Source: Bacillota bacterium (GTDB lineage Bacteria; Bacillota; Clostridia; Acetivibrionales; DSM-1351). Taken from it: a DNA stretch of 64,000 bases. The notes beneath the pieces are model-generated. The model was given only the letters and a program-made list of their open reading frames with translations. It was not told the DNA's origin and did not search any database. Of the stretch, positions 1-64,000 are shown in pieces. Within the stretch, counting starts at the first letter, position 1; every line of letters begins with the position of its first letter. The stretch is from positions 7,260-71,259 of the forward strand of contig JAEZIB010000155.1 of assembly GCA_023416275.1 (NCBI GenBank), given 5' to 3'. A program made the position numbers and the translations under genes.

Positions 1-163
1 CCTCTCCAATTACCTTATAGTCAATATCTTCAACCTCTTCCGTCTGTTCTTGTTCTAAATTCTTTATTCTAACAACCGGTGGTTGATAAGTTATTGGATT
101 TAAAATTTGAAAAGGCATACCAACACTAACTTGATGATTTTTGAATATTTTGTTATTAGACAA
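1..163 (-). CDS. fliH: flagellar assembly protein FliH, 5' part only (runs off the window start)
   Basis: An open frame continues below fliG. A TTG at 163 overlaps the fliG stop (ATTGTCTAA). The N-terminus reads MSNNKIFKNHQVSVG. Its position after fliE-fliF-fliG matches the usual Firmicute fla/che order, and the identity rests mainly on that order. Confidence 0.45.
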   Translation of the reverse strand, partial: MSNNKIFKNHQVSVGMPFQILNPITYQPPVVRIKNLEQEQTEEVEDIDYKVIGE

Positions 164-1184
164 TTATTTCATCTCCTCCGCCTCTGGAAATAACTATCTC
201 ACCAGCATCTTCCAGTTTACGTATTATGTTAACAATCTTCTGCTGGGCTTCTTCAACATCTTTAAGTCTAACTGGTCCCATAAATTCGAGATCCTCTTTA
301 ATCATTTCACTTAGACGTTTAGACATATTTGAGAAAATAAGCCTCTGAACATCATCCGTTGCACCCTTAAGAGCAACTGCAAGCTGATTATTATCAACTT
401 CTCTAAGAAATCTTTGAATAGATCTTCCGTCAAGAGTAAGAATATCTTCAAATACAAACATACGTCTTTTAATTTCTTCAGCTAAATCAGTATCTTCAAT
501 TTCTAATGTTTCCATAATAAACTTTTCTGTTCCTCTGTCAACGGAGTTAAGGATATCAACAATTGACTGAACTCCTCCAGCAGCAGTATAATCCTCTGTA
601 ACTAATGAAGAAAGCTTCTTTTCCAGAATACGCTCTACTTCTTTTATTACATCTGGTGATGTTCTATCCATAGTTGCTATTCTTCTGGCAACATCAGCTT
701 GCTTATCTTGTGGTAATGCTGAAAGTACTACAGATGCTTGATGCGGTTTTAAATAAGCTAAAATCAAAGCAATTGTTTGTGGATGTTCCCCTTGAATAAA
801 ATTTAACAGCTGTGTGGGGTCTGTTTTACGAACAAAGTCGAAAGGTCTAACTTGTAATGAAACAGTCAGCTTATTTATAATATCAACTGCTTTCTGTGAG
901 CCCAGCGCTTTCTCTAGAATATCCTTTGCGTAGCCAATACCACCTTCAGCAATGTATTCCTGAGCGAGACAGATTTGATAAAATTCATCAAGAACTCTTT
1001 CTTTCTCCTCTGGACTAACTGATCTAATATTAGCTATCTCAAGAGTTAACTGTTCTATTTCCTCTTCTTTTAAATGTTTAAAAATTTCAGCCGACTTATC
1101 AGGACCTAATGAAATAAGCAACATAGCTGCTTTCTCTCTTCCGCTGTATTCAGCCTTTGAACTAGCTCTAGTCAAGCTCTTCAC
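156..1184 (-). CDS. fliG: flagellar motor switch protein FliG
   Basis: 342-aa ORF with FliG-like sequence along its whole length. It sits between fliF and fliH. Confidence 0.95.
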   Translation of the reverse strand: MKSLTRASSKAEYSGREKAAMLLISLGPDKSAEIFKHLKEEEIEQLTLEIANIRSVSPEEKERVLDEFYQICLAQEYIAEGGIGYAKDILEKALGSQKAVDIINKLTVSLQVRPFDFVRKTDPTQLLNFIQGEHPQTIALILAYLKPHQASVVLSALPQDKQADVARRIATMDRTSPDVIKEVERILEKKLSSLVTEDYTAAGGVQSIVDILNSVDRGTEKFIMETLEIEDTDLAEEIKRRMFVFEDILTLDGRSIQRFLREVDNNQLAVALKGATDDVQRLIFSNMSKRLSEMIKEDLEFMGPVRLKDVEEAQQKIVNIIRKLEDAGEIVISRGGGDEIIV

Positions 1185-1236
1185 CCCACAAAAATATTAT
1201 GTCTACTTTTATTATATCAAACTCCACAAACTTAAC

Positions 1237-2823
1237 TTATTCGTAGTCATCAGTTAACCAATTACGCAACAATTGAGCAACAGCATCTGGTTTTTGCTTT
1301 ACAAACTTCTCTAACTGCTTTTTAACTTCTGATCTTTCTTCCGTATCTATTTCAGGAACCGGATCTTGTCTCAAATCATTAATATTGTATTTTGGCGAAA
1401 TCATCTCATCAACACCAGCGAAAACTGGCTCTGGCACTGTTTTTTTGCTTCTCTTCGGAATTGCAATAATAACTAATGCAATAAGCATTAATAGTAACAA
1501 TACTAATAAACCATACTCTGATAATAAGCCTTTTATCATTTCAGCTGTCGTTGGGATTTCTTCGACATTTGGCTGTACCTTTAACTTTGTAACTGCAATA
1601 TTTTCAACAGGTATGCCTGTCGCTTTACTTGCAAGATCCTGTACCTGCGCTATTAACTCATCTGTTAATTTTGCATCATCAGCAACTCTATTTCCATATA
1701 ACAAAGTTACAGCAGCAGTGGTCTTTTCTGGAATAACTTCTCCCAATGATTTTTCACTTTGCTTTTCTAACTGATTATAGGTATAAGTCTCTTTAATATT
1801 TGACTTTTTATAGGATTCAGCATCAGTAGAACCATTCGGATAGGTTGGTGTTGTTCCAGGATTTGCATCCATACCAATTGTTCCCCCCGAGGTCCCATTA
1901 GTGAGTTCCTCTTTGAGCTCATCTTTTGTCAAGACTGCTCCGGAATCCATATCATCTGGGTTTGAAATTTCTTTTGATGATTGAGTTAATGTGTCAAAAT
2001 CGAGTATCGGGTTTACAACAACTCTAGCTGTATCAAAGCTATCAAATTGTTGACCGTTGAGCACATTTCTAAGATTTTTTTCTAGATCTGTTTTTACTTT
2101 TAATTTCATTTCGTATTTTGTAGATGTTTTATCCATAGCATCATCTGCTTCTGAATTTAAAGGATTACCTTCTTCATCTATAACAGTAACGTTTGAAGGA
2201 TCTAGTCCCTCGACACTACTAGCAACGACTTTTACAATACTTTCAGCCTGTTTAGGAGTAATTTCTCCACTACGGGTAATGACTACAGACGCCTTAGCAT
2301 CTTTATTACTGGTAGAATCTATAAACAAAGTATCTTCAGGTACAGATATCGTTACACTTGCATCCTTAACATTTTGAATAAGCTTAAGCTGTCTGGCAAT
2401 ATCTGATTCATCAAGTTCTTGCCATATGTGCTTCTTATCACTCTCAGTTGTATTTATTTTTATGTTACCAAGAGCATCCGCAAATGTTAACCCGTTTTTG
2501 GGGTAACCAGCAGTAGCCAATTCTAAGTGAGCATTATCGCTGTCTTTTACATCAACAACTATACCCGTTTTATTGTCAGTCAACTTGTATGCAATTCCTT
2601 TTTCGTTCAGTATCTTCTGCATTTCAGCAACATCTGTCGAATTGGCATTTTCTATTACTGTAGTATATGTTGGTCTTGTTAGCATATATAAACCCAAACC
2701 AACAGCAACTGTAACAATACCCACCGTTATATATATTCTGACTTTTTGAGATTTCTCCAAACCCTTCCAAAAGTCAATTATCGGTTTAAGTATATTAGAT
2801 AAGAATTCTGGCAAAACTACCAC
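1237..2823 (-). CDS. fliF: flagellar M-ring protein FliF
   Basis: 528-aa ORF with N- and C-terminal TM segments around a large periplasmic part. It lies between fliE and fliG. Confidence 0.93.
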   Translation of the reverse strand: MVVLPEFLSNILKPIIDFWKGLEKSQKVRIYITVGIVTVAVGLGLYMLTRPTYTTVIENANSTDVAEMQKILNEKGIAYKLTDNKTGIVVDVKDSDNAHLELATAGYPKNGLTFADALGNIKINTTESDKKHIWQELDESDIARQLKLIQNVKDASVTISVPEDTLFIDSTSNKDAKASVVITRSGEITPKQAESIVKVVASSVEGLDPSNVTVIDEEGNPLNSEADDAMDKTSTKYEMKLKVKTDLEKNLRNVLNGQQFDSFDTARVVVNPILDFDTLTQSSKEISNPDDMDSGAVLTKDELKEELTNGTSGGTIGMDANPGTTPTYPNGSTDAESYKKSNIKETYTYNQLEKQSEKSLGEVIPEKTTAAVTLLYGNRVADDAKLTDELIAQVQDLASKATGIPVENIAVTKLKVQPNVEEIPTTAEMIKGLLSEYGLLVLLLLMLIALVIIAIPKRSKKTVPEPVFAGVDEMISPKYNINDLRQDPVPEIDTEERSEVKKQLEKFVKQKPDAVAQLLRNWLTDDYE

Positions 2824-2920
2824 CCCAATATTGTATTAATTTATCTTTAGTACAGTATTTAACCCCTTTGTCAATCATAACACTGTATTAAATAGTCAAT
2901 TGCAAAAGCTCTGCTTTTTG

Positions 2921-3229
2921 CTATATCTGCATTCTCATAATTTCTGTATATGCATCCACTATTTTATTTCGTATTGACATAGTGAATTGCAAAGCTATAC
3001 TTGCTTTCTCACCAGCAATTAATACCTCTGGAATATTATCTGTTTTTCCTAATGCAAAATCTTCTTTCAATTGAGCTGACTGATTTTCCATGTCAGTAAC
3101 CTTCATAAGAGCTGAGTTTAAATATTCACCAAAGCTAACCTCAGTCGAATTAGCCTTGTTAACATCACTACCTATTCCAATGTTGTCTGGTATTAACTGT
3201 TTTATCTGTGAAACGCCATCAATTGCCAT
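2921..3229 (-). CDS. fliE: flagellar hook-basal body complex protein FliE
   Basis: Start moved to MAIDGV (ATG at 3229, preceded by GGGAGGG). The extra codons MCLNGAWEGI in the track ORF are read-through of a repeated leader module. The FliE-type C-terminus LQFTMSIRNKIVDAYTEIMRMQI is present. Confidence 0.85.
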   Translation of the reverse strand: MAIDGVSQIKQLIPDNIGIGSDVNKANSTEVSFGEYLNSALMKVTDMENQSAQLKEDFALGKTDNIPEVLIAGEKASIALQFTMSIRNKIVDAYTEIMRMQI

Positions 3230-3323
3230 AATACCCTCCCACGCCCCATTTAGGCACAAAAATGATGAAACTATAAGTGCAGAGCCTGTGCTTCGCTGAG
3301 CTTAAACCACTCTCTTTCAAGCT
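3230..3323 (-). repeat. family-A intercistronic repeat: hairpin+SD module (3230-3263) plus a degenerate palindromic unit (3301-3323)
   Basis: The coding-strand sequence TTTTTGTGCCTAAATGGGGCGTGGGAGGGTATT-ATG is near-identical to the leaders of trmFO, dprA, trkA and a DJ-1 gene. Upstream of it lies a GCTTGAAA...TTTAAGC hairpin. Confidence 0.7.
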
Positions 3324-3390
3324 AACCCAATATCCTCTATATGCAATATTAGCTTCATTAATAAGGGCTAAGTATAACAAATTCTAATAT

Positions 3391-3828
3391 TTACTTACCT
3401 ATTTCTAATGCTTTCATTGCCATAGATTTTGTAGCATTTATTGAAGTAACATTAGCTTCGTATGATCTTGTTGCTGATATCATATTCACCATTTCTGTAA
3501 CAACATCTACATTTGGCATATTTACATAACCATCTTCATCAGCGTCAGGATGACCAGGATCATATACCTTTTTAAATTCTGAAGTATCCTCGACAATTTT
3601 TGTTACTCGGACACCTTGGCCATTTGACAATTTGTCACTGGCAGTCGCCAATACATCAGAAAATGAACCTGCACGCTCCTCAAATAATACATCTTTTCTT
3701 CTATAAGGAGTCCCATCCTCTGTTCTAGTTGTGTTTACATTTGCAATGTTTTGAGAAATAATATCCATTCTAACTCTTTGGGCAGTTAATCCTGAAGCCC
3801 CGATATCAAGTGAACCAAAGAAACCCAT
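3391..3828 (-). CDS. flgC: flagellar basal-body rod protein FlgC
   Basis: 145 aa with the rod-protein N-terminal motif SGLTAQRVRMDIISQNIANVNTT. Follows flgB. Confidence 0.93.
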   Translation of the reverse strand: MGFFGSLDIGASGLTAQRVRMDIISQNIANVNTTRTEDGTPYRRKDVLFEERAGSFSDVLATASDKLSNGQGVRVTKIVEDTSEFKKVYDPGHPDADEDGYVNMPNVDVVTEMVNMISATRSYEANVTSINATKSMAMKALEIGK

Positions 3829-3834
3829 TATTTA

Positions 3835-4212
3835 TCATTTCCCTTCTCTAATAACATTTTTTATTTTACTGAAGTTACTATTTATTAGCTGTACCAAAGC
3901 ATTATATTTTATTGTGTTTTTCGCTAAATAAGACATTTCACTGTCAATATCAACATTGTTTCCATCAATACGCATTTTGTTATCTGAGTTGTCCTCTATA
4001 ATAGTAGGCTGAATATCATCCTCACTATTCATATTAGCTCTATTTAACGAATCAGCAAAATATTGTTCAAATGCAACATCTTTTCTCTTATAGTTCGGAG
4101 TGTCTACATTTGCTATGTTCTGTGAAATAGTATCATTTCTAGCTAGAGATGCATTAAGTGCCTTCTCCATTATATTACTCTTTCCATATAACCCCTGAAT
4201 CAAATCAATCAC
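3835..4212 (-). CDS. flgB: flagellar basal-body rod protein FlgB
   Basis: 125 aa with the motif ISQNIANVDTPNYKRKDV. The GTG at 4212 abuts AGGAGC, so the true start may be the TTG 9 nt downstream. Confidence 0.88.
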   Translation of the reverse strand: MIDLIQGLYGKSNIMEKALNASLARNDTISQNIANVDTPNYKRKDVAFEQYFADSLNRANMNSEDDIQPTIIEDNSDNKMRIDGNNVDIDSEMSYLAKNTIKYNALVQLINSNFSKIKNVIREGK

Positions 4213-4326
4213 GCTCCTACAAGATGTAAATGTGCAAACACATATTATTAGATAAATTTTAGCATACTAAAAATAAAAAAACAACAAATTAAGTTGATAA
4301 TAGGCGATAATAGGACTAATTACTCA

Positions 4327-5640
4327 CTATTTTTCATAATAATTGTAAATTTGTTCCACTAGTTCTAGAGATTTTTGTGCTATTTGAGAATTTCTTTTCC
4401 TTTTATCTCTAATACTGGTATCAGCGCCAATGAATAAACCAAAATTAACATTCATAGGTTGGAAATTTTTCACGCTGGAATCAGAAATATAATGGCTTAA
4501 AGCGCCAATAGAAGTATTAGCTGGAAAAACCAGATTTCCCTTATTAAGGCATTTGGAGCAAGCATTTATTCCTGCAACAAAACCTGAAGCTGTTGATTCG
4601 ATATAACCTTCTACTCCTGTAATTTGACCAGCAAAATAAATAGAATCACTGTTTATCAATTTATATGTGTTATCTAATAGTTTGGGTGAATTTATATAAG
4701 TATTTCTATGCATAACGCCATATCTTACAAATTCAGCATTTTCCAAACCTGGAATTAGACTAAAAACTCTTTTTTGCTCTGGCCATTTCAAATGAGTTTG
4801 AAATCCTACTATATTATATAGTGTAGCATTTTTATTATCCTGTCTAAGTTGTACTACTGCATAAGGCTTTACATCTGATCTAGGATCCATCAATCCTACA
4901 GGCTTTAGTGGACCATACCTCATAGTATCTTTTCCTCTACTTGCCATGCTTTCTATAGGCATGCAGCCCTCAAAAACCATATTCTTTTCAAACTCCTTTA
5001 CCTCTGCCAACTCAGCATTAATTAAGGCATTATAGAATATTTCATACTCTTCTCTGTTCATAGGACAATTAATGTAATCCTCTGATCCTTTTCCATATCT
5101 AGCTGCCTTGAAAGCCTTATCCATATTAATAGAATCAAACGCAACAATTGGAGCAGCCGCATCAAAAAAGTGAAGATAGTCTTCTCCAATAAGCTGCCTT
5201 ATATGATTAAACATAGCTTCAGAAGTTAATGGCCCTGTAGCAATTATAGTAATATTATCATCCGGTAATCTCTCTTGTTCTCCATAAATAATTTCTATAT
5301 TCTCTATATTTTTTATAGTATTAGTAATATATTCTGAGAAGCCTTCTCTATCAACTGCTAATGCCCCGCCTGCCGGAACCCTTGTTGCATCTGCTGCCTT
5401 TAATATTAAAGAATCCATTAATCGCAGCTCTTCTTTTAATAGACCTACTGCATTTTCTAATTGATCTGATCTTAGTGAATTGCTGCAAACCAACTCTGCA
5501 AAATTTTCAGAATGATGTGCAGGGGAATATTTATGAGGCTTCATTTCAAATAACTTAACATTTATTCCTCTTTTGGCAATTTGATACGCTGCCTCACATC
5601 CTGCTAGTCCTGCTCCAATTACATTTATTGTTTTACTCAT
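4327..5640 (-). CDS. trmFO: methylenetetrahydrofolate--tRNA-(uracil-5-)-methyltransferase TrmFO (Gid)
   Basis: FAD dinucleotide fold INVIGAGLAGCEAAYQ and full-length TrmFO-like sequence. Start moved to MSKTINV (ATG 5640), because the 10 upstream codons (MCLNRTWEVC) are the repeated leader module. Confidence 0.93.
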   Translation of the reverse strand: MSKTINVIGAGLAGCEAAYQIAKRGINVKLFEMKPHKYSPAHHSENFAELVCSNSLRSDQLENAVGLLKEELRLMDSLILKAADATRVPAGGALAVDREGFSEYITNTIKNIENIEIIYGEQERLPDDNITIIATGPLTSEAMFNHIRQLIGEDYLHFFDAAAPIVAFDSINMDKAFKAARYGKGSEDYINCPMNREEYEIFYNALINAELAEVKEFEKNMVFEGCMPIESMASRGKDTMRYGPLKPVGLMDPRSDVKPYAVVQLRQDNKNATLYNIVGFQTHLKWPEQKRVFSLIPGLENAEFVRYGVMHRNTYINSPKLLDNTYKLINSDSIYFAGQITGVEGYIESTASGFVAGINACSKCLNKGNLVFPANTSIGALSHYISDSSVKNFQPMNVNFGLFIGADTSIRDKRKRNSQIAQKSLELVEQIYNYYEK

Positions 5641-5675
5641 GCAAACCTCCCACGTCCTATTTAGGCACAAAAATT
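5641..5675 (-). repeat. family-A hairpin+SD leader module
   Basis: Coding strand reads TTTTTGTGCCTAAATAGGACGTGGGAGGTTTGC-ATG, the same module as upstream of fliE. Confidence 0.7.
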
Positions 5676-5899
5676 TGTTAAAGACTTTATTGAAGAACCT
5701 ATGTGTTTTTTCCCATCAAATTGTAAGCTGTAAAGAAAGCTTATACAACAAAGGTCTTCTTTATTAATAATTTTATCTTAAATACACTTGCTGAATTTTT
5801 TAAAAGAATACAACTTTCGCAGGGTAAAAAACCATCTATAATTCTCCTGTACCGTAGAATTTTTATGTGCGATGGTTGATTAAGAAGTATTAGAGTTTT

Positions 5900-5940
5900 A
5901 ACAAAAGTAAACCGAAAGCCTATTGTGCACTTCCGGTTTT
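5900..5940 (-). terminator. putative intrinsic terminator after topA
   Basis: AAACCGGAAG..CTTTCGGTTT stem (one mismatch) followed by TTTACTTTTGT on the minus strand, about 95 nt after the topA stop. Confidence 0.4.
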
Positions 5941-6032
5941 AATCTTATCTATTTCAATTACTTCACCTATTTTGCTCCCATTTTCTAATGCTTTGCCCAT
6001 TACTGAATATTCCTATTTAATTTATTATATAC

Positions 6033-8417
6033 TTATGCCTTTTTACTAGTTGTAGTTTTCTTTTTAACTGTTGATTTCTTCTTTGCTGCAGTTTCTTTTT
6101 TATCTGCTGTTTTCTTCTTTGCTGTAGTTTCTTTTTTATCTACTGTTTTCTTATTTGCTGTAGCTTCCTTTTTTACTGCAGTTTTCTTTTTTACTGTAGT
6201 TTCATTTTTATCTGCTGTTTTCTTCTTTGCTGCAGCTTCTTTTTTTACTGCAGTTTTATTCTTGACTGAAGAGTCCTTTTTTGCAGCGGCTTTCCTCTTT
6301 GTTGCAGCTTCTTTCTCTGATGCTGCTTCCTTCTTTATTGCAGAATCGGCATTAGTACTGCAGTTCTCATTACTGCAATATAATGTTATTTTTTTACCTG
6401 AAGATTTTTGAAGCATAAAAGCTCCACAGGTGGAGCAAATTTCATTACTAGGCATATCCCAACTCATAAACGTACATTCTGGATTTTTCTCACAACCTAT
6501 ATACTTTCTGCCTTTTCTTGTCTTTTTTATTAGCACCTTTCCCTGGCATAAAGGGCATAGCACACCCGCATCCTCAACAATGGCTTTTGTGTTTCTGCAC
6601 TCCGGAAATCCTGGACAAGCCAAAAATTTGCCGAATCTTCCCTGTTTGACAACCATTAATCTACCACATTTTTCACACGGTATGTCAGAAACCTCTACAG
6701 GTAGTTCTACATTTCCAATGCTTTCCTCAGCTTCATTTAACACTGTCTTAAAAGGACTATAAAACTCTTCTAATACTTCCTTCCATGCCTTTTCTCCCTC
6801 TGCAACAGCATCAAGCTTATCCTCCATCTGTGCAGTAAATTCTGCATTAACAATGTCTTTAAAATGTTTTACCATTATTTCATTGACTATCTTACCTAAT
6901 TCAGTAGGTATCAAGCATTTTTTATCTTTAATTACATATCCCCTTGATAAAATAGTAGATATTGTTGGTGCATAAGTACTAGGTCTACCAATACCTCTCT
7001 CTTCAAGTGATTTTACTAATGTTGCCTCTGTATACCGAGGAGGCGGTTGAGTAAAATGCTGTTTTGGCAAGTTGCCTTTCAATATTAGTTCATCACCTTC
7101 AAATAACGGAGGAAGATTATTAGCTTCATCATCTGACTCTTCATCCTTACCCTCTATATATAAAACCATAAATCCTGGAAATTTAATCTTTGAACCACTG
7201 GCTTTGAATAAATAATCTCCAACAGAAATATCTGCATTAACAGTATCATAAACTGCTGATGACATTTGGCTGGCAATAAACCTGCTCCAAATAAGCTTGT
7301 AAACTTTATATTGTTCAGATGTTAATGAATCCTTAATATCATCTGGAGCCAAATCTACATAAGATGGACGTATAGCTTCATGTGCATCCTGCGATGCCGA
7401 TTTGTTTTTGTAAACCTTAGGAACCTCTGGAATATATTCTTTTCCGTATTTTGTGTTTATATAATTTCTAGCTTCATTTTGAGCTTCCTCAGATATTCTA
7501 GTTGAATCAGTTCTCATATATGTTATAAGTCCAACTGAACCACGACCTTTTATATCAACACCTTCATACAGACGTTGTGCAACCATCATTGTTTTCTTGG
7601 TAGTAAATCCCAATTTTCTTGACGCTTCTTGTTGCAAGGTACTAGTGATAAAAGGTGCTGCTGCTGCTCTTTTCTTTTCCTGCTCCTTGACCTTTTGCAC
7701 TATATATTTGCTTTTGGCTATTTCGTCTAAAATAGCATTAACCTGTTCACCATTTGTCAGTTCAATTTTCTCTTTTTTGGTTCCATAAAACTTAGCCTCA
7801 AAAGCGGGACTTGTTTTCGGTTTTTCCAAATTAGAAACTATTGACCAATATTCCTCGGGTGTAAATTCCTCTATTTCTTTCTCTCTATCACAAATCATTT
7901 TTGTTGCAACAGATTGAACCCTGCCGGCACTCAGCCCCTTTTTCACTTTTTTCCAAAGCAAAGGACTTATTTTATAGCCTACTATCCTATCTAAGACTCT
8001 CCTTGCCTGCTGTGCATCAACAAGATTTGTATCTATTTCTCTTGGCTGCTTTAATGCATTTTTTACAGCATTTTGAGTTATTTCATTAAATGAAACCCTA
8101 CATTTCTGTCCTTCATCTATATTTAAAATATGGGCTAAATGCCAAGATATTGCCTCTCCCTCTCGGTCAGGGTCAGTTGCAAGATAAATTTTCTTTGCAG
8201 ACTTTGCTTCCTTCTTAAGTTTTGAAATAACATCACCTTTTCCCCGAATAGTGATGTATTTAGGCTCAAAATTATTTTCAATATCCACACCAATCTGACT
8301 TTTAGGTAAATCTCTAATATGTCCGATAGACGCTTCAACCTTATAACCCTTGCCTAAAAACTTTCCAATTGATTTTACTTTTCCAGGAGACTCCACAATA
8401 ACCAGGTTATCAGCCAT
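6033..8417 (-). CDS. topA: DNA topoisomerase I with a Lys-rich repetitive C-terminal tail
   Basis: TOPRIM N-terminus LVIVESPGKVKSI, a type IA core and Cys4 zinc ribbons (CEKCGR..C..C, CPLCQG..C..C, CSTCGA..C..C). These are followed by about 110 aa of KK(E/K)(A/T)A-type repeats. Confidence 0.95.
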   Translation of the reverse strand: MADNLVIVESPGKVKSIGKFLGKGYKVEASIGHIRDLPKSQIGVDIENNFEPKYITIRGKGDVISKLKKEAKSAKKIYLATDPDREGEAISWHLAHILNIDEGQKCRVSFNEITQNAVKNALKQPREIDTNLVDAQQARRVLDRIVGYKISPLLWKKVKKGLSAGRVQSVATKMICDREKEIEEFTPEEYWSIVSNLEKPKTSPAFEAKFYGTKKEKIELTNGEQVNAILDEIAKSKYIVQKVKEQEKKRAAAAPFITSTLQQEASRKLGFTTKKTMMVAQRLYEGVDIKGRGSVGLITYMRTDSTRISEEAQNEARNYINTKYGKEYIPEVPKVYKNKSASQDAHEAIRPSYVDLAPDDIKDSLTSEQYKVYKLIWSRFIASQMSSAVYDTVNADISVGDYLFKASGSKIKFPGFMVLYIEGKDEESDDEANNLPPLFEGDELILKGNLPKQHFTQPPPRYTEATLVKSLEERGIGRPSTYAPTISTILSRGYVIKDKKCLIPTELGKIVNEIMVKHFKDIVNAEFTAQMEDKLDAVAEGEKAWKEVLEEFYSPFKTVLNEAEESIGNVELPVEVSDIPCEKCGRLMVVKQGRFGKFLACPGFPECRNTKAIVEDAGVLCPLCQGKVLIKKTRKGRKYIGCEKNPECTFMSWDMPSNEICSTCGAFMLQKSSGKKITLYCSNENCSTNADSAIKKEAASEKEAATKRKAAAKKDSSVKNKTAVKKEAAAKKKTADKNETTVKKKTAVKKEATANKKTVDKKETTAKKKTADKKETAAKKKSTVKKKTTTSKKA

Positions 8418-8716
8418 TTTTTTCCTCCGTGTATAAATTCTTATATTAATTTATTAAAAAATATTAATCAAAATATTTATTAAATACTTATTTATTAATT
8501 TTGTTAAACAACTACTAATTTAAACTGGATTTTATAATCTGTCAACCTTACATTAATAATTCTATATAAAATATAGTAAATTATTCTGTATTTTTACTTT
8601 TTTGGTTATAGTATCAAATTGATAATACACTACCATTAATCGTATACTAGCCTTACTATATTTATACTTCATTTTTAAATTTTTTAAGAATTCATCCTAA
8701 AGTAATTGTATTTTTT

Positions 8717-9697
8717 CTAAACAAGTTTGTAGCATAATCTCTCTAGATAACCATTTCTTTGCCAATCATCTATTAATCTTTGTCCTAACAACATTAATTC
8801 CTGTATATTTTTATCACTAGCATCATCAATTGCGTCCTTTCCCAGTTGTTCAAGACTGGTTTGTATACGGTAATAATTATTCCGTTTTAATAAATGTCTC
8901 AATTGATAATCAACGGTATCACTCTCTCCATCAAATATAGTATCCAAAATTGGTTTAGCCCACTTTGCTAAACCCCAGTCTTTTGCTTTATCATATGGTA
9001 TACTTTTAGACATCTCTCCAGTGCCTAAAGACACCATCATAATATCATCTATGTCTTTATATATTACTTTAGCATCTGCAAATGCGCACATAGCAGGGTT
9101 ATTTGCAAATACTCCACCGTCAATCAAGCTATAATACCCTTCGTTATCATTATCGATTTCTAACTTAAAAGGCTCAAAGTATGTGGGCGCTGCAGAAGTA
9201 GCTCTTGCAACTTGCCACATATAAAAATCATGATTTCTCTCATTTTTGTTTTGCGCATGCCAACTCTTAAAAAAGAATGGTCTTCTAAGTCCTAATTCAT
9301 AGGAAGGTATCAAAACATGAGTTAAACAATCTGATAGTCTCGAAGTACCTAAATACTTATTTAAAAGAGACTCTATACCTTTAGAACTGTACTTTTCATC
9401 AAATAAGCCATTAAAGGAAGTTATCCTGTGTAATATATCTGACGAAAAAATTTTTTTGCCATTTTCTATATACATATTTACAATATCTTGTGCGCTATAT
9501 GCAGGAATATCTTGATTATTATTTGATGGCTTAGTTAGAAAAAGAGCTATTATGCCACCTGTTGAAGTACCAGAAATAACATCAAATAATTTGCATGTAG
9601 GTTTTGATGTCATTTCCTCTATTTTAGCTAGTACCATTGCAGGAATTATTCCTCTGATTCCTCCGCCATCAATTGATAAAATTTTCACTTTATTCAC
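8717..9697 (-). CDS. patatin-like phospholipase
   Basis: GGGIRG oxyanion motif, GTSTGG nucleophile elbow and DGG catalytic-Asp motif, 326 aa. AT-rich spacers of 299 and 355 bp flank it. Confidence 0.85.
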   Translation of the reverse strand: MNKVKILSIDGGGIRGIIPAMVLAKIEEMTSKPTCKLFDVISGTSTGGIIALFLTKPSNNNQDIPAYSAQDIVNMYIENGKKIFSSDILHRITSFNGLFDEKYSSKGIESLLNKYLGTSRLSDCLTHVLIPSYELGLRRPFFFKSWHAQNKNERNHDFYMWQVARATSAAPTYFEPFKLEIDNDNEGYYSLIDGGVFANNPAMCAFADAKVIYKDIDDIMMVSLGTGEMSKSIPYDKAKDWGLAKWAKPILDTIFDGESDTVDYQLRHLLKRNNYYRIQTSLEQLGKDAIDDASDKNIQELMLLGQRLIDDWQRNGYLERLCYKLV

Positions 9698-9721
9698 ATT
9701 GTACCTCTTAAAAAGATAATT

Positions 9722-9749
9722 TTGTCATTAATTTTACCATTAATGACAA
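9722..9749. promoter_or_regulatory. perfect 11-bp inverted repeat (operator or 5'-UTR hairpin candidate) just upstream of the patatin gene
   Basis: TTGTCATTAAT-tttacc-ATTAATGACAA, ending 25 nt upstream of the ATG at 9697. Confidence 0.35.
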
Positions 9750-10052
9750 TAATAAGAAAGATATTTTTAAAAATTATGATGATTTTTTTACAAAATACTG
9801 CATTTTTATTGACCGATAGTCAACATAATAACAATTTACATCTCATCAGTTCCAATTTGTATTGGTATTTTACTATCTCAATTCAATATATGAAGTCTCA
9901 TTTATAAAGTTGTATTTTTATTTTGATAGTTGAAATTTATAGTAGGGCTTTTGCTGAACGGATAAGAACAATAAATTGAAAATTATAAAGGTACAATTAA
10001 ATGGTACAGCCTGTATTTAATCAAGAGTATCTATTTAACATTTTGAGCTTTG

Positions 10053-11177
10053 CTATAAGCACATTTCAAATATCTTACCTGGCTGTTGTGTAATAATACC
10101 TTTCATTTCTAACATAAATAAAAGATTATTAACTTCCTTTGCTGAAATATTGCTTCTTTCAATAATTTCATCAATTTGGTGGATTCCATTAGATATAATT
10201 TTTACTATACGAATTTCCTCAGTATTCAGACCTTTGAATATACTGAAATTTCTATTTCGACATGATTTAGATATATTATTTTTTGTTATATTATTATTAA
10301 TTATTTCTCCATATTGGAATTCCTCCAAAATATCTTCAACATTTATAACCATTTTAGCTCCGTCTTTAATCAGTTGATTTGTACCATTACTATATGCAGA
10401 ATCTATATTTCCAGGCACAGCAAAAACCTCTCTTCCTTGTTCTAAAGCATAACTGACCGTAATTAGTGAGCCACTTCTTCTGGCAGCCTCTACGACCAAT
10501 ACTCCAGATGAAATACCACTGATTATTCTGTTTCTTGCAGGAAAATTATGTTGAAGTGGCGGCATACCAGGTGGGTATTCAGATATGATTAAGCCTTCGG
10601 ATTTGATTATATTTTCAAAGAGACCTTTATTTTCTGGTGGATATATACTATCAAGCCCACAGCCTAAAACAGCTATAGTTTTGCCATTGGCATCTAGGCA
10701 TCCTTCATGGGCGATCCTATCTATTCCCCTTGCTAGACCGCTGACAATTTGAATACCTCGTAGTGCCAGTTGATATGATAGGGTTTTGGCAGAATGAGCA
10801 CCATAATTTGTTGTTCTTCTTGAGCCTACAATTGCTATAGCAAAGTCATTGATTTGGAACTTACCCATATAATATAAAGCAATTGGCGGATCATATATTT
10901 GCTTGAGATTATTTGGATATCTTTCATCAAATATGTTTAGCAATTTTATATTATGTTTGACCATTAGGCTATAAATCACAGCTACTCGTTCTCTTTTCTG
11001 AACATCTAATATTTCCTTAATATTCTTAGCCGTTAAGAAATTTGTTTCTTTTAGCTCTTGTTCTGTCATAAAATATATAGTCCTTGGTACTTTATAAATC
11101 TGAAGAAGTGCCATTGCCTTAACAGCGCCTAGCCCTTGTAATGAGGACATCCAAATCCAATATTCTATTTCCTTCAT
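10053..11177 (-). CDS. dprA: DNA processing protein DprA (Smf)
   Basis: 374 aa with the DprA Rossmann-like core (SGLARGIDRIAHEG, VVEAARRSGSLIT) and a C-terminal winged-helix-like part. Confidence 0.93.
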   Translation of the reverse strand: MKEIEYWIWMSSLQGLGAVKAMALLQIYKVPRTIYFMTEQELKETNFLTAKNIKEILDVQKRERVAVIYSLMVKHNIKLLNIFDERYPNNLKQIYDPPIALYYMGKFQINDFAIAIVGSRRTTNYGAHSAKTLSYQLALRGIQIVSGLARGIDRIAHEGCLDANGKTIAVLGCGLDSIYPPENKGLFENIIKSEGLIISEYPPGMPPLQHNFPARNRIISGISSGVLVVEAARRSGSLITVSYALEQGREVFAVPGNIDSAYSNGTNQLIKDGAKMVINVEDILEEFQYGEIINNNITKNNISKSCRNRNFSIFKGLNTEEIRIVKIISNGIHQIDEIIERSNISAKEVNNLLFMLEMKGIITQQPGKIFEMCL

Positions 11178-11426
11178 ACTAACCTCCTACGCCCCTTCTT
11201 GGGTATAAAAATAATGTGAAACAATTGGTGGAGTATTTTTTACTGCACATTCTTTATATGAAACCCACACTAGCAAAAACCCACTTTGTGGGTTTTTGTT
11301 GCTCGAAAAAGCACAATGTTCGCACAGATTTTGTTTTCGAAGCTCGAAAAAGCACAATGTTCGTACAAACTTTGTTTTCGAGGCTCGAAAAAGCACAATG
11401 TTCGTACAAACTTTGTTTTCGAGCTG
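11178..11426 (-). repeat. family-A composite: hairpin+SD module, AATGTG..CACATT pair, terminator-like hairpin and 3 tandem 41-nt palindromic units
   Basis: SD module at 11178-11212. AATGTG (11213-18) and CACATT (11246-51) form an inverted pair. AAAAACCCACTTTGTGGGTTTTT lies at about 11274-11296. Three units of GCTCGAAAAAGCACAATGTTCG(T/C)ACA.A.TTTGTTTTCGA(G/A) span 11301-11424. This fills the whole comM-dprA spacer. Confidence 0.85.
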
Positions 11427-11429
11427 TTC

Positions 11430-12959
11430 TCACAATTTTATTCTGTCAAAGCTTCTATACTGTATTGCCTCGGCAATATGCTCAGATTTTATTGATTCAG
11501 CTTCATCCATGTCTGCAATTGTTCTTGCAACCTTCAGTATCCTATTATGGGCTCGTGCACTAAGACCGAGCTTGTCGAATGCCTTCTTTAATAAATTTGA
11601 GGTATACCTGTCCAGTTCACAGTATTTTTTTATTAATGAAGGATACAGTTCTGAATTTGAATAAATCCCTAAACCTCTGTATCTATCAAGTTGTATATTC
11701 CTAGCTCTATTTACTCTTTCACGAATAACTGCAGAAGATTCTTCTGTTTCTTTTTTTGCCAAATCATCATATTTTACAGGATGCACCTCTGCATGAATAT
11801 CAATTCTATCTAAAAGGGGTTGACTTAGCTTACCAAAATATTGTTGAACCATCTTGGGCGTACAATTACATTTTTTAGAAGGCTCTAAATAATAGCCGCA
11901 TTTACATGGATTTGCAGCACATATTAATGTTGTTTTTGTTGGAAATGTAATACTGCTGTTTAACCTTGATATACATATTTCACCATCCTCTAAAGGCTGT
12001 CGCAATACCTCAATAGCTTCCTTGCTAAACTCAGGAAACTCGTCTAGAAATAAAACCCCATAATGTGCCAGAGTAACCTCTCCTGGCTTAATATGCTTCC
12101 CACCACCCACTAGCGATATATCTGATATAGTATGATGGGGACTTCTAAAGGGTCTCGTTGTAATTAAAGAGGTCTTTTGAGGCAGCAGCCCTGAAACACT
12201 ATATATTTTTGTTATTTCAAGTGCCTCTTCAAAGGTCATCTTGGGTAGTATTGTGGGAAGCCTCTTTGCAAGCATGGTTTTTCCACTTCCTGGTGCTCCA
12301 ATCATTAACAGATTATGTGCTCCGCAAGCTGCAACTTCCATTGCTCTCTTAACACTGGCCTGTCCTTTTACATCACAAAAATCTATAGAAGCATTAATAC
12401 TATTAATAAAAAGACTGTCAATATCCACAGTATATGGAGTTATTAGCTCTTCTCCGTTTAGATGCATAATAATAGACATAAGTGTTTTAACAGGTAAAAT
12501 ATTTACATCTTTAATTACAGCTGCTTCATCAGCATTTGATTCAGGAACAAATATGTTTTTTATTCCATTAGCAGCAGCACAGCTTGCCATTGAAAGTATA
12601 CCTGCAACAGCTTTAATCCCTCCATCTAAAGAAAGCTCCCCCAAAAACATATAGTTATCCAATTGGTTATTGACTATCGTCTCAGATGCAGTCAAAATCC
12701 CTATAGCAATTGATACATCATAAACTGACCCCTCCTTTCTCAGATTTGCAGGAGCTAAATTTATTGTTATTCTCCTTATCGGAAATTCAACTCCACTATT
12801 TTTAATGGCAGCTCGTACCCTCTCACGTGATTCTCTGACGGCAGTATCTCCCAGGCCTACAATATCAAAGACTGGTATTCCGTTACTGATATCTGTTTCT
12901 ACAGAAACTATTCGTCCGTCAATTCCCATTAACGCACAACTGTTAATTTTTGATACCAT
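11430..12959 (-). CDS. comM: YifB/ComM family Mg-chelatase-like AAA+ protein
   Basis: 509 aa with a Lon-like N-domain, Walker A GAPGSGKT and a ChlI-type C-terminal part. Confidence 0.9.
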   Translation of the reverse strand: MVSKINSCALMGIDGRIVSVETDISNGIPVFDIVGLGDTAVRESRERVRAAIKNSGVEFPIRRITINLAPANLRKEGSVYDVSIAIGILTASETIVNNQLDNYMFLGELSLDGGIKAVAGILSMASCAAANGIKNIFVPESNADEAAVIKDVNILPVKTLMSIIMHLNGEELITPYTVDIDSLFINSINASIDFCDVKGQASVKRAMEVAACGAHNLLMIGAPGSGKTMLAKRLPTILPKMTFEEALEITKIYSVSGLLPQKTSLITTRPFRSPHHTISDISLVGGGKHIKPGEVTLAHYGVLFLDEFPEFSKEAIEVLRQPLEDGEICISRLNSSITFPTKTTLICAANPCKCGYYLEPSKKCNCTPKMVQQYFGKLSQPLLDRIDIHAEVHPVKYDDLAKKETEESSAVIRERVNRARNIQLDRYRGLGIYSNSELYPSLIKKYCELDRYTSNLLKKAFDKLGLSARAHNRILKVARTIADMDEAESIKSEHIAEAIQYRSFDRIKL

Positions 12960-12986
12960 TTAATATCCTCTTTTCATTTATTATTG

Positions 12987-13103
12987 ACTCAACTTTTCCA
13001 TATAAAAGTCTATTGGTGCTCAAACTTATCAATGGTTTGTTGCATTTATCTTTTTATTTGATAGAGCTCCTACACTTACATTTTTAAACTGTAAAAGTTG
13101 AGT
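12987..13103. repeat. family-B MITE-like element (117 bp)
   Basis: Terminal inverted repeats ACTCAACTTTTCCA and CTGTAAAAGTTGAGT. The core TCAAACTTATCAATGGTTTGTTGC is shared with copies at 40860, 48021 and 55500. Confidence 0.75.
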
Positions 13104-13954
13104 TATTGAGATAATCTAATATTAAGAAATTTTAACTTGATATGATAAAAGACAGATTTACATAGATAGGCTATATTAAATAATTTTTAGTTTGAGCAAA
13201 CTTTGCTTAATTGATAAATGAATTATAAAAAATAGAAAGATAACTATAAGATAGGATAAATATATCAATCACCAATTGATGCTTTGCACCGAATATGCAG
13301 ACACCCACTGCATCTAACATCATTAGCAATCCTTTGTTTCATCACTGCATTTAGGACAATTTGAAATGAAAATTCATATTTTATGTGTAAATTAAAGCAT
13401 TTCTTGTACATCAATTTATCTAGTTTTTAACATGAATTTCACGAAAGCAAGAGGATATAAAACAATATAAAATCCAAGTAATTTGAATAAGAAAATATGC
13501 TCATACGTTTGATTACCAGCAATTAACTATATAAATTGAGCTGGTAATATAAAACAATTAGTTATTAAGGTGTATGAACTGATATAGATAAAATTTCTTT
13601 TCAGTAAAGATCATTATTATTATTCTTAGTACTTTGAAATAATATTGAAGAAAACAGCTAGAAATAGACAAAATTCAATAGGTAAAAATAGATTTTTTAA
13701 CACAATATGGATTATATCATAAAATAATTTAAAAATCACCTGTTTTTACATAAAATAATAAAAAGCTGCAAGCAAGAAGCATGCTCTTTTTAACAGTTTT
13801 ATTCTAACACATCTTTAAAGTCACTTTTGGTTTTTGTGGCTAAACCTTCATTTGTCAGTACCGCTGACGACAAAATATTACACCCTCTAATAAGCACACA
13901 AAAAAGCCCATCTTAAGCAGGCTGTATAGAACTCTTATGCAATTTGCTTTACCC

Positions 13955-14425
13955 TTATTCTTTGTCCTTTTTGTCGTCTCTCAATAAATTTTTCAATTCA
14001 TCCATAAAAGTATTTATATCTTTAAATTGTCTATAAACCGAAGCAAACCTGACATATGCAACTTCGTCCATGGTCTTCAGCTTTGACATTACCATTTCCC
14101 CTATATATTCAGTAGTCACTTCTCTTTGCAAGGAATTATGTAACTGCGTCTCAATACCTTCTACCATTTTTTCCAAATCATTTATAGATATAGGCCTCTT
14201 TTCACATGCCCTTAATAATCCATTCATAAGCTTTTCTCTATCAAAAGGCTGTCTTGACCTATCTTTTTTTATTACCATTAATGGCAAACTCTCAACCTTT
14301 TCATATGTAGTAAATCTTTTAGCGCATTTTGTGCACTCTCTTCTTCTTCGAATAGCAGAACCTTCATCTGTAGGCCTTGAATCAATAACCTTGTCCTCAA
14401 TAAAACCACAAAATGGACACTTCAT
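13955..14425 (-). CDS. nrdR: transcriptional repressor NrdR
   Basis: Zn ribbon (MKCPFCG...CTKC) plus an ATP-cone. Start moved to the MKCPFCG ATG at 14425 (GGAGG N5 upstream). Confidence 0.93.
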
Positions 14426-14639
14426 TTTAACCTCCACATTTTCCTGCAACCATATAATTTATATGGAAACAGGGTAAATTTTCATAAACTCATTTTACCT
14501 CATATAAGAAGCTTTGTACACCTTCATTTACACATAATTTAAAATAAATGGAATATGCTCCTTTTGCAGTAGAACAAGCTATCTATTACATTAAGGAGCA
14601 TATTAAAACATACCATATTCTTTTTTCAGTGTTTTTATG

Positions 14640-15413
14640 TTATATATATTTCTTCATATGCATTAATGCTGTCTTTTCCAATCTTGATACCTGTGCTTGT
14701 GAAATACCGATTTCATCAGCAACCTCCATCTGCGTTCTTCCATCGAAAAACCTCAAATTTAAAATTAGCTTTTCTCTATCGTTTAATTTTCTCATTGCTT
14801 CTTTTAAGGTTATAGTCTCAAGCCAGTTTTCGTCAATGTTTTTCTCATCCTTAACTTGATCCATTACAAAAATTGCATCTCCACCATCATGGTATACTGA
14901 TTCAAAAAGTGATATTGGGTCTTGAATCGCATCTAGAGCAAATACTACATCCTCCTTTGGCAACTGAAGCTCCTCTGCTAATTGAGCAATTGTAGGCTCT
15001 TTTGAGTTTTTTGTTGTAAGTCTTTCCTTAGCCTGCAAAGCTTTATAAGCAATATCTCTTAGTGAGCGGCTTACTCTGATGGAATTATTGTCTCTTAAAT
15101 ATCTGCGAATTTCTCCAATTATCATGGGTACTGCATAGGTAGAGAACTTTACATTGTGTGATACGTCGAAGTTATCTATTGCTTTAATTAATCCAATGCA
15201 TCCCACTTGAAATAAATCATCTACATACTCTCCCCTGTTATTAAATCTCTGAATCACGCTCAATACAAGGCGAAGATTTCCCTTTATAAACTCATCTCTT
15301 GCCGAATTATCGCCCTTATGCATTCTTTCAAAAAGTACTTTTTTCTGTTCATTTGTCAAAACAGGAAGTTTTGAAGTATTAACACCACATATTTCAACTT
15401 TATTGATAAGCAT
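14640..15413 (-). CDS. sigG: sporulation sigma factor SigG
   Basis: Sigma-70 regions 2-4 with a SigG-type N-terminus MLINKVEICGVNTSKLPVL. It follows sigE, as in all endospore formers. Start at 15413 (GGGAGG N7). Confidence 0.92.
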   Translation of the reverse strand: MLINKVEICGVNTSKLPVLTNEQKKVLFERMHKGDNSARDEFIKGNLRLVLSVIQRFNNRGEYVDDLFQVGCIGLIKAIDNFDVSHNVKFSTYAVPMIIGEIRRYLRDNNSIRVSRSLRDIAYKALQAKERLTTKNSKEPTIAQLAEELQLPKEDVVFALDAIQDPISLFESVYHDGGDAIFVMDQVKDEKNIDENWLETITLKEAMRKLNDREKLILNLRFFDGRTQMEVADEIGISQAQVSRLEKTALMHMKKYI

Positions 15414-15450
15414 ATAAAAACCTCCCGAGCTATAATAACTTTGTAATATC

Positions 15451-15478
15451 ATTATTGCCCTAGAGGTTTATTTTATAC
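15451..15478 (-). promoter_or_regulatory. candidate forespore (SigF/SigG-type) promoter of sigG
   Basis: Minus strand reads GTATA-N14-GGCAATAAT about 40 nt upstream of the start. This resembles the GYATA / GGnnAnAnT forespore consensus. The match was made by eye only. Confidence 0.35.
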
Positions 15479-15546
15479 TGTTAAATCAATTAAATATTTT
15501 TCTTAAACACCTTGACAAACCTGCATCTTAAGCCTAAGACAGTTAT

Positions 15547-16278
15547 TTAAGTCATTCTGCTGATTTCCTTTTTTAACCTGCTTATTATCCTTTTTTCTAA
15601 TCTTGATATGTAAGATTGTGATATCCCCAGCATATCTGCCACCTCTTTTTGAGTCTTTTCCACCTCATTAGAAAGCCCAAATCGCAACTCCATTATCCGC
15701 TTCTCTCTTGATGACAATTTTTTCATAGCCATATTAAGTAATTCTTTATCAACTTCTTCTTCAAGACTTCTATGAATAAGATCATTTTCAGTACCTAAAA
15801 TATCTGACAAAAGCAATTCATTTCCATCCCAGTCAATATTTAAAGGCTCGTCAATTGAAATTTCAGACTTAACTCTATTATTTCTCCTCAGGTACATTAG
15901 TATTTCATTTTCGATACATCTTGATGCATAAGTTGCAAGTTTAATATTTTTTGAAGGATTAAAGGTATTTATTGCTTTAATTAAACCAATAGTTCCAATT
16001 GATACCAAATCCTCAACACCTACACCTGTATTTTCAAATTTTCTTGCGATATATACTACTAATCTTAAATTTCTTTCTATCAGAATACTTTTAACAGCGT
16101 AATCGCTCTGTTCAAGCTTTTGCAGCAAGTAGGTTTCTTCATCCAAAGTCAAGGGAGGTGGTAATGCCTCACTACCTCCAATGTAGTGAACCGGAAAAAA
16201 ACCTCCTAGTTTAAATTTCCTCAAAATATTCTCATACTTAATAAGAATAAACATCTTTATCTTAACTAAAAATTTCAT
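15547..16278 (-). CDS. sigE: sporulation sigma factor SigE (pro-sigma-E)
   Basis: Pro-sequence [10 protein letters not shown]...[13 protein letters not shown] followed by sigma-70 regions. It sits downstream of spoIIGA. Confidence 0.92.
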
Positions 16279-16377
16279 TTCCTGTTCTCCCTTCTGATTT
16301 TGAACTAACTTATATGTATTCGGGGTAAAATAATCCTCCACTGTACATATATCCTGTTAACATTAAATTGATATCTG

Positions 16378-17289
16378 TCATGCAACAAGCTCCGGACCAA
16401 GCAATGCCTTATACTTTTCATTTCTTGACAATGACCTGTTATATATTCCTACAATAACATTTTTTATGCCTCTTTTATCGTCCTCGCCACCTATCTCTAT
16501 AAAATCTGGTTTGAAACCAATTAGCATACCATTTTCTTTTCCCAGTGAACAAAATGGAATCAGCCTGAATCTCGAAAACCATTTTGACTTAGATATTATT
16601 GTTGTCACATAATTCAGATCATCTTCTTGAGCTCCATCAAATATACTCTTAATTTCTTGAGGCAAAAGCTCTTTTAAAGCTTTAAATTCAACTACCATAA
16701 CAGGTATATTAGTAAGAGGATCTCGTAACGAATTACCAGTATCTACTAACGCCGACAAATCAATTGCTCTATTATCAAAGGATATTTTAACAGGCACCAG
16801 CAAATTTTCCTTTGTTAGTCTGCTCTGAATAACCTCCAAAAATATCTTTACTATTATTCCAACTGTAATAATAGAAAATACCAGCATACTCCATTGCGAT
16901 TGTCCAAAAACGCATACAATTCCATTTCTCACAAAACCGCCCTGATGTCCGAAAAACAGAAATGCAAATGCAGCTCCTGCGAAAATAAATGTTGAAATGT
17001 AGAATATAGCTAAAGTTCTAATAAACTGCAACACCTTACGAGGCGAGAACGTTATAGCTACTATAAACATAGAAAGCAGTATTTTAGCAATAGTCGTGTA
17101 GTATACTTCTAAGTCAGGCTGCAGAATTATAAATCCCACATATAGAGCTCCGATAATAGACCCAGCTAATAAACGTAAGGTGCTCACCCTTAACCTTGAA
17201 AGTTTTGCCGTTACTAATAATATTAGAAAATTAATAACGAAATTTTCTAAAACAAGAACATCCCAATAAACCTCCAAATAAGTCCCCAC
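16378..17289 (-). CDS. spoIIGA: sigma-E processing peptidase SpoIIGA
   Basis: 303 aa with 5 N-terminal TM helices and a C-terminal aspartic protease part (LVDTGNSLRDPLT). GTG start. It lies between ftsZ and sigE. Confidence 0.88.
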   Translation of the reverse strand: MGTYLEVYWDVLVLENFVINFLILLVTAKLSRLRVSTLRLLAGSIIGALYVGFIILQPDLEVYYTTIAKILLSMFIVAITFSPRKVLQFIRTLAIFYISTFIFAGAAFAFLFFGHQGGFVRNGIVCVFGQSQWSMLVFSIITVGIIVKIFLEVIQSRLTKENLLVPVKISFDNRAIDLSALVDTGNSLRDPLTNIPVMVVEFKALKELLPQEIKSIFDGAQEDDLNYVTTIISKSKWFSRFRLIPFCSLGKENGMLIGFKPDFIEIGGEDDKRGIKNVIVGIYNRSLSRNEKYKALLGPELVA

Positions 17290-17439
17290 TGTGCATACCC
17301 CGCAAATTGTTAAAATAGATTGTACAATACTTTAGTTACTATATTACTATTATTCAAACTTTTCTAATTTTATGCTTGTAAACTATGTCTTTGTGCTTCT
17401 ATTTTGCAAGCTTTAAATTTATTTAACTATGAACTATAT

Positions 17440-17496
17440 ACTCAACTTTCCATTGATAAGTCAAACACCTGCAATTTTTAACTGAGAAAGTTGAGT
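17440..17496. repeat. family-B element, short form (57 bp, termini only)
   Basis: ACTCAACTTTCCA ... CTGAGAAAGTTGAGT inverted termini within the 610-bp ftsZ-spoIIGA spacer. Confidence 0.65.
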
Positions 17497-17898
17497 TATT
17501 TACTTGTATGCAGTAATCCTGTATCACATATGTAATACATTTGTTATGGCATATTTAGATTATACTTAGCGTGCTAACAGAAGTTTGTCAAAATGAAATG
17601 TAGAAAAAGAAATATCGTATGACAAAATAGCATTGCATGTGACTAAACAGTGCAAATTGGTTAACTATTATTGCATATGGCTATTTTAAAACATATTATG
17701 CTGATAATAGCAGTCAAGGTATGAGTTTTTTCCAATAAAACAGGGACCTAACAGAAATAAAATTCTATATAAGTCCCATATTCTCTAAATAATATTTATT
17801 TAATTTGTTAATATATCTATTTTTATAGCCAATAGTTATTACCCTTTTGTATTCTTCTTTAGTCTTTTAAAGCTTATAACTCTTGGTATAAAATGATA

Positions 17899-19023
17899 TT
17901 ATTTAAATCTATTGCGTCTTAAAAAAGTAGGTATGTCAAGCTCATTATCAGGCGAGACAGCATTTGAATTGCTCTTCTCAACATTTGAAGTATAACTGCT
18001 TTCAGGTGTTGCTTGGACTGATGCTTGCTTTGGCTTTTCAGCAGGCTTATCGAATTTCTTTAATACAGGTCCACTCTCAAAACCAGTAGCAATAACAGTT
18101 ATCATCAATTCATCAGTCATAGTTTCATCAATAACTGCACCAAATATAATATTTGCCTCAGGATCAGCTGACTTTTGCACTAATTCAGCGGCAGTATTAA
18201 CCTCAAATAACCCCATATCGGGTCCACCTGTAATATTAACTAAAACTCTCCTTGCACCTTCTATTGATGTTTCTAAAAGAGGACTGGAAATAGCTAGCTT
18301 AGCTGCATCTTCAGCTCTGTTTTCCCCTGAAGCTCTACCCACGCCCATATGCGCCAAACCAGAACTTAGCATTATTGTCTTCACGTCAGCAAAGTCCAAA
18401 TTTACCAAACCTGGAACAGCTATAAGGTCAGAGATACCTTGTACACCTTGACGTAATACATCATCAGCCATTCTAAATGCCTCTACCATTGTAGTGCGCT
18501 TTTCTACAACTTGCAGCAATCTGTCATTAGGAATAGTAACAAGGGAATCTACAGTATTTTTAAGGTTTTCAATACCTCTCTCTGCATGCTGCATACGGGT
18601 TCTGCTCTCAAATATAAAAGGTTTTGTAACTACAGCAACTGTTAAAATCCCCATTTCTCTAGCAATCTGCGCAACCACAGGAGCAGCACCTGTTCCTGTT
18701 CCACCACCCATACCAGCAGTAACAAATACCATATCTGCACCTTTTATGGCTTGAGTGATTTCATCTCTACTTTCATTAGCTGCTTTTTCTCCGATTTCGG
18801 GATTAGCACCTGCACCAAGACCCTTTGTAAGCTTATCACCTATTTGAATCTTTGTATTGGCTTTCGATAAAAATAAAGCCTGTTTATCTGTATTTATAGC
18901 AATGAAATCAACACCCCTTAGTCCGGCATCTATCATGCGGTTAACGGCGTTGTTTCCACCTCCACCACAACCAACAACCTTTATTTGGGCAAAATGATCC
19001 ATATCAATTTCAAAATCTAGCAA
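17899..19023 (-). CDS. ftsZ: cell division protein FtsZ
   Basis: Tubulin signature [10 protein letters not shown], 374 aa. TTG start with GGGGGA 7 nt upstream. Confidence 0.96.
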
Positions 19024-19165
19024 AGTAAATCCCCCTTTAGCTTTGGTAATAAAACTTTATTATAAATGCTGTAAATTATCACTTTCATATGACCTTAAAA
19101 AACTATAAAAATACATATTAATAATATATTATAAATTTAAATTAGGCAAGTTTAGATTTTATTGC

Positions 19166-20401
19166 CTAATAAAATAATTCTTTAAGCGAAATAAACAATT
19201 TCTTGAGAAAACTTTTATTTTTAGTCTTTTTATTTGTTTCAGGATTATCTTTTTTACTTATAGTGCTTGCTTCCTTATCTTGTTTTGCAATAAACTTAAC
19301 TATTCCTGCTGCAGTACAATATTCCAGAGAAGTAATATCTTTAAGCTTTGGTGAGGCAACTCTAACAGGTAATTGAAAAATCTCATTTGCAAGTTGAGAG
19401 GCACCATCTAAAGAAGAAATACCATTACCTGACAATACAACACCGGCTCCATAGCTTCCAAGACAATTTTTCTCAATCATATCATGGCAAAGACTAAATA
19501 TTTCACAAACCCTTGCCTCTATTACTTCTATCGCATCAGATACCATTATATTTTTCTTGAAACTCTCACTTATGTCATTTACAGATATCTCTTGATCATT
19601 TTTTATTAGGCTGGTTGCTGCCAACTGAAACTGCTTCTTTATTCTTTCAGACTCTGCATAAGACATTTTTAAGGCTATAGATAGGTCATTGGAAATATGA
19701 TCGCCTCCAACAGCAAAACAGTGATTCATTACCAACTTCTCGTTTTTGAATACACTTACTTCTGTAGTTCCACCACCTATGTCAACCAAAATAACTCCCA
19801 TGTCCTTTTCATCTGGCATCAGAATACATTCTCCGGCTGCAAAGCCTTCAGCTACAAGCCCATCAACTTTGATACCCGCTTTTTCAACACTCCTGATTAT
19901 ATTTTGAACGGATATTATTTTCCCTATTACTACGTCAAAATCACCTTCTAACATAGAACCTTTCATACCAACAGGATCAATTATTCCATCATATCCATCC
20001 ACAATAAATTGACTTGGTACAACATCTATAACTTCACAATCCTCTGCTATAGGTATTGTTCCAGCAGAATAAATAAGCTTCTGCACATCCTCTTTTGTGA
20101 TTTCTTTATTGCTGCTAATAACATTAGTAAAATTTCTATGCTTGATTATATTAGTATGTAGCCCTGAAATGTTTATATATGCTGAAATAACCTTTACCTC
20201 AGATTGAGCTTCAGCAATTCTGACAGAATTACGAATGGAATCAGATGTAGCATCAATGTCAATAATTATTCCCTTTTTGACTCCGGTACAAGAGGATATC
20301 CCCCTACCTAAAATTTCAACTTCTAGTGCTCTGTCAACTTTACCAATAACAGTACTTACTTTTGAAGTACCTATATCTATCCCTACAATGATATCAGACA
20401 C
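19166..20401 (-). CDS. ftsA: cell division protein FtsA
   Basis: Actin-like ATPase fold (GIDIGTSKV, DIGGGTTE), 411 aa, immediately upstream of ftsZ. GTG start. Confidence 0.9.
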   Translation of the reverse strand: MSDIIVGIDIGTSKVSTVIGKVDRALEVEILGRGISSCTGVKKGIIIDIDATSDSIRNSVRIAEAQSEVKVISAYINISGLHTNIIKHRNFTNVISSNKEITKEDVQKLIYSAGTIPIAEDCEVIDVVPSQFIVDGYDGIIDPVGMKGSMLEGDFDVVIGKIISVQNIIRSVEKAGIKVDGLVAEGFAAGECILMPDEKDMGVILVDIGGGTTEVSVFKNEKLVMNHCFAVGGDHISNDLSIALKMSYAESERIKKQFQLAATSLIKNDQEISVNDISESFKKNIMVSDAIEVIEARVCEIFSLCHDMIEKNCLGSYGAGVVLSGNGISSLDGASQLANEIFQLPVRVASPKLKDITSLEYCTAAGIVKFIAKQDKEASTISKKDNPETNKKTKNKSFLKKLFISLKELFY

Positions 20402-20446
20402 AAAACTGACCCCCTAATATTCTTACCAAATACCCTTCAAAAGTAC

Positions 20447-20809
20447 TTATGTTTCCTCTTTAACTATATTATCTTTTTTGAAGAACTTATTCAATACAAA
20501 TCTTCTAATTAATGCAAAGTTTAAAAACAATCTATTACCAAATGCAAATATAGCTGCAAGGTATATCTGAAGACCTAATTTATCGCCAATATAAGCCAGA
20601 ATGGCAGCTAAAAGTGCGTTACCAAAAAATCCTGACAGAAAAATTCTCATATCAAACTTTTTATTTATTGTTGCTACCAAACCACCAAAAACAGAGTCCA
20701 AGGCTGCAAGTATTGCAACTGCAACGTATGTAAAATACTCTGATGGAATAGTTATTGGAATAAACATACCTATTAATATCCCTGCAATTAATCCTAAAAT
20801 TGGTATCAT
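20447..20809 (-). CDS. sbp: small basic membrane protein (Sbp, DUF1290 family)
   Basis: 120 aa with 3-4 TM segments and a basic C-terminus. It sits between ftsQ/divIB and ftsA, as in Bacillus. Confidence 0.75.
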   Translation of the reverse strand: MIPILGLIAGILIGMFIPITIPSEYFTYVAVAILAALDSVFGGLVATINKKFDMRIFLSGFFGNALLAAILAYIGDKLGLQIYLAAIFAFGNRLFLNFALIRRFVLNKFFKKDNIVKEET

Positions 20810-20865
20810 AATATCTTCCTTTCATATGTCGCATCATCCAATGCAAATTAACTTATAATTATTTT

Positions 20866-21705
20866 TTAGTCCTTAGGTACAAAATATGGGTTATCACTGC
20901 CAGTTGAAAAAACTATGGTACCTTTCTGATTTTTGGTAATATTGTTTGTAAATATCTGTTTAAAAACTTTCAAATCATATTCAATGTTATCAAAATCTCC
21001 GAATTCAGCATCTATTCTTCCTTCAAAATTAGCTGTTACACAATTAATATCCGAAACCTTAATGGAAGTAAGCTTTTCATAAAACTTAATTTTTGATGTT
21101 TTATCACTTTTTAATAGTATATCACAAAATGGTATTAATAACTGCAGTGGAGATTCTCCTTTAAATTTTACCTCTTGTCCTAAATTATAGCTATCCACCG
21201 ATGTACCTATTATTTTAAAATATTTCTTTTTTATTTCAGAATCTTTAATGATTTCTAAAGCATATCCTTCTTTATCAATCAGTACGCTTGTCCCATTAGT
21301 ATCTAGAATTGCAAAAGGAGTTCTCTCTTGAATTTTAATTCTTATTGCTTTAGGTAACAAAGGTCTGACGCTAATAGATTTGACATATGGCATGGACTCA
21401 TAAACATTTTGTTCCCTATCGTTGAATCTAAAGGATATTAAATTCTTTGGTTTTTCTCCTAACATTTTAAATACATTTTGTCCTGTGATAAGCCCGGTAC
21501 TATATATTATATCGTTAGATGAATACTTTTTGTTACCTGCCACTTTAATTTCATCAACTATAAAAAAAGATGAGCGCGCAAAAATAATAGCAGCAATGCT
21601 AATAATAATAGTGAGCAATAATTTTCTAATTCTTTTTGCTCTCGCACGCTTCCTTTTTGAATCTTTTGTTTTTTTGTAAACAGCATTATTTGAAGTCTTT
21701 TTCAT
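20866..21705 (-). CDS. ftsQ: cell division protein FtsQ/DivIB
   Basis: Basic N-terminus, a single TM segment, then a POTRA-like region (IVDEIKVAGNKKYS). Position is in the dcw cluster. Confidence 0.75.
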   Translation of the reverse strand: MKKTSNNAVYKKTKDSKRKRARAKRIRKLLLTIIISIAAIIFARSSFFIVDEIKVAGNKKYSSNDIIYSTGLITGQNVFKMLGEKPKNLISFRFNDREQNVYESMPYVKSISVRPLLPKAIRIKIQERTPFAILDTNGTSVLIDKEGYALEIIKDSEIKKKYFKIIGTSVDSYNLGQEVKFKGESPLQLLIPFCDILLKSDKTSKIKFYEKLTSIKVSDINCVTANFEGRIDAEFGDFDNIEYDLKVFKQIFTNNITKNQKGTIVFSTGSDNPYFVPKD

Positions 21706-21711
21706 TTGTAT

Positions 21712-22631
21712 CTATATCCTTGTTATCTCTGCCCCAATTTCAGACAGTTTCTCTTCAACATTGTAATAACCTCTGTCAATGTGTTCAAGACCAGTAATAA
21801 TAGTCTCACCATGAGCAGCCAAACCAGCTAAAATCAATGCCGCACCCCCACGCAAATCCCTCGCTACTACCTGTGCACCATTAAGTCGGTTAACACCTTT
21901 TATAACAGCCATGCGGCCATCTATTCTGATATTAGCCCCCATTTTCAGCAACTCATCGACATGTTTATATCTGCTTTCAAATATTGTTTCGATAATAATA
22001 CTTGTGCCTTTGCATAAAGTTAATAATGCCATCATCTGAGCCTGCATATCAGTAGGAAATCCTGGGTATGGTAAGGTTCTGATTACTTCTACTGCATCTA
22101 ACTTAGTTCCTGAGATTACTTGGATATCATTGCGCTTGATATTAATCTGACATCCCAAATCCCTCAAGACTGATGCAATTGAAATAATGTGCTCAGGTAT
22201 AATATCCTTAATCGTTACATTACCACCTGTTATAGCCGATGCCACCATGTATGTTCCGGATATTATTCTATCTGGAATCACAGTATGTTCTACTTTAGTT
22301 AATTTTTTCTCATATCCCTTTATCCTAATAATGCTTGAACCAGCTCCGGTAACTTTTGCACCTATTTTTTGAAGAAAATTTTGCAAATCTATTATTTCCG
22401 GTTCTTTTGCTGCATTTCTGATAATAGTATCACCTTGAGCATATACTGCAGCAATCATAGCATTTTCTGTTGCTCCCACACTTGGATAGTCAAGATATAT
22501 TTCACAGCCTTTTAGTCCGTCAGTTTCACAACTTATGTATCCGCCATTAGTATCATTTATTTTGGCGCCTAAGCTTCTAAGTGCTTTTAAGTGTAAATCA
22601 ATAGGTCTTGGGCCTATTTCACAACCACCTG
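21712..22631 (-). pseudogene. murA: murA, C-terminal roughly three quarters (from the active-site GGC onward), severed from its 5' part
   Basis: Reads GGCEIGPRPIDLHLKALRSLGAKI... through to a normal MurA C-terminus. The 60 upstream codons of the track ORF translate a family-A repeat. No SD or plausible start codon is present. Confidence 0.85.
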
Positions 22632-22782
22632 AATGTGTTACTATATTGGCAAAATCACTTGTGTTATTTAAGATTCGATAATGCACCATGTTTGCACAAA
22701 CACTTCTATATTGACAAAAACCACTTGTGGGCTTTGGGGCTCGAAAACGCACCATGTATGCAGCAATTTTCGTTTCGAGCTT
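22632..22782 (-). repeat. family-A repeat copy forming the left end of the segment that interrupts murA
   Basis: AATGTGTTACTATATT terminus (22632-22647), a partial unit ..GCACCATGTTTGCACA.., a hairpin AAAAACCACTTGTGGGCTTT, and the palindromic unit GCTCGAAAACGCACCATGTATGCAGCAATTTTCGTTTCGAGC (22739-22780). Confidence 0.8.
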
Positions 22783-23052
22783 ATTATACCACAATTTAAT
22801 ATTACCCAGCAATTGTGATATTTGAGGATATTAATGTCAATAATTATAAACAAAGTTAAATACTATAGCAGCAACTTTTTATATGCAAAAGATGATTTGT
22901 TAAATTAAAACATTATAATAACTTATTTATATGATATAATGTGTAATTGAAATGTTTTAGATATACCATTTATTGATGATTACATATTTTAGAAATTATA
23001 ACAAAGGAGGCCATAATCCATTTTACACGGAAATACGGAGATGGATAATATT

Positions 23053-24456
23053 ATGAAATTAAGACAAGTTATCTCTATTATTATATCCAAACTAACTATT
23101 TCTTTATTGCACCTTTTGAAAAGTGGCGGCACTACTCTGCCCGGAAAAGTAGCATTTAAGCTATACCCAGGTATACTTAAATCAATTGCAGAAAACTTTG
23201 AGATTATAATGGTTACTGGTACCAATGGCAAGACTACTACAACAAGGATTGTAGAAGAAATTCTAAAAAACAACAATGTAGATTACATAACAAATAAATC
23301 TGGCGCTAATCTTTTAAGTGGAATAACAACTTTATTCATTCAAGCAGTTTCAATTAGTGGAAAGCCAAAACATAGGGTTGCTCTCATTGAAAGTGACGAG
23401 GCTGCCTTTAATCAGGTAACAAAGCATATTACTCCAAAAGCTGTTATCGTTACAAACTTTTTTAGAGACCAATTAGATAGATACGGCGAACTTTATTCTA
23501 CACTAAATGCTGTAAAATCTGGTCTTGACCGAATTAGTGGTAATACAACTTTAATTTTAAATGCAGATGACTCAATGTGTGCATCTCTGGGAATAGATAC
23601 CATAAAACCAGTAATTTACTATGGGATTAATCAACAGGCATATCAAGGTTCTTCAGAAAATACAAATTCCGATGCTATGTTCTGTATCCTATGCAAAAAT
23701 AAATATGAGTATTCAAATCATATTTATGGACATCTAGGAGGCTTCTACTGTACTAATTGCGGATATAAAAGGCCCGATGCTCATCTAGAATGTATTGAAA
23801 TACAAGAAGCTGGTAGCAGCTACTCTACTATTAAATGCAAATGCTCATCCTCTTTGTCGCAAGAAAACAATGAGTTTGTCACCCGAATAAATCTTCCTGG
23901 ATTGTACAACATTTATAATGCAATGTCTGCTGCTGCTTGTGGTCTTGCTTTAGATTATAAGGTTGAGACTATATCAAGTGCGCTAAAATCCTTTGAATCT
24001 GGCTTTGGCAGAATGGAAGCAATAAATGTTATGGACAAGACTATTAAGCTAATACTTGTTAAAAATCCTACAGGATTTAATCAAGTTCTCAGCTTTTTAG
24101 CTCTTGAGAATCAAGCGTTAAATACTGCTTTTTTGATTAATGATAACTTAGCTGATGGAACCGATATTTCATGGCTGTGGGATGTTGATTTTGAGCAATT
24201 GAATAATGTATCCGATAAAATTGACGGATTGATTACCTCAGGTGTAAGGGGCGAGGATATGGCTGTACGCCTCAAATATAGTGGTCTTGACACCTCTAAG
24301 ATCAAAATAATAAAGGATTATCACATGCTAATTGAAGAAGGCTTGAAAAAGACACCTCCGGGAGGCTGTTTTTACATCCTTCCCACATACACTGCAATGC
24401 TTGACATTCGTAGTATTTTAAAGAAAAAGTTTAATCTAAAGGAGTTCTGGAAATAA
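23053..24456 (+). CDS. murT: lipid II isoglutaminyl synthase subunit MurT (Mur ligase family with DUF1727)
   Basis: P-loop VTGTNGKTTT, the Cys4 ribbon CILC...CTNC typical of MurT, and one-nucleotide overlap (TAATG) with gatD. Start chosen at ATG 23053 (GGAG N9). Confidence 0.85.
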   Translation: MKLRQVISIIISKLTISLLHLLKSGGTTLPGKVAFKLYPGILKSIAENFEIIMVTGTNGKTTTTRIVEEILKNNNVDYITNKSGANLLSGITTLFIQAVSISGKPKHRVALIESDEAAFNQVTKHITPKAVIVTNFFRDQLDRYGELYSTLNAVKSGLDRISGNTTLILNADDSMCASLGIDTIKPVIYYGINQQAYQGSSENTNSDAMFCILCKNKYEYSNHIYGHLGGFYCTNCGYKRPDAHLECIEIQEAGSSYSTIKCKCSSSLSQENNEFVTRINLPGLYNIYNAMSAAACGLALDYKVETISSALKSFESGFGRMEAINVMDKTIKLILVKNPTGFNQVLSFLALENQALNTAFLINDNLADGTDISWLWDVDFEQLNNVSDKIDGLITSGVRGEDMAVRLKYSGLDTSKIKIIKDYHMLIEEGLKKTPPGGCFYILPTYTAMLDIRSILKKKFNLKEFWK

Positions 24457-25202
24457 TGTTAGATTTAAATATTTGTCATCTATACCCTGATCTACTGAAT
24501 ACCTACGGAGACAGAGGAAATTTGTTAGCTCTTCAAAAACGGGCTCAGTGGCATGGCATTAATACAACTGTACAAAACGTAACAATTGGTGATAATTTTG
24601 ACGCTTCTGCTTTCGATATTATTTTTTTAGGTGGTGGACAAGATTATGAGCAAGAAATTATCCAAAAAGATGTTCTAGAACAAAAGAACACTGAAATAAA
24701 AAATGCCATTGACAATATGAAGGTTTTTCTATGTATTTGCGGTGGCTATCAGCTTATGGGTAAATATTACAAAACCTGGGACGGCAAGGAGATAGAGTTT
24801 CTTGGAGCTCTAGATTTATGGACTGTTGGTGGCAAGGAAAGAATGATAGGAAATATTGTTTTTGAAAGCGATTTTATAATGGATAATGGCAATCCTCTTA
24901 AAATTGTTGGATTTGAAAATCACTCAGGCAGAACTTACTTAGGTGAAAATATTCGTCCTTTGGGTAAGGTCCTCTTTGGTAATGGAAATAACGGTACTGA
25001 TGGTTATGAAGGAGCGGTATACAATAATGTTTACTGTTCCTATTCTCATGGAAGCCTTCTTCCTAAAAATCCTATGCTGACAGATCATTTACTGACTTTA
25101 GCATTAAAACAAAAATATAATGATTTTGATTCCCTTGGGATGTTGGATGATACATTTGAAAATGCAGCAAGAAACACTGTTATTCAAAGAATACTAAAAT
25201 AA
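24456..25202 (+). CDS. gatD: glutamine amidotransferase GatD (CobQ-like GATase, MurT partner)
   Basis: Nucleophile elbow ICGGYQLMG plus the downstream His region. Overlaps the murT stop by one nucleotide. Confidence 0.85.
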   Translation: MLDLNICHLYPDLLNTYGDRGNLLALQKRAQWHGINTTVQNVTIGDNFDASAFDIIFLGGGQDYEQEIIQKDVLEQKNTEIKNAIDNMKVFLCICGGYQLMGKYYKTWDGKEIEFLGALDLWTVGGKERMIGNIVFESDFIMDNGNPLKIVGFENHSGRTYLGENIRPLGKVLFGNGNNGTDGYEGAVYNNVYCSYSHGSLLPKNPMLTDHLLTLALKQKYNDFDSLGMLDDTFENAARNTVIQRILK

Positions 25203-25248
25203 AAAAGCTGATATTTTTTTGTTAAATTTTACAATATTAAAAAAATGG

Positions 25249-25278
25249 TTGACTTCATTTGTAAAAACATGTTAGTAT
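25249..25278 (+). promoter_or_regulatory. putative sigma-A promoter of the aroF leader
   Basis: TTGACT-18 nt-TAGTAT immediately upstream of the T-box leader. Confidence 0.4.
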
Positions 25279-25299
25279 TTATTTAATATAATATTTGTA

Positions 25300-25575
25300 A
25301 CGAAATGTGATGAATGGGAAAAGTAAATTATATGTGTCTTTACAGCGAGCAATGAGATGATGGAAGCATTGCAGGATAGTATACTTGAAGTTCTCCCACG
25401 AACAGTTGGCTGAAACTTATATGTAGGTCGTACCGGGTCTTCCCGTTATAGAAGGAGTGTATCGGATAGCTTATGGTTTTCCTGTACATGTATGAGTGGG
25501 TTTTAACCAATTTGGGTGGTAACGCGTGGATACAAGTCTTCGTCCCTATTTTATTAGGGATGAGGGCTTTTTTTA
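25300..25575 (+). promoter_or_regulatory. T-box leader (probably Phe-specific) with intrinsic terminator
   Basis: GTGATGA K-turn motif and Stem-I motifs AGCGAG and GATGATGGAAG. T-box core CAATTTGGGTGGTAACGCG at 25508-25526. A 13-bp terminator stem (25536-25548 with 25555-25567) is followed by U7. The specifier context GAAG-UUC-U (25391-25393) parallels GAAU-UAC-A in the tyrS leader of this window. Confidence 0.85.
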
Positions 25576-25690
25576 TTTAAAAATACCTACTGCATAGTTC
25601 ATCACGAACCATTAACAGGTATAGCAAAGCAATTAAATCAAACAAGTATTAAACGTCTAAAAATTAACTTATCAAAGGAGGTGCAAGTCC

Positions 25691-25717
25691 ATGTCATTTC
25701 TATATTACTTATTGTAG
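25691..25717 (+). CDS. 8-codon upstream [11 protein letters not shown] (translational-coupling or leader peptide candidate)
   Basis: Strong SD (AAAGGAGGTG N8 ATG). The stop TAG is followed after 1 nt by the ATG at 25719. The aroF starts themselves have no good SD. Confidence 0.3.
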
Positions 25718-25718
25718 A

Positions 25719-26753
25719 ATGCAGGACATGGATATAATTATGATTATAGTAATGAAGCAGAATGCAACAAATCAAGATATTCAAAATGTTGAAAACAGGT
25801 TAATAGAGCTTGGGTTTAAAACACACCCTATAATGGGAGAAATAAAAACAGTTATCGGTGCTATCGGTGATAAAAGACTTCTAAATATTCACGCTGTTTC
25901 ACAAATGCAGGGTGTTGAAACGCTGGTTCCGATTATGAAGCCTTACAAGCTGGCAAGCAATGAACTGCAGCAAACACCTACAATAATTGATTTAGGAGAT
26001 GTAAAAATCGGTGGTAATGAAATTGTTGTAATGGCTGGGCCTTGTGCAATTGAGAATGAAAAGGATTTCGTCTCAACGGCTGTCAGTGTTAAGAACAGTG
26101 GAGCTAAAATACTTCGTGGCGGCGCATTTAAGCCAAGAAGCTCTCCATATGCATTTCAAGGACTTGAGGAAGATGGTCTCAAAATAATGGTAGCAGGTCG
26201 TGAAGCAACAGGACTTAAGCTAGTAACAGAAGTAGTTGACACCCGAGATGTAGAGCTTGTAAACAAATATACGGATATTTTCCAAATAGGTGCCCGAAAT
26301 ATGCAAAACTTCAGACTGCTAAGCGAAGTAGGTATGACAAACAAACCTGTTCTTCTCAAAAGGGGCTTATCTGCAACAATTGAAGAATGGTTAATGGCAG
26401 CTGAATATATAATTGCTGAAGGAAACCAAAACGTAATTCTTTGTGAAAGAGGTATACGTACGTATGAAACAATGACAAGAAATACTCTTGATTTAAGTGC
26501 CATCCCTGTAATAAAGGAAGTTTCACATCTGCCAATAATTGTAGACCCAAGTCATGCAACGGGCAATTGGAAATATGTCCCTGCACTTGCTAAAGGTGCT
26601 ATTGCTACAGGTGCTGATGGACTAATAATTGAAGTTCACCTTAATCCCCCAACTGCTCTCTGTGATGGTCCTCAATCACTGAGACCCGAAAGATTTGGTA
26701 CATTAATGGACGAATTGAGACTTGTTGCTCAGTCAGTTCAAAGAACTATCTAA
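25719..26753 (+). CDS. aroF: 3-deoxy-7-phosphoheptulonate (DAHP) synthase, type I-beta with N-terminal regulatory domain
   Basis: The N-terminal ferredoxin-like domain ([17 protein letters not shown]...TVIGAIGD) resembles Thermotoga-type DAHPS and is followed by a KDO8P/DAHP synthase barrel. The start is either 25719 (coupled to the uORF) or 25740. Confidence 0.9.
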
Positions 26754-26851
26754 TTGATTTGTAAAATTTGACTTTTGTAATTATTAACTGGATTTTTCGT
26801 TTGAAAATTGTATGTGTTCTACCATAAAAGGGAATTTGCTTAAAACAATTG

Positions 26852-26898
26852 AATGAATTAGTTGTTGAATAAACTATACTAATTCATTTAATTATTTT
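26852..26898 (+). terminator. putative terminator after aroF
   Basis: 10-bp stem AATGAATTAG...CTAATTCATT followed by TAATTATTTT. Confidence 0.4.
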
Positions 26899-27232
26899 AG
26901 CAAGCCATTGATTAATCTTCCATACATGGATTGTTTTTATTTATAAAGTTGAGTTATAAATTATATTAAAAATTTGTAAAACGTTAAGCATTAGTAATTC
27001 AAAGCATATTCCTTTTCCTTTCAGCAAACACCTATTTAATTGTAATGCTTTATATTCCATTTATAGTAAATCATTTTTTGCCATATATATATTATGCCAG
27101 ACAACAGAAAAAACACCTTACTTCACATAAATATCCATTTTAATGTTATCCTGTAAAATACCTAAAATTAAAATAGTATTATCTTTAAGAAGGTGTTATA
27201 TTATGCCTATGGCTTATTCTATTAAATAATTT

Positions 27233-27574
27233 CTAAAAGCCCTCATCAAATGGCTCCATTGAGAATTCTTGTACCCCATTATAAACAACCTTCAGATATT
27301 TTACATCGCCATATTTAGTCTTGTCTGATTCATTTAAAAGAATGTACACTGATGTATTATCATATACTTTAATGTTAATCCTATCAAAAATGTCTTTTTG
27401 CAATACATCCAAAACTGCACTTATGTTCTCAACAGCTGAATGGCTAGACTTGCTTTCAACAATTACCGGCATTTTAGAATTGTCTGGATTTAGTATTTCA
27501 ACATGTATAATTCCAGGCTCAATTACATTGTCTGTAGGATATAGTAAGTCTCTTTCAAAAAGCACTGATTTCAT
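27233..27574 (-). CDS. hypothetical protein (113 aa)
   Basis: ORF with an SD-like GAGGAGG upstream, co-oriented downstream of slt. I recognise no family. Confidence 0.5.
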   Translation of the reverse strand: MKSVLFERDLLYPTDNVIEPGIIHVEILNPDNSKMPVIVESKSSHSAVENISAVLDVLQKDIFDRINIKVYDNTSVYILLNESDKTKYGDVKYLKVVYNGVQEFSMEPFDEGF

Positions 27575-27622
27575 TTTTTTTCCTCCTCATAAAATGAAAT
27601 AATCCATATCTATAAAATATCA

Positions 27623-28201
27623 TTATTTCTGTTCACCGTAAAGCTTTTTGTATATATAATTATATCTTTTAATCTTTTTTACATAGTCCTCAGTTTCTTT
27701 AAAGGGTATTCTATCCAATGTTATACCGTTGCTGCTAATATCTGTATCCTTCAACCATTTTGCTACATTTCCGCTGCCTGCATTATATGCCGATAGTGCA
27801 AGCTCAACATTTTGATTATATTGATTGATTAATTTTGAAATGTACCAGCATCCAATTCTAATATTAGTCTCTGGCTTCAGTAACATACTGCTTTCAAAAT
27901 CCTTTATTTCAATTTTTTCTGCAGCCCACTCTCCAGTGCTATCCATTATTTGCATTAAACCTTTTGCATTTCTAGGTGAAACTGCTTTAGGATTAAAACC
28001 GCTCTCTGCTTTAATAATAGAATAAACAAGATTTTTATTTAAACCATATTCATCAGAATATTTCTCAACATAATTGGAATATTTGGTTGGAAACACCTGT
28101 CTTAAAGCATATCCTGCTAAGTTTACTGAAAAAATAATAAATAATATCAAGAACAAAAAAATAAAAAGTCCTTTTTGACTACTCCTAGTCTTCTTTTTCA
28201 A
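27623..28201 (-). CDS. membrane-anchored lytic transglycosylase (SLT/GH23 domain)
   Basis: N-terminal TM segment and the catalytic motif AESGFNPKAVSPRNAKGLMQIM. Confidence 0.85.
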   Translation of the reverse strand: MKKKTRSSQKGLFIFLFLILFIIFSVNLAGYALRQVFPTKYSNYVEKYSDEYGLNKNLVYSIIKAESGFNPKAVSPRNAKGLMQIMDSTGEWAAEKIEIKDFESSMLLKPETNIRIGCWYISKLINQYNQNVELALSAYNAGSGNVAKWLKDTDISSNGITLDRIPFKETEDYVKKIKRYNYIYKKLYGEQK

Positions 28202-28261
28202 ATAATCACCTCAAAATCAATAAAACTAAGCCTTTTTATAACTATCAGTAAATACAGAGGC

Positions 28262-28867
28262 TTAGTCACACTTATACTTTTCTAAAATGCTGTTAAATTT
28301 ATTTTTAACTTCCTCTTTCAGTTGTAAATAATCACCGTTGTTATAAATAACAGTATTTGCAATGCTAATATACTCTTCTTCAGAAATTTGTGATTTTATT
28401 CTGGACACTGCTTCGTTATAAGTCAACCCACTTCTTTTAATAATCCTGTCAATACGCAACTCCATTCGTGCAGATACTGTCCATACTTGATCGCATAAGT
28501 CTAAAAAACCTGTCTTTATCGGTATTGGGGCATCTATAACAATAATCATAGATTTTTGTTTTGCTAGTTCGTTTACTCTAGCTTGTATTTTCTTAGCCAC
28601 ATGGTTATGCATAATGCAATTCAGCTTTTGAAGCATATCCTCATCTTCAAAAACCATTTCAGCCAGCCTCTTTCTTTTTAGCTGGCCAAACTCATCAACA
28701 ATATCTGTACCAAATGTGTTAACTAGCTCTTCTAATGCATTTTCCCCAGGCATAACAATCTGCCTGCTGATAACATCTGCATCAATAATTTCAGCGCCCA
28801 AGTCTCTAAGTATTTGGCTGACAGTACTCTTACCGCTCCCAATACCTCCTGTTACTCCAAGTACCAT
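28262..28867 (-). CDS. coaE: dephospho-CoA kinase
   Basis: P-loop GVTGGIGSGKST. Start moved to MVLGVTGG (ATG 28867, AAGGA N4), 7 nt after the polA stop. Confidence 0.9.
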   Translation of the reverse strand: MVLGVTGGIGSGKSTVSQILRDLGAEIIDADVISRQIVMPGENALEELVNTFGTDIVDEFGQLKRKRLAEMVFEDEDMLQKLNCIMHNHVAKKIQARVNELAKQKSMIIVIDAPIPIKTGFLDLCDQVWTVSARMELRIDRIIKRSGLTYNEAVSRIKSQISEEEYISIANTVIYNNGDYLQLKEEVKNKFNSILEKYKCD

Positions 28868-28874
28868 TGAATCC

Positions 28875-31559
28875 TTATTTTGTCTCATACCAGGTTTCTC
28901 CATGCTTAACATCTACAGTTATAGGAACTGCTAATGACACCGCATTTTCCATACAATCCTTCAGAAGCTTTGAAACCTCATCTAACTCAGTCTTTTCAGT
29001 TTCTATTATAAGCTCATCATGTACCTGTAATATCAATCTTGATTTTAACTTCCTTTTTTTGAGTTCATTATAAACCTTTACCATCGATATCTTAATAATA
29101 TCTGCTGCAGTTCCTTGTATTGGAGTATTCATAGCAATACGCTCTCCAAAGGCACGCATATGGAAATTGCTGGACTTAAGCTCAGGAAGATATCTTCTTC
29201 TGTTAAAAACAGTAGTAACAAAGCCCATCTCCCTACCCTTTTCAACTGTTTCACTCATATATTCTTTTACACTAGAGTACTTATTCAGGTATTCATCAAT
29301 ATACCTTTTTGCTTCCTTTTTAGTAACTCCAATATCCTGTGCCAGACTAAAATCTCCTATTCCATATACAATACCAAAGTTAACAGCCTTTGCTCTGGAT
29401 CTCATCATGGGAGAAACCTCATTTACAGGGATACCAAATACCTTAGAGGCGGTAGTGGTATGAATATCTTCATTGCTATTAAATGCCTCAATCATATTTT
29501 TGTCACCGGTAATGTGCGCTAAAACTCTCAACTCTATCTGAGAATAATCGGCATCAAGCAGTACATAATTTTTGTCAGAGGGAATGAAAACCTTCCTGAT
29601 ATTTCTACCAAGCTCCAGCTTTATTGGAATATTCTGAAGATTAGGTTCTGTACTGCTAATTCTTCCGGTTGCTGTAACTGTTTGATTAAAGCTAGAATGA
29701 ATCTTGCCTGTATTTTTGTCAATGACAGTCAATAACCCGTCAGCATATGTTGATTTTAATTTCATTAATTGTCTATATTCAAGTATTCTATCTACAATCT
29801 CATGTTTTTGAGATAGCTTTTCCAACACCTCAGCACCTGTTGAATATCCTGTTTTTGTCTTTTTAGCTGAAGGCAGACCTAGCTTTTCAAACAGAATAAC
29901 CCCCAATTGTTTTGGAGAATTTATATTAAAATTCTCACCAGCAAGCATATAAATTTCATTTTCTAAAACAGAGATTTTTCCATCTAGCTCCTTTGAAAAA
30001 GTCTGAAGTCCTTCTACATCTACCTTGAAACCCCATAGTTCCATATCTGCAAGCACTTCAACAAGCGGTAGCTCAATACTATAAAATAACTCTTCTTGTT
30101 CATTTTCTTTAATAACGGGAGCAAAAGCTTGAACCAACTCAAAAATTACCTTAGCACATGTTGCACAGATTGTATTGGTGTCCATTTCAAGATTTTGTTC
30201 CAGCTTTTTACCGTGTTTATCATACAAATTTTCTGCAGGAGTTATCGCCTTATTCAGAATATCCTCCGATAACTCCGAAATCCTATAACTGCTTCTGGTG
30301 GGCTCTAATATATAAGCAGCAATCATAGTGTCAAAGGCAAGACCATTTATCTCTATACCAGAAGCTTTTAAATGCTTAATAAACACCTTTAGGTCATGAC
30401 CATATTTCTTTATTTCCTTGTCCTCAAATATGTCCTTAAGAGCTTTTATTGCTGTACCACTTGAAAAATCCTTTGAGAATATAAAAACTGCCGGTATTGA
30501 ATTATCTTCACATGTATAAATGCATAGGTCATCTACAAAGCTCCCTGAAAGATCCATGTGATAATAAACAGTCATACTTTTGCTGGCTTTAATTGCTTTA
30601 ATGTACTGTTCTAAATCAGCTATAGAACTTATTTTTATGTGCTCAGTAGTCATGTTATCTAAAGCCTGTAAAGATGCATTTTCTTTTAAGCCAAATTTCT
30701 CTATAAAGGTTCTAAACTCTAGCTTCTTGAAAATATCATAAAGCTTGTCCTTATCAAAATCAACCCTAAGATATTGCTCCATACTGCAAATATCAGGCAT
30801 TCTTCTCTCAATTGTAGCAAGCCTTTTACAAAGAAAAGCCAAATCCTTATTTGCCTCTAATTTCTCACGAACGCCTTTCTTATCAATTAAATCTATATTT
30901 TCATATATCTCTTCTATACTGTTAAACTTTTTAATTAATTCAAGAGCAGTTTTTTCTCCAATTCCAGGAACACCAGGAATATTGTCTGAAGGGTCTCCCA
31001 TAAGTCCCTTTACATCAATTAGCTTAATTGGAGTCACACCATATTTTTCAAATACCTTCTGAGAGTCATACTCATCTGTTTCAGTTTTATTTCCTCTTGT
31101 AACTGGAAGCTTAATTCTTGTAGTTTCTGAGGCAAGCTGCAAAGAGTCTCTATCACCAGTTAATAAAATAGCTTCCATTCCATTTTCTTCTGCACATAGA
31201 GAAATAGAACCTAATATATCATCTGCCTCATAACCCACTACCTCAACCCTTTTAATATTCATAGCATCTAAAACCTGCTTGATAATGGGAACCTGCTCAG
31301 CTAACTCTGGTGGCATTCCCTTTCTTTGGGCTTTGTATTGATCGTACTCCTTGTGTCTGAAGGTAGGTGCTTTTAAGTCAAAAGCCACACATAAGTATTT
31401 AGGCTCTTCTTCTGCCAAATATTTAGATATAATATTTATAAAGCCAAATACAGCATTTGTGTGTACACCTTCAGAGTTTGTGAGGTTGGTTGTTTTACTA
31501 AGCCCATAAAAAGCCCTGTTCAAAATACTATTACCATCAACAATCATTATCTTTTCCAA
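28875..31559 (-). CDS. polA: DNA polymerase I
   Basis: 894 aa with a 5'-nuclease domain, a 3'-5' exonuclease-like domain and a family A polymerase domain (motifs DYSQIELRVLAH, QVHDELI). Confidence 0.97.
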   Translation of the reverse strand: MEKIMIVDGNSILNRAFYGLSKTTNLTNSEGVHTNAVFGFINIISKYLAEEEPKYLCVAFDLKAPTFRHKEYDQYKAQRKGMPPELAEQVPIIKQVLDAMNIKRVEVVGYEADDILGSISLCAEENGMEAILLTGDRDSLQLASETTRIKLPVTRGNKTETDEYDSQKVFEKYGVTPIKLIDVKGLMGDPSDNIPGVPGIGEKTALELIKKFNSIEEIYENIDLIDKKGVREKLEANKDLAFLCKRLATIERRMPDICSMEQYLRVDFDKDKLYDIFKKLEFRTFIEKFGLKENASLQALDNMTTEHIKISSIADLEQYIKAIKASKSMTVYYHMDLSGSFVDDLCIYTCEDNSIPAVFIFSKDFSSGTAIKALKDIFEDKEIKKYGHDLKVFIKHLKASGIEINGLAFDTMIAAYILEPTRSSYRISELSEDILNKAITPAENLYDKHGKKLEQNLEMDTNTICATCAKVIFELVQAFAPVIKENEQEELFYSIELPLVEVLADMELWGFKVDVEGLQTFSKELDGKISVLENEIYMLAGENFNINSPKQLGVILFEKLGLPSAKKTKTGYSTGAEVLEKLSQKHEIVDRILEYRQLMKLKSTYADGLLTVIDKNTGKIHSSFNQTVTATGRISSTEPNLQNIPIKLELGRNIRKVFIPSDKNYVLLDADYSQIELRVLAHITGDKNMIEAFNSNEDIHTTTASKVFGIPVNEVSPMMRSRAKAVNFGIVYGIGDFSLAQDIGVTKKEAKRYIDEYLNKYSSVKEYMSETVEKGREMGFVTTVFNRRRYLPELKSSNFHMRAFGERIAMNTPIQGTAADIIKISMVKVYNELKKRKLKSRLILQVHDELIIETEKTELDEVSKLLKDCMENAVSLAVPITVDVKHGETWYETK

Positions 31560-31647
31560 AATAAATTAGCCTCCTTGGGCATTAATATAAGATTATAGCC
31601 GATAAACTGACGAATTCGAAAACTGATATTATACAAAATTAATACAA

Positions 31648-32907
31648 TTATGAAAGTACAAAAAATATCCTAACAACAACTATTTCTTTTTCATTAATTA
31701 TTTTATTCATTTCCTGAATAAGTCTTTCTTTTTCAGCTTCATAAGCCGATGTATCCTCTTTATTTTTTGATGCAATTGTAATCTTGTTATCTATTTCCAC
31801 TTTTTTCTTATTTAATTCATTGTAGATTTCACTGATATCTTTTTTTATTATATCAGTTTTGGAGTTAAATTCCAGATGGTATTTTTCTGACCTTGTTTCC
31901 AGCAAACTATACTGATTTATAGGTAAATAGTAATCAACGTATTCTTGATCTATGATAAAGCTAGTTGCTGACTCAATTGCTGAAGTATTCGAGTTAGCTT
32001 TATCCGAGTTTTCAGCAGAATTCATATTTTTATCAACATTGTTTTCTGAAACTTTATGTAGCTCACTCGCACCAATATCGTTCATTAATAATTTTAACTG
32101 TTCAATTTCTTTACGCTCAGCTGATACCGCCATTTTTATTTCCGAATAATTTGAAATATATTTTGCAGTATCGGGATTATTACTTGATATTGAATATAGT
32201 AGTGCGTCATTTTTTTGTTGCGCATCTTGGCTACCGCTATCTGTGTCCACTCCTTGTTCAACTTGAAAAGTTCTCACTCTTAAATTATTGTCCGTTGCAG
32301 CATTTTCTTTATTATCAGTTGGTATTGATTCGCTGAAGGTTAATTTGATATCTTTATCTTCAGACATAACCCCCGCTGCTACCTCTTCAGTGCTCTTTGC
32401 ACTTGATAAATTATTTTCACCACTAGCTTGATCTTGCATGCTTTTTCCAACTTCACTGTTTAAATCACCTAAATTATCAGTAGTTTGAGCCTTTTTGCTT
32501 TCTAGTTGTGGGGCCTCACTGTAATTAGCAGTAGAATCGTTTTTTGTAACCATACTTGGCATCAAATTATATGCTAATAGTGAAATAACAAGAACAGCTG
32601 CCGTTGAAAGACTGGCAATAAACCTTTTGCTTTTTATAATAAACACTAATTTTTCTTGCTTATTCTTTTTATTTGAACTTTCGCTTACTTGTTGAAGTCG
32701 TATATGAAGTGCCTCTGAAAAATTCTCTGGAAGCGGCATATCCTGTTCTTCCTTACACAACTCAGCACAATATAAAGCTTCCTCAAATTTAGCTGAGCAA
32801 TGGCGGCAATTATTCATATGTTCTAAAAAGTCTGACTTTGTCTCATCATCTAGCAGCTCATCTATATATAACGAAATATATTCATCACATTCTTTGCAGA
32901 AATTCAT
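31648..32907 (-). CDS. anti-sigma factor (zf-HC2), single-pass membrane protein
   Basis: N-terminal CKEC...H..NCRHC zinc-finger anti-sigma motif, one TM segment, and a low-complexity extracytoplasmic region with a coiled-coil end. It lies immediately downstream of the ECF sigma gene. Confidence 0.7.
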   Translation of the reverse strand: MNFCKECDEYISLYIDELLDDETKSDFLEHMNNCRHCSAKFEEALYCAELCKEEQDMPLPENFSEALHIRLQQVSESSNKKNKQEKLVFIIKSKRFIASLSTAAVLVISLLAYNLMPSMVTKNDSTANYSEAPQLESKKAQTTDNLGDLNSEVGKSMQDQASGENNLSSAKSTEEVAAGVMSEDKDIKLTFSESIPTDNKENAATDNNLRVRTFQVEQGVDTDSGSQDAQQKNDALLYSISSNNPDTAKYISNYSEIKMAVSAERKEIEQLKLLMNDIGASELHKVSENNVDKNMNSAENSDKANSNTSAIESATSFIIDQEYVDYYLPINQYSLLETRSEKYHLEFNSKTDIIKKDISEIYNELNKKKVEIDNKITIASKNKEDTSAYEAEKERLIQEMNKIINEKEIVVVRIFFVLS

Positions 32908-32927
32908 TGTTATCCCTCCCTTCAATA

Positions 32928-33524
32928 TTATTTGACGTAATCAGTAAATAAATGTTCCTTATCTTTGCACAATAAATCTCTTAATTCAGCTCTTGCTCTG
33001 CTAATTCTTGATTTAACTGTCCCAACAGGCGACTGAATGATTTCGGCTATTTCATCATAGCTAAATCCATTTAAATCCCTAAGTATAATTATAAGTCTGT
33101 TTTTTTCACTCATTGTAGAGAGTGCATCATTTATAGCTCTCCTTTGAGCGTTAATCTCTGCCAGTTTTTCAGGTCCCGGACTTTTTGAAATCAACCTATC
33201 TTCTACCTTCAAATCCTCAAAGGTTTTTTGCTCAAGAGAAATATCTTTCTTGTTTTTATTTTTTCTCAAAAAATCAAGGCATACATTAGTTGCAATGCGA
33301 TATAACCATGTGGAAACAGAGCAATTGCCTTTAAAGTCTTTAATGTACTTAAATGCTTTTATAAACGTCTCTTGTGCCTGCTCACTTGCATCCTCAGAAT
33401 TATTCAACATTCTATAACATATATTGTATACCTTTATATAATAAATGCTGGTAAGTTCCTCAAATGCTTGAACATTCCCATCTCGCGCCTTTTTTAAAAG
33501 AAGATTTTCGTTTTCAAGTTTCAT
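32928..33524 (-). CDS. ECF-type RNA polymerase sigma factor
   Basis: 198 aa with sigma-70 region 2 (YRIATNVCLDFLRK) and region 4 (SYDEIAEIIQSPVGTVKSRISRA). Confidence 0.88.
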   Translation of the reverse strand: MKLENENLLLKKARDGNVQAFEELTSIYYIKVYNICYRMLNNSEDASEQAQETFIKAFKYIKDFKGNCSVSTWLYRIATNVCLDFLRKNKNKKDISLEQKTFEDLKVEDRLISKSPGPEKLAEINAQRRAINDALSTMSEKNRLIIILRDLNGFSYDEIAEIIQSPVGTVKSRISRARAELRDLLCKDKEHLFTDYVK

Positions 33525-33624
33525 AGCTTTTTGATCCTACTTTCTTATAATACTATTTCGTATTTAAAATATAGAAACAATATCCTAAATATTGCTTTGA
33601 ATATTTTTATCACCGATTAATGCA

Positions 33625-33740
33625 GTGCCAAGCTTGAAAACAAAGCTTGTACGAACATAGTGCATTTTCAAGCACAAAAAACCACAAGTGGTTTTTGCAG
33701 TGAAAACTATATGAAAAGGGGCGTAGGAGGTTATTATTTA
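33625..33740 (+). repeat. family-A repeat copy in the opposite orientation, with an orphan SD module
   Basis: Palindromic unit GCTTGAAAACAAAGCTTGTACGAACATAGTGCATTTTCAAGC (33632-33673), hairpin AAAAAACCACAAGTGGTTTTT, then AAAAGGGGCGTAGGAGGTTATT (33715-33736). No start codon follows that module. Confidence 0.75.
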
Positions 33741-34023
33741 AACAACATTTTTGCAAATCTTTGCTCCATCCCCTCAAATGTAACTATATAAAATGCAAAT
33801 CAAAATTCTAAATGCAAATTAGTATAAGAGGTGCGACTCTATGACTTTTATCTTAAGTATTATATCATAATATTTTTCTTATGTAATGTTAAAACAAAAT
33901 TAAGCTTTGTATACTATGTACATATTTTTCTAAAAAATTCTTTAAATTTTTTTAAATAATGAAGAAGGTTCTTGCTACTTTTTATAGAATAAGTTAATAT
34001 AAATTTTTTTGAAGGAGTTAAAT

Positions 34024-34440
34024 ATGGTTAGTACAATTCTTGTAACTGATGATAACGCTTTAGATAATGCTATTCTCAGAAATTATCTATATAAAGAACA
34101 CATCAATTTTGTTTCTGCACTTAATGGAAAAGAAGCACTGGATATGATAGAAAGCAGAAATATCGATATCATAATATTGGACTTAGAAATGCCAGTTCTG
34201 GACGGATTTGGATTTTTAGAAATGTTTTCCAAGACTGATTTATACAGAGAAATACCAATTATTTTGGCTTCAAGTGCTGAAAAAGAAGTTTACGAAAAAG
34301 CATTTGCTTATGATATTTTTGATTATATCAAAAAACCACTAACTCAGACAGATAAACTTGTATTTATCAATAAAATAAGAAAAGCATTGGAATTCCGAAA
34401 AATGAAATTAGAATTAAATAAGCTAAAAGTAATTGTTTAA
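34024..34440 (+). CDS. stand-alone response-regulator receiver protein (CheY-like)
   Basis: The DD / D(LDLEMP) / S / K(KKP) receiver residues are present and there is no output domain. Start at ATG 34024 (GAAGGAG N7). Confidence 0.85.
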   Translation: MVSTILVTDDNALDNAILRNYLYKEHINFVSALNGKEALDMIESRNIDIIILDLEMPVLDGFGFLEMFSKTDLYREIPIILASSAEKEVYEKAFAYDIFDYIKKPLTQTDKLVFINKIRKALEFRKMKLELNKLKVIV

Positions 34441-34443
34441 TGT

Positions 34444-34803
34444 TCATAATATAACACATTCACCTGGATAGCTTATAGTTACTTTTCCTTCTCTTGCCAG
34501 TAGTGGTCCCATTAAAATTATCGAAGACCTCATTTCTGTTGCAAGATTTTCAGGTACAATAGTAGAAGATATTGTAGACGAATCTATTATCGCTGTATTA
34601 TCTTCTACTTTTACTTTACATCCCAATCTTCTTAGAATATCTAAAATAACTTCCACATCTTTAAACATTGGGCAGTTTTTAATTATATTTTCTTCCCCGT
34701 TTAAGATTGTAGCTGCTAGAATTGGCAAGACTGAATTTTTTGCACCTTCAATTCTAATCTCACCCTTTAATTTTTTACCTCCCGTGACTATTATTTTGCT
34801 CAT
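34444..34803 (-). pseudogene. murA: murA, N-terminal 114 codons, severed at the active-site loop
   Basis: MSKIIVTGGKKLKGEIRIEGAKNSVLPILAA...MRSSIILMGPLLAREGKVTISYPG, then ECVIL-stop read from the junction. It retains a GGAGG-N9-ATG start site. Confidence 0.85.
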
Positions 34804-35329
34804 AATATAACACACCTCCGTCACATTGGGACATTATTAATATCTTTAATTCCACGTGATTCCCTCCTTATAATACTATAATTGGTAAGTCATATATATC
34901 CATTAACAGTCATTAAACTTTTCTAGAATTTAAAAAATTATAATTCTTTGATTTATTTATGTTTGTTCTGAAAACAGTTTAGGCATTGAGTGTTATTGCT
35001 TAATGAACCAAAACTATAAAAAATAGTAGTAGTGTTGAACGTCAATAATTTTATTTACTATATCCCCGCAATACTATTTTATGCTTTTATTTATAAAGTG
35101 TTACTACCCTATAATTTGTCAGGAATTAGGAACAAGTAATCTACTCTCAAAATTATGATAATTAAGGTTTGGGGCTTATTAATGGAATTGAGTTAAATAT
35201 AATTGCATGAATAATGGGAATGATTTATTTAAATCTATTATGTATAAATAGGGCAGTTTGAGCATTATACACACAATTTTACTTTTTAATTATATCTATA
35301 TTGTCAAAACTGCCCGTAGCATTATTCTT

Positions 35330-35599
35330 TTATGGCATTTGTGATTGGATATTTTTTACCTTTTGCTGTGCCATTGAAATTTCTTGTTGATTAGCATTTT
35401 GAACAGGATACCATCCCTTTTGCGACATCATATCAAAAACTTGCTTTTGACCATTAAAGGTTTTTGTCAAAATACTTTGAACATCACTTCTTAACATTTG
35501 GCAAGAACTTTCAAGTACCAAGTTTGTTAAAGAAGATGCAGACAGCTTGTGTTCATTTAAAATTGATGACATTATTTCTTTGTCTGTTAAATTTGCCAA
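35330..35599 (-). CDS. Coat F domain spore coat protein
   Basis: 89 aa with the pattern L.DKEI..S.LNE.K......L.LES....LR......Q..VF..M...GWY, typical of the clostridial CotF-like pair. Confidence 0.6.
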   Translation of the reverse strand: MANLTDKEIMSSILNEHKLSASSLTNLVLESSCQMLRSDVQSILTKTFNGQKQVFDMMSQKGWYPVQNANQQEISMAQQKVKNIQSQMP

Positions 35600-35617
35600 A
35601 ATATCGCCTCCTATTTA

Positions 35618-35812
35618 TTATTGTCCAGCAGTATTTACATGCTTCATAAGAATTTGTAAATCGTTCTTTTCCTCGCTTGCCAATTGATTGCAGAGATTTT
35701 TTACCTGACTATCAGTTGCAAGCTGCGCACAGCCCTGTAAATATTTTATGTTACTTTCACACATGCTAATATTATCTTGTATTAGCATAAGTTCTTTACT
35801 TGTAAGTGGCAT
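35618..35812 (-). CDS. small Coat F domain spore coat protein
   Basis: 64 aa. MPLTSKELMLIQDN...C..L.....VK.LC.QLA.EE...LQIL resembles the short partner of CotF-like proteins. Confidence 0.55.
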   Translation of the reverse strand: MPLTSKELMLIQDNISMCESNIKYLQGCAQLATDSQVKNLCNQLASEEKNDLQILMKHVNTAGQ

Positions 35813-36102
35813 AATAGTCCTCCTTATAAATTAATACTCAGATAATTTATAATTTTTTACCACTACAAAAAATCCGAGTTCTATAATATTGTTTCAAATA
35901 CTTTATATTTTATTCTAGAAACCTTTGCATGAGAGAAAAATGAGCTACTTAACTTTTGAATAGGTAAATCTAACGGTGTAAGAGAATTATGAACTGCGAA
36001 GTTGAATATGAAGGACTTAGCAGAAGCTTGGAAATACAGATTTTACTATAATAGTTTAAGGAAGGCTTGCAGCCAAAGACCACAAGCCTATTTTATAAGA
36101 TT

Positions 36103-37332
36103 TTAACTGTTTATTTTAATTCTTACAAAGTTCTTTTTACCTCTTTGTAGCATCATCTGGTCATCTATTAAATCACTTTTTCCTACAGAGTATTCAATGC
36201 TGTCTACTTTGTTTTCATTTAGTGAAACTCCGCCCTGCTGAACAGCTCTGCGTGCTTCACTCTTTGAAGGTGTCAAGCCAGCAATTACTAATAAATCAGT
36301 TATTTTTATTCCTGCTTCAAGTTCTGTTAAGCTTATTTCAACTGATGGAACGTTATCTGATTTGCCTTTACCTCCAAAAATAGCTTCAGCAGCCTCTTTT
36401 GCTTTTAATGCCTCTGTGTCGCCATGAACAATTTTTGTAACTTCATAAGCAAGCACAGCTTTTGCTTCATTTATTTGAGCATCCTTAAGAGCACCTAATC
36501 TTTTTACCTCTTCCATTGGTAAGAAAGTCAGCAATGACAAGCATCTTTCAACATCGTTATCACTTACATTTCTCCAGTACTGGTAAAATTCATATGGACT
36601 TGTTTTTTGAGGATCAAGCCAAATAGCTCCTCCCTCAGTTTTTCCCATCTTTTTACCCTCGCTCGTAGTGAGAAGAGTAAATGTCATACCGTAAACGCTC
36701 TTTGATTCACATTTTCTGACAAGCTCAAGTCCCCCTAGAATATTAGACCATTGATCGTCACCGCCCAACTGCATTTGACAATCATATTTTTTATTTAACA
36801 CTAGAAAATCATAACTCTGCATTAGCATGTAATTAAATTCTAAAAATGTTAAACCCTTTTCCATTCTGCTTTTAAAGCACTCAGCTGTAAGCATTCTATT
36901 AACAGAAAAATGAACTCCAACATTTCTTAAAAATTCTACGTAATTCAAGTCTAAGAGCCAATCAGAATTGTCCACCATAATTGCTTTATCATCAGAAAAA
37001 TCAATGAATTTTGAAATTTGTGTTTTAAAGCAGCTTGAATTGTGCTCAATAATTTCCTTTGTCATCATTTTTCTCATATCATTTTTGCCTGTTGGATCAC
37101 CAACCATTGCAGTTCCGCCGCCTATAAGCGCGATTGGTCTGTGGCCATGCTGTTGCATATGAGCCATAACCATTAGCTGTAAAAAATGTCCAACATGTAA
37201 ACTATCAGCAGTAGGATCAAACCCAATATAAAAAGTAACCTTTTTTTCACTCAATAGCTTTTTGACTTCATCTTCATGTGTAATCTGAGCAATAAATCCT
37301 CTCTCTTGTAATACATCAAAAACATTTTTCAT
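36103..37332 (-). CDS. tyrS: tyrosine--tRNA ligase
   Basis: HIGH-type motif (LHVGH), KMSKS-type motif (KMGKT) and a C-terminal S4 domain, 409 aa. Confidence 0.96.
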
Positions 37333-37445
37333 TACCTATCACTCCTCATTAATCTAATAATTTAAAATTTGATTTTCATATTCCGTTAACTTAATTCTCA
37401 TTATTGCGTAGCATAGCCAAGTTGGATTGAAATATCTATTATGCA

Positions 37446-37705
37446 AAAATAAAAGCCCTTTGTCCTAATATAAGGACGAAGAGCTCGTGGTACCACCTTA
37501 ATTCACACCTATTATTATCATAAAACAATTTTAATGATATATTTAAGATAATAAGATGTCTTAATAAGCTATAACGGGCATACCCGACATAAGCAGCTCA
37601 TAATTTGTAATTCACCGTTTCTGCGTATTTCAATCTTTTCACCAACCAGATTGCTCTCTTAAAATAACTGCAGACAGCTAATAGGGATTAATCATCGCTT
37701 TAAAT
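37446..37705 (-). promoter_or_regulatory. T-box leader, Tyr specifier (UAC), with terminator
   Basis: Minus strand carries AGCGATGA, AGAGAG and GGTTGGTGAAAAG Stem-I motifs. The specifier context is GAAU-UAC-A (UAC at 37607-37609). T-box core AATTAAGGTGGTACCACG, then a terminator stem CTTCGTCCT..AGGACAAAG followed by a U-tract. Confidence 0.85.
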
Positions 37706-37717
37706 ATTCTTTGAACA

Positions 37718-37747
37718 ATTCTACCACATAAAATAACGTCATTGCAA
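37718..37747 (-). promoter_or_regulatory. putative sigma-A promoter of the tyrS leader
   Basis: Minus strand reads TTGCAA-18 nt-TAGAAT. Confidence 0.4.
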
Positions 37748-37823
37748 CTATAATAATTTTTTACTTAACTTTTCAATAAAAATAAGAATAGTTTTGGCTT
37801 TTCTTTTTAAAACATTGTAAATG

Positions 37824-38480
37824 TTATCCAATGAAGAATTCTTTTAATTCCTGTTGGTCATTCAATGATGATGCTGTAATAATAAAATCCCCATCTAATA
37901 ATACAGTATCACCTTTAGGAATTACTACTGAGTCCTCCCTAATTACAGATATCAATACACAGTCCTTTGGGATTGTAATTTCCTTTAAGGATTTGTTTAC
38001 AACTGGCGATGACGCTGTAATGGTTATTTCACTTAGTGCCACCTTTCCTCCCTTGAGCTTCATAAGTGTCTTCATGCCCATGAAATCAACCTCTTGCTCA
38101 ATTAAATCTGCAATTACTGAAGTACTACTCAAGGCAATATCTACCCCTAGTTTTTCAAAAATATCTATATTTTTTGGATTATTTACCCTTGCTATTGTCC
38201 TTCTCACTCCAAAATTTCTTTTTGCAAGCTGACAGGCAATAAGATTGTTCTCATCTTTTCCTGTAACAGCTATAAAGGTATCCGCTTTATCAACTAAGCA
38301 CTCTGTTAAATGATCTATATTTGTACCATCTCCATTAACAACAGTTATCCTCAACTCATTCGCTATTTTTTCACACAAATTTTTTTTACTTTCAATGACG
38401 GCTATTTTATGTTTATATTGGTGAAGAGTCTTAGCTAAATAGTAACCAACGTTTCCTCCACCTGCAATTACAATGTTCAT
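37824..38480 (-). CDS. trkA: Trk/Ktr potassium uptake regulatory subunit (TrkA-N plus TrkA-C)
   Basis: NAD fold IVIAGGGNVGYYLA and a C-terminal RCK_C part, 218 aa. Confidence 0.88.
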   Translation of the reverse strand: MNIVIAGGGNVGYYLAKTLHQYKHKIAVIESKKNLCEKIANELRITVVNGDGTNIDHLTECLVDKADTFIAVTGKDENNLIACQLAKRNFGVRRTIARVNNPKNIDIFEKLGVDIALSSTSVIADLIEQEVDFMGMKTLMKLKGGKVALSEITITASSPVVNKSLKEITIPKDCVLISVIREDSVVIPKGDTVLLDGDFIITASSLNDQQELKEFFIG

Positions 38481-38812
38481 AATAACCTCCCACGCCCACT
38501 CTGGGCAATAAAAAATAATAAAGTTATCGTGGAGGTACGCCTCCTTCTTGATAGCTTAAGTCAAATTCTTTAAAGCTACCTCCCACGCCAACTTAAGGCA
38601 ATAAAATTAAATTAACTATCGTGGAAAACTTCTATTTAGGTATAAATATACAGTATTCCTTACAGCTTCACACCACACTGTCAAAAACACGCTTGCGGGT
38701 TTTTGTTGCTCGAAAAGGCACCATGTTTATACAATTGCCTCACTACAAAACCGCATGCGGTTTTGCGGCTCGAAAAGGCACCATGTTTATACACTCTTTT
38801 TTCGAGCTAGTA
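38481..38812 (-). repeat. family-A composite filling the whole trkA-trkA spacer
   Basis: Two hairpin+SD modules (38481-38513 and an orphan at 38576-38607) and a GGAGGTACGCCTCC hairpin. There are also two units of hairpin + GCTCGAAAAGGCACCATGTTTATACA (38709-38736 and 38768-38809), the second closed by TTTTCGAGC that overlaps the upstream trkA stop. Confidence 0.85.
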
Positions 38813-39424
38813 CCTTTTAGCATTATCTGCCACAACAATAACATCATCCTTTACTAATTTTCCTGCTCTGTTTGAAAATATGAATTCTCCAGCTCTATAC
38901 ACACCAAAAATCATACCTTCCTTGACTTTGATATGCTCAATCTTTCTTCCAATATAACTATTTTCCAGCTTAATATGTCTAAATACAATAGACGTATTAC
39001 CAATTACATGTGTACTTATGTCGTTTCCTGATTCCATTGATGCTCGCATAACATTAACAGTTATGTCTGTAGGGCAAATAGTCTCAAGTCCAAATTCATG
39101 AAAAATATGCTCCCGAGCCGGATTATATATTCTTGCAATTACCTTCGGAACTCTGAATATCTCTTTAGCTACCTGGCAAACCATTATGTTAACATTGTCA
39201 TCTTCGGTGACTGCAACAAGTACATCTGCTGTTTCAATACCTGCCATTTTTAGTACATCCTGATCAATAGGAACTCCTGTTACTGTGACCCCATCAAAAT
39301 CAGGGCTAAGATTCTTAAATGAATCGGAATCATTAGAAACTATTGCCACATCATTTCCTTCTTTTGATAACATATGTGCAAATTTAGACCCAACCTTACC
39401 ACATCCTATAATAACTACCTGCAT
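38807..39424 (-). CDS. trkA: Trk/Ktr potassium uptake regulatory subunit, second paralog
   Basis: NAD fold VVIIGCGKVGSKFA plus RCK_C, 205 aa. No membrane subunit (trkH/ktrB) is adjacent. Confidence 0.85.
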   Translation of the reverse strand: MQVVIIGCGKVGSKFAHMLSKEGNDVAIVSNDSDSFKNLSPDFDGVTVTGVPIDQDVLKMAGIETADVLVAVTEDDNVNIMVCQVAKEIFRVPKVIARIYNPAREHIFHEFGLETICPTDITVNVMRASMESGNDISTHVIGNTSIVFRHIKLENSYIGRKIEHIKVKEGMIFGVYRAGEFIFSNRAGKLVKDDVIVVADNAKRY

Positions 39425-39702
39425 AACTATCCTCCAAAAAATAACTGATTGAATCTCTTACAACTCAATTATTGCAATATTATTATTTTCAATTTTATAT
39501 CTTATGACTATTTAAAAATCCAATACTATCTAATTATACCACTATACTATAGAAAAATATAAAGAATACTTTTGTGCTCTTATAAACATTAAAAATTCCA
39601 TATTATAAAATAATCATAATAGTGCTACTTTTTCCAAGTATTATTTTATTCTTAATACTAAATAATATCAAATATATAATTTTTTCGAAAGAGGTAGATA
39701 TA

Positions 39703-40380
39703 TTGCTGGTAGTTTTTATTAGAACAATAATACTTTATACAATTGTTATAGTCGCCATGCGAATTATGGGCAAAAGACAAATTGGTGAGCTACAGCCATT
39801 TGAACTAGCTGTAGCAATTATGATTTCTGACTTAGCATCTGTTCCAATGCAAAATACTGGTGTACCATTACTACATGGCATTATACCTATTTTAACAATG
39901 CTGGCAATCCAAATTATTATATCCTTTATTGCATTAAAGAGTACAAAAGCAAGGAATGTCATATGCGGAAAGCCAAGCATATTAATTTCTGCTGGAAAAA
40001 TAAATGAAAGTGTTTTTCAAAATGAATTATATACGTTAAATGATTTGCTGGAACAGCTTAGAAGTAAGGATATATACAATATTGCCGACGTTGAGTTTGC
40101 AATATTAGAATCCAACGGACAGCTAAGTGTAGTACCAAAAGCTTCCAAAAGATGTGTTACACCAGAAGACTTAAATTTAAAAGTAAAATATGAGGCTCCT
40201 GCAACAGAATTAATAATAGATGGAGATTTAATTAAAGAAAGCTTGAAGCGAATAAATTTAGATAAGTCTACGCTAGAAGTTGAACTTAACAAAATAGGCA
40301 TTAAGTCAATTAAGGATGTTCTCTTTGCAAGTATAGACTGCGAAGGAAAACTATTTTGCCAAGCTAAAGAAAGTAGGTGA
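39703..40380 (+). CDS. DUF421 (YetF-like) membrane protein
   Basis: The conserved stretch MRIMGKRQIGELQPFELAVAIMISDLAS is typical of DUF421. Start placed at TTG 39703 (AAGAGG N8); the track ORF begins at 39622. Confidence 0.72.
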   Translation: MLVVFIRTIILYTIVIVAMRIMGKRQIGELQPFELAVAIMISDLASVPMQNTGVPLLHGIIPILTMLAIQIIISFIALKSTKARNVICGKPSILISAGKINESVFQNELYTLNDLLEQLRSKDIYNIADVEFAILESNGQLSVVPKASKRCVTPEDLNLKVKYEAPATELIIDGDLIKESLKRINLDKSTLEVELNKIGIKSIKDVLFASIDCEGKLFCQAKESR

Positions 40381-40388
40381 AATATTAA

Positions 40389-40790
40389 ATGAAAAAAATA
40401 AATACAAATATAAAAACAATAATAATTGTAGCTTGCTTGCTCTCCAGCGTTATCCTTTCAGGTGTATTATTGCAATACTATCTAGAATGTTCATGCGATA
40501 AATTAGATTCCAGCTTAAAAGCTACTTACAGCTCTGTGAGTGAAAAAAAATGGAATAATGCTATAGAACAGTTAGCTGACTTTGAAGCAAACTGGAAAAA
40601 AACCAAATATTTCTGGGCTATGCTTCTAGATCACTTTGAAATAGATAATATAGATAATTCTTTTACAAAATCAAGGGAGTATATCGAGAGTGAAGATTAT
40701 CCATCAGCGGTTGCTGAACTTGAGGCATTGAGACAATATGTTCTTCATATACCCAAAAGAGAGAGCTTTTCTTTAGAGAATATTTTATAA
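40389..40790 (+). CDS. DUF4363-like small membrane-anchored protein
   Basis: 133 aa with an N-terminal TM segment. Its position right after a DUF421 gene is a common clostridial pairing. The family call is from memory. Confidence 0.55.
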   Translation: MKKINTNIKTIIIVACLLSSVILSGVLLQYYLECSCDKLDSSLKATYSSVSEKKWNNAIEQLADFEANWKKTKYFWAMLLDHFEIDNIDNSFTKSREYIESEDYPSAVAELEALRQYVLHIPKRESFSLENIL

Positions 40791-40859
40791 TACTATTTGC
40801 TGCTTTACTCTGACACTCCATATGCAGCTATGTAAAATGTGATTAATTTTAAATACAAT

Positions 40860-41021
40860 ATTCAACTTTGCTCATAAAAGACTTTGTTGTGGTAGAATTA
40901 TCAATGGTTTGTTACCAAAATAATTGCAGGAAATTAGTAATGGTTCCTACAATTATCGTCTAATCAAATGCTCCATTGATAGGTCTCTCTCATCAATAAT
41001 TTTCAACTGTAAAAGTTGAAT
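40860..41021. repeat. family-B MITE-like element (162 bp)
   Basis: ATTCAACTTTGCTCA ... core TTATCAATGGTTTGTTACCAAAATAATTGC ... CTGTAAAAGTTGAAT. Confidence 0.7.
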
Positions 41022-41041
41022 ACATTTGAAGAAAAACGTAT

Positions 41042-42049
41042 TCATCTAAATCCTCTTATTATTAAAAAGCAGATGAAAAAGACATAGAATATGCCACCCG
41101 ACATCAATGGTATCCAATTGAGGCATTTCCGCTTTTTTATCCAAATAAAAGTTACCAATGCTGAGGCTATTGCCAAAAAAGCACTAAGTAAAGTAATAGA
41201 GTCCAAATCCCAGTTAGTAGTGAGAATACCTATTGCAACAGGAATACAGCTCTGAAAAACCATAGCACCCGTAATGTTTCCCATAGCAAGAGTATCCTTC
41301 CCTTTACTAATCCAAATAATACTATTAAATTTTTCAGGAAGCTCCGTTGCTATTGGAGTAATTATTATTGATAATACTAGTGTGGATATGTCCATTGCCT
41401 TTGCAACTATCTCAATATTGCTTATGAACAGTTCTGCACCAATTATTATTGCACCTAATGCAAATAAAGTCTGTAAAATAATAATCATTGTACTTGTTCT
41501 AGAATTAAAAACCTTAGAAAATATTAAACCGTCAATTTCTTCATTACTAGCTTGATCACTATTAACAGTTTTTACTACATAACTTATGTAACTGGCTATT
41601 AGCATAATTGCCAGAATACTCTTTACAATACCTACTGTAATTACAGAAGCTAAAATTGCACTTGTATATACAATTACAAAAAAAGAAATATCTCTGCTCA
41701 ATACATTTAGATTTACATTGAATTGGTATTTTGTTTTTCGTCTTTTGGAAAATATTATTGTACTAAGACCCGTTATTAAGAATGCTAGAGTAGCAAGCAT
41801 AAATGGTGCGCCAGCAATTGCTCCTATTCCTATACTAACTGCATTCATATCACTATTAGAAAAAAGCAAGGCTATTGTAGGTATCAACGTCTCAGGCAGG
41901 CAAGTTCCCACTGCTGAAAAAATACTTCCAACAACCCCATCTCCCAGCTTTAATTTTTTTCCTAGCCACTCTATTCCATTTGTAAATAACTCACAGCCAA
42001 GAAGTATAATACCCAAGCTCAATATCAGTGTTATAATATTTTGCAGCAT
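41042..42049 (-). CDS. CaCA-family sodium/calcium exchanger membrane protein
   Basis: 335 aa and about 10 TM segments. Two alpha-repeat motifs are present (GTCLPETL and ATELPEKF, with GNITGAMVFQ). Confidence 0.8.
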   Translation of the reverse strand: MLQNIITLILSLGIILLGCELFTNGIEWLGKKLKLGDGVVGSIFSAVGTCLPETLIPTIALLFSNSDMNAVSIGIGAIAGAPFMLATLAFLITGLSTIIFSKRRKTKYQFNVNLNVLSRDISFFVIVYTSAILASVITVGIVKSILAIMLIASYISYVVKTVNSDQASNEEIDGLIFSKVFNSRTSTMIIILQTLFALGAIIIGAELFISNIEIVAKAMDISTLVLSIIITPIATELPEKFNSIIWISKGKDTLAMGNITGAMVFQSCIPVAIGILTTNWDLDSITLLSAFLAIASALVTFIWIKKRKCLNWIPLMSGGIFYVFFICFLIIRGFR

Positions 42050-42363
42050 TTACAAAATCTCTTTTCATATATTTTATAAAATTCTTGCAGGCAGTACTCA
42101 AGATGTATAAAGCAACTAATTTAACATCTTGCGATAATTATATACTTTACAAAGCTCAAACCAATATTTATATTTAATATTTTGAACCTGTAAGGTGTAT
42201 TTTTAGCCACCTCTTAGAAACTGGTACAATACACCAATTCAAATATAGTCTTTACTGCCAACCAAAAATCTTTATCCTTAATAATAATATGATTTGAAAA
42301 GAGAAATTAGATATAAAATCAACTTTTAGAAGTGAAAAATATTAATTTAACCAAAAATTATTA

Positions 42364-42720
42364 GGCATAAAATGCAATACCATCATCAACTAATTTTTCA
42401 CCAGTTATCTTTTCTCCATCAATGACTTTTCTTGTAGTTAGTTTTTTGACTGGTACATTTGGTTTCTCTTTTAAATTTTTGCTTCTATTACGTATTGAAT
42501 TTAATATTTGTTCTTCATCAACAGGAACTTTTATGATTTCAGCTATTATTTTTTTCTCTCTATACTATTTTTTCTTCTAATAAATATGGACACTCTTGAC
42601 GATATTTAAGACCTTCTTTGTTCAATGTGCAAAAACTTATTACCATTAGTTTTTTTGGATAAACTTATTTTAAATGTGAAGTACTTTCGCAAATTTTCCT
42701 TACGAATTCGCCTACTGGCC
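42364..42720 (-). pseudogene. possible gene remnant (three short frames, no usable start for the longest)
   Basis: Minus-strand fragments are MKIWPVGEFVRKICESTSHLK*, MVISFCTLNKEGLKYRQECPYLLEEKIV* and a start-less 62-codon frame ...IIAEIIKVPVDEEQILNSIRNRSKNLKEKPNVPVKKLTTRKVIDGEKITGEKLVDDGIAFYA*. The last two are offset by one nucleotide around an A-run. Confidence 0.25.
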
Positions 42721-42912
42721 AGATTTTCATTTGATCTTTGAGCGGCAATTATATACTATTATTTACAGCAACTGCATATATTAATAAATATAATTTACAT
42801 ATAAGCAAATTATTGTAATAAAATGCAATATAGTGTATACTCATAAAGGAATTAAGCAAAAATTTTTGATGCTTTAAATCCAAATAACAAAATCTAAAAA
42901 GGAGTGGGTATA

Positions 42913-43701
42913 ATGAGAAAATTGTTAATGTGTGTGCTTGTTGTATGCTTATTATGTACATATTTAAGCATTAGTGTTTCTGCAGTAGATTTGTATGATC
43001 AAAGAGAGATTGAAATTCGTCTGGTTGAAATCAAATGTACCGCTGTTGGACCAGATCCTGGCAACAATTTAGAGGTATATGGCAATTGGGGATATAAGTT
43101 TAGAAACAGTATGACCACTATGTATTCGTGTGGTGAAGGGAGCGCAATGACCATCGGTCCTGGAAGTTCAAGGGTACTTGATATCAAGGAGGTTATAAGG
43201 GTTAAATATGGAGAAAGCATAAGCGTTGGCGGTTCAACAATGGAAGATGATCCATGGTATAATGGCGACGATAATTTGGGAGAGAATTACCAATCAGTCC
43301 TTGAAAGAGACTTAGCCGGACAGGATGATATAACCCCAATTTCAGTTAATTTCGAAGAAAGTGGCCAAAAGGTGGAGGCACGTTTTGAAATAAGGACAAT
43401 AAGGTTTATTAAAAAGCCATATGATAATGATTGGGTTACAAAAGATTATACTCAAGAAGCCAGAAAACTGTACATCGACCGTGATACAGTAAAATTCTGC
43501 CTGGCTGAAAAGATTATAGGATCTATATCAGGAGACATTTCAACTGGCAAAATAAGCTATTCAGGTAATGTAACCAATGCTACAATAAGTAGTGATGAAG
43601 AATCCTGCATAATAAAATATGAAGGAAAAGATATTGATGGTAATTTCTTTGCCAATTCTATAGAACTTAAAAAAGCCTATATGGAGAAACCTTATAATTA
43701 A
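42913..43701 (+). CDS. secreted protein of unknown function
   Basis: AAGGAG N8 ATG start. Signal peptide MRKLLMCVLVVCLLCTYLSISVSA-VD. The 238-aa mature part matches no family I recognise. A strong terminator follows. Confidence 0.7.
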   Translation: MRKLLMCVLVVCLLCTYLSISVSAVDLYDQREIEIRLVEIKCTAVGPDPGNNLEVYGNWGYKFRNSMTTMYSCGEGSAMTIGPGSSRVLDIKEVIRVKYGESISVGGSTMEDDPWYNGDDNLGENYQSVLERDLAGQDDITPISVNFEESGQKVEARFEIRTIRFIKKPYDNDWVTKDYTQEARKLYIDRDTVKFCLAEKIIGSISGDISTGKISYSGNVTNATISSDEESCIIKYEGKDIDGNFFANSIELKKAYMEKPYN

Positions 43702-43736
43702 TTATGTATTAAGCCCAAATTTCCTAATTTAAAACA

Positions 43737-43778
43737 AAGGAGCTGTAGCACTAAGAAATTAGAATACAGCTCCTTTTC
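43737..43778 (+). terminator. intrinsic terminator
   Basis: 11-bp stem AAGGAGCTGTA...TACAGCTCCTT followed by TTCT. Confidence 0.6.
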
Positions 43779-44112
43779 TCGTTTAGCTGGATAAGCATCA
43801 AATGCTTTTTCAAATGCAGCATGAATTATTACTGGTATACCTATTTCCCTTTATATATCCTCCTAACCAATTTATACTAACACCAATTTGCCCAGAGTCT
43901 TTTTATTAAATTTTTTCTCTATCTAAATCCATTCCATCTTTACACTCTATAATAAAGTATTCATTGCTTGTATCCTTATTAGTAAAATGATTATGTTTAA
44001 ATCACCTATAAATTCAGCAAATATAAACTATCTGAGCTATTATATAATATTCAGTTATATGGTTTAAGTTAAATTTTATTGCAAGGTTTCAAGTGGTATT
44101 TTTGATTAAAAT

Positions 44113-44141
44113 ACAAAGAAAAAAACTGCCTTAAGCAGTTT
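44113..44141 (-). terminator. intrinsic terminator after tRNA-Val
   Basis: Minus strand has an AAACTGC-TTAAG-GCAGTTT stem followed by TTTTTTCTTTG. Confidence 0.5.
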
Positions 44142-44146
44142 GAGAT

Positions 44147-44222
44147 TGGTGGGCAATAAGGGACTCAAACCCCTGACTTCTTCCACGTCAAGGAAGCACT
44201 CTATCAGCTGAGTTAATTGCCC
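44147..44222 (-). tRNA. tRNA-Val (anticodon GAC), CCA encoded
   Basis: Minus strand reads GGGCAATTAACTCAGCTGATAGAGTGCTTCCTTGACGTGGAAGAAGTCAGGGGTTTGAGTCCCTTATTGCCCACCA. It folds as a cloverleaf with a 7-bp acceptor stem, anticodon stem CTTCC/GGAAG and loop TTGACGT. Confidence 0.88.
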
Positions 44223-44382
44223 ATTTGTAGTTTTTATTATATATTCATAGTACATCTTTTTCAAGATAAATTATTTATTTCGATTTTATCTTTAATAATT
44301 ACTCAATCAAAAGTAACACACCTAATTAATAATATACAGCAAACTAGTATATTGTCAATATAGTTGAAAACTTTTGCTAAGA

Positions 44383-45180
44383 TTATATTTGCGACATTGT
44401 CTTATTCTTTCGTTCTTCCTTATACTCCAAATCCATGTATATTTGGGTTATTAGTCTCTGTAATATAATACTTACAATAGTACTGAAAAAAGAGGCTAAA
44501 CATGCAGTTCCAAAGGAACTTCCAGAGAACATCAAAAGCATTGGCAACTCAAAAACAAGAAAAAATCCAACAAATACACTTAGTATCTGGGGTTTCTTGC
44601 CTTTAGTTATTTCTGAACATGCTGTAATAGCATCTGCAACAGTTAATTTAATATCCAAAATGTAACAATATCCAAAAACAAAAATTATGTATGCAATTAT
44701 ACCTGGTATAAAGAAAAACATTGTTCCTATTGATACCAATAATCCAAATAAAATATTATAGGCAATAAGGCGACCAATATGCTTAAATGCGCCTTTAAAG
44801 CTTTCTGAAGTTTTCAACGTCTTTCCTTTGATTTCACAAATATATGAATACATGTAAACAGAAAGAAATAAGTTTGATATCAATTTTACTATTAATAATG
44901 TTGCTAATATAGCAATCAAAATATAAACAGCTTGTTCAGAAGGATACATTGCTTCTGCATCTGCAGAAACCATACCTGTAGTCAAAAAAGAAGATAACAG
45001 CTCTATATCATCTAAGGATATTAATTCTAACAGCTTGTGCTGTATAAAGCTACCCGCAATTTGAAAAATAAGGATCATCAAAAATATGGTCTTTACTAGC
45101 CCCTCATTTCTCAATTTATGGAACTTAATACACTCCGGAAGATATTCAAAAAAATTTCTAATTTTTGAAGTATCATTCAT
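44383..45180 (-). CDS. polytopic membrane protein of unknown function
   Basis: 265 aa with 5-6 predicted TM helices. No family recognised. Confidence 0.55.
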   Translation of the reverse strand: MNDTSKIRNFFEYLPECIKFHKLRNEGLVKTIFLMILIFQIAGSFIQHKLLELISLDDIELLSSFLTTGMVSADAEAMYPSEQAVYILIAILATLLIVKLISNLFLSVYMYSYICEIKGKTLKTSESFKGAFKHIGRLIAYNILFGLLVSIGTMFFFIPGIIAYIIFVFGYCYILDIKLTVADAITACSEITKGKKPQILSVFVGFFLVFELPMLLMFSGSSFGTACLASFFSTIVSIILQRLITQIYMDLEYKEERKNKTMSQI

Positions 45181-45372
45181 TATGCAGAACCTCCCTCATT
45201 ATATGCCCACTAATTACATCAAATACAAATTTATATTTTCCCATATATAGCTACAAATCTGATTCTATCGAACAATGACTGAACTCCATCAGCATTGAGA
45301 GAACAACCTCTATTGTACAAATTTGTTTTCCTTCTTATCTTGGGCGAGGTTTAAAAACCGTAACTAACATAG

Positions 45373-46356
45373 TCAAAACCACTTATTTCGTTTAATAACC
45401 ATCAATAGACCAATTACAGCCATCGGCACAAATATCATTCCAAAAACTATCCAGAATGCAAAACTAAATTTAGCCAATGGGATACCTTCTACATTCATGG
45501 AAAACAATCCACTCACTAATGTCATAGGAAAAACTATAACCTGCAAAGTTGTAAATGTTCGCATTAAATTATTCATCCTATGGGAAGTCAATGATTCATA
45601 GGTTGTATCAATGGCCTCTACAACTTCTTTGTAGTTCTCCAGCATATCCCAAATTTTTTCAGCTTTATCTGTAATATCGTCAAAGTACATTTCCATATCT
45701 TCAGGAAGATATTTCCTAATTGCCTTTTCCAGTATCAGTATAACAGGTCTGAGAGGCTTAAGTACTCTTCTGTAGTTAATTATCTGCATCTTTGCTATTG
45801 AAATTTCTTCAAGCATAACTCTTTTTTGCTCTCGAAATATCTTTTTGTTCAATGTATCCAGCATATTACCTATTTTGTCCAACATTGGAAAACAGTAATC
45901 AAAAAGTCTCTTAATTATTTCATATAACAAAAGGGCAGAACCCTCAGCCATAAAATTCTCTCTTGCTTCTTGCTTTAAATGACACATGTTAGAGAAAGCA
46001 ACTAAAGGCTTTAGTTCTCCTTCATGTAATGTTATTAAATAATTGTGACCCAAAAAAATATCTATCTCTTCAGAATCAAGTCTCATGGTATCTTTACGAT
46101 ATCTAGGAAAGTGCATTACTATAAAACAATAATCGTCATATTCATCAACCTTCGAACGCTGATGCTCTGTCAAGCAATCCTCTAAAGGCAACTCATGGAA
46201 ATCATATTTCTCTTCCAGCATATCAATTTCTTTTTTAGTGGGTTTAGTAATATCTATCCATGTAAGCCCATTGAAAGTAATTTGCTTTATCTCAGTTACA
46301 GCTTTTTCTATTTGCAGCGTTTGTTTTTTGTCTTGAAAAAAAGATAATGACAACAT
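45373..46356 (-). CDS. corA: CorA-family divalent cation transporter with an SMN variant of the GMN motif
   Basis: 327 aa with a cytoplasmic N-domain and two C-terminal TM helices. The signature loop reads FPMTLVSGLFSMNVEG where CorA normally has YGMNF. Confidence 0.82.
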   Translation of the reverse strand: MLSLSFFQDKKQTLQIEKAVTEIKQITFNGLTWIDITKPTKKEIDMLEEKYDFHELPLEDCLTEHQRSKVDEYDDYCFIVMHFPRYRKDTMRLDSEEIDIFLGHNYLITLHEGELKPLVAFSNMCHLKQEARENFMAEGSALLLYEIIKRLFDYCFPMLDKIGNMLDTLNKKIFREQKRVMLEEISIAKMQIINYRRVLKPLRPVILILEKAIRKYLPEDMEMYFDDITDKAEKIWDMLENYKEVVEAIDTTYESLTSHRMNNLMRTFTTLQVIVFPMTLVSGLFSMNVEGIPLAKFSFAFWIVFGMIFVPMAVIGLLMVIKRNKWF

Positions 46357-46592
46357 AAAAAGTCCCCCATTCGAAGGGAGGACATACTTCTATACTTGTA
46401 GCAGTTTTGAAGCCAAGCTGCACATAGCCCTCCCAAAAATTATATAATTATGATAATAACTACTATGATACGGGTCTGCGCCCACTTGAATTCACCACCT
46501 TAATTTTTAATTAATAATAGCACTAGCTTAGTATACTACTTATCATGTCGTAAATACAAGCTATTTATTTCTGAAATTTACCTATGTAAAAT

Positions 46593-47327
46593 TTATATTA
46601 AAAATCCACCATTAGGACTAATAACCTGTCCAGTAATAAAATTTGCCTTTTCTTGAGCCAAAAAAGCAATTGTCTCTGCAACATCAATACATTTCCCTAT
46701 TGTTCCAAGAGGCGTTTGATCCATTAAGTCCTCAAATGATGCTTTATCCAAATCTGAATTCATATCAGTATCAATAACCCCAGGCGCCACACAATTTACC
46801 TGTATACCAGAAGGTCCAAGTTCCTTGGCTAATGCCTTTGTTAAGCCAATAACAGCTGCTTTTGTTGCAGAGTATAGGACTTCACAAGATGCTCCGGTTA
46901 TTCCCCATATGGATGAAATATTGATTATTTTACCCGATTTATTCCTAATCATAGCTGGCAAAACACCTTGACAGCATAAAAACATACCTTTAACATTAAT
47001 ATCAAACATATTATCCCATTCTTGCGTTGAAATATCTGTAAAAAGTCTTTGTTTTGCAATACCTGCATTATTAACTAATATATCGATTTCTCCGAATTGC
47101 TTGTTTACTGAATTTATCATGCTATCAACCTGTTCTTTGCAGCTTACATCAGCTTGTACAGCCATCACACTACATTTTTTCTCCAGCAACACATTTACCA
47201 AAGCAACAGCTGCTTCTTTGCTATTGTTATAGTTTATGGCTACATTATAACCATTTTGGGCAAATAATTTTGCAGTTTCATAGCCTATTCCTTTTGATGC
47301 TCCAGTAATCAATACTGTTTTACACAT
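46593..47327 (-). CDS. short-chain dehydrogenase/reductase (FabG-like)
   Basis: TGASKGIG cofactor motif, NNAG, and catalytic YSATKAA. Start moved to MCKTVLITG (ATG 47327, GGAGG upstream). Confidence 0.85.
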   Translation of the reverse strand: MCKTVLITGASKGIGYETAKLFAQNGYNVAINYNNSKEAAVALVNVLLEKKCSVMAVQADVSCKEQVDSMINSVNKQFGEIDILVNNAGIAKQRLFTDISTQEWDNMFDINVKGMFLCCQGVLPAMIRNKSGKIINISSIWGITGASCEVLYSATKAAVIGLTKALAKELGPSGIQVNCVAPGVIDTDMNSDLDKASFEDLMDQTPLGTIGKCIDVAETIAFLAQEKANFITGQVISPNGGFLI

Positions 47328-47399
47328 TAACCTTTTCCTCCAAATAAAACAAAAAATCAAAATCAATTATTTTAACAATCAAACGATAGTTTGCCCATT

Positions 47400-47984
47400 C
47401 TATTTGTTATAGCAGGTTATTGTTTTAAAGAATTCCTGCTTATCAAAGTCGTCCTTGAACATACCAAAATAATCAGCAATTTCTATAGCAAAATCCACAA
47501 ATGAAATCCCCTTAGAAGTAATTACATTTTTGTCTCGTACTACCCTTGTATTAACAAAATTTTCTCTTGGAAATGGATCATCTTCATTGCCAAAAGCTTC
47601 TCTTCTTGCCTGAGTCCATTCTACAATTGATGTGGTATATTTGACATTTTTTAATATGCCTGCCTTTGCAAAATATCTAGGTCCTGCACAAATTGCTGCA
47701 AGTAATTTTCCACTATTATTAAATTCATTTATTAGAGTGAGCATTTCCTCTTTTACAACTGGATTCCATCCACCCGGTATAATAAATCCAGTATAATCAT
47801 CCGAAACTGCCGCTGCCACAGTAATTTCCGGCATATAAACCATTCCGCCCTTACTTTTTACAGGTCTTCTGTCATATGCACAAGTTACTATTTGCTTTGA
47901 CAGTTCATGTCCAAGCAAATGAGTGGCATAAACCACTTCAAAATCAGCCATATCATCATACATAAATACTAAAACTTTTTCCAT
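47400..47984 (-). CDS. DJ-1/PfpI family protein
   Basis: Nucleophile elbow AAICAGP. Start moved to MEKVLVF (ATG 47984). Confidence 0.8.
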   Translation of the reverse strand: MEKVLVFMYDDMADFEVVYATHLLGHELSKQIVTCAYDRRPVKSKGGMVYMPEITVAAAVSDDYTGFIIPGGWNPVVKEEMLTLINEFNNSGKLLAAICAGPRYFAKAGILKNVKYTTSIVEWTQARREAFGNEDDPFPRENFVNTRVVRDKNVITSKGISFVDFAIEIADYFGMFKDDFDKQEFFKTITCYNK

Positions 47985-48016
47985 CCTAACCTCCCACACC
48001 TATTAATGTAAAAATA
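47985..48016 (-). repeat. family-A hairpin+SD leader module (diverged)
   Basis: Coding strand reads TTTTTACATTAATAGGTGTGGGAGGTTAGG-ATG. Confidence 0.6.
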
Positions 48017-48020
48017 ATTT

Positions 48021-48163
48021 ACTCAACTTTCCCACATAAAAAATCTATCAGTGTTCAAACTTATCAATGGTTTGTTACTGAAATAGTTGCACATCCGGCA
48101 AGCTTTTTTACCAATTAATTCATGCAATTGTTTCTAACCCATCTTTCCTGTGATAAGTTGAAC
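48021..48163. repeat. family-B MITE-like element (143 bp) lying between the SD module and the palindromic unit of a family-A element
   Basis: ACTCAACTTTCCCACATAAAAAATCTATCAGTGTTCAAACTTATCAATGGTTTGTTAC ... CTGTGATAAGTTGAA. Confidence 0.7.
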
Positions 48164-48306
48164 ACCTCCCTACTCAAAAAAATGTTTGCACAAACGTTTT
48201 TGATCTATACGTCCTTACACTGCCAAAAAGCCGCTAATTACTTTCTTACAAAAACACAGTGTAGAATTAGCTGCACATATATAAAAATGCACAAATGGCC
48301 TTTTAA

Positions 48307-48348
48307 GCTCGAAATAGCACTATGTTTGCACCAACTACTCTTTCGAGC
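48307..48348 (-). repeat. family-A palindromic unit
   Basis: GCTCGAAATAGCACTATGTTTGCACCAACTACTCTTTCGAGC. It supplies the last codons and stop of the upstream ORF. Confidence 0.7.
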
Positions 48349-48595
48349 TAGTTTGCTCTTCCAACATATCCAAATACAATATTGCCTCACTTTGAGAATA
48401 ACCGCACATTTCTTCAGATGGCATTAAAGCTGCACATACTTTTGGTCTTTCAGTCTTACCAAAAAGCTTACATCTATTTTGATCAGAAAGCTGAATGCAC
48501 CTTACTCCAGCAGGTTTACCATTTGGCATTCCTGGAATAGCTGATGATATTGATGGTGAAATGCAACAAGCACCACAGTTATCTCTACAGTCCAT
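48335..48595 (-). CDS. YkgJ-family Cys-cluster protein (CxxCxxCC)
   Basis: DNCGACC motif plus further Cys residues, 86 aa. The C-terminal 4-5 codons derive from the repeat unit. Confidence 0.6.
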
Positions 48596-48621
48596 TCTTT
48601 ACACCTCACTATGCGAAATAA

Positions 48622-49089
48622 TTATTCCCAGCTTTTAAAAGGATTTTCTACAAGATTTGAATTAAAATATCTTATGTCAGATGTTATCTCATTTCCTACC
48701 CAATCAGGCTTTGCAAATGTCTGATGCTCGTTCTCCAACTCTATCTCAGCTGTAACAAGACCTTCATTTACACCTAGAAATTCATCAACAACCCATTTAC
48801 AACCCTCATATGTCAAGAAATATCTGAACTTTTCTATAATAGGTCGAATACATAGCTTGTCAAGCATTCTTTCAGCATCCTGCATAGGAATGCTATATTC
48901 ATACTCTTCTCTACTGCAAGACTTAGTTTTACCTTTTATTGTCAAAAAGCCTTGTCCATTGAAACTTCTGACTCTAACTGTTCTTTCAAAATCAACACTT
49001 AAATATCCCTGTTTAAATAAAGCTTTACTACCAGTACTTTTATATTTATCACTTAAAACAAGAAATTTTTTCTCTATTTCTGTAGCCAT
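48622..49089 (-). CDS. CYTH-domain protein (triphosphate tunnel metalloenzyme)
   Basis: N-terminal EIEKKFLV (ExExK) motif. Start moved to MATEIEKK (ATG 49089, AGGAG N7). Confidence 0.8.
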   Translation of the reverse strand: MATEIEKKFLVLSDKYKSTGSKALFKQGYLSVDFERTVRVRSFNGQGFLTIKGKTKSCSREEYEYSIPMQDAERMLDKLCIRPIIEKFRYFLTYEGCKWVVDEFLGVNEGLVTAEIELENEHQTFAKPDWVGNEITSDIRYFNSNLVENPFKSWE

Positions 49090-49251
49090 TTTTTGTCTCC
49101 TATAATTACTAATATAATTATATCTCATAAAGTTATATTTATACAATATCCTATTATCATAGCAAGTTGGTTCAAAAAGAACAGCCTATTTCTAAGCATG
49201 CAAAACTTCCTATCGCACAGAAAAAGCCCGGTTAGAAAACCGAGCTCTTTC

Positions 49252-49695
49252 TTATACTAATAATTTTTTAACTATTTGATTTACCAGTTTACCGTCGGCT
49301 TTACCTTTAGTCTCAAGCAAAACCACCTGCATAACCTTTCCGATATCCTTAGCAGAAAGAGCTCCTGTTGAAGAAATAGCGTTCTTTACAATTCCTTCAA
49401 TTTCCTCTTCACTCAATTGCTGCGGTAAATACTTTTTTAACACTTCAATTTCAGCTTTTAGATTATCTATAAGATCCTGTCTACCACTTTTTTCAAAGTC
49501 AGGTAAAGTATCAACTCTCTTTTTAACTTCTTTGGCAATAATCTCAACTATAGCATCATCGTCTAGGGTGACCTTCGTGTCTTTTTCAACCTGAAGCACT
49601 GCCGACCTCGCCACTTGAATAGCTGTTTTTGAAGCTGTATTGCCATCCTTCATGGCTACTTTTAAATCCTGAACTAACAAAGCTTTTAATGACAT
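49252..49695 (-). CDS. GatB/YqeY domain protein
   Basis: 147 aa with a typical YqeY sequence (LKALLVQDLKVAMKDG...). It sits next to rpsU, as in many Firmicutes. Confidence 0.85.
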   Translation of the reverse strand: MSLKALLVQDLKVAMKDGNTASKTAIQVARSAVLQVEKDTKVTLDDDAIVEIIAKEVKKRVDTLPDFEKSGRQDLIDNLKAEIEVLKKYLPQQLSEEEIEGIVKNAISSTGALSAKDIGKVMQVVLLETKGKADGKLVNQIVKKLLV

Positions 49696-49731
49696 AACAA
49701 ATATCTCCTGTAAACTACTATTGTCACAGTT

Positions 49732-49908
49732 TTATTTGAATTTTCTTTTTCTTGCAGCTTCAGATTTCTTTTTTCTCTTAACACTAGGCTTCTCGTAATG
49801 CTCTCTCTTTCTAACCTCAGCTAAAACACCTGACTTAGCACAAGATCTTTTAAACCTTTTGAGAGCACTATCCAAAGACTCATTCTCTTTAACTCTTACT
49901 TCAGACAC
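49732..49908 (-). CDS. rpsU: 30S ribosomal protein S21
   Basis: Not in the ORF track because it is only 58 aa. GTG start after GGAGGGAGGG. Translation is [58 protein letters not shown]. Confidence 0.9.
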
Positions 49909-50074
49909 AAAATTTCCCTCCCTCCGATAATAGCAATTGTGCCGGGAAAATAGCCGTAGTATGTTAACAACATACTATAGGGAATTATGCTAATTACAGC
50001 ACACAGTATATTATATATTAATTTTCAAAATTGTGTCAACCTTTATTTATAAAACACAAATAATAATAGTTAAT

Positions 50075-50419
50075 TTAAAGTATTTTAGTTCCCAGTTCTC
50101 TTCCACCAACAATATGATAATGTATATGAAAAACCGTTTGACCAGAGTCCTGACCACAGTTATTAATAAGTCTATAGCCACTTTCAGCAATTCCTAACTT
50201 TTTTACTATTTCATTTACAGCCAAATGAATATCCTTCATAACATCAACATTCTCAACAGTTAATTCATTATGAGAAGCAATATGTTGTTTTGGTACAATC
50301 AGAACATGTACAGGGGCTTCAGGTTCAATATCTAAAAACGCATAAACTTTTTCAGTTTCATAAACAGGCGTTGAAGGTATTTCCCTGTTAACTATTTTGC
50401 AAAAAAGGCAATCATTCAT
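50075..50419 (-). CDS. HIT-family (histidine triad) protein
   Basis: HIHYHIV histidine-triad motif, 114 aa. Confidence 0.88.
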   Translation of the reverse strand: MNDCLFCKIVNREIPSTPVYETEKVYAFLDIEPEAPVHVLIVPKQHIASHNELTVENVDVMKDIHLAVNEIVKKLGIAESGYRLINNCGQDSGQTVFHIHYHIVGGRELGTKIL

Positions 50420-50728
50420 TACTTTTCCTCCCTCATTATAGAAAAAACAAATTATTTTAAAAGCTCAAAAGCTTTAATAACTATGTACTAAATTTTTATT
50501 ATATAGAGCTTACTAATTTGTTATGTATATTATTACCTAAAATACTTTCAAATTATCATCAAATCAATAATACCATCATTTAATTTGCTTTTCAATTATA
50601 GAAATTGTTGCTTTTTCTTTTGTTTGAACATCTGTATAAATTTAAAAATCTTATGCTCTTACAAATATCTTTTGCAAAATTTCATGTTTTCCATATTATT
50701 TCCACAAATAAAATGAATACAAATAATC

Positions 50729-50782
50729 CATTCTTAGTAAATTAATAAAGAGTTTATATTATTTATTAATTTACTAAGAATG
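50729..50782. promoter_or_regulatory. perfect 21-bp inverted repeat upstream of argJ
   Basis: CATTCTTAGTAAATTAATAAA-12 nt-TTTATTAATTTACTAAGAATG, about 190 nt upstream of the argJ ATG. Confidence 0.3.
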
Positions 50783-50972
50783 TTTACCAAAATTTAGTAT
50801 TTTAGCACATTTATTATATTGAATAATTAATTTTATGTATAATTATACATATATAATGTCAAATATAATTGATTCATTTAGTAAATTTATGTATAATCTA
50901 CTTACAAATATAGCTTTTAATAACAATATAATAAATTCAATAAGGTTAAATTATAACCTATGGAGGTTAATC

Positions 50973-52175
50973 ATGAATATTATAGAAGGCGGAGTTACAG
51001 CTCCTAAAGGATTTAAAGCTGCTGGCGTAGCTTGCGGAATTAAAAAAAATAATAAAAAAGATTTGGCAATTGTTTGTTCTGAAGATACGGCAGTTGCTTC
51101 TGGTGTATTCACTACAAATATCGTAAAAGGACATTCCCTTCAGGTATCAATGGAGCATATAAAAAATGGGTTTGCAAGAGCTATAGTCATTAACAGTGGC
51201 AATGCTAATGCCTGTGTTGGAGAAAGCGGCTATAACGATGCCAAGGACATGACTAAATTAACTGCTGAACTCTTGCATTGTGAGCCTGAAGACATTCTTG
51301 TTAATTCAACTGGTGTTATTGGTTCAAAGCTAAATATGCCAAATATTCGCTCAGGAATAAGATCTGCTATCAATGCACTTAGCATTGATGGAAGCTCAGA
51401 TGCTGAAGAAGCAATTATGACAACAGATTTAATGCCCAAGGAAATTGCAGTTGAAATAGAAATACAGGGCGAAAAAGTTCGTATTGGCGGTATATCAAAA
51501 GGCTCTGGAATGATTCATCCAAATATGGCTACTATGATTGGGATAATTACTACTGATGCTAATATATCAAGAAGTTTGCTTGATAAAGCCCTAAAGCACT
51601 GTGTAAAGACAACATTTAACAGAGTTTCTGTTGATGGAGATACCAGTGTTTGCGATTCAGTTTTTGTATTGGCAAATGGTTTTGCAGATAACGATGCTAT
51701 TGTAAAGGATGATTATGAATATTCAGTATTCGTTGATGCTCTTATGTATGTTTGTACTTATCTTGCAAAATTAATGGCCAAGGATGGCGAAGGTGCTACT
51801 AAGCTTATCGAAGTTATTGTTGACGGAGCATTAGACGAAACTGATGCATATAAAGCAGTATGTGCAGTTGCAAAGTCGCCACTGGTTAAAACTGCAATAT
51901 TCGGAGAAGATGCAAACTGGGGCAGAATTATTACTGCTGTAGGATATTCAGGTGCTTCCTTTGACCCAAATCTAACCGATATTCATATAGGTGACCTTCT
52001 AGTTTGCAGAAATGGCTGTGCAGTTAATTTTGATGAAAATACAGCTAAAGAATTGCTAAAGAAAAAGGAAATTGTTATTAGGATTAATTTGAAAAAGGGC
52101 AATGCCTCTGATAGAATTTGGACATGTGATTTATCCTATGATTATGTAAAAATTAATGGAAGCTACAGAAGCTAA
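50973..52175 (+). CDS. argJ: bifunctional ornithine acetyltransferase / N-acetylglutamate synthase ArgJ
   Basis: Autoprocessing site PNMATMIGIITTDA. Start moved to MNIIEGGVTAPKGF (ATG 50973, GGAGG N7). The 46 upstream codons are AT-rich read-through. Confidence 0.93.
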   Translation: MNIIEGGVTAPKGFKAAGVACGIKKNNKKDLAIVCSEDTAVASGVFTTNIVKGHSLQVSMEHIKNGFARAIVINSGNANACVGESGYNDAKDMTKLTAELLHCEPEDILVNSTGVIGSKLNMPNIRSGIRSAINALSIDGSSDAEEAIMTTDLMPKEIAVEIEIQGEKVRIGGISKGSGMIHPNMATMIGIITTDANISRSLLDKALKHCVKTTFNRVSVDGDTSVCDSVFVLANGFADNDAIVKDDYEYSVFVDALMYVCTYLAKLMAKDGEGATKLIEVIVDGALDETDAYKAVCAVAKSPLVKTAIFGEDANWGRIITAVGYSGASFDPNLTDIHIGDLLVCRNGCAVNFDENTAKELLKKKEIVIRINLKKGNASDRIWTCDLSYDYVKINGSYRS

Positions 52176-52227
52176 TTCTAGCTTCAAAAGCCAAACAGAT
52201 ATCCCCTACAATAAACTAAAGTTATTC

Positions 52228-52270
52228 CAATCGGCTTTATAGGCAGTTTTTTAAGGCCGATTGTTTTTTT
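52228..52270 (+). terminator. intrinsic terminator after argJ
   Basis: Stem CAATCGGCTTT...AAGGCCGATTG followed by T7. Confidence 0.55.
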
Positions 52271-52554
52271 AGCATAATCCTTTGCAGCGTTTCACCTCCA
52301 CTTTTTAAGCTAACCTTCATTTCGCTTATAGCCAGCGCGACAAAAATAGTATTTATTATTTTTTTTGCTGACAAAGACTTTGAATAGTAACATGATTAAT
52401 TACAAATACTATATTTTAAATAAACTGACAAAATTCACTTACATATACCAATTTTATAAGAATTAAAAAATAATTTGCCGATTTTTTCTTATACTGATAT
52501 AATAAATCTTAAGGGTATATTTTATCTATAGTTACTACTTAGGGGGTATTGCTT

Positions 52555-52971
52555 ATGTCTACACAATTAGTTCTATTTAAAGTTAATAACGAAGTATTTG
52601 CCATTAATATTAATAGTGTAAATATTATTGAGAAAATTAGTGATATTTACAAGGTGCCTGATACTCCGGAATATATTGAGGGACTAATTAATCTCAGGGG
52701 CAAGGTTCATACGGTTTTTAACGTGAGGAAAAAATTTGGTTATCCGCCAATTGAGTTTGATGAAAGTACTCGTATTATTATATTGAATCACCAATCGGTT
52801 GTTGGATTGCTAGTTGATGAAGTATGCGAAATAATTGGTTATGAAGAGTCAGATATTAAACCTGCGCCACAGCTTATTTCCGGTTTATCTGGTAAGTTCT
52901 TTAGTGGTGTTGCTGAAAAAGATGGTAAAATTGTACTTATTTTGGATTTAGAAAAATTACTCGAGAAATAA
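52555..52971 (+). CDS. cheW: chemotaxis coupling protein CheW (isolated copy)
   Basis: 138 aa with a CheW-like domain (EVFAININSV..IEGLINLRGKV..VGLLVDEV). Start at the third codon (ATG) after AGGGGG. Confidence 0.88.
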   Translation: MSTQLVLFKVNNEVFAININSVNIIEKISDIYKVPDTPEYIEGLINLRGKVHTVFNVRKKFGYPPIEFDESTRIIILNHQSVVGLLVDEVCEIIGYEESDIKPAPQLISGLSGKFFSGVAEKDGKIVLILDLEKLLEK

Positions 52972-53224
52972 AATTTATATTGTGCTACTTAAAACTGATA
53001 AGTCTGCCAAAAATTTTAAGCTTTACACTCCTTTTATATGGCACTCATACCAGTTCGGTAGCACTTTTTTGTATTATAATTTAACAAAAAATTAAATAAC
53101 ATATATAAACTAATTTAATTAATTTATATATGTTATATCTATTTTTCCACTATATTTAAAAACCAATCATTAAATGCTCAGTTTGAATTCGTTAAAATAA
53201 TAATTAATTGCCGTTATAGAGCTT

Positions 53225-54079
53225 CTATTCCATTGATTTTTGGTACTTATTTCTTAACAATATAGCTAATGCATTTGTAGTTAAGAGTATTCCTAAAAGC
53301 ACTATAATTCCAGCTGCAGCAAGATCCTTGAATTCTTGCTTAGGAAGTCCCATCCAATAATAAATTTGAAGAGGTAGTGCCGTAAATACAGATGAAATCC
53401 CATCTGGAACCTTTGATATATATGTTGCAGCACCTACAATTAGCAATGGTGCGCTCTCTCCTAAAGCTCTTGATACTGACAAAATTACACCAGTAAATAT
53501 ACCAGGCATAGCTGCAGGAACTACTATTTTTCTAATAGTTTGCCATTTTGTAGCGCCCAGTGCATAGGAGCCATGCCTCAAATACTGTGGAACTGCTTTT
53601 ATTGCTTCTTGCGATGAGACAATTACTATTGGTAATACAACTAAGGTCATTGTTAATGCACCTGATAGCACACTCTTTCCAAAACCTAAAGTTCTTACGA
53701 AAATAGCTAAACCCAGCAAACCATATACAATTGATGGCGTACCAGAGAGATTTGAAACATTTATTTTAATAAACTTTGTTACCCAGTTATTCTTAGCATA
53801 TTCTTCTAGATATACTGCTGTTCCAAGCCCTATTGGCACAGCAAAAACTATCGTCAATGCTATAATCCATACACTGCCCATTATACCAGGTAATATTCCA
53901 GCTTTATTTGGAAATCTTGATGGAAAGTTTGTAAAAAAGTGTTTTGACAGATAGGGTATCCCTCTGATTACTATATCAATCAGCAAAACAGCCAATACAA
54001 CTATTCCAATTAATGTTACACAAAATATTACTCCATGAAAAATGGAATTTTTCATTTTTCTATATTTTATATTATTCAT
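53225..54079 (-). CDS. pstA: phosphate ABC transporter permease PstA
   Basis: 6 TM segments and the EAA-type loop SRALGESAPLL typical of PstA. Confidence 0.9.
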   Translation of the reverse strand: MNNIKYRKMKNSIFHGVIFCVTLIGIVVLAVLLIDIVIRGIPYLSKHFFTNFPSRFPNKAGILPGIMGSVWIIALTIVFAVPIGLGTAVYLEEYAKNNWVTKFIKINVSNLSGTPSIVYGLLGLAIFVRTLGFGKSVLSGALTMTLVVLPIVIVSSQEAIKAVPQYLRHGSYALGATKWQTIRKIVVPAAMPGIFTGVILSVSRALGESAPLLIVGAATYISKVPDGISSVFTALPLQIYYWMGLPKQEFKDLAAAGIIVLLGILLTTNALAILLRNKYQKSME

Positions 54080-54178
54080 TCATCCACCTACTTGTCTAAA
54101 TTTATTAAGGGTTATCTCTTCAAAAAGCTCTTCGCGCTAATCAATTTCTAGCTCGTTACCTTGCATTTTTGTTTCTAT

Positions 54179-54302
54179 AAGTCAATTACTATCGACTAAA
54201 GCCCCCTAAAGTCAGAAAACAAATTCAAATCCAAACTGCATTCAAAATCTGCTTAAAAGCTTAATTCGCCTGATAGTCGAAGGTTTAACCCGTAATTGAC
54301 TT
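54179..54302. repeat. family-C inverted-repeat element (124 bp) in the pstC-pstA spacer
   Basis: Termini AAGTCAATTAC ... GTAATTGACTT. Related to the copy at 55310-55414. Confidence 0.6.
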
Positions 54303-54311
54303 TAGTCACTT

Positions 54312-54354
54312 ACGCAACTTTCCAACACAAAAAATCTTTCGGTACTCAAACCTA
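54312..54354. repeat. family-B element, left half only
   Basis: ACGCAACTTTCCAACACAAAAAATCTTTCGGTACTCAAACCTATTAAT, abutting the pstC stop. Confidence 0.5.
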
Positions 54355-55290
54355 TTAATATTCCTTCCTATACTTATCTACTATTCTGTTAGAAAGAATA
54401 TTGAGTCCTAATGTTATTAAAAACAGCAATAAACCTACTGCAAACAGAGAATAATACCCAACTGTTCCATGAGGATTGTCCCCCTGACTTGCCTGCACAA
54501 TAAAAGATGTCATTGTCTGTACACTTTGCAGTGGATTTAGCGTCAAATTAGGCCTTGCACCTGCTGCAATAGTAACTATCATGGTTTCTCCTATTGCTCT
54601 AGATATTGCAAGTACAAACGAAGCTGCTATCCCTGAAATAGCTGCTGGAACAACCACCTTCATTGATGTTTCCATTTTAGTGGAGCCTAAAGCTAAAGCA
54701 CCCTGTCTTAGACTGTCCGGAACTGCTCGCATTGCATCCTCGCTCAATGATGAGACTAGTGGAATTATCATGATACCTACAGCAATTCCTGCACTTAATG
54801 CATTAAAAACTTCCGTTTGAGGTATGAAAAACTGTAAAACAGGAGTTATTGTTGTTAAAGCAAAATATCCAAATACTATAGATGGAATACCTGCAAGCAC
54901 CTCTAATATTGGCTTTACAATCTTTCTAACCCTTTTGTTTGCATACTCACTTAGATAAATAGCAGTAAATAATCCAATTGGTATTGCAATTAAAGCAGCA
55001 ATAAAAGTAATTAATAGAGTACCACATATTAACGGTAAAACACCAAAGCTAGGTTCACTAAATAGCGGAGTCCATTCCTTTCCAAAAAGGAAATCTGTTA
55101 TAGAAATCTCAGAAAAGAATCCGACAGAATCCTTAAGTAAGGATACTATTATGCCAATTGTTGTTAAAATTGTGATAATAGCAAATAGAAATAATATATT
55201 TTTTGCAATAACATTTGAAAGCTTCATTCTCTTAATTCTGTTCCTGTTTGCTGCTTTTAAACTTTGTAAAGCTTCAGTAGTATCTGTCAT
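54355..55290 (-). CDS. pstC: phosphate ABC transporter permease PstC
   Basis: 311 aa, 6 TM segments and the loop SRAIGETMIV typical of PstC. Confidence 0.9.
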   Translation of the reverse strand: MTDTTEALQSLKAANRNRIKRMKLSNVIAKNILFLFAIITILTTIGIIVSLLKDSVGFFSEISITDFLFGKEWTPLFSEPSFGVLPLICGTLLITFIAALIAIPIGLFTAIYLSEYANKRVRKIVKPILEVLAGIPSIVFGYFALTTITPVLQFFIPQTEVFNALSAGIAVGIMIIPLVSSLSEDAMRAVPDSLRQGALALGSTKMETSMKVVVPAAISGIAASFVLAISRAIGETMIVTIAAGARPNLTLNPLQSVQTMTSFIVQASQGDNPHGTVGYYSLFAVGLLLFLITLGLNILSNRIVDKYRKEY

Positions 55291-55309
55291 TTTTTAGACC
55301 TCCTTTTAA

Positions 55310-55414
55310 AATCAATTACTATCAACCCATTATTTATGAGATGTTAATCTACCATCAACTCGCAGCCAGCAAAAATAATGTTTATCATTTTCAGCTCACA
55401 TAGTAATTGACGTT
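55310..55414. repeat. family-C inverted-repeat element in the pstC 5' untranslated region
   Basis: Perfect 10-bp termini TCAATTACTA (55312-21) and TAGTAATTGA (55401-10). Confidence 0.6.
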
Positions 55415-55457
55415 AGTAATATTATCATTATTGTATTAAATCTAAAAGTAAACTGCT

Positions 55458-55497
55458 GTTAATCATTTGTTAATATATTGTTAAATTAAGTGTTAAA
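55458..55497 (-). promoter_or_regulatory. Pho box array (four TTAACA repeats, 11-12 bp period) upstream of pstC
   Basis: Plus strand carries TGTTAA at 55458, 55469, 55480 and 55492, which is TTAACA on the pstC strand. This matches the Bacillus PhoP TT(A/T/C)ACA direct-repeat architecture. Confidence 0.6.
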
Positions 55498-55499
55498 AA

Positions 55500-55600
55500 T
55501 CAACTTTCACACATAAAGTCTTTCTGCACGAGAGAATTAACTAATGGTTTGTTGCCAATATAATTGTATAAAATTAGTAACTACTAGGAACTAGCAATTA
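55500..55600. repeat. family-B element (right end unclear)
   Basis: ATCAACTTTCACACATAAAGTCTTTCTGCACGAGAGAATTAACTAATGGTTTGTTGCCAATATAATTG. Confidence 0.5.
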
Positions 55601-55939
55601 TTCATTCTCAGAGTTTTTCACGTTAGATGGCTATATTAATTTGAATAACATATATGTCTTATAGTTACAAGCTCTTATCAGACCAGTTTAAAATCAGCTT
55701 GCAAAAACAATAATTTTTATTTTCAAATTTAAGCTTTTTAAAGCTTTTTGAATTAGCTATTTGCCAATGTTAATTTATCATTTATATGCAAATTAAAATC
55801 TATATAAATTTAATTTTCTTGTACTTCAGCCCTATTATATTTTGCTTTTTATTTTATGTTGTATTCACAATTAAATTCTCTGTTTTTTATACTAAAAACT
55901 CTAATTATGCTAATAATAAATCTAGATATATTTATACTA

Positions 55940-55978
55940 TTAACACTAAGTTAACATAGAATTAAACCTACATTAAAA
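55940..55978 (+). promoter_or_regulatory. Pho box array (TTAACA, TTAACA, TTAAAC, TTAAAA at an 11-bp period) upstream of pstB
   Basis: Repeats at 55940, 55951, 55962 and 55973, followed by TATACT. The pstB ATG is at 56033. Confidence 0.6.
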
Positions 55979-56032
55979 CTATACTGATATTATTGAATTA
56001 ATAAAAAATTCATTAGATAAAGGAATAAATTT

Positions 56033-56791
56033 ATGACAAATGATTATACAATAATAACGAAAAATTTAGATCTCTTTTATGGAGATTTTCAAGCCCTTAA
56101 GAGTGTTTCGATAGATATTCCCAGTAAACAAGTAACTGCCTTTATTGGCCCATCTGGCTGCGGAAAATCAACATTTTTAAAAACACTTAATAGGATGAAT
56201 GATCTTATTACTAATGTAAAAATTACAGGAGATGTTTTTTTTGATGGTTTGAATGTATATAAGGAATATGATATAGTTGAATTAAGAAAAAATATTGGTA
56301 TGGTATTTCAAAAGCCCAATCCATTCCCAATGAGTATTTATGATAATATTGCTTATGGCCCACGGATTCATGGTATAAAATCAAAAGCAAAGTTAGATGA
56401 CATTGTGGAAGAAAGCCTTAGAAATAGTGCTCTTTGGGACGAAGTAAAGGATAGGCTAAAGCAAAACGCATTAGGTTTATCAGGTGGACAACAGCAAAGG
56501 TTATGTATAGCAAGAGTTTTGGCTGTTGAACCAGAAGTAGTTTTAATGGATGAACCCACCTCTGCATTAGACCCTATTTCAACAATTAAGATAGAGGATT
56601 TGATTGAAGAACTAAAGCAGAACTATACAATAATAATAGTTACTCATAACATGCAGCAAGCAGCTAGAATATCAGACATGACGGCTTTTTTCCTTCACGG
56701 GGAAATAGTTGAATTTGGAAATACAAATCAATTATTTAGTAATCCTAAAGATAAAAGGACAGAAGATTATATTACAGGAAGATTTGGTTAA
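56033..56791 (+). CDS. pstB: phosphate ABC transporter ATP-binding protein PstB
   Basis: Walker [10 protein letters not shown], signature LSGGQQQR, Walker B VVLMDEP and PstB-type termini. Confidence 0.95.
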
Positions 56792-56805
56792 GAGGTGACA
56801 TTATA

Positions 56806-57504
56806 ATGGTTAGAAATTCATTTGATAAAGAACTTGAGAATCTACAAAATTTAATGGTAAAAATGGCAGGCTTGGTGGAAGAATCCATCGAAAACTGTAT
56901 AATTGCATTAAGTAAACAAGATGTTGAGTTAGCAAAGCAGGTTTTTGAGAATGACGACATAATTGATGATTTGGAAAACAGAATTGAAAAATTATGTCTT
57001 AACTTAATAGCAAGACAGCAGCCCTTAGCAAAGGACTTACGCACCATAAGTACTTCTCTGAAAATTATTACTGATTTAGAACGTATTGCAGATCAAGCTG
57101 CTGATATATCTGAATTAACAATTAGAATGGCTAAAACTAAATATATCCAAGAACTCCCTGATATACCTATTATGGCAGAGCTTGCAAAGAAGATGGTATC
57201 TAAGGCTATTGAGTGTTATACAAAGCAGGATACTAATCTAGCAAAAGAGGTTTGTGACAGTGATGATGAAGTTGATGATATGTTTTCAAAGATTGTTTTA
57301 GAACTTATCAATGCTATTAAAAATAGTCCCGAAACAACAGAGCAAGCTACTGATTTTATGTTTGTTGTTAAATATTTAGAACGTATAGGTGACCATGCTA
57401 CAAATATCGCTGAATGGGTTGTTTACAATGTAACAGGTTCACACGAGCATTTGGCAAGAACTAATGAACATAATCATTTTGAATTTGGGGGTCAGAATGT
57501 CTAA
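56806..57504 (+). CDS. phoU: phosphate signalling protein PhoU
   Basis: Two PhoU repeats (E..D...D motifs: DLERIADQAADI and YLERIGDHATNI). Confidence 0.92.
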   Translation: MVRNSFDKELENLQNLMVKMAGLVEESIENCIIALSKQDVELAKQVFENDDIIDDLENRIEKLCLNLIARQQPLAKDLRTISTSLKIITDLERIADQAADISELTIRMAKTKYIQELPDIPIMAELAKKMVSKAIECYTKQDTNLAKEVCDSDDEVDDMFSKIVLELINAIKNSPETTEQATDFMFVVKYLERIGDHATNIAEWVVYNVTGSHEHLARTNEHNHFEFGGQNV

Positions 57505-58207
57505 ACATAGTATCTTTGTTGTAGAAGATGAAATGCATATACAGCAGCTAATTAAATACAATCTTGAGTCAAACGGCTTCAAGGTTAGTGTTTTTGATAA
57601 CGGTGAAGATTTATTAGCTAATTGCATAGAAAACATTCCAGACTTATTTATTCTGGATATCATGCTGCCAGGTATTGATGGTTTAGAGGTTTGCAGACGA
57701 TTAAGGCAAAATAATTCAACTAATAGTGTTCCTATAATTATGTTAACAGCCAAAAGTGAAGAATTTGATAAAGTACTAGGTTTAGAATTAGGCGCTGATG
57801 ACTATATTACAAAACCCTTTAGTGTTAGAGAATTATTGGCTAGAATAAAAGCTTTATTCAGAAGGGTCAATACTTCTAATGAGCCTAAAACTGATAATAT
57901 TATTACTCATGCAGATATTACAATTAATTGCACAAGAAGAGAAGTTTACAAGGGGGACAAAGTTATAGAAATGCCCCTTAAGGAATTCGAACTTCTAAAA
58001 ATGCTAATGATAAACAAAGGTAAAGTTTTATCCAGAGAGCATCTTCTTGATAAGGTGTGGGGATTTGATTACTACGGAGAAACTAGAACTGTTGATGTAC
58101 ATATTAGATATTTGAGACAGAAAATTGAAGAAAACGATGAAAATCCTACACTTATTGAAACAGTTAGAGGCATAGGCTACCGATTTAATGATAAGCAAAG
58201 CCCATAA
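57497..58207 (+). CDS. phoP: OmpR-family response regulator (PhoP/PhoB type)
   Basis: Receiver domain plus winged-helix domain (VDVHIRYLRQKIE, TVRGIGYRF). The ATG overlaps the phoU stop (AATGTCTAA). Confidence 0.9.
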   Translation: MSKHSIFVVEDEMHIQQLIKYNLESNGFKVSVFDNGEDLLANCIENIPDLFILDIMLPGIDGLEVCRRLRQNNSTNSVPIIMLTAKSEEFDKVLGLELGADDYITKPFSVRELLARIKALFRRVNTSNEPKTDNIITHADITINCTRREVYKGDKVIEMPLKEFELLKMLMINKGKVLSREHLLDKVWGFDYYGETRTVDVHIRYLRQKIEENDENPTLIETVRGIGYRFNDKQSP

Positions 58208-58631
58208 TTGAGTCAGTTATTATCAGCTGAAAATCAATAATATCCTTAGAATAGTTATTACTATTCAGAAGTAACTTGATATAGATATTACTCGATTTAT
58301 CTATATCAAGGTGGTCATACTTGTCAATACTTTGATGCCGATATATTTGCATGATTCAGTAGTGGTTCATATATTCACAAAACTAGATTCAAACAACTAT
58401 TACTTCCCCATATTGCTGACCCAATTTCACATTAATATATATGAACACCTACAATATATAATTGTAAATAGCTGAAAAGTAACCGATAGTTTAGGTTTGA
58501 TGCTAGCCTCCACCAACACTGTTAAAAACCCATTGTAGTTTGTTTCTTAAAAAGAACGAGTATACTAAAAATATAAAGGGGGTTCATGGTTCATATCAGT
58601 AATTATTTATGACTAGTTCTAAATACTTGGT

Positions 58632-60437
58632 ATGAACGTATTAATGAAGAATAAAATTGTAAAATACACAATTTTACTTGTAATCATAGCAATAACTATA
58701 GCAGGTATATTTACGATTGCATTATCCAGATATTTTTATATATATGAAGTCAAAAACAGTTGCGAAAACATAGCTGTTTTGTTATCCTATCAAATTGAAC
58801 AACAAATAGATACAACATCGAGAATCGAGTATAGCAAACTAGCCAATGATTATGCTAAGCTGCTGAATAAAAAGGATTCTAATGTCGGAAGCTTCTCTCT
58901 TGCTTCAAGAATAACAATAATTGACCATAATGGTAAAGTATTGGGTGATTCTGATTCAAATGCCATTGATATGGAAAATCATATAACTAGAAAAGAAGTA
59001 AAAGACGCACTTCAAGGTAAATTAGGCTTTGATGAGCGATTAAGTAAAACACTCAATCTTGACTATATATATGTTGCGTATTTTATAGAGAGCAAGAATA
59101 TAATTGTGAGAGTTGCTGTTCCTGTTAACCAAATAAATTCAATTAATAAGTCATTTTATCTCTATACTATTATAGGCATATTAGTAGGATTATTGCTTAC
59201 ACTGCTTATTTCTCTAAAGGTATCGAGTATTCTTACATCTCCCTTAAATAAGCTTATAAATGTTACAAAAGAAATTGCAAATGGGAACTATAAAAAAAGA
59301 GTGGAAATATACTCTGATGATGAAATTGAAGAATTAGCATATACTTTTAATGAAATGGCAGATAAACTTGACAATACACTATGTGGAATATTAGATAAAA
59401 ATATAAAAATAGACACAATAATTAATAGTATGAGAGACGGAATAATTGCAATTGATACGAACTATAAAATATTGATTATAAATACTAGTGCTTGTGATAT
59501 TTTTGGAGTTAACTATGGTCCTGGAATAATTGGTAAAAACCTTTTAGATATTACTAAAAATTCAAAAATCAATTCATTTTTAGAAGAAACTATTCAGAAT
59601 AATTTGGCTCTCACTGATGAAATTACTATTTTTTCCCCTAGAATGGTTAGTAATTTTATTTACAAGGTTTATACTAATCCAATAAAAAGCGCTGAGATGA
59701 AAGTCCAGAATGTTGGTGGTGTAATTACTCTGCATAATGTAACCTCTGTAAAAAAACTGGAGCAAATACGTACAGAATTTGTTTCTAATGTTACTCATGA
59801 GTTAAAAACTCCATTAACCTCAATTAGAGGCTTTGTTGAAACACTTAAAGATGGTGCTATCGAAGATACCGCAGTAGCTTCAAAGTTCTTAGATATAATA
59901 GATATTGAGGCAGAGCGGCTTTACCACTTAATAAATGACATTCTTCAATTATCTGAAATTGAAAGTATGCGCAATGACGATCAAGTTACACAAAACAGCC
60001 TAAAGCGTATTGTTGATGAAGTTATACAATTATTAGAGCCTTCTGCTATGAAAAAAAGCATAAATCTTCAGGTTAATATTGAGCCAGACGTAGTAATTCC
60101 AGTTAATAAATACAGAATCAAGCAAATGCTGATAAATTTAATTGACAATGCTATTAAGTACAATATTGATAACGGCACTGTCTTTATAAATGCAAATAAA
60201 TTACAAGGCACTACTACAATATCAGTTAAAGATACAGGAATTGGCATTCCCTCTATACATCACTCTAGAATTTTTGAAAGGTTTTACAGAGTTGATAAAG
60301 GCCGTTCAAGAAATATGGGTGGAACTGGCTTAGGACTTTCAATTGTAAAGCATATCGTTCACCTTTATAACGGTGACATCAGCATTATCAGCGAATCGGG
60401 CAAGGGTACGGAATTTATTATAAGGCTTCCCTTGTAA
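58632..60437 (+). CDS. phoR: sensor histidine kinase (PhoR type)
   Basis: Two TM segments, HAMP, PAS, the H-box FVSNVTHELKTPLTSI, and N/G1/G2 boxes. Confidence 0.88.
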   Translation: MNVLMKNKIVKYTILLVIIAITIAGIFTIALSRYFYIYEVKNSCENIAVLLSYQIEQQIDTTSRIEYSKLANDYAKLLNKKDSNVGSFSLASRITIIDHNGKVLGDSDSNAIDMENHITRKEVKDALQGKLGFDERLSKTLNLDYIYVAYFIESKNIIVRVAVPVNQINSINKSFYLYTIIGILVGLLLTLLISLKVSSILTSPLNKLINVTKEIANGNYKKRVEIYSDDEIEELAYTFNEMADKLDNTLCGILDKNIKIDTIINSMRDGIIAIDTNYKILIINTSACDIFGVNYGPGIIGKNLLDITKNSKINSFLEETIQNNLALTDEITIFSPRMVSNFIYKVYTNPIKSAEMKVQNVGGVITLHNVTSVKKLEQIRTEFVSNVTHELKTPLTSIRGFVETLKDGAIEDTAVASKFLDIIDIEAERLYHLINDILQLSEIESMRNDDQVTQNSLKRIVDEVIQLLEPSAMKKSINLQVNIEPDVVIPVNKYRIKQMLINLIDNAIKYNIDNGTVFINANKLQGTTTISVKDTGIGIPSIHHSRIFERFYRVDKGRSRNMGGTGLGLSIVKHIVHLYNGDISIISESGKGTEFIIRLPL

Positions 60438-60556
60438 TACTATTTCGTACAACCTTTATAGCTTAGCTCCACCACCACAAATAGGCTATTTAATATGGAA
60501 TTTCACATTTTAAATTCAAATTAGTCAAAAGAACTTTTGTATAAATATTTATTATA

Positions 60557-60590
60557 TAAAAGCCAGAGGATTTTTTCCTCTGGCTTTTAT
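60557..60590. terminator. bidirectional intrinsic terminator between phoR and the cellobiose phosphorylase gene
   Basis: AAAAGCCAGAGGA-TTTTTT-CCTCTGGCTTTT with A/T runs on both sides. Confidence 0.7.
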
Positions 60591-60655
60591 TGTGAAGTTT
60601 TGTCAAACGTATATATTGTATATTTTTTAGCTTATATACCATGATTACTATGAAA

Positions 60656-63091
60656 TTAACCCATTACAACCTCAACATTGTGTACTTTACCATCATTAAA
60701 TACTGGAATGATGTTACCAGCAATTTCATCGCCATCAACAACAAGTTTTTTAACACCCTTAGAAACATGGTTAGGATTAGTTATAGAAATTTCAAATGTT
60801 GCATTTCTAAACTTTCTGCTTACCTTGTATCCATCCCAATCACTTGGAATACAAGGGTCAATCATTAATCCATTATAATCTGGTTTAATTCCAAGAATAT
60901 TTTGTGATATAACAACAAAATTCCAAGCTGCTGTACCAGTAAGCCATGAGTTCTTTGCTTCTCCAGGTTTTGCAGCATCCTTACCTGCTATCATCTGTGA
61001 GTAAACATAAGGTTCTGTCTTATGAATTTCACTGATTTCCTCTGTATAAGCAGGAGCTATTTTCTTATAATATTCAAAAGCTCTGTCTCCTCTGCCAATT
61101 ACAGTTTCACCTGCTATAATCCATGGATTATTATGACAGAAAATACCTGCATTTTCTTTATATCCTGCTGGATATGTTGATATTTCACCCATATTTATAT
61201 AGTATTTAGTGAAAGCAGGGTTATTTAGTACTAAACCATATGGAGTATCAAGATATTTCTTTGCTGAATCAAGAGCCTTTTCAATATAGCCTTTATCAAC
61301 ACCTATTCCAGCCATTGAGCAGAAGCCTTGTGACTCAATAAATATCTTACCTTCTTCGTTTTCATTACTTCCTATCTTTTGTCCGAAGTCATCATAAGCA
61401 CGAATAAACCATTCTCCATCCCAACCATATTTTAGAACAGCTTCGTTCATTGTATTTACTTCTTCTTGTGCCTTTTTAGCCTCATCAGCTTGACCAGTTA
61501 ATTCACATAATTTAACATATTCTGGACCGTAGAAAACAAACATACCAGCTATGAAAACCGATTCCGCAACTTTTCCATCCTTACTAGTTGTTGTCTGGAA
61601 GGACTCACCAGGAGTATTTGAGAAACAGTTTAAGTTCAAGCAATCGTTCCAGTCTGCTCTTCCAATAAGTGGTAAACCATGTGGTCCTAAATTATTTACA
61701 ACGTGGTAGAATGAACGCTTTAAGTGCTCAAATAATGTTGCCTTATTATTTTCATCATTATCAAAAGGTACCATTTCATCAAGAATACCCATGTCACCAG
61801 TTTCTTTAATATAAGCAACTACACCTGCAATTAACCATAATGGATCATCATTAAAATTTCCACCAATTTCATCATTTCCCTTTTTAGTCAATGGTTGATA
61901 CTGGTGATATGCTCCACCTGTTTCAAACTGAGTTGCAGCAATGTCAAGTATCCTTTCTCTTGCTCTATCAGGTATTTGATGAACAAAGCCTAAAAGATCC
62001 TGGTTTGAATCTCTGAAGCCCATTCCTCTACCGATACCAGTTTCAAAATAGGATGCACTTCTTGACATATTAAAGGTAACCATACACTGATACTGATTCC
62101 AAATGTTAACCATTCTGCAAAGTTTCTCATCCTTATGTTCAAGCTTGTATTGAGTAAAGAGGTTATTCCATGAATTCTGCATCTCGTCAAAAGCAGCCTG
62201 TACAGCAGCTGGATTGCCTTTAGCTTCAATCATTTCATAAGCTTTCTTCTTGTTTATTACTCCCTTGCTTTCCCACTTGTCATCTTCATCATTCTCAACA
62301 TATCCGAGTATAAAGTCAAATTCTTTTTCTTCACCTGGCTTGAGATCAACAGTAATACAGTGAGATGCCATTGGTCCCCATCCATGAGCAATGGTATTTG
62401 TAGGCTCTCCGCTTATTGGCACTTGAGGAGCTTCAAATCCATTATAAAGTCCAACAAAAGTATCTCTATCTGTATCAAATCCTGTTAAATCAGCATTTAC
62501 AGAATAGAAAGCAAAGTGATTTCTTCTTTCTTTGTACTCAGTTTTATGATAAATAACTGACTTTTCAACTTCAACTTCACCAGTGCTCAAGTTTCTTTGA
62601 TAGTTTGTTTGATCATCCTGTGCATTCCACAAACAGAACTCAATACATGAGAATAACTTTAAGCTCTTATTTTCACCTGTAGTATTCTTAACTCTCACTC
62701 TATGTATTTCACCATTAAAATTCAAAGGAACGAAAAACAATACTTCTGAGCTTATACCATTTTTACTTCCTGTTATTTTTGTATAACCCATACCATGTCT
62801 GCACTCATAGCTATCCAACTCTGCTTTAACTGGTGACCAGCCTGGTGACCACAAAGTACCATTATCATTAATATAGAAGTATCTTCCTCCCATATCAATT
62901 GGAACATTGTTATACCTATATCTTGTTATTCTGCGTAAACGCGCGTCCTTATAAAAACAATATCCTCCTGCAGTATTAGAAATCAATGAGAAAAACTCCT
63001 GAGTACCTAAATAATTTATCCAAGGATAAGGCGTTTTGGGAGTAGTGATTACATATTCTTTGTTTTGATCATCAAAAAATCCGTATTTCAT
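60656..63091 (-). CDS. cbp: cellobiose phosphorylase (GH94)
   Basis: 811 aa. The N-terminus [26 protein letters not shown] and its length match cellobiose (not cellodextrin) phosphorylases of cellulolytic clostridia. Confidence 0.92.
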
Positions 63092-63143
63092 GTTTTTATC
63101 TCCTCTTAATTATTTTAATAATTTATAATGTCAACAAAGAATT

Positions 63144-64000
63144 TTACTTCTTTGTACATGTCTCTCTAATAACCATTTTCGTATTATAACTATAGCTTTT
63201 AAAACCTTTTCTAGTCTTTCTAATATTATAAATGAGTTCCTCTACTGTTTTTTCAACTATATTAAAAATTGGTGTTTCTATTGTTGTTAGTGCTGGCTTT
63301 ATTAACGATGCGAGAGTAATATTATCAAAACCTATTATTGATATATCTTCAGGAACTCTAATATTATTATCTTTGAATAACTCTAATGCCTCAATTGCCA
63401 TATCGTCATTTGATGAAAAAAATGCTGATGGTAACTTTCCATTATTAATTAACATTTGTACGGCACTACTTGTTTTAGACTTAATAAAGTCACCCTGCAG
63501 AATAAATTCATCTCTAATTTCTAAATTGTGCTTTTTCATTGTATCTATAAAAGCTTTATATCTCTGTCTACCTGAATATGTAGATAGTCTACCTGCTAAT
63601 AACCCTATCTCTTTATGGCCCAACTCAATAAGATATTCAACAGCTTCCACAGCTCCTTCATAATCCTTTGAGCCTACTACTATTAAGTTTTCATTTTCAT
63701 ATTTATTCATTACTATTTCTTCGGCATCATAATCTATCAATGCTATAGGACAGCCCTTTTGTGAAATCTTAATGAGAGCTTCTGCCTCTCTTTCAGTTCC
63801 TAATACTATACCGCCATCAATTCTCTTTTGCAAAAATATCTCACTAACACGCCTATAATCATTTTCACAGTATATTATATTTATTAAAACATAATAGCCC
63901 CTAGAATTAGCACAATCAACAACTGCATTAGTAAATTGGTTAAAATAATCATTTTTGTATAGCCTATTTGGATTCTCAGCATCAGCTATACTTACTATAA
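63144..64000 (-). CDS. LacI-family transcriptional regulator (3' part; the frame stays open to the window end)
   Basis: Periplasmic-binding-fold effector domain. I traced the frame upstream of the track start (TTG 63833) and found no stop up to 64000 (...IVSIADAENPNRLYKNDYFNQFTNAVVDCANSRGYYVLI...). Confidence 0.85.
   Translation of the reverse strand, partial: IVSIADAENPNRLYKNDYFNQFTNAVVDCANSRGYYVLINIIYCENDYRRVSEIFLQKRIDGGIVLGTEREAEALIKISQKGCPIALIDYDAEEIVMNKYENENLIVVGSKDYEGAVEAVEYLIELGHKEIGLLAGRLSTYSGRQRYKAFIDTMKKHNLEIRDEFILQGDFIKSKTSSAVQMLINNGKLPSAFFSSNDDMAIEALELFKDNNIRVPEDISIIGFDNITLASLIKPALTTIETPIFNIVEKTVEELIYNIRKTRKGFKSYSYNTKMVIRETCTKK

Follow-up and report, generated by a model that had tools for sequence, protein, structure and literature searches.

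The murA gene beside ftsQ in this 64-kb stretch of DNA (the window), from a spore-forming relative of Clostridium, is split into two halves, both under strong purifying selection, and in a sister species the DNA between the corresponding halves is removed by conservative site-specific excision. We consider it probable that the window shows a conserved programmed DNA rearrangement in its germ-line (vegetative) configuration.

Anatomy of the split gene and its sites

Along the gene strand, the features of the locus are:

34775..34855, minus strand: conserved upstream ORF of 26 codons that overlaps the murA start and has an SD of its own
34462..34803, minus strand: murA N-terminal fragment, codons 1-114 (MSKII...TISYPG), with its own SD GGAGGTG and ATG
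34461..34466: core copy 1 (attL, N junction), CACCTG on the plus strand and CAGGTG on the gene strand
34444..34461, minus strand: read-through tail ECVIL and stop, translated recombination arm and non-MurA sequence
34441..34460, minus strand: P' arm, AATGTGTTATATTATGAACA on the gene strand
22632..34460: intervening segment of 11,829 bp, whose predicted release is as a circle with one core copy
22632..22651, plus strand: P arm, AATGTGTTACTATATTGGCA, a full match to nnTGTGTTAYnnTnnnGGCA
22626..22631: core copy 2 (attR, C junction), CACCTG
21712..22626, minus strand: murA C-terminal fragment, codons 115-418 and stop (GCEIGPRP...ITRI)
20866..21705, minus strand: ftsQ/divIB, directly 3' of the C fragment

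The N fragment, delimited from the ORF listing, tblastn and translation, begins at an ATG at 34803 inside ORF 34444..34824(-), and its alignment covers residues 1-114 of solved MurA. ORF 21712..22812(-) carries GGCEIGPRP... through to a normal MurA C-terminus. On the minus strand the two junctions read TATCCAGGTG / AATGTGTTATATTATGA and AATATAGTAACACATT / CAGGTGGTTGTGAA. Removal of 22632..34466 (the segment and one CACCTG) in silico gives an in-frame ORF of 1257 nt and 418 aa whose alignment to solved MurA structures spans the full length and is gap-free at PGGC (6q03, E = 3e-134). The original prediction that these are two halves of one murA and not paralogs is thereby borne out, the fragments abutting without a gap on full-length MurA. 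Its placement of the break at the active-site loop was also correct, but not exactly at the Cys codon: the break falls between the Gly114 and Gly115 codons, and the Cys codon (Cys116 here, Cys115 in E. coli) lies one codon past it. As had been noted, the N piece has an SD and ATG and the C piece neither; the C fragment shows no conserved start codon and no usable or correctly spaced SD, and the in-frame sequence 5' of it is translated arm only (A-x-x-V-T-H-S-G). The 26-codon ORF is possibly a leader of murA. A 14-mer described earlier, CATAATATAACACA, does occur at both 34445-34458 and 34801-34814, but the copy at the murA start is not conserved in relatives. Past ftsQ, which was identified by tblastn to annotated genes of related loci (L001, L083, L084), lie DUF1290, ftsA, ftsZ, spoIIGA, sigE and sigG, and rejoining makes murA continuous with this division/sporulation cluster. 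Upstream of the locus are Coat F genes.

The segment ends, AATGTGTTACTATATT and AATATAACACATT, are inverted repeats, and CACCTG flanks them at 22626-22631 and 34461-34466, as first reported. Taking this 6-bp repeat for a transposon target duplication is the weaker reading: its length ranges from 4 to 12 bp between relatives, which favours a recombination core. Crossover must lie within the core, because GGT-GGT-TGT has to be restored, and the two cores of one related locus (L084) have no more than GGTG in common. The arm motif, nnTGTGTTAYnnTnnnGGCA (~20 bp), is kept at both ends across genera, and no copy was found away from the murA junctions in 93 related loci (1.7 Mb). For the P arm, 0.17 consensus matches are expected by chance. 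In the P' arm, the proximal 11 nt equal the clade consensus and the distal half is degenerate in the window's lineage (ATGAACA versus TnnnGGCA), so that excision activity in this species could be reduced.

The cargo of the segment comprises:

23041-24456, plus strand: murT (Pfam MurT_C/Mur_ligase_M)
24456-25202, plus strand: gatD (Pfam GATase_3)
25301-25550, plus strand: T-box leader (Rfam RF00230, 115.7 bits)
25719-26753, plus strand: DAHP synthase aroF (Pfam DAHP_synth_1)
27233-27574, minus strand: conserved 113-aa protein, function unassigned
27623-28201, minus strand: SLT transglycosylase (Pfam)
28262-28912, minus strand: coaE (Pfam)
28875-31559, minus strand: polA (Pfam, PolA domains and homologues)
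31648-32925, minus strand: zf-HC2 anti-sigma factor (Pfam)
32928-33524, minus strand: ECF sigma factor (Pfam)
34009..34440, plus strand: single-domain response-regulator receiver (Pfam), ending 20 nt from the N junction

Pfam and Rfam confirm the earlier description of this cargo as housekeeping DNA. A search for transposases and recombinases found none, either in the segment or in the scanned ORFs of at least 100 aa elsewhere in the window; a directionality factor was likewise absent from the segment and from those window ORFs that were scanned. The receiver is missing from the gene map of the homologous element in the sister-species strain described below (L088) and is therefore not needed for excision. 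Homologous segments at three loci (L083, L084, L085) measure 10.6-12.4 kb. Cargo order in the window matches the synteny of the non-split polA region in Acetivibrio cellulolyticus, and cargo differs by genus (Ruminiclostridium versus L024, L086 and A. mesophilus). As the cargo is variable while the sites are constant, it is the sites and not their contents that are conserved.

Conservation of the split and excision in a sister species

The identical split codon occurs across Ruminiclostridium, Acetivibrio and relatives. Fragment-only protein clusters, at least 120 for the N fragment (65-97% identity) and at least 26 for the C fragment (77-99%), come from R. herbifermentans, R. cellulolyticum, R. 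hungatei, R. josui, Acetivibrio mesophilus, Pseudobacteroides and Anaerobacterium. The break follows directly after YPG in 119 of 120 N-fragment clusters, whose tails share a common start of seven conserved residues, [G/E/D]-C-V-[T/I/S]-L-[L/W]-A, and are then random in sequence and in length (1 to 86 aa). Values of dN/dS against relatives are 0.03-0.15 for the N fragment (6 copies) and 0.02-0.11 for the C fragment (9 genomes), with zero stops or frameshifts in these copies and synonymous sites near saturation; both fragments are under strong purifying selection. The arrangement is vertically inherited, PolA identities among carrier species ranging from 96% down to 67%. Because the layout recurs in the complete R. 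herbifermentans genome (CP061336.1) and in several independent assemblies, it is not an assembly artefact, and the synteny comparison finds the identical split in relatives and not two complete genes.

All four site forms (attL, attR, attB and attP) are present in public assemblies of one strain of a sister species whose MurA is 88% identical: the split left and right junctions, a precisely rejoined murA and an excised circle junction. The split form is represented by L088 and L089 (ERZ27294293) and the rejoined form by L001 (JGI 3300025575) and L002 (ERZ27294291). Between L001 and L088 the identity is 100.000% across 5949 nt, and between L001 and L089 it is 99.98% across 9359 nt; overall the flanks of the forms are 99.95-100% identical, with an IS copy included in the match. 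The circle form (L091, JGI Ga0209125) has the predicted order of sigma factor, junction and murT, matches the two element ends at 99.955% and 100% identity and carries the 12-bp core CAGGTGGTTGTG between them. The rejoined form is present as 15-kb and 27-kb contigs and is thus not a trace product; a second rejoined murA occurs in another species (L093). The three forms of the strain were drawn from different samples, as contigs only, and the rejoined and circle forms belong to the sister species and not to that of the window. The rejoined and circle forms support programmed excision, which had earlier been dismissed as a long shot.

Proposed mechanism and rival explanations

The murA paralogue beside ftsQ carries 11.8 kb of ordinary chromosomal genes between its codons 114 and 115, and at either end of this segment one of two inverted arms of ~20 bp adjoins the short core CAGGTG. 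In the mechanism we propose, these arms would bind a conservative site-specific recombinase, encoded outside the segment and the window, that would synapse both junctions and exchange strands in the core. The segment would be freed as a circle with the near-perfect palindrome TAACACATT-CAGGTG-AATGTGTTA at its junction (the circle junction to expect is GTAACACATT-CAGGTG-AATGTGTTAT), and the chromosome would then read TATCCAGGTGGTTGTGAA, with an intact MurA gene encoding 418 aa. The window's own species presumably still performs this excision. Its setting may be the terminally differentiated sporulation mother cell, in which losing polA, coaE and murT-gatD from the chromosome would be harmless and engulfment or cortex peptidoglycan would be able to draw on extra MurA. 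That polA and coaE are lost is no obstacle, because such a cell is terminal and the genes persist on the circle. Vegetative growth would be supported by a second, intact murA paralogue. The enzyme is probably a skin-type large serine recombinase acting with a sporulation-controlled directionality factor; the GGTG-only core identity in L084 fits a serine recombinase with a 2-bp crossover better than a tyrosine enzyme with a 6-8-bp overlap. In R. cellulolyticum, SpoIVCA-type recombinases are found in the sigK skin element and in an element interrupting spoIIID (10.1101/2022.02.25.481979); candidate enzymes of this type thus exist in Ruminiclostridium.

Excision might be real and unconnected with sporulation, a stress-induced or stochastic switch in non-dividing altruistic cells driven by a tyrosine recombinase or domesticated transposase. 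The data are compatible with other cell types and enzyme classes, upstream promoter motifs allow no assignment to sigma-E or sigma-K, and the circle junction, a 9-6-9 palindrome, is also similar to core sites of tyrosine recombinases. We nevertheless hold this to be unlikely: the hosts are endospore formers, the locus is placed among sporulation genes, a tyrosine-type overlap of 6-8 bp fits poorly with the 4-bp identity block in L084, and characterised gene-rejoining excisions in Bacillota are all mother-cell events (PMC5025042, PMC4191935, PMC5595907). The existence of attB, attP, attL and attR forms, from different samples, would also suit a mobile island that integrates and excises through an integrase in trans, the rejoined contigs being strains that never had or have lost the segment, so that coexisting strains and not cell types would lie behind the forms. 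This is distinctly unlikely, as the cargo consists of single-copy core genes (polA, coaE, murT-gatD, aroF) syntenic with A. cellulolyticus, is vertically inherited at the PolA identities given above and has no mobility genes; a segment-free strain would lack coaE and polA, and the flanks of both forms are 100% identical, IS copy included.

That the halves are translated apart and form a non-covalent active MurA, the rejoined and circle DNA being rare by-products, we judge very unlikely. Purifying selection on both fragments and the position of the break in a surface loop agree with such a split enzyme, as do extended -10 boxes (TGnTATAAT) that resemble promoters and, in L004, L005, L084, L024 and L089, lie 25-35 nt upstream of the C junction. 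Against it, the C fragment lacks both a conserved start codon and an SD at the correct spacing, gene callers choose differing starts for it, some inside MurA, and the in-frame sequence upstream is translated arm only. Moreover, protein selection cannot explain DNA-level conservation of the 20-bp inverted arms, the N tails with their seven conserved residues and random continuations are left unexplained, and the rejoined form on its long contigs is no trace.

The model preferred in the original prediction, in which a family-A repeat or transposable element inactivated murA and recombination between dispersed copies inserted the 11.8 kb, would leave the halves as decaying pseudogene remnants. 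The inverted ends and 6-bp flanking repeat do resemble a transposon footprint, and family-A repeats abut the left end in the window's genome. However, they adjoin the junction only in the lineage of the window, L083 and L003, and are absent there in L004, L005, L084, L085, L024 and L089, all with the identical split; the AATGTG...CACATT pair at 11213-11251, offered as a parallel, is not conserved in relatives. With stop-free halves at dN/dS 0.02-0.15 in lineages with saturated synonymous sites, a single-copy end motif, a flanking repeat of variable length and precise excision observed, this model is extremely improbable.

Relation to known rearrangements

Among the closest parallels to the programmed excision proposed here is skin in sigK (SpoIVCA in B. 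subtilis; CD1231 with the directionality factor CD1234 in C. difficile), in which same-strand coding halves are likewise joined by precise excision into a circle and an in-frame composite gene. The skinCd sites have a 12-bp motif in attL/attR and a 22-bp imperfect inverted repeat (PMC5025042), and the murA sites similarly share a 6-12-bp motif and imperfect inverted repeats of ~20 bp. Skin-type elements occur in the murA segment's own genus, and always carry their recombinase at the edge (10.1101/2022.02.25.481979), whereas the murA segment has none inside. Skin further differs in containing prophage remnants in place of conserved housekeeping genes, polA and coaE among them, in targeting a regulator and not a peptidoglycan-precursor enzyme, and in being scattered among strains, while the murA split is fixed across the whole family. 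SP-beta in spsM (SprA/SprB), vfbin, vrin, gin (gerE) and yin (yabG) also reconstitute genes by site-specific excision linked to sporulation, and gin shows that the element need not be prophage-like (PMC4191935, PMC5595907, PMC10747680). In contrast to the murA segment, each encodes its own recombinase and has dispensable cargo; none carries essential chromosomal genes or combines family-level conservation with interchangeable cargo.

Composite transposons and IS elements share terminal inverted repeats and a short flanking direct repeat with the murA segment, which differs in having no transposase, single-copy ends and a flanking repeat of variable length, and in interrupting a gene that is under selection and precisely restored. 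The nifD, fdxN and hupL elements of Anabaena heterocysts (XisA, XisF, XisC) are excised developmentally in a terminal cell to restore a metabolic gene; they are cyanobacterial, contain their recombinase genes and use other sites. The internal eliminated sequences of ciliates interrupt germ-line genes, and an enzyme whose gene lies elsewhere removes them precisely from the somatic, terminal genome. This eukaryotic process involves domesticated transposases and RNA guidance, and the parallel is one of concept only, with no relationship implied.

No description of a programmed murA rearrangement of this kind was found in the literature searched. If our interpretation is correct, a segment of essential genes without a recombinase of its own would be cut out to rebuild a cell-wall gene.

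The split murA gene and its cargo

MurA, the first committed enzyme of peptidoglycan synthesis and the target of fosfomycin, is encoded in the window by two stretches of the minus strand. The halves, their ORFs and their junctions are as the original prediction described them.

Features of the window (positions, strand where noted, description)
34444..34824, minus: murA N-part ORF; ATG at 34803 with GGAGGTG before it; MurA residues 1-114 (…KVTISYPG), then ECVIL and stop
21712..22812, minus: murA C-part ORF; contains GGCEIGPRP… and reaches the normal MurA C-terminus
22626-22631 and 34461-34466: core repeat CACCTG, on both segment flanks
22632-34460: intervening segment (11,829 bp); murT, gatD, T-box leader, DAHP synthase, conserved 113-aa protein, SLT transglycosylase, coaE, polA, zf-HC2 anti-sigma factor, ECF sigma factor, receiver domain protein
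34775-34855, minus: upstream ORF of 26 codons (VELKILIMSQCDGGVLYYEQNNSHGR) with its own Shine-Dalgarno sequence AAGGAGGG; overlaps the murA start
11301-11423, 22675-22782, 33630-33697, 38699-38807, 48298-48346: copies of the dispersed family-A repeat
3235, 5646, 11183, 33720(-), 38486, 38579, 47990: copies of an extended Shine-Dalgarno motif

The minus-strand junctions read TATCCAGGTG/AATGTGTTATATTATGA and AATATAGTAACACATT/CAGGTGGTTGTGAA. In silico deletion of 22632..34466 gives a 1257-nt in-frame ORF with a 418-aa product, which aligns end to end with solved MurA structures without a gap in the PGGC loop (6q03, E = 3e-134). The alignment covers residues 1-415 against 6q03 and more than 30 other MurA structures (EPSP-synthase fold, PGGC), and Pfam PF00275 is recorded on both fragments alike. 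The break had been placed at the catalytic Cys codon; it does fall in the active-site loop, but between the Gly114 and Gly115 codons, one before the Cys codon. As in sporulation intervening elements, the halves lie on the same strand, interrupt a single coding sequence and regain its frame on rejoining.

A check of the sequence agrees with the earlier description of the segment ends, which carry CACCTG on both flanks and form a perfect 9-bp inverted repeat whose match is weaker farther in. The segment has the base composition of its flanks. Its housekeeping cargo had been said to lack a transposase or recombinase, and our scan found no such domain in the segment or among the scanned ORFs (100 aa or longer) in the rest of the 64 kb.

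The 26-codon ORF upstream of murA keeps its position and much of its sequence in R. herbifermentans and four other related loci (L001, L093, L084 and L085), and is possibly a leader peptide or a means of translational coupling. The murA ribosome-binding site and start region (34797-34814; TGTGTTATATTATGAGCA) agrees with the N-junction arm (34441-34458; TGTGTTATATTATGAACA) at 17 of 18 nt, a likeness confined to the window and, in weaker form, R. herbifermentans, which may reflect a short gene conversion or a pseudo-site. The window does contain the 14-mer previously noted at the murA start and at the N junction, but this 14-mer is not conserved beyond the window and R. herbifermentans lineage; it is not part of the mechanism.

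Elsewhere in the window, the extended Shine-Dalgarno motif GGCGTGGGAGG (CCTCCCACGCC on the plus strand) has 7 copies against 0.1 expected. Most lie just upstream of gene starts (fliE, trmFO, dprA, two trkA, DJ-1), a short GCC...GGC inverted repeat precedes the motif in a subset of the listed copies, and the motif may be a shared 5'-UTR element. A tandem repeat of 18/36 nt (about 12 copies of 18 nt; 6051-6343) falls within the 3' end of the topA ORF (6033-8417, minus), making the C-terminal tail of topoisomerase I repetitive. Between 4327 and 11177 on the minus strand, dprA, topA and trmFO are followed directly by flgB, flgC, fliE, fliF and fliG. The genes codV-clpQ-clpY-codY, which in B. subtilis separate the trmFO side from the flg/fli genes, are absent between trmFO and flgB, and with them any Xer-type recombinase gene at that position.

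Conservation of the split among relatives

Searching proteins with the joined MurA yielded at least 26 clusters with the C-terminal part only, which start at residues 109-130 and have 77-99% identity; R. cellobioparum, R. hungatei and R. josui are represented. Among the matches listed, only two full-length proteins exceed 70% identity. The N fragment as query returned at least 120 clusters of 115-200 aa each at 65-97% identity, with R. herbifermentans, R. cellulolyticum, Acetivibrio mesophilus, Pseudobacteroides and Anaerobacterium chartisolvens among the named sources. The MurA sequence ends after YPG in 119 of the 120 N-fragment clusters listed. It is followed by [G/E/D]-C-V-[T/I/S]-L-[L/W]-A and then by random sequence, for total tails of 1-86 aa. 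Seven conserved residues followed by noise point to a conserved DNA motif, not a protein domain.

The gene order of the window (N fragment, receiver, sigma, anti-sigma, polA, coaE, SLT, small gene, aroF, gatD, murT, C fragment, ftsQ) recurs in R. herbifermentans, whose genome is complete (CP061336.1; L083), and on two metagenome scaffolds, L084 and L085, with a PolA 73% and 67% identical to that of the window. Synteny in relatives, to which the original prediction looked for confirmation, keeps the split murA around the polA-coaE cargo. The segment measures 12.4 kb in L083, 10.6 kb in L084 and 11.1 kb in L085, and the called genes of these three loci include no Resolvase, Recombinase or integrase domain. 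Window-type cargo also adjoins the C fragment at three further loci (L003, L004 and L005).

In distant genomes the split point is kept and the cargo is different. At locus L024, murT-gatD precede the C fragment, and beyond them lie a methyltransferase, a homocysteine methyltransferase, degS/degU, rpiB and dihydroxyacetone kinase; at L086 the N fragment is followed by more than 20 kb of other genes. In A. mesophilus, murG of the dcw cluster (mraW ... murE, murF, mraY, ftsW, murG) immediately precedes the N fragment (L092; LSMZ01000038.1, 10001-10387), and after the fragment come an unknown gene, a cyclase, a UvrD-type helicase, cobO, dapB, dapA, asd and spoIID. No recombinase was found in the L024 cargo or beside the A. 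mesophilus N fragment. In Ruminiclostridium the N fragment is preceded by coat F genes and tyrS, not murG, so murA was parted from the upstream dcw genes in that lineage. The polA region of A. cellulolyticus has the internal synteny of the cargo without an adjoining murA fragment.

The 6 N-fragment and 9 C-fragment sequences compared are free of stops and frameshifts. Pairwise dN/dS ranges over 0.03-0.15 for N fragments and 0.02-0.11 for C fragments, with synonymous sites near saturation; between the window and R. herbifermentans, where dS is about 0.3, it is 0.03-0.04, so selection has continued to act on the fragments of both since they parted. The murA fragments are not pseudogene remnants, and the split is old, widespread and selected.

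Recombination sites and excision products

The element side of the C junction carries the arm motif nnTGTGTTAYnnTnnnGGCA or a near variant in all nine genomes compared. At the N junction the motif is inverted, as seen in the DNA of L084, L086 and L088 and deduced elsewhere from the conserved protein tails. Across the 1.7 Mb of loci retrieved there are seven copies of the motif, each at a murA junction or the circle junction. In the window an exact match lies at 22634-22651 (chance expectation 0.17 with one mismatch allowed); the opposite arm, P′, is degenerate in its distal part. Arms of about 20 bp lie on either side of CAGGTG. Both junctions share a direct repeat, whose length is 12 bp in the strain represented by L088 and L089, 10 bp in L085 and 6 bp in the window; in L084 it is reduced to GGTG. 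The third base of the Pro codon is mismatched between the two L084 junctions (CGGGTG vs CAGGTG), which limits the obligatory core identity to at most GGTG. In the window the crossover would fall within CAGGTG, since the next two bases differ (AA vs GT) and only GT encodes Gly115.

Direct evidence for excision comes from a strain of a sister species, for which two metagenome contigs, L001 (JGI 3300025575) and L002 (ERZ27294291), encode a full-length MurA, P0002, with 88% identity to the window MurA. The gene order is coat F, coat F, intact murA, ftsQ, DUF1290, ftsZ, spoIIGA, sigE, sigG, nrdR. The N-terminal 116 residues of P0002 are 100% identical to P0145, an N-fragment-only protein, and its C part matches P0020, a C-fragment-only protein; both fragments come from sample ERZ27294293. 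Contig L088 runs from the N fragment into sigma and anti-sigma genes, and contig L089 reads …coaE, SLT, aroF, gatD, murT, C fragment, ftsQ…. Identity between L001 and L088 is 100.000% across 5949 nt, a stretch that takes in an upstream IS4-type transposase gene; between L001 and L089 it is 99.98% across 9359 nt. These alignments share a 15-nt overlap at the site.

Sites in the sister-species strain
Intact site, L001 strain: AAGCTATC-CAGGTGGTTGTG-AAATAGG
N junction, L088: AAGCTATC-CAGGTGGTTGTG-TTACTTTATAGTAAC
C junction, L089: GCCTATAAGGTAACACATT-CAGGTGGTTGTG-AAATAGG

A scan of JGI metagenomes with the predicted circle junction TAACACANNCNGGTGNNTGTGTTA gave two matches. In one, L091 (Ga0209125_1010661, 4551 nt), the junction is flanked by polA-5′, anti-sigma and sigma to one side, with murT and gatD opposite. 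The contig matches the L088 element end at 99.955% identity over 2218 nt and the L089 element end at 100% over 2348 nt, and the 12-bp core lies between both ends. The other, L090, has no related genes and eukaryote-like sequence, and is a chance palindrome. With L001/L002 as attB, L091 as attP and L088/L089 as attL and attR, all four products of conservative site-specific recombination exist for one strain. Three independent assemblies are involved, the split, rejoined and circle forms come from different samples, and the strain belongs to a sister species rather than the window's own. The contigs were assembled with MEGAHIT at k = 141, so misjoining through a 12-bp repeat is impossible. A second rejoined murA is found on a 1977-nt contig of another species (L093). 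The original prediction had regarded programmed excision as a long shot; in view of these products, precise circular excision very probably occurs in the clade, and the window locus is itself likely to be an active member.

The IS4-type DDE transposase gene (537 aa; L001 1298-2911, L088 1362-2975) lies 2.7 kb upstream of murA. It is identical in the split and rejoined forms and absent from other lineages, and is therefore unrelated to the rearrangement.

Other explanations of the split were weighed against the same data. An insertion sequence or composite transposon had been suggested by the CACCTG flanks, read as a target duplication; the segment has no transposase, its end motif is single-copy and unique to the junctions, and the flanking repeat varies from 4 to 12 bp among relatives instead of being fixed. 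An origin of the ends from the family-A repeat, as a MITE-like element that hit murA before recombination, would draw on the copies beside the window junction. The arm motif is absent from the repeat unit, a 41-nt palindrome (GCTCGAAAAAGCACAATGTTCGTACAAACTTTGTTTTCGAG) that is always intergenic and REP-like, single or in tandem arrays of 2-3. The repeats occur only in the window, L083 and L003 lineage and are missing at the junction in L004, L005, L084, L085, L024 and L089; on this distribution those beside the junction are later, lineage-specific additions. The AATGTG...CACATT pair at 11213-11251, cited for the same origin, is a chance match unrelated to the junction motif. A scan of viral contigs for a phage attP with the murA arms gave a sole match, inside a 4932-aa ORF, which we attribute to chance.

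The fragments could also act without rejoining of the DNA. The C piece had been said to lack a start codon and Shine-Dalgarno sequence, and among relatives no start is conserved; AGGTGG is a possible Shine-Dalgarno sequence but has no in-frame start after it. This absence argues against independent translation of the C fragment. Split inteins or trans-splicing are rejected on the N tails of 1-86 aa, which share just seven residues, and on a C fragment that has no conserved upstream ORF or start. Excision of the DNA remains our preferred reading.

Proposed mechanism, timing and significance

In the mechanism we propose, a recombinase would bind the four half-sites, pair the N junction with the C junction and swap strands within the shared core, releasing a circle with a palindromic junction (in the window, TAACACATT-CAGGTG-AATGTGTTA) and leaving an intact murA. 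The predicted products are the rejoined gene TATCCAGGTGGTTGTGAA and the circle junction GTAACACATT-CAGGTG-AATGTGTTAT. As the enzyme is absent from the segment, it would act in trans. Sites of large serine recombinases are imperfect palindromes of about 40-50 bp with a short central crossover, and identity between attL and attR is needed at the center only. The murA arms and core match the published description of skinCd, in which imperfect inverted repeats of about 20 bp accompany a short shared motif; its excision is carried out by the serine recombinase CD1231 with the sigma-E/SpoIIID-dependent factor CD1234 (PMC5025042). A survey of skin-like elements in Firmicutes reports SpoIVCA-type recombinases in R. 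cellulolyticum, both in its sigK skin element and in one that interrupts spoIIID (10.1101/2022.02.25.481979). This layout, the R. cellulolyticum recombinases and the 4-bp identity in L084 would together favor a large serine recombinase, an assignment we hold tentatively. A 2-bp serine-type crossover accommodates the 4-bp identity more readily than the overlap of a tyrosine-type enzyme would, though the argument is weak. A 5-bp shift of the distal TATAG/GGC motif between attB and attP half-sites, expected for serine integrases, was seen by eye in one strain, is inconsistent across species and was set aside.

Because the circle lacks replication functions and carries coaE and polA, excision would be tolerable only in a cell that divides no further. 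We infer that this is the mother cell, as the hosts are endospore formers, the locus is flanked by coat F genes and by ftsQ-ftsA-ftsZ-spoIIGA-sigE-sigG, and all characterized gene-rejoining excisions in Bacillota are mother-cell events (PMC4191935, PMC5595907, PMC5025042). On balance we lean slightly toward excision specific to the mother cell. Such an origin would also explain the rejoined and circular forms in environmental DNA, as spores resist lysis and mother-cell DNA is released. The alignment upstream of murA contains CATA-like boxes that can be assigned to neither a sigma-E nor a sigma-K promoter. Cultured isolates grow with murA split, so they presumably require another functional murA. 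A sporulation role for the extra MurA is plausible; the locus context and the role of MurAB in engulfment (PMC9600426) are only suggestive of it.

Extended -10-like boxes (TGATATAAT, TGGTATAAT, TGGTAAAAT) lie 25-35 nt upstream of the C-junction core, inside the element end, in five lineages (L004, L005, L084, L024 and L089), pointing toward the C fragment of murA and ftsQ. The nearest such box in the window lineage is at 22889-22862 (minus), with family-A repeats between it and the arm. These boxes may keep ftsQ and the downstream genes transcribed in the split state.

The simplest history, which is speculation, is that a recombinase-bearing element inserted in murA of a common ancestor, and that later rearrangements with one breakpoint inside the element replaced its contents by chromosomal DNA and moved the recombinase gene out. 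Essential genes in the segment would not be selected against if it is lost only in a terminal cell. Such content exchange would fit the differences in cargo between genera.

The full-text literature searched yielded no description of murA as split or rearranged (in PMC4191935 the string 'murA' comes from author names), and the available part of the survey of skin-like elements names sigK, cotJC and spoIIID, not murA (10.1101/2022.02.25.481979). Functionally the murA system resembles skin, SP-beta, vfbin, vrin, gin and yin of spore formers and the heterocyst elements of Anabaena. The known bacterial gene-rejoining rearrangements have, to our knowledge, been explained as captured prophages with their own recombinase and dispensable DNA. 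The murA system departs from this picture. Whereas sporulation intervening elements carry their own recombinase, usually with a directionality factor, here the recombinase would act in trans, the excised DNA is core chromosome, and the restored gene is murA, split in the catalytic loop. The split is fixed across the family and its sites are kept across genera, while the contents are interchangeable and have changed.

In the genomes covered here, annotation pipelines name the fragments truncated or partial MurA (for example 119-aa and 128-aa products in R. herbifermentans and R. cellulolyticum), and metagenome assemblies hold germ-line and rearranged versions of one strain. R. cellulolyticum H10 is genetically tractable and its complete genome contains the N fragment, so the hypothesis should be directly testable.

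We give about even weight to a family-wide reading in which cellulolytic spore-forming Clostridia (Ruminiclostridium, Acetivibrio and relatives) carry a germ-line murA paralog that is split and rebuilt only in a terminal cell. The essential genes deleted there would be polA, coaE and murT-gatD, the recombinase would be encoded elsewhere, and the region would be a domesticated, recombinase-less one whose contents were swapped for host genes over evolution, amounting to programmed elimination from a somatic (mother-cell) chromosome in bacteria. If the mother-cell timing is true, a terminal bacterial cell tolerates programmed chromosomal loss of essential genes, peptidoglycan precursor supply has a new control point in sporulation, and intervening elements can become fixed host features after losing all mobile-element genes.

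Follow-up and report, generated by a model that had tools for sequence, protein, structure and literature searches.

A dispersed intergenic repeat that supplies ribosome-binding sites in a Ruminiclostridium clade, with a predicted Shine-Dalgarno-masking hairpin

INTRODUCTION

Dispersed repeats that lie directly upstream of unrelated ORFs and bring a ribosome-binding site (RBS) and start codon with them are known from Neisseria (REP2, CREN) and from Borrelia plasmids (IR), with internal stem-loops predicted at the RNA level for both; REP2, at about 26 copies, also brings a promoter with it and tags genes that are regulated together (PMC3184786). MIRUs are units of 40-100 bp, often tandem and of variable copy number, that sit between the cistrons of operons in gene orientation, are included in the polycistronic mRNA, and show filled and empty sites between species (PMC3184786). 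In FourU thermometers (Salmonella agsA and others), a run of U residues pairs with the Shine-Dalgarno (SD) sequence in a short hairpin immediately upstream of the start codon (PMC3185406). Stem-loops also occur in the intercistronic spacers of cellulolytic clostridia, where they have been connected with transcript stoichiometry in R. cellulolyticum (PMC9045158).

Here we describe a repeat with several copies in a 64-kb stretch of Bacillota DNA, called the window throughout. We found no earlier description of this repeat in the literature. Like REP2 and the Borrelia IR, its unit carries an RBS and start codon before unrelated ORFs (48 of 63 copies). Unlike REP2, it has no sigma-70-like site above shuffle expectation, its copy density is about ten times higher, it forms tandem arrays, and its SD is predicted to lie inside a hairpin; the likeness to REP2 is one of architecture by description only, phylum and base composition being different. 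With MIRU it shares tandem, gene-oriented units in intergenic spacers, variable copy number and filled or empty sites, whereas MIRUs are GC-rich, are not described as SD-masking hairpins, and have ORF ends that overlap the flanking genes, while no frame is consistently open across the units described here.

RESULTS

Copies in the window

A preliminary description of the window had reported a module of about 30 nt, a hairpin followed by an SD, before at least five genes and, at two further places, without a start codon. All seven copies are where it had placed them, and a leader of ~33 nt is indeed common to five unrelated genes, whose identities come from Pfam matches on syntenic contigs, with the GGAGG-N5-ATG spacing fixed in all five (Table 1). 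The module is not a self-contained element, however, being the 3' end of an intergenic repeat unit of ~78-110 nt with copies in five genomes. The 3' end of the unit can be written as T-run / GCCnn-loop-nnGGC / GTRGGAGG / N5 / ATG; units of type a measure ~78-92 nt, and those of type b ~110 nt with one extra hairpin. The similarity exceeds chance, as had been argued: the window has six occurrences of CGTRGGAGG where shuffles predict 0.08, and four of TTTTTRT-N8-15-CGTRGGAGG where none is expected. Scored with a 78-nt covariance model (R1), the window copies reach 38-70 bits, leaving aside the relic at 33715-33736.

Table 1. Copies of the repeat and associated modules in the window, scored with covariance model R1.
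Feature	Coordinates	Strand	R1 score (bits)	Gene-proximal ATG	Remarks
fliE copy, type b	3227..3302	-	65.0	3229	hairpin and SD ~3230-3262, then fliE ATG
trmFO copy	5638..5715	-	69.0	5640	hairpin and SD ~5641-5673, then trmFO ATG
dprA copy	11175..11253	-	60.5	11177	SD hairpin is the CGTAGGAGG variant, then dprA ATG
Relic, partial copy	33650..33738	+	13.1		E = 4.8
trkA gene-proximal copy, type a	38478..38554	-	69.5	38480	
Orphan	38578..38646	-	37.8		first of two tandem units 5' of trkA
Upstream modules of the trkA intergenic mosaic	38684..38807	-			direct-repeat families D2 and D4
DJ-1/PfpI-family gene copy, degenerate	47982..48059	-	40.8	47984	

The fliE copy lies within the flgB-flgC-fliE operon, and its type-b extra hairpin is GCTCAGC-GAA-GCACAGGC. 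The hairpin of the trmFO copy has a predicted folding energy of -7.1 kcal/mol and that of the trkA copy -11 kcal/mol (z = -2.2). The trkA copy reads, in order, a cis anti-SD arm ACCTCCACG (38528-38536), an AU-rich spacer, the T-run, the GCCCAgagTGGGC stem, CGTGGGAGG, TTATT and ATG. In the degenerate DJ-1 copy the core reads GGTGTGGGAGG and the stem is weak and decayed; its orthologue is intact in MAG OH_PDB_205 (L068).

Both copies said to lack a start codon exist, yet they do not make up a separate class. The orphan is a tandem-array unit whose SD, CGTGGGAGGT, stands 93 nt 5' of the trkA SD. The other is a partial relic on the plus strand in which GGGGCGTAGGAGGTTATT is followed by ATT, not ATG, and which lacks the T-run and 5' arm (CGTAGGAGG occurs within it at 33722-33730); it is placed after a 41-nt hairpin repeat and a palindrome, and the next gene begins 290 nt further on. 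Similar modules accompany other copies. Upstream of the dprA copy are a palindrome (~11275-11299) and three 41-nt hairpin repeats (~11302-11424), and in the trkA mosaic a 41-nt hairpin repeat with an A5-stem-T5 palindrome after it occurs twice. The order hairpin repeat, palindrome, unit recurs in L083 as a 176-nt super-unit.

Extent and register of the family

The covariance model identified 63 copies in 285 kb from five related genomes, a density of roughly one locus per 13-16 kb. All 63 run in the direction of the downstream gene, and the 285 kb contained neither antisense nor free-standing ones. In 48 copies, including some not picked by the ATG-containing scan pattern, GGAGG-N5-ATG opens an ORF of 50 aa or more, and the other 15 are almost all internal units of tandem arrays. 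The unit lies between the upstream gene and the next start codon, and since it ends in SD, N5 and ATG, the gene that follows takes its ribosome-binding site from it. This holds for about one gene in ten of the clade.

The portability claimed for the module is borne out by the range of genes that follow it, which include fliE, trmFO, dprA, trkA, cheW, his genes, lspA, cysK, spoVAD and others. These are housekeeping, flagellar, histidine-biosynthesis and sporulation genes with no function in common, a point against a specific regulon. A co-oriented gene precedes 38 of 45 copies, and units stand before several cistrons of the his operon and within the flagellar operon.

The repeat is found only in the Ruminiclostridium sufflavum/herbifermentans clade. 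When 185,579 species genomes were scanned with a strict pattern, 65 stretches matched, and 30 of these come from just four genomes: R. sufflavum DSM 19573 plus three Bacillota MAGs. The other 35 genome stretches, together with 51 metagenome and 25 viral stretches, are non-members by the covariance model or singletons; among the 51, from JGI metagenomes, the model found no family member beyond one weak 30.5-bit match, and three Arenicellales genome matches belong to an unrelated repeat. The viral and metagenome stretches serve solely to gauge how often the pattern arises by chance. The unit matches no described leader or riboswitch class, as had been suspected: Rfam searches of the window at gathering thresholds returned only a T-box and a tRNA, and nothing credible came up over the leaders of trkA and dprA with E relaxed to 10.

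Predicted hairpin and SD masking

The hairpin had been described as lying merely 5' of the SD, an arrangement that the predicted folds contradict. By RNAalifold and by single-sequence minimum-energy folding, the T-run, the GCC..GGC stem and the SD fold as one hairpin in which the T-run and SD are the lower arms, UUUUU pairing with GGGAG (or AGGAG) via G.U pairs. In these folds the SD forms the 3' arm of a 12-14-bp hairpin and would be mostly masked. The extended SD-containing hairpins range from -5 to -16.6 kcal/mol across copies. At 37 C the SD of the repeat has a predicted accessibility of 0.22, while 23 further genes of the window that have an SD reach 0.51 (p = 2e-6); for the repeat it rises gradually, with values of 0.18, 0.19, 0.22, 0.27 and 0.41 at 20, 30, 37, 45 and 55 C.

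Base-pair-preserving variation of the stem, first noted in the window, held with 63 copies aligned. Cells of the predicted pairs are paired in 90.2% of cases, versus 46-63% when partners are slid, and the covariation score exceeds that of 500 out of 500 shuffles. Most of the real covariation comes from a single pair, with a second contributing in part. The fourth stem pair (58-65) shows six pair types, including all four Watson-Crick pairs (CG 22, GC 13, AU 6, GU 5, UG 5, UA 2, unpaired 9); as the copies are paralogues, the independent covariation events number ~4-6, not 63. Both R positions vary as purines only, and each stays paired to U. The lower stem cannot reveal covariation, because both of its sides are nearly invariant, but its 297 G.U cells against 2 A.C cells mean that the sense strand alone can form it.

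Within the window itself the hairpins have little stability (-5 to -11 kcal/mol; z = -0.75 to -2.2 against dinucleotide shuffles), barely beating shuffles since any U-run and G-run can pair. Global folds of whole leaders are no more stable than shuffles (z = -1.6 and +1.6), and only the local hairpin is consistent.

Anti-SD arm and tandem arrays

Type-a units have an arm, ACCUCCACG, ~40 nt upstream of the SD that resembles the 3' end of 16S rRNA. SD-like arms lie ~40 nt to either side of it. The arm is predicted to be able to pair with the SD of its own unit or with that of the preceding one; for trkA the computed duplexes are -12.3 kcal/mol with the downstream SD and -13.9 kcal/mol with the upstream SD. 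This distal helix is 75% paired in the alignment, and C/U changes in it keep the pairing to G. In arrays, such pairing is predicted to lock the start-less internal SDs, which comprise the orphan and ~13 array-internal units in relatives. The arms can also be read as 11-nt inverted repeats, GGAGGTxCGCx / xGCGxACCTCC, 91% complementary and ~30-40 nt apart; these are absent from type-b and degenerate units.

Arrays hold 2-4 units (four in L043, three in L090, and two each in L044, L033, L042 and L071) with a period of 85-112 nt, mostly ~92 nt. Copy number differs between relatives: the lspA array has two units in one species and four in another, and the 41-nt hairpin before dprA has three copies in one genome and one in another.

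Three further roles for the unit were considered and rejected. A conserved uORF or translational coupling does not serve as a general mechanism, no frame being kept open (median open stretches of 40, 60 and 16 nt in the three frames across units); a 31-codon ORF ending in ATGA is found only in the lspA and L081 arrays, and the substitutions in that of lspA are mostly nonsynonymous. A sigma-70 promoter that would take the R of TTTTTRT as transcription start is at shuffle level in scans, which covered sigma-70-like sites only, and the -10-like hexamers of the unit are poorly conserved. An intrinsic terminator was excluded by inspection for either strand: the sense T-run precedes the hairpin, and in antisense an A-run follows it.

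Empty sites, conservation and decay

The unit was inserted in the R. sufflavum/herbifermentans clade, and outgroup sites are empty. The flgC-fliE spacer, for example, is 161 nt long in the window against 14 nt in each of two outgroups, R. hungatei and a genome of R. cellobioparum-like type, with no target-site duplication visible when the filled and empty sites are compared. R. cellulolyticum is another species without the element.

For six orthologous pairs, divergence of the module is 0.08-0.22 against 0.22-0.57 at fourfold-degenerate sites, and in four species orthologous copies are 3-5 times better conserved than such sites; part of this conservation is owed to the SD and spacer alone, and copies evolving in concert could give the appearance of purifying selection. 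In an R. herbifermentans-like genome, the hairpin decayed at neutral speed at three sites where the genes were kept, and is thus dispensable; the trmFO site orthologue in R. herbifermentans-like L096 has lost it. At the orthologous hisC site one subtype was replaced.

DISCUSSION

We consider it moderately probable that the repeat is a domesticated dispersed element acting as an SD-masking ribosome-binding cassette, the masking being a prediction of the folds. In the mRNA, the T-run and GCC arm would pair with the GGC arm and SD, limiting access to the SD, and the cassette would act as a translation-initiation region that is standardised, attenuated or opened conditionally. For a ribosome to gain access, the weak G.U-rich stem would have to melt, whether through temperature, through the traffic of helicases or ribosomes, or because SD and anti-SD arms compete. 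Together with the terminator-like palindromes upstream, the cassette may tune the relative expression of neighbouring cistrons.

Another possibility, to which we give a rather low probability, is that the repeat is in essence selfish or neutral DNA of a MITE- or REP-like kind. Its hairpin would then function at the DNA level, for a transposase or in intrastrand repair, with no RNA role, and copies would survive where their SD is usable. Much of the distribution fits: the lineage restriction with empty outgroup sites, the varying tandem copy number at lspA and dprA, the mosaics with other repeat families, the 11-15-nt inverted arms in type-a units, the predominance of particular stem variants in particular genomes (GA..TC in 9 of 15 R. 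sufflavum copies), the subtype replacement at hisC and the neutral decay in one lineage. Mosaic intergenic arrays of a few short structured modules, transcribed within operons, are likewise a feature of REP/BIME. The RAYT-linked REP/BIME are mostly 3' of genes and without an RBS, though, and BIMEs alternate in orientation, whereas the units here are uniformly oriented and 5' of start codons. Against a purely selfish element, every copy is sense and 48 are in exact start-codon register; the lower stem, moreover, pairs via G.U, that is, as sense-strand RNA, leaving a DNA-level stem of only ~5 bp. The conservation of orthologous copies relative to fourfold-degenerate sites points the same way, as does the failure to find a transposase association within the stretches examined. 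Uniform orientation, and the flgC-fliE site with no visible target-site duplication, also separate the repeat from MITEs.

A role in transcript processing or stabilisation also has a rather low probability in our estimate. An RNase Y-type cut would fall in the AU-rich spacer GAAAGUCUUUACCAAA, and the hairpin with an SD-bound ribosome would protect the new 5' end, orphan SDs being STAB-SD-like. The STAB-SD of Bacillus is an SD-like leader sequence that lacks a start codon and acts at transcript ends. Orphan units similarly have leader SDs not used for initiation, for which a stabilising role is putative; unlike them, STAB-SDs, the 5' stem-loop stabilisers of Bacillus mRNAs and operon stem-loops do not form a single family of repeated sequence, and their action is at the ends of transcripts. 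The spacer directly 5' of the hairpin is conserved (alignments A1 and A2), a co-oriented gene precedes most copies, some copies lie within his and flagellar operons, start-less SDs do exist, and operon-internal stem-loops are reported to set transcript stoichiometry in Ruminiclostridium (PMC9045158). The ~5 weak G.U pairs at the hairpin base, however, would make a poor 5' protective stem, and SD masking opposes protection by ribosomes. Stabilisation is nonetheless compatible with an SD-masking cassette, the two not being mutually exclusive.

A bolder extension of SD masking, which we regard as unlikely, is that a mobile riboregulator cassette replaced the native RBS in ~8% of the clade's genes. 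The three-arm layout of decoy SD, 16S-mimicking anti-SD, and real SD in a G.U-rich hairpin would then be a genuine RNA switch, and one signal, whether temperature, the level of free ribosomes or a dedicated RNA-binding factor, would tune hundreds of otherwise unrelated genes, a regulon that the spread of the repeat had built. On that account, the neutral decay in the R. herbifermentans-like lineage would be explained by a loss of the signal or factor there.

Taking temperature as the signal, in a genome-wide FourU-like thermometer whose U5:GGGAG stem melts with heat, would render ~8% of genes temperature-dependent and seems quite unlikely. The hosts are mesophilic fermenters, and the downstream genes are neither heat-shock nor virulence genes. 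Predicted SD accessibility does increase with temperature (0.18 at 20 C, 0.41 at 55 C), but the opening between 30 and 45 C is small and gradual (0.19 to 0.27), and the GC-rich apical stem would stay unmelted in the physiological range. Consecutive U residues paired to the SD do match the definition of FourU given in PMC3185406, at least four of them pairing with the SD in a 5'-UTR hairpin in our predictions; FourU elements, unlike this repeat family before housekeeping genes, are single-locus controls of heat-shock or virulence functions.

A trans-acting regulator, either an RNA-binding protein or an sRNA with CCUCCCACG-like or GCCCACUUUGGGCAUAAAAA-like sequence, might switch all cassettes as a repeat-borne regulon. 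We think this very unlikely: no candidate factor was found, neither antisense nor free-standing copies turned up in the 285 kb, the genes lack a functional theme, and one sRNA would hardly suit stems whose sequence differs freely from copy to copy. In its favour, the core CGTRGGAGG is invariant beyond the needs of an SD, the cis anti-SD arms make such pairing feasible, and hairpin decay in one lineage would fit loss of the factor. Finally, chance likeness among strong ribosome-binding sites, suggested by GGGAGG-type SDs at four other genes of the window, is refuted by the motif counts, by the bit scores over 78 nt and by the clustering of matches in one clade among the genomes scanned.

Some consequences are practical. 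A TTG in the T-run gives rise to spurious N-terminal extensions, and array-internal SDs to spurious small ORFs, so that gene callers will place starts wrongly in this clade; the two in-frame extensions, MCLNGAWEG and MCLNRTWEV, rightly called spurious in the preliminary description, arise from the TTG in TTTTTGTGCC. For engineering in Ruminiclostridium, which serves in consolidated bioprocessing, the cassette offers an RBS part that is compact and portable. R. sufflavum DSM 19573 is a cultured carrier of the repeat, and the question is therefore directly testable there. If SD masking by the domesticated cassette is true, about one gene in ten of these cellulolytic clostridia, including cistrons of the his and flagellar operons, would share a single translation-initiation structure, and the clade would offer a natural case of a dispersed repeat that standardises and rewires translation across a genome.

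Motif occurrence and repeat family

The window has a G+C content of 33%, and most of its genes lie on the minus strand; its gene names are backed by Pfam matches (syntenic contigs). Its TrkA has identical counterparts in MAG GCA_023414895.1 and several metagenome scaffolds, and its FlgC is 97%, 83% and 80% identical to those of R. herbifermentans, R. hungatei and R. cellobioparum; these matches identify the source organism as an uncultured Ruminiclostridium (Oscillospiraceae). The leader sequences quoted in the preliminary description, a hairpin of about 30 nt with a Shine-Dalgarno (SD) sequence, were all found where it placed them. Five genes (fliE, trmFO, dprA, trkA and a DJ-1/PfpI gene) share the identical register GGAGG-N5-ATG; the remaining SD-bearing genes have an ordinary A-rich context, e.g. 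aaaGGAGG. The similarity exceeds chance: against dinucleotide-preserving shuffles, CGTRGGAGG occurs six times in the window vs 0.08 expected, and TTTTTRT-N8-15-CGTRGGAGG four times vs none. The hairpin and SD at the five genes stand, but the module is longer than described, with conservation among aligned scan matches running ~45 nt farther upstream. The earlier observation is confirmed, and its interpretation partly supported.

A scan for TTTTTRT-N6-13-GNCGTRGGAGG-N5-ATG covered 185,579 species, each represented by a single genome. The pattern matched 65 stretches, 30 of them (31 matches) within only four genomes: R. sufflavum DSM 19573 and the Bacillota MAGs OH_PDB_205, OH_SDB_116 and OH_SFB_193. 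None of the other 35 matches R1, the 78-position covariance model of the family (top score 23.9 bits); these are singletons, except for three from one Arenicellales genome (L064, L080 and L085, MAG OY843749.1), rejected as coincidental pattern matches that fail the family model. Those three carry an unrelated repeat, ...GTCTTTTTGTCGGTGGCACnATGGACGTGGGAGGTGAYGATG. Viral contigs contained 25 matches to this pattern and JGI metagenomes 51, all singletons; scoring the metagenome stretches with the model left a single weak match (30.5 bits). With R1, the window yields six clear copies and a weak relic at 33650-33738, and the loci taken from the four relatives (221 kb) yield another 57 copies, 26 of which are independent of the pattern matches that selected their loci. 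Once tandem neighbours are discounted, there is roughly one locus every 13-16 kb, and 5 of ~55 window genes carry the cassette. The family, clustered in four of the species genomes scanned, is real, abundant, restricted to one clade and apparently undescribed.

Unit anatomy and gene context

All 63 copies (six from the window, 57 from the four relatives) are oriented toward the downstream gene. In 48 of them GGAGG-N5-ATG opens an ORF of 50 aa or longer, one copy has N9 spacing, and about 13 lie inside tandem arrays whose period is close to 92 nt. Type-a units (~78-92 nt) read ...GGAGGTTAGC-TTGAAAGACTTTAGATA-(N)-TAGCGTACCTCCACG-AAGTCTTTACCAAA-TTTTTRTGCCnn-loop-nnGGCGTRGGAGGTTAnT-ATG; type-b units (~110 nt) have an extra hairpin, ACCTCTGC-GAA-GCAGAGGT, placed 5' of TCTCCAC. 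The upstream gene is co-oriented for 38 of 45 copies. Units stand ahead of several cistrons of the his operon and within flgB-flgC-fliE of the flagellar operon, and the downstream genes share no function. No conserved unit ORF was found. Some arrays contain a 31-codon ORF (MKKLKFSCNKLRTSTIDKLNFYAESWRGRLL*), the unit length there being 93 nt; it starts at one unit's ATG, its TGA overlaps the next ATG, and its interspecies differences are mostly nonsynonymous.

Two other modules, a 41-nt hairpin repeat and an A5-stem-T5 palindrome, often stand ahead of the unit, and at one relative's locus (L083) this trio is repeated with a 176-nt period. The ~41-nt hairpin, GCTCGAAAA-(loop containing TGTAYRAACATnGTGC)-TTTTCGAGC, has no Rfam match and occurs in one to three head-to-tail copies of 41-nt period, in most cases 5' of the SD cassette; dprA has three copies in the window vs one in the R. 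herbifermentans-like contig. The copy at ~22770 (minus strand) begins two bases past a TGgTATAAT box, so it may mark a transcript 5' end. The palindromes, CAAAAA-NCCNC-loop-GNGGN-TTTTTG, directly follow these hairpins and also lie within the relatives' his operon (L071, L078). Their stems vary in a compensating manner (CCCAC/GTGGG, CCGC/GCGG, and TCCAC/GTGGA in relatives), and they resemble the paired-U-tract internal terminators of cellulolytic clostridia (PMC9045158). A third repeat of ~60 nt, AACAAACCATTGATAAGTTTGAGCACC...TTTTATRTGGRAAAGTTGAGT, lies ahead of several unrelated genes, directly 5' of the SD cassette at the DJ-1 gene, and could be a promoter or operator.

Positions of repeats, arrays and leader features
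Feature	Position or site	Copies or units	Source
~41-nt hairpin repeats	11302-11424, 22675-22778, 33560-33605, 38710-38807, 48298-48346		window
A5-stem-T5 palindromes	~11275-11299, ~22715-22740, ~33607-33630, ~38684-38707, ~38747-38766		window
~60-nt repeat	12980-13041, 40876-40940, 48014-48076, 54330-54367, 37756-37783		window
Tandem array	before lspA	4	OH_SFB_193
Tandem array	before lspA	2	OH_PDB_205
Tandem array	before oxidoreductase-like gene	3	R. sufflavum
Tandem array	before trkA	2	window
Array-internal 31-codon ORF	L043 5247-5600, L044 5223-5392		lspA leaders, two MAGs
Array-internal 31-codon ORF	L081 2194-2354
18-nt tandem repeat, topA 3' end	6015-6374 (minus strand)	at least 13	window
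tyrS	36103-37332		window
Long tyrS leader	~37400-37700 (minus strand)		window
~90-nt stretch, paaK leader	L090 ~7040-7140		R. sufflavum
~90-nt stretch, paaK leader	L042 ~2290-2400		OH_SFB_193

Three other features were seen. The 18-nt repeats in the C-terminal coding part of topA would give a repetitive, probably lysine-rich tail, and the ORF is 794 aa vs 782 aa in the R. herbifermentans-like contig. The tyrS leader, with AATTAAGGTGGTACCACGAG then a terminator-like stem, looks like a T-box; at the gathering threshold Rfam reports a T-box in the window only at 25301-25550 (+), and none at this leader. The conserved paaK stretch (GCTGTTTTGGCCTATTGCTTTTGTGTGGGGCTCAT...CCCTGAAAGCCATTCCAAGGTGG), common to both species, lies 5' of the SD cassette and may be a structured leader in its own right.

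The predicted SD hairpin and the distal arm

A single extended hairpin emerges from RNAalifold on 36 copies and from the minimum-energy folds of nearly every copy taken singly: UUUUURUGCCnn pairs with nnGGCGURGGAG (-5 to -16.6 kcal/mol), so that in the model the SD is the stem's 3' arm and the T-run its partner. In the 63-copy alignment 90.2% of cells are paired, vs 46-63% with the 3' partners slid, and none of 500 shuffles reaches the observed covariation score. The fourth apical pair appears as CG 22, GC 13, AU 6, GU 5, UG 5 and UA 2 times, in keeping with the pair-preserving variation originally described; the copies are paralogues, and independent compensatory events are therefore few. Both purine-only positions (R) face U. 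Covariation is impossible in the lower stem. G.U cells in the lower stem number 297 vs 2 A.C (upper stem, 18 vs 9), which restricts the full hairpin to the sense strand. At 37 C the predicted accessibility of the SD averages 0.22 in 48 cassette genes vs 0.51 in 23 other SD-bearing window genes (p = 2e-6). This accessibility rises only slowly with temperature. The window's own hairpins are weak and barely above shuffles (z = -0.75 to -2.2), and folds of whole leaders showed no unusual stability.

A pyrimidine-rich arm lies ~40 nt upstream of the SD, ACCTCCACG in type-a units, complementary to CGTGGGAGGT; it resembles ACCUCC of the 16S rRNA 3' end. Pairing extends to 75% of cells in this distal anti-SD helix, where C/U changes preserve pairing to G. 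Type-a units have an SD-like arm ~40 nt to each side of the anti-SD arm, with equal duplex energies around -12 kcal/mol; thus the start-less SDs inside arrays are predicted to be locked by 11-15-bp pairings extending through the spacer, and the gene-proximal SD to be left with just the T-run, a weaker partner, or with a distal pairing that is shorter. Such an SD/anti-SD/SD layout could act as a switch.

Origin, conservation and decay

Between the flgC stop and the fliE start, R. hungatei and an R. cellobioparum-like genome have 14 nt (TAAttGGGAGGtttcaaATG), vs 161 nt in the window and 148 nt in the R. herbifermentans-like contig, so the unit is a lineage-specific insertion into the operon; no target duplication is visible there. 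The family could be selfish DNA, tolerated for its SD. The cassette is kept at orthologues of cheW in three species and of fapA, hisC, lspA, paaK and DJ-1 in two each. In six orthologous pairs the 36-nt module diverges by 0.08-0.22, vs 0.22-0.57 at fourfold-degenerate sites of the adjacent gene, which indicates constraint or concerted evolution; changes of the A:U to G.U type are present in the stem. A different unit subtype at hisC in two species, and a predominant stem variant peculiar to R. sufflavum, suggest exchange among copies. The R. herbifermentans-like contig has decayed hairpins before fliE, trmFO and dprA (41.7, 24.4 and 28.7 bits), with module divergence of 0.25-0.33, at or above the neutral 0.11-0.26; the hairpin is therefore dispensable in that lineage.

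Relation to known repeats and possible roles

Neither the literature nor Rfam yielded a description or family matching the element. RBS-bearing repeats as a general phenomenon have precedents: Neisseria REP2 and Borrelia IR repeats carry promoter, RBS and ATG directly 5' of unrelated genes, and MIRUs form tandem repeats between cistrons (PMC3184786). These are the closest known kinds, and in structure the nearest analogue is the FourU thermometer (PMC3185406). From each of them the element departs in some defining feature: no sigma-70-like promoter was found in it, it has no conserved unit ORF and no stress-gene association, its orientation is uniform and it shows no target duplication. It is therefore classed as an RBS-bearing intergenic repeat outside every named family.

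A processing and 5'-stabiliser module, a FourU-like thermometer, or an operator for a trans-acting factor could also account for the element, and several of the rival readings could be true together. About 8-9% of genes take their SD and start register from the dispersed, sense-oriented repeat, whose apical stem is maintained; the T-run is predicted to mask the SD, and in a third of copies the distal anti-SD is predicted to be able to pair with it as well. We infer that the cassette would be a standardised region of translation initiation, one where ribosome access is attenuated or conditional. Stem-loops inside Ruminiclostridium operons are known to work as partial terminators when they have paired A/U tracts (PMC9045158), and together with the upstream terminator-like palindromes the cassette may help tune the relative output of neighbouring cistrons. 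The family is testable in a cultured strain.
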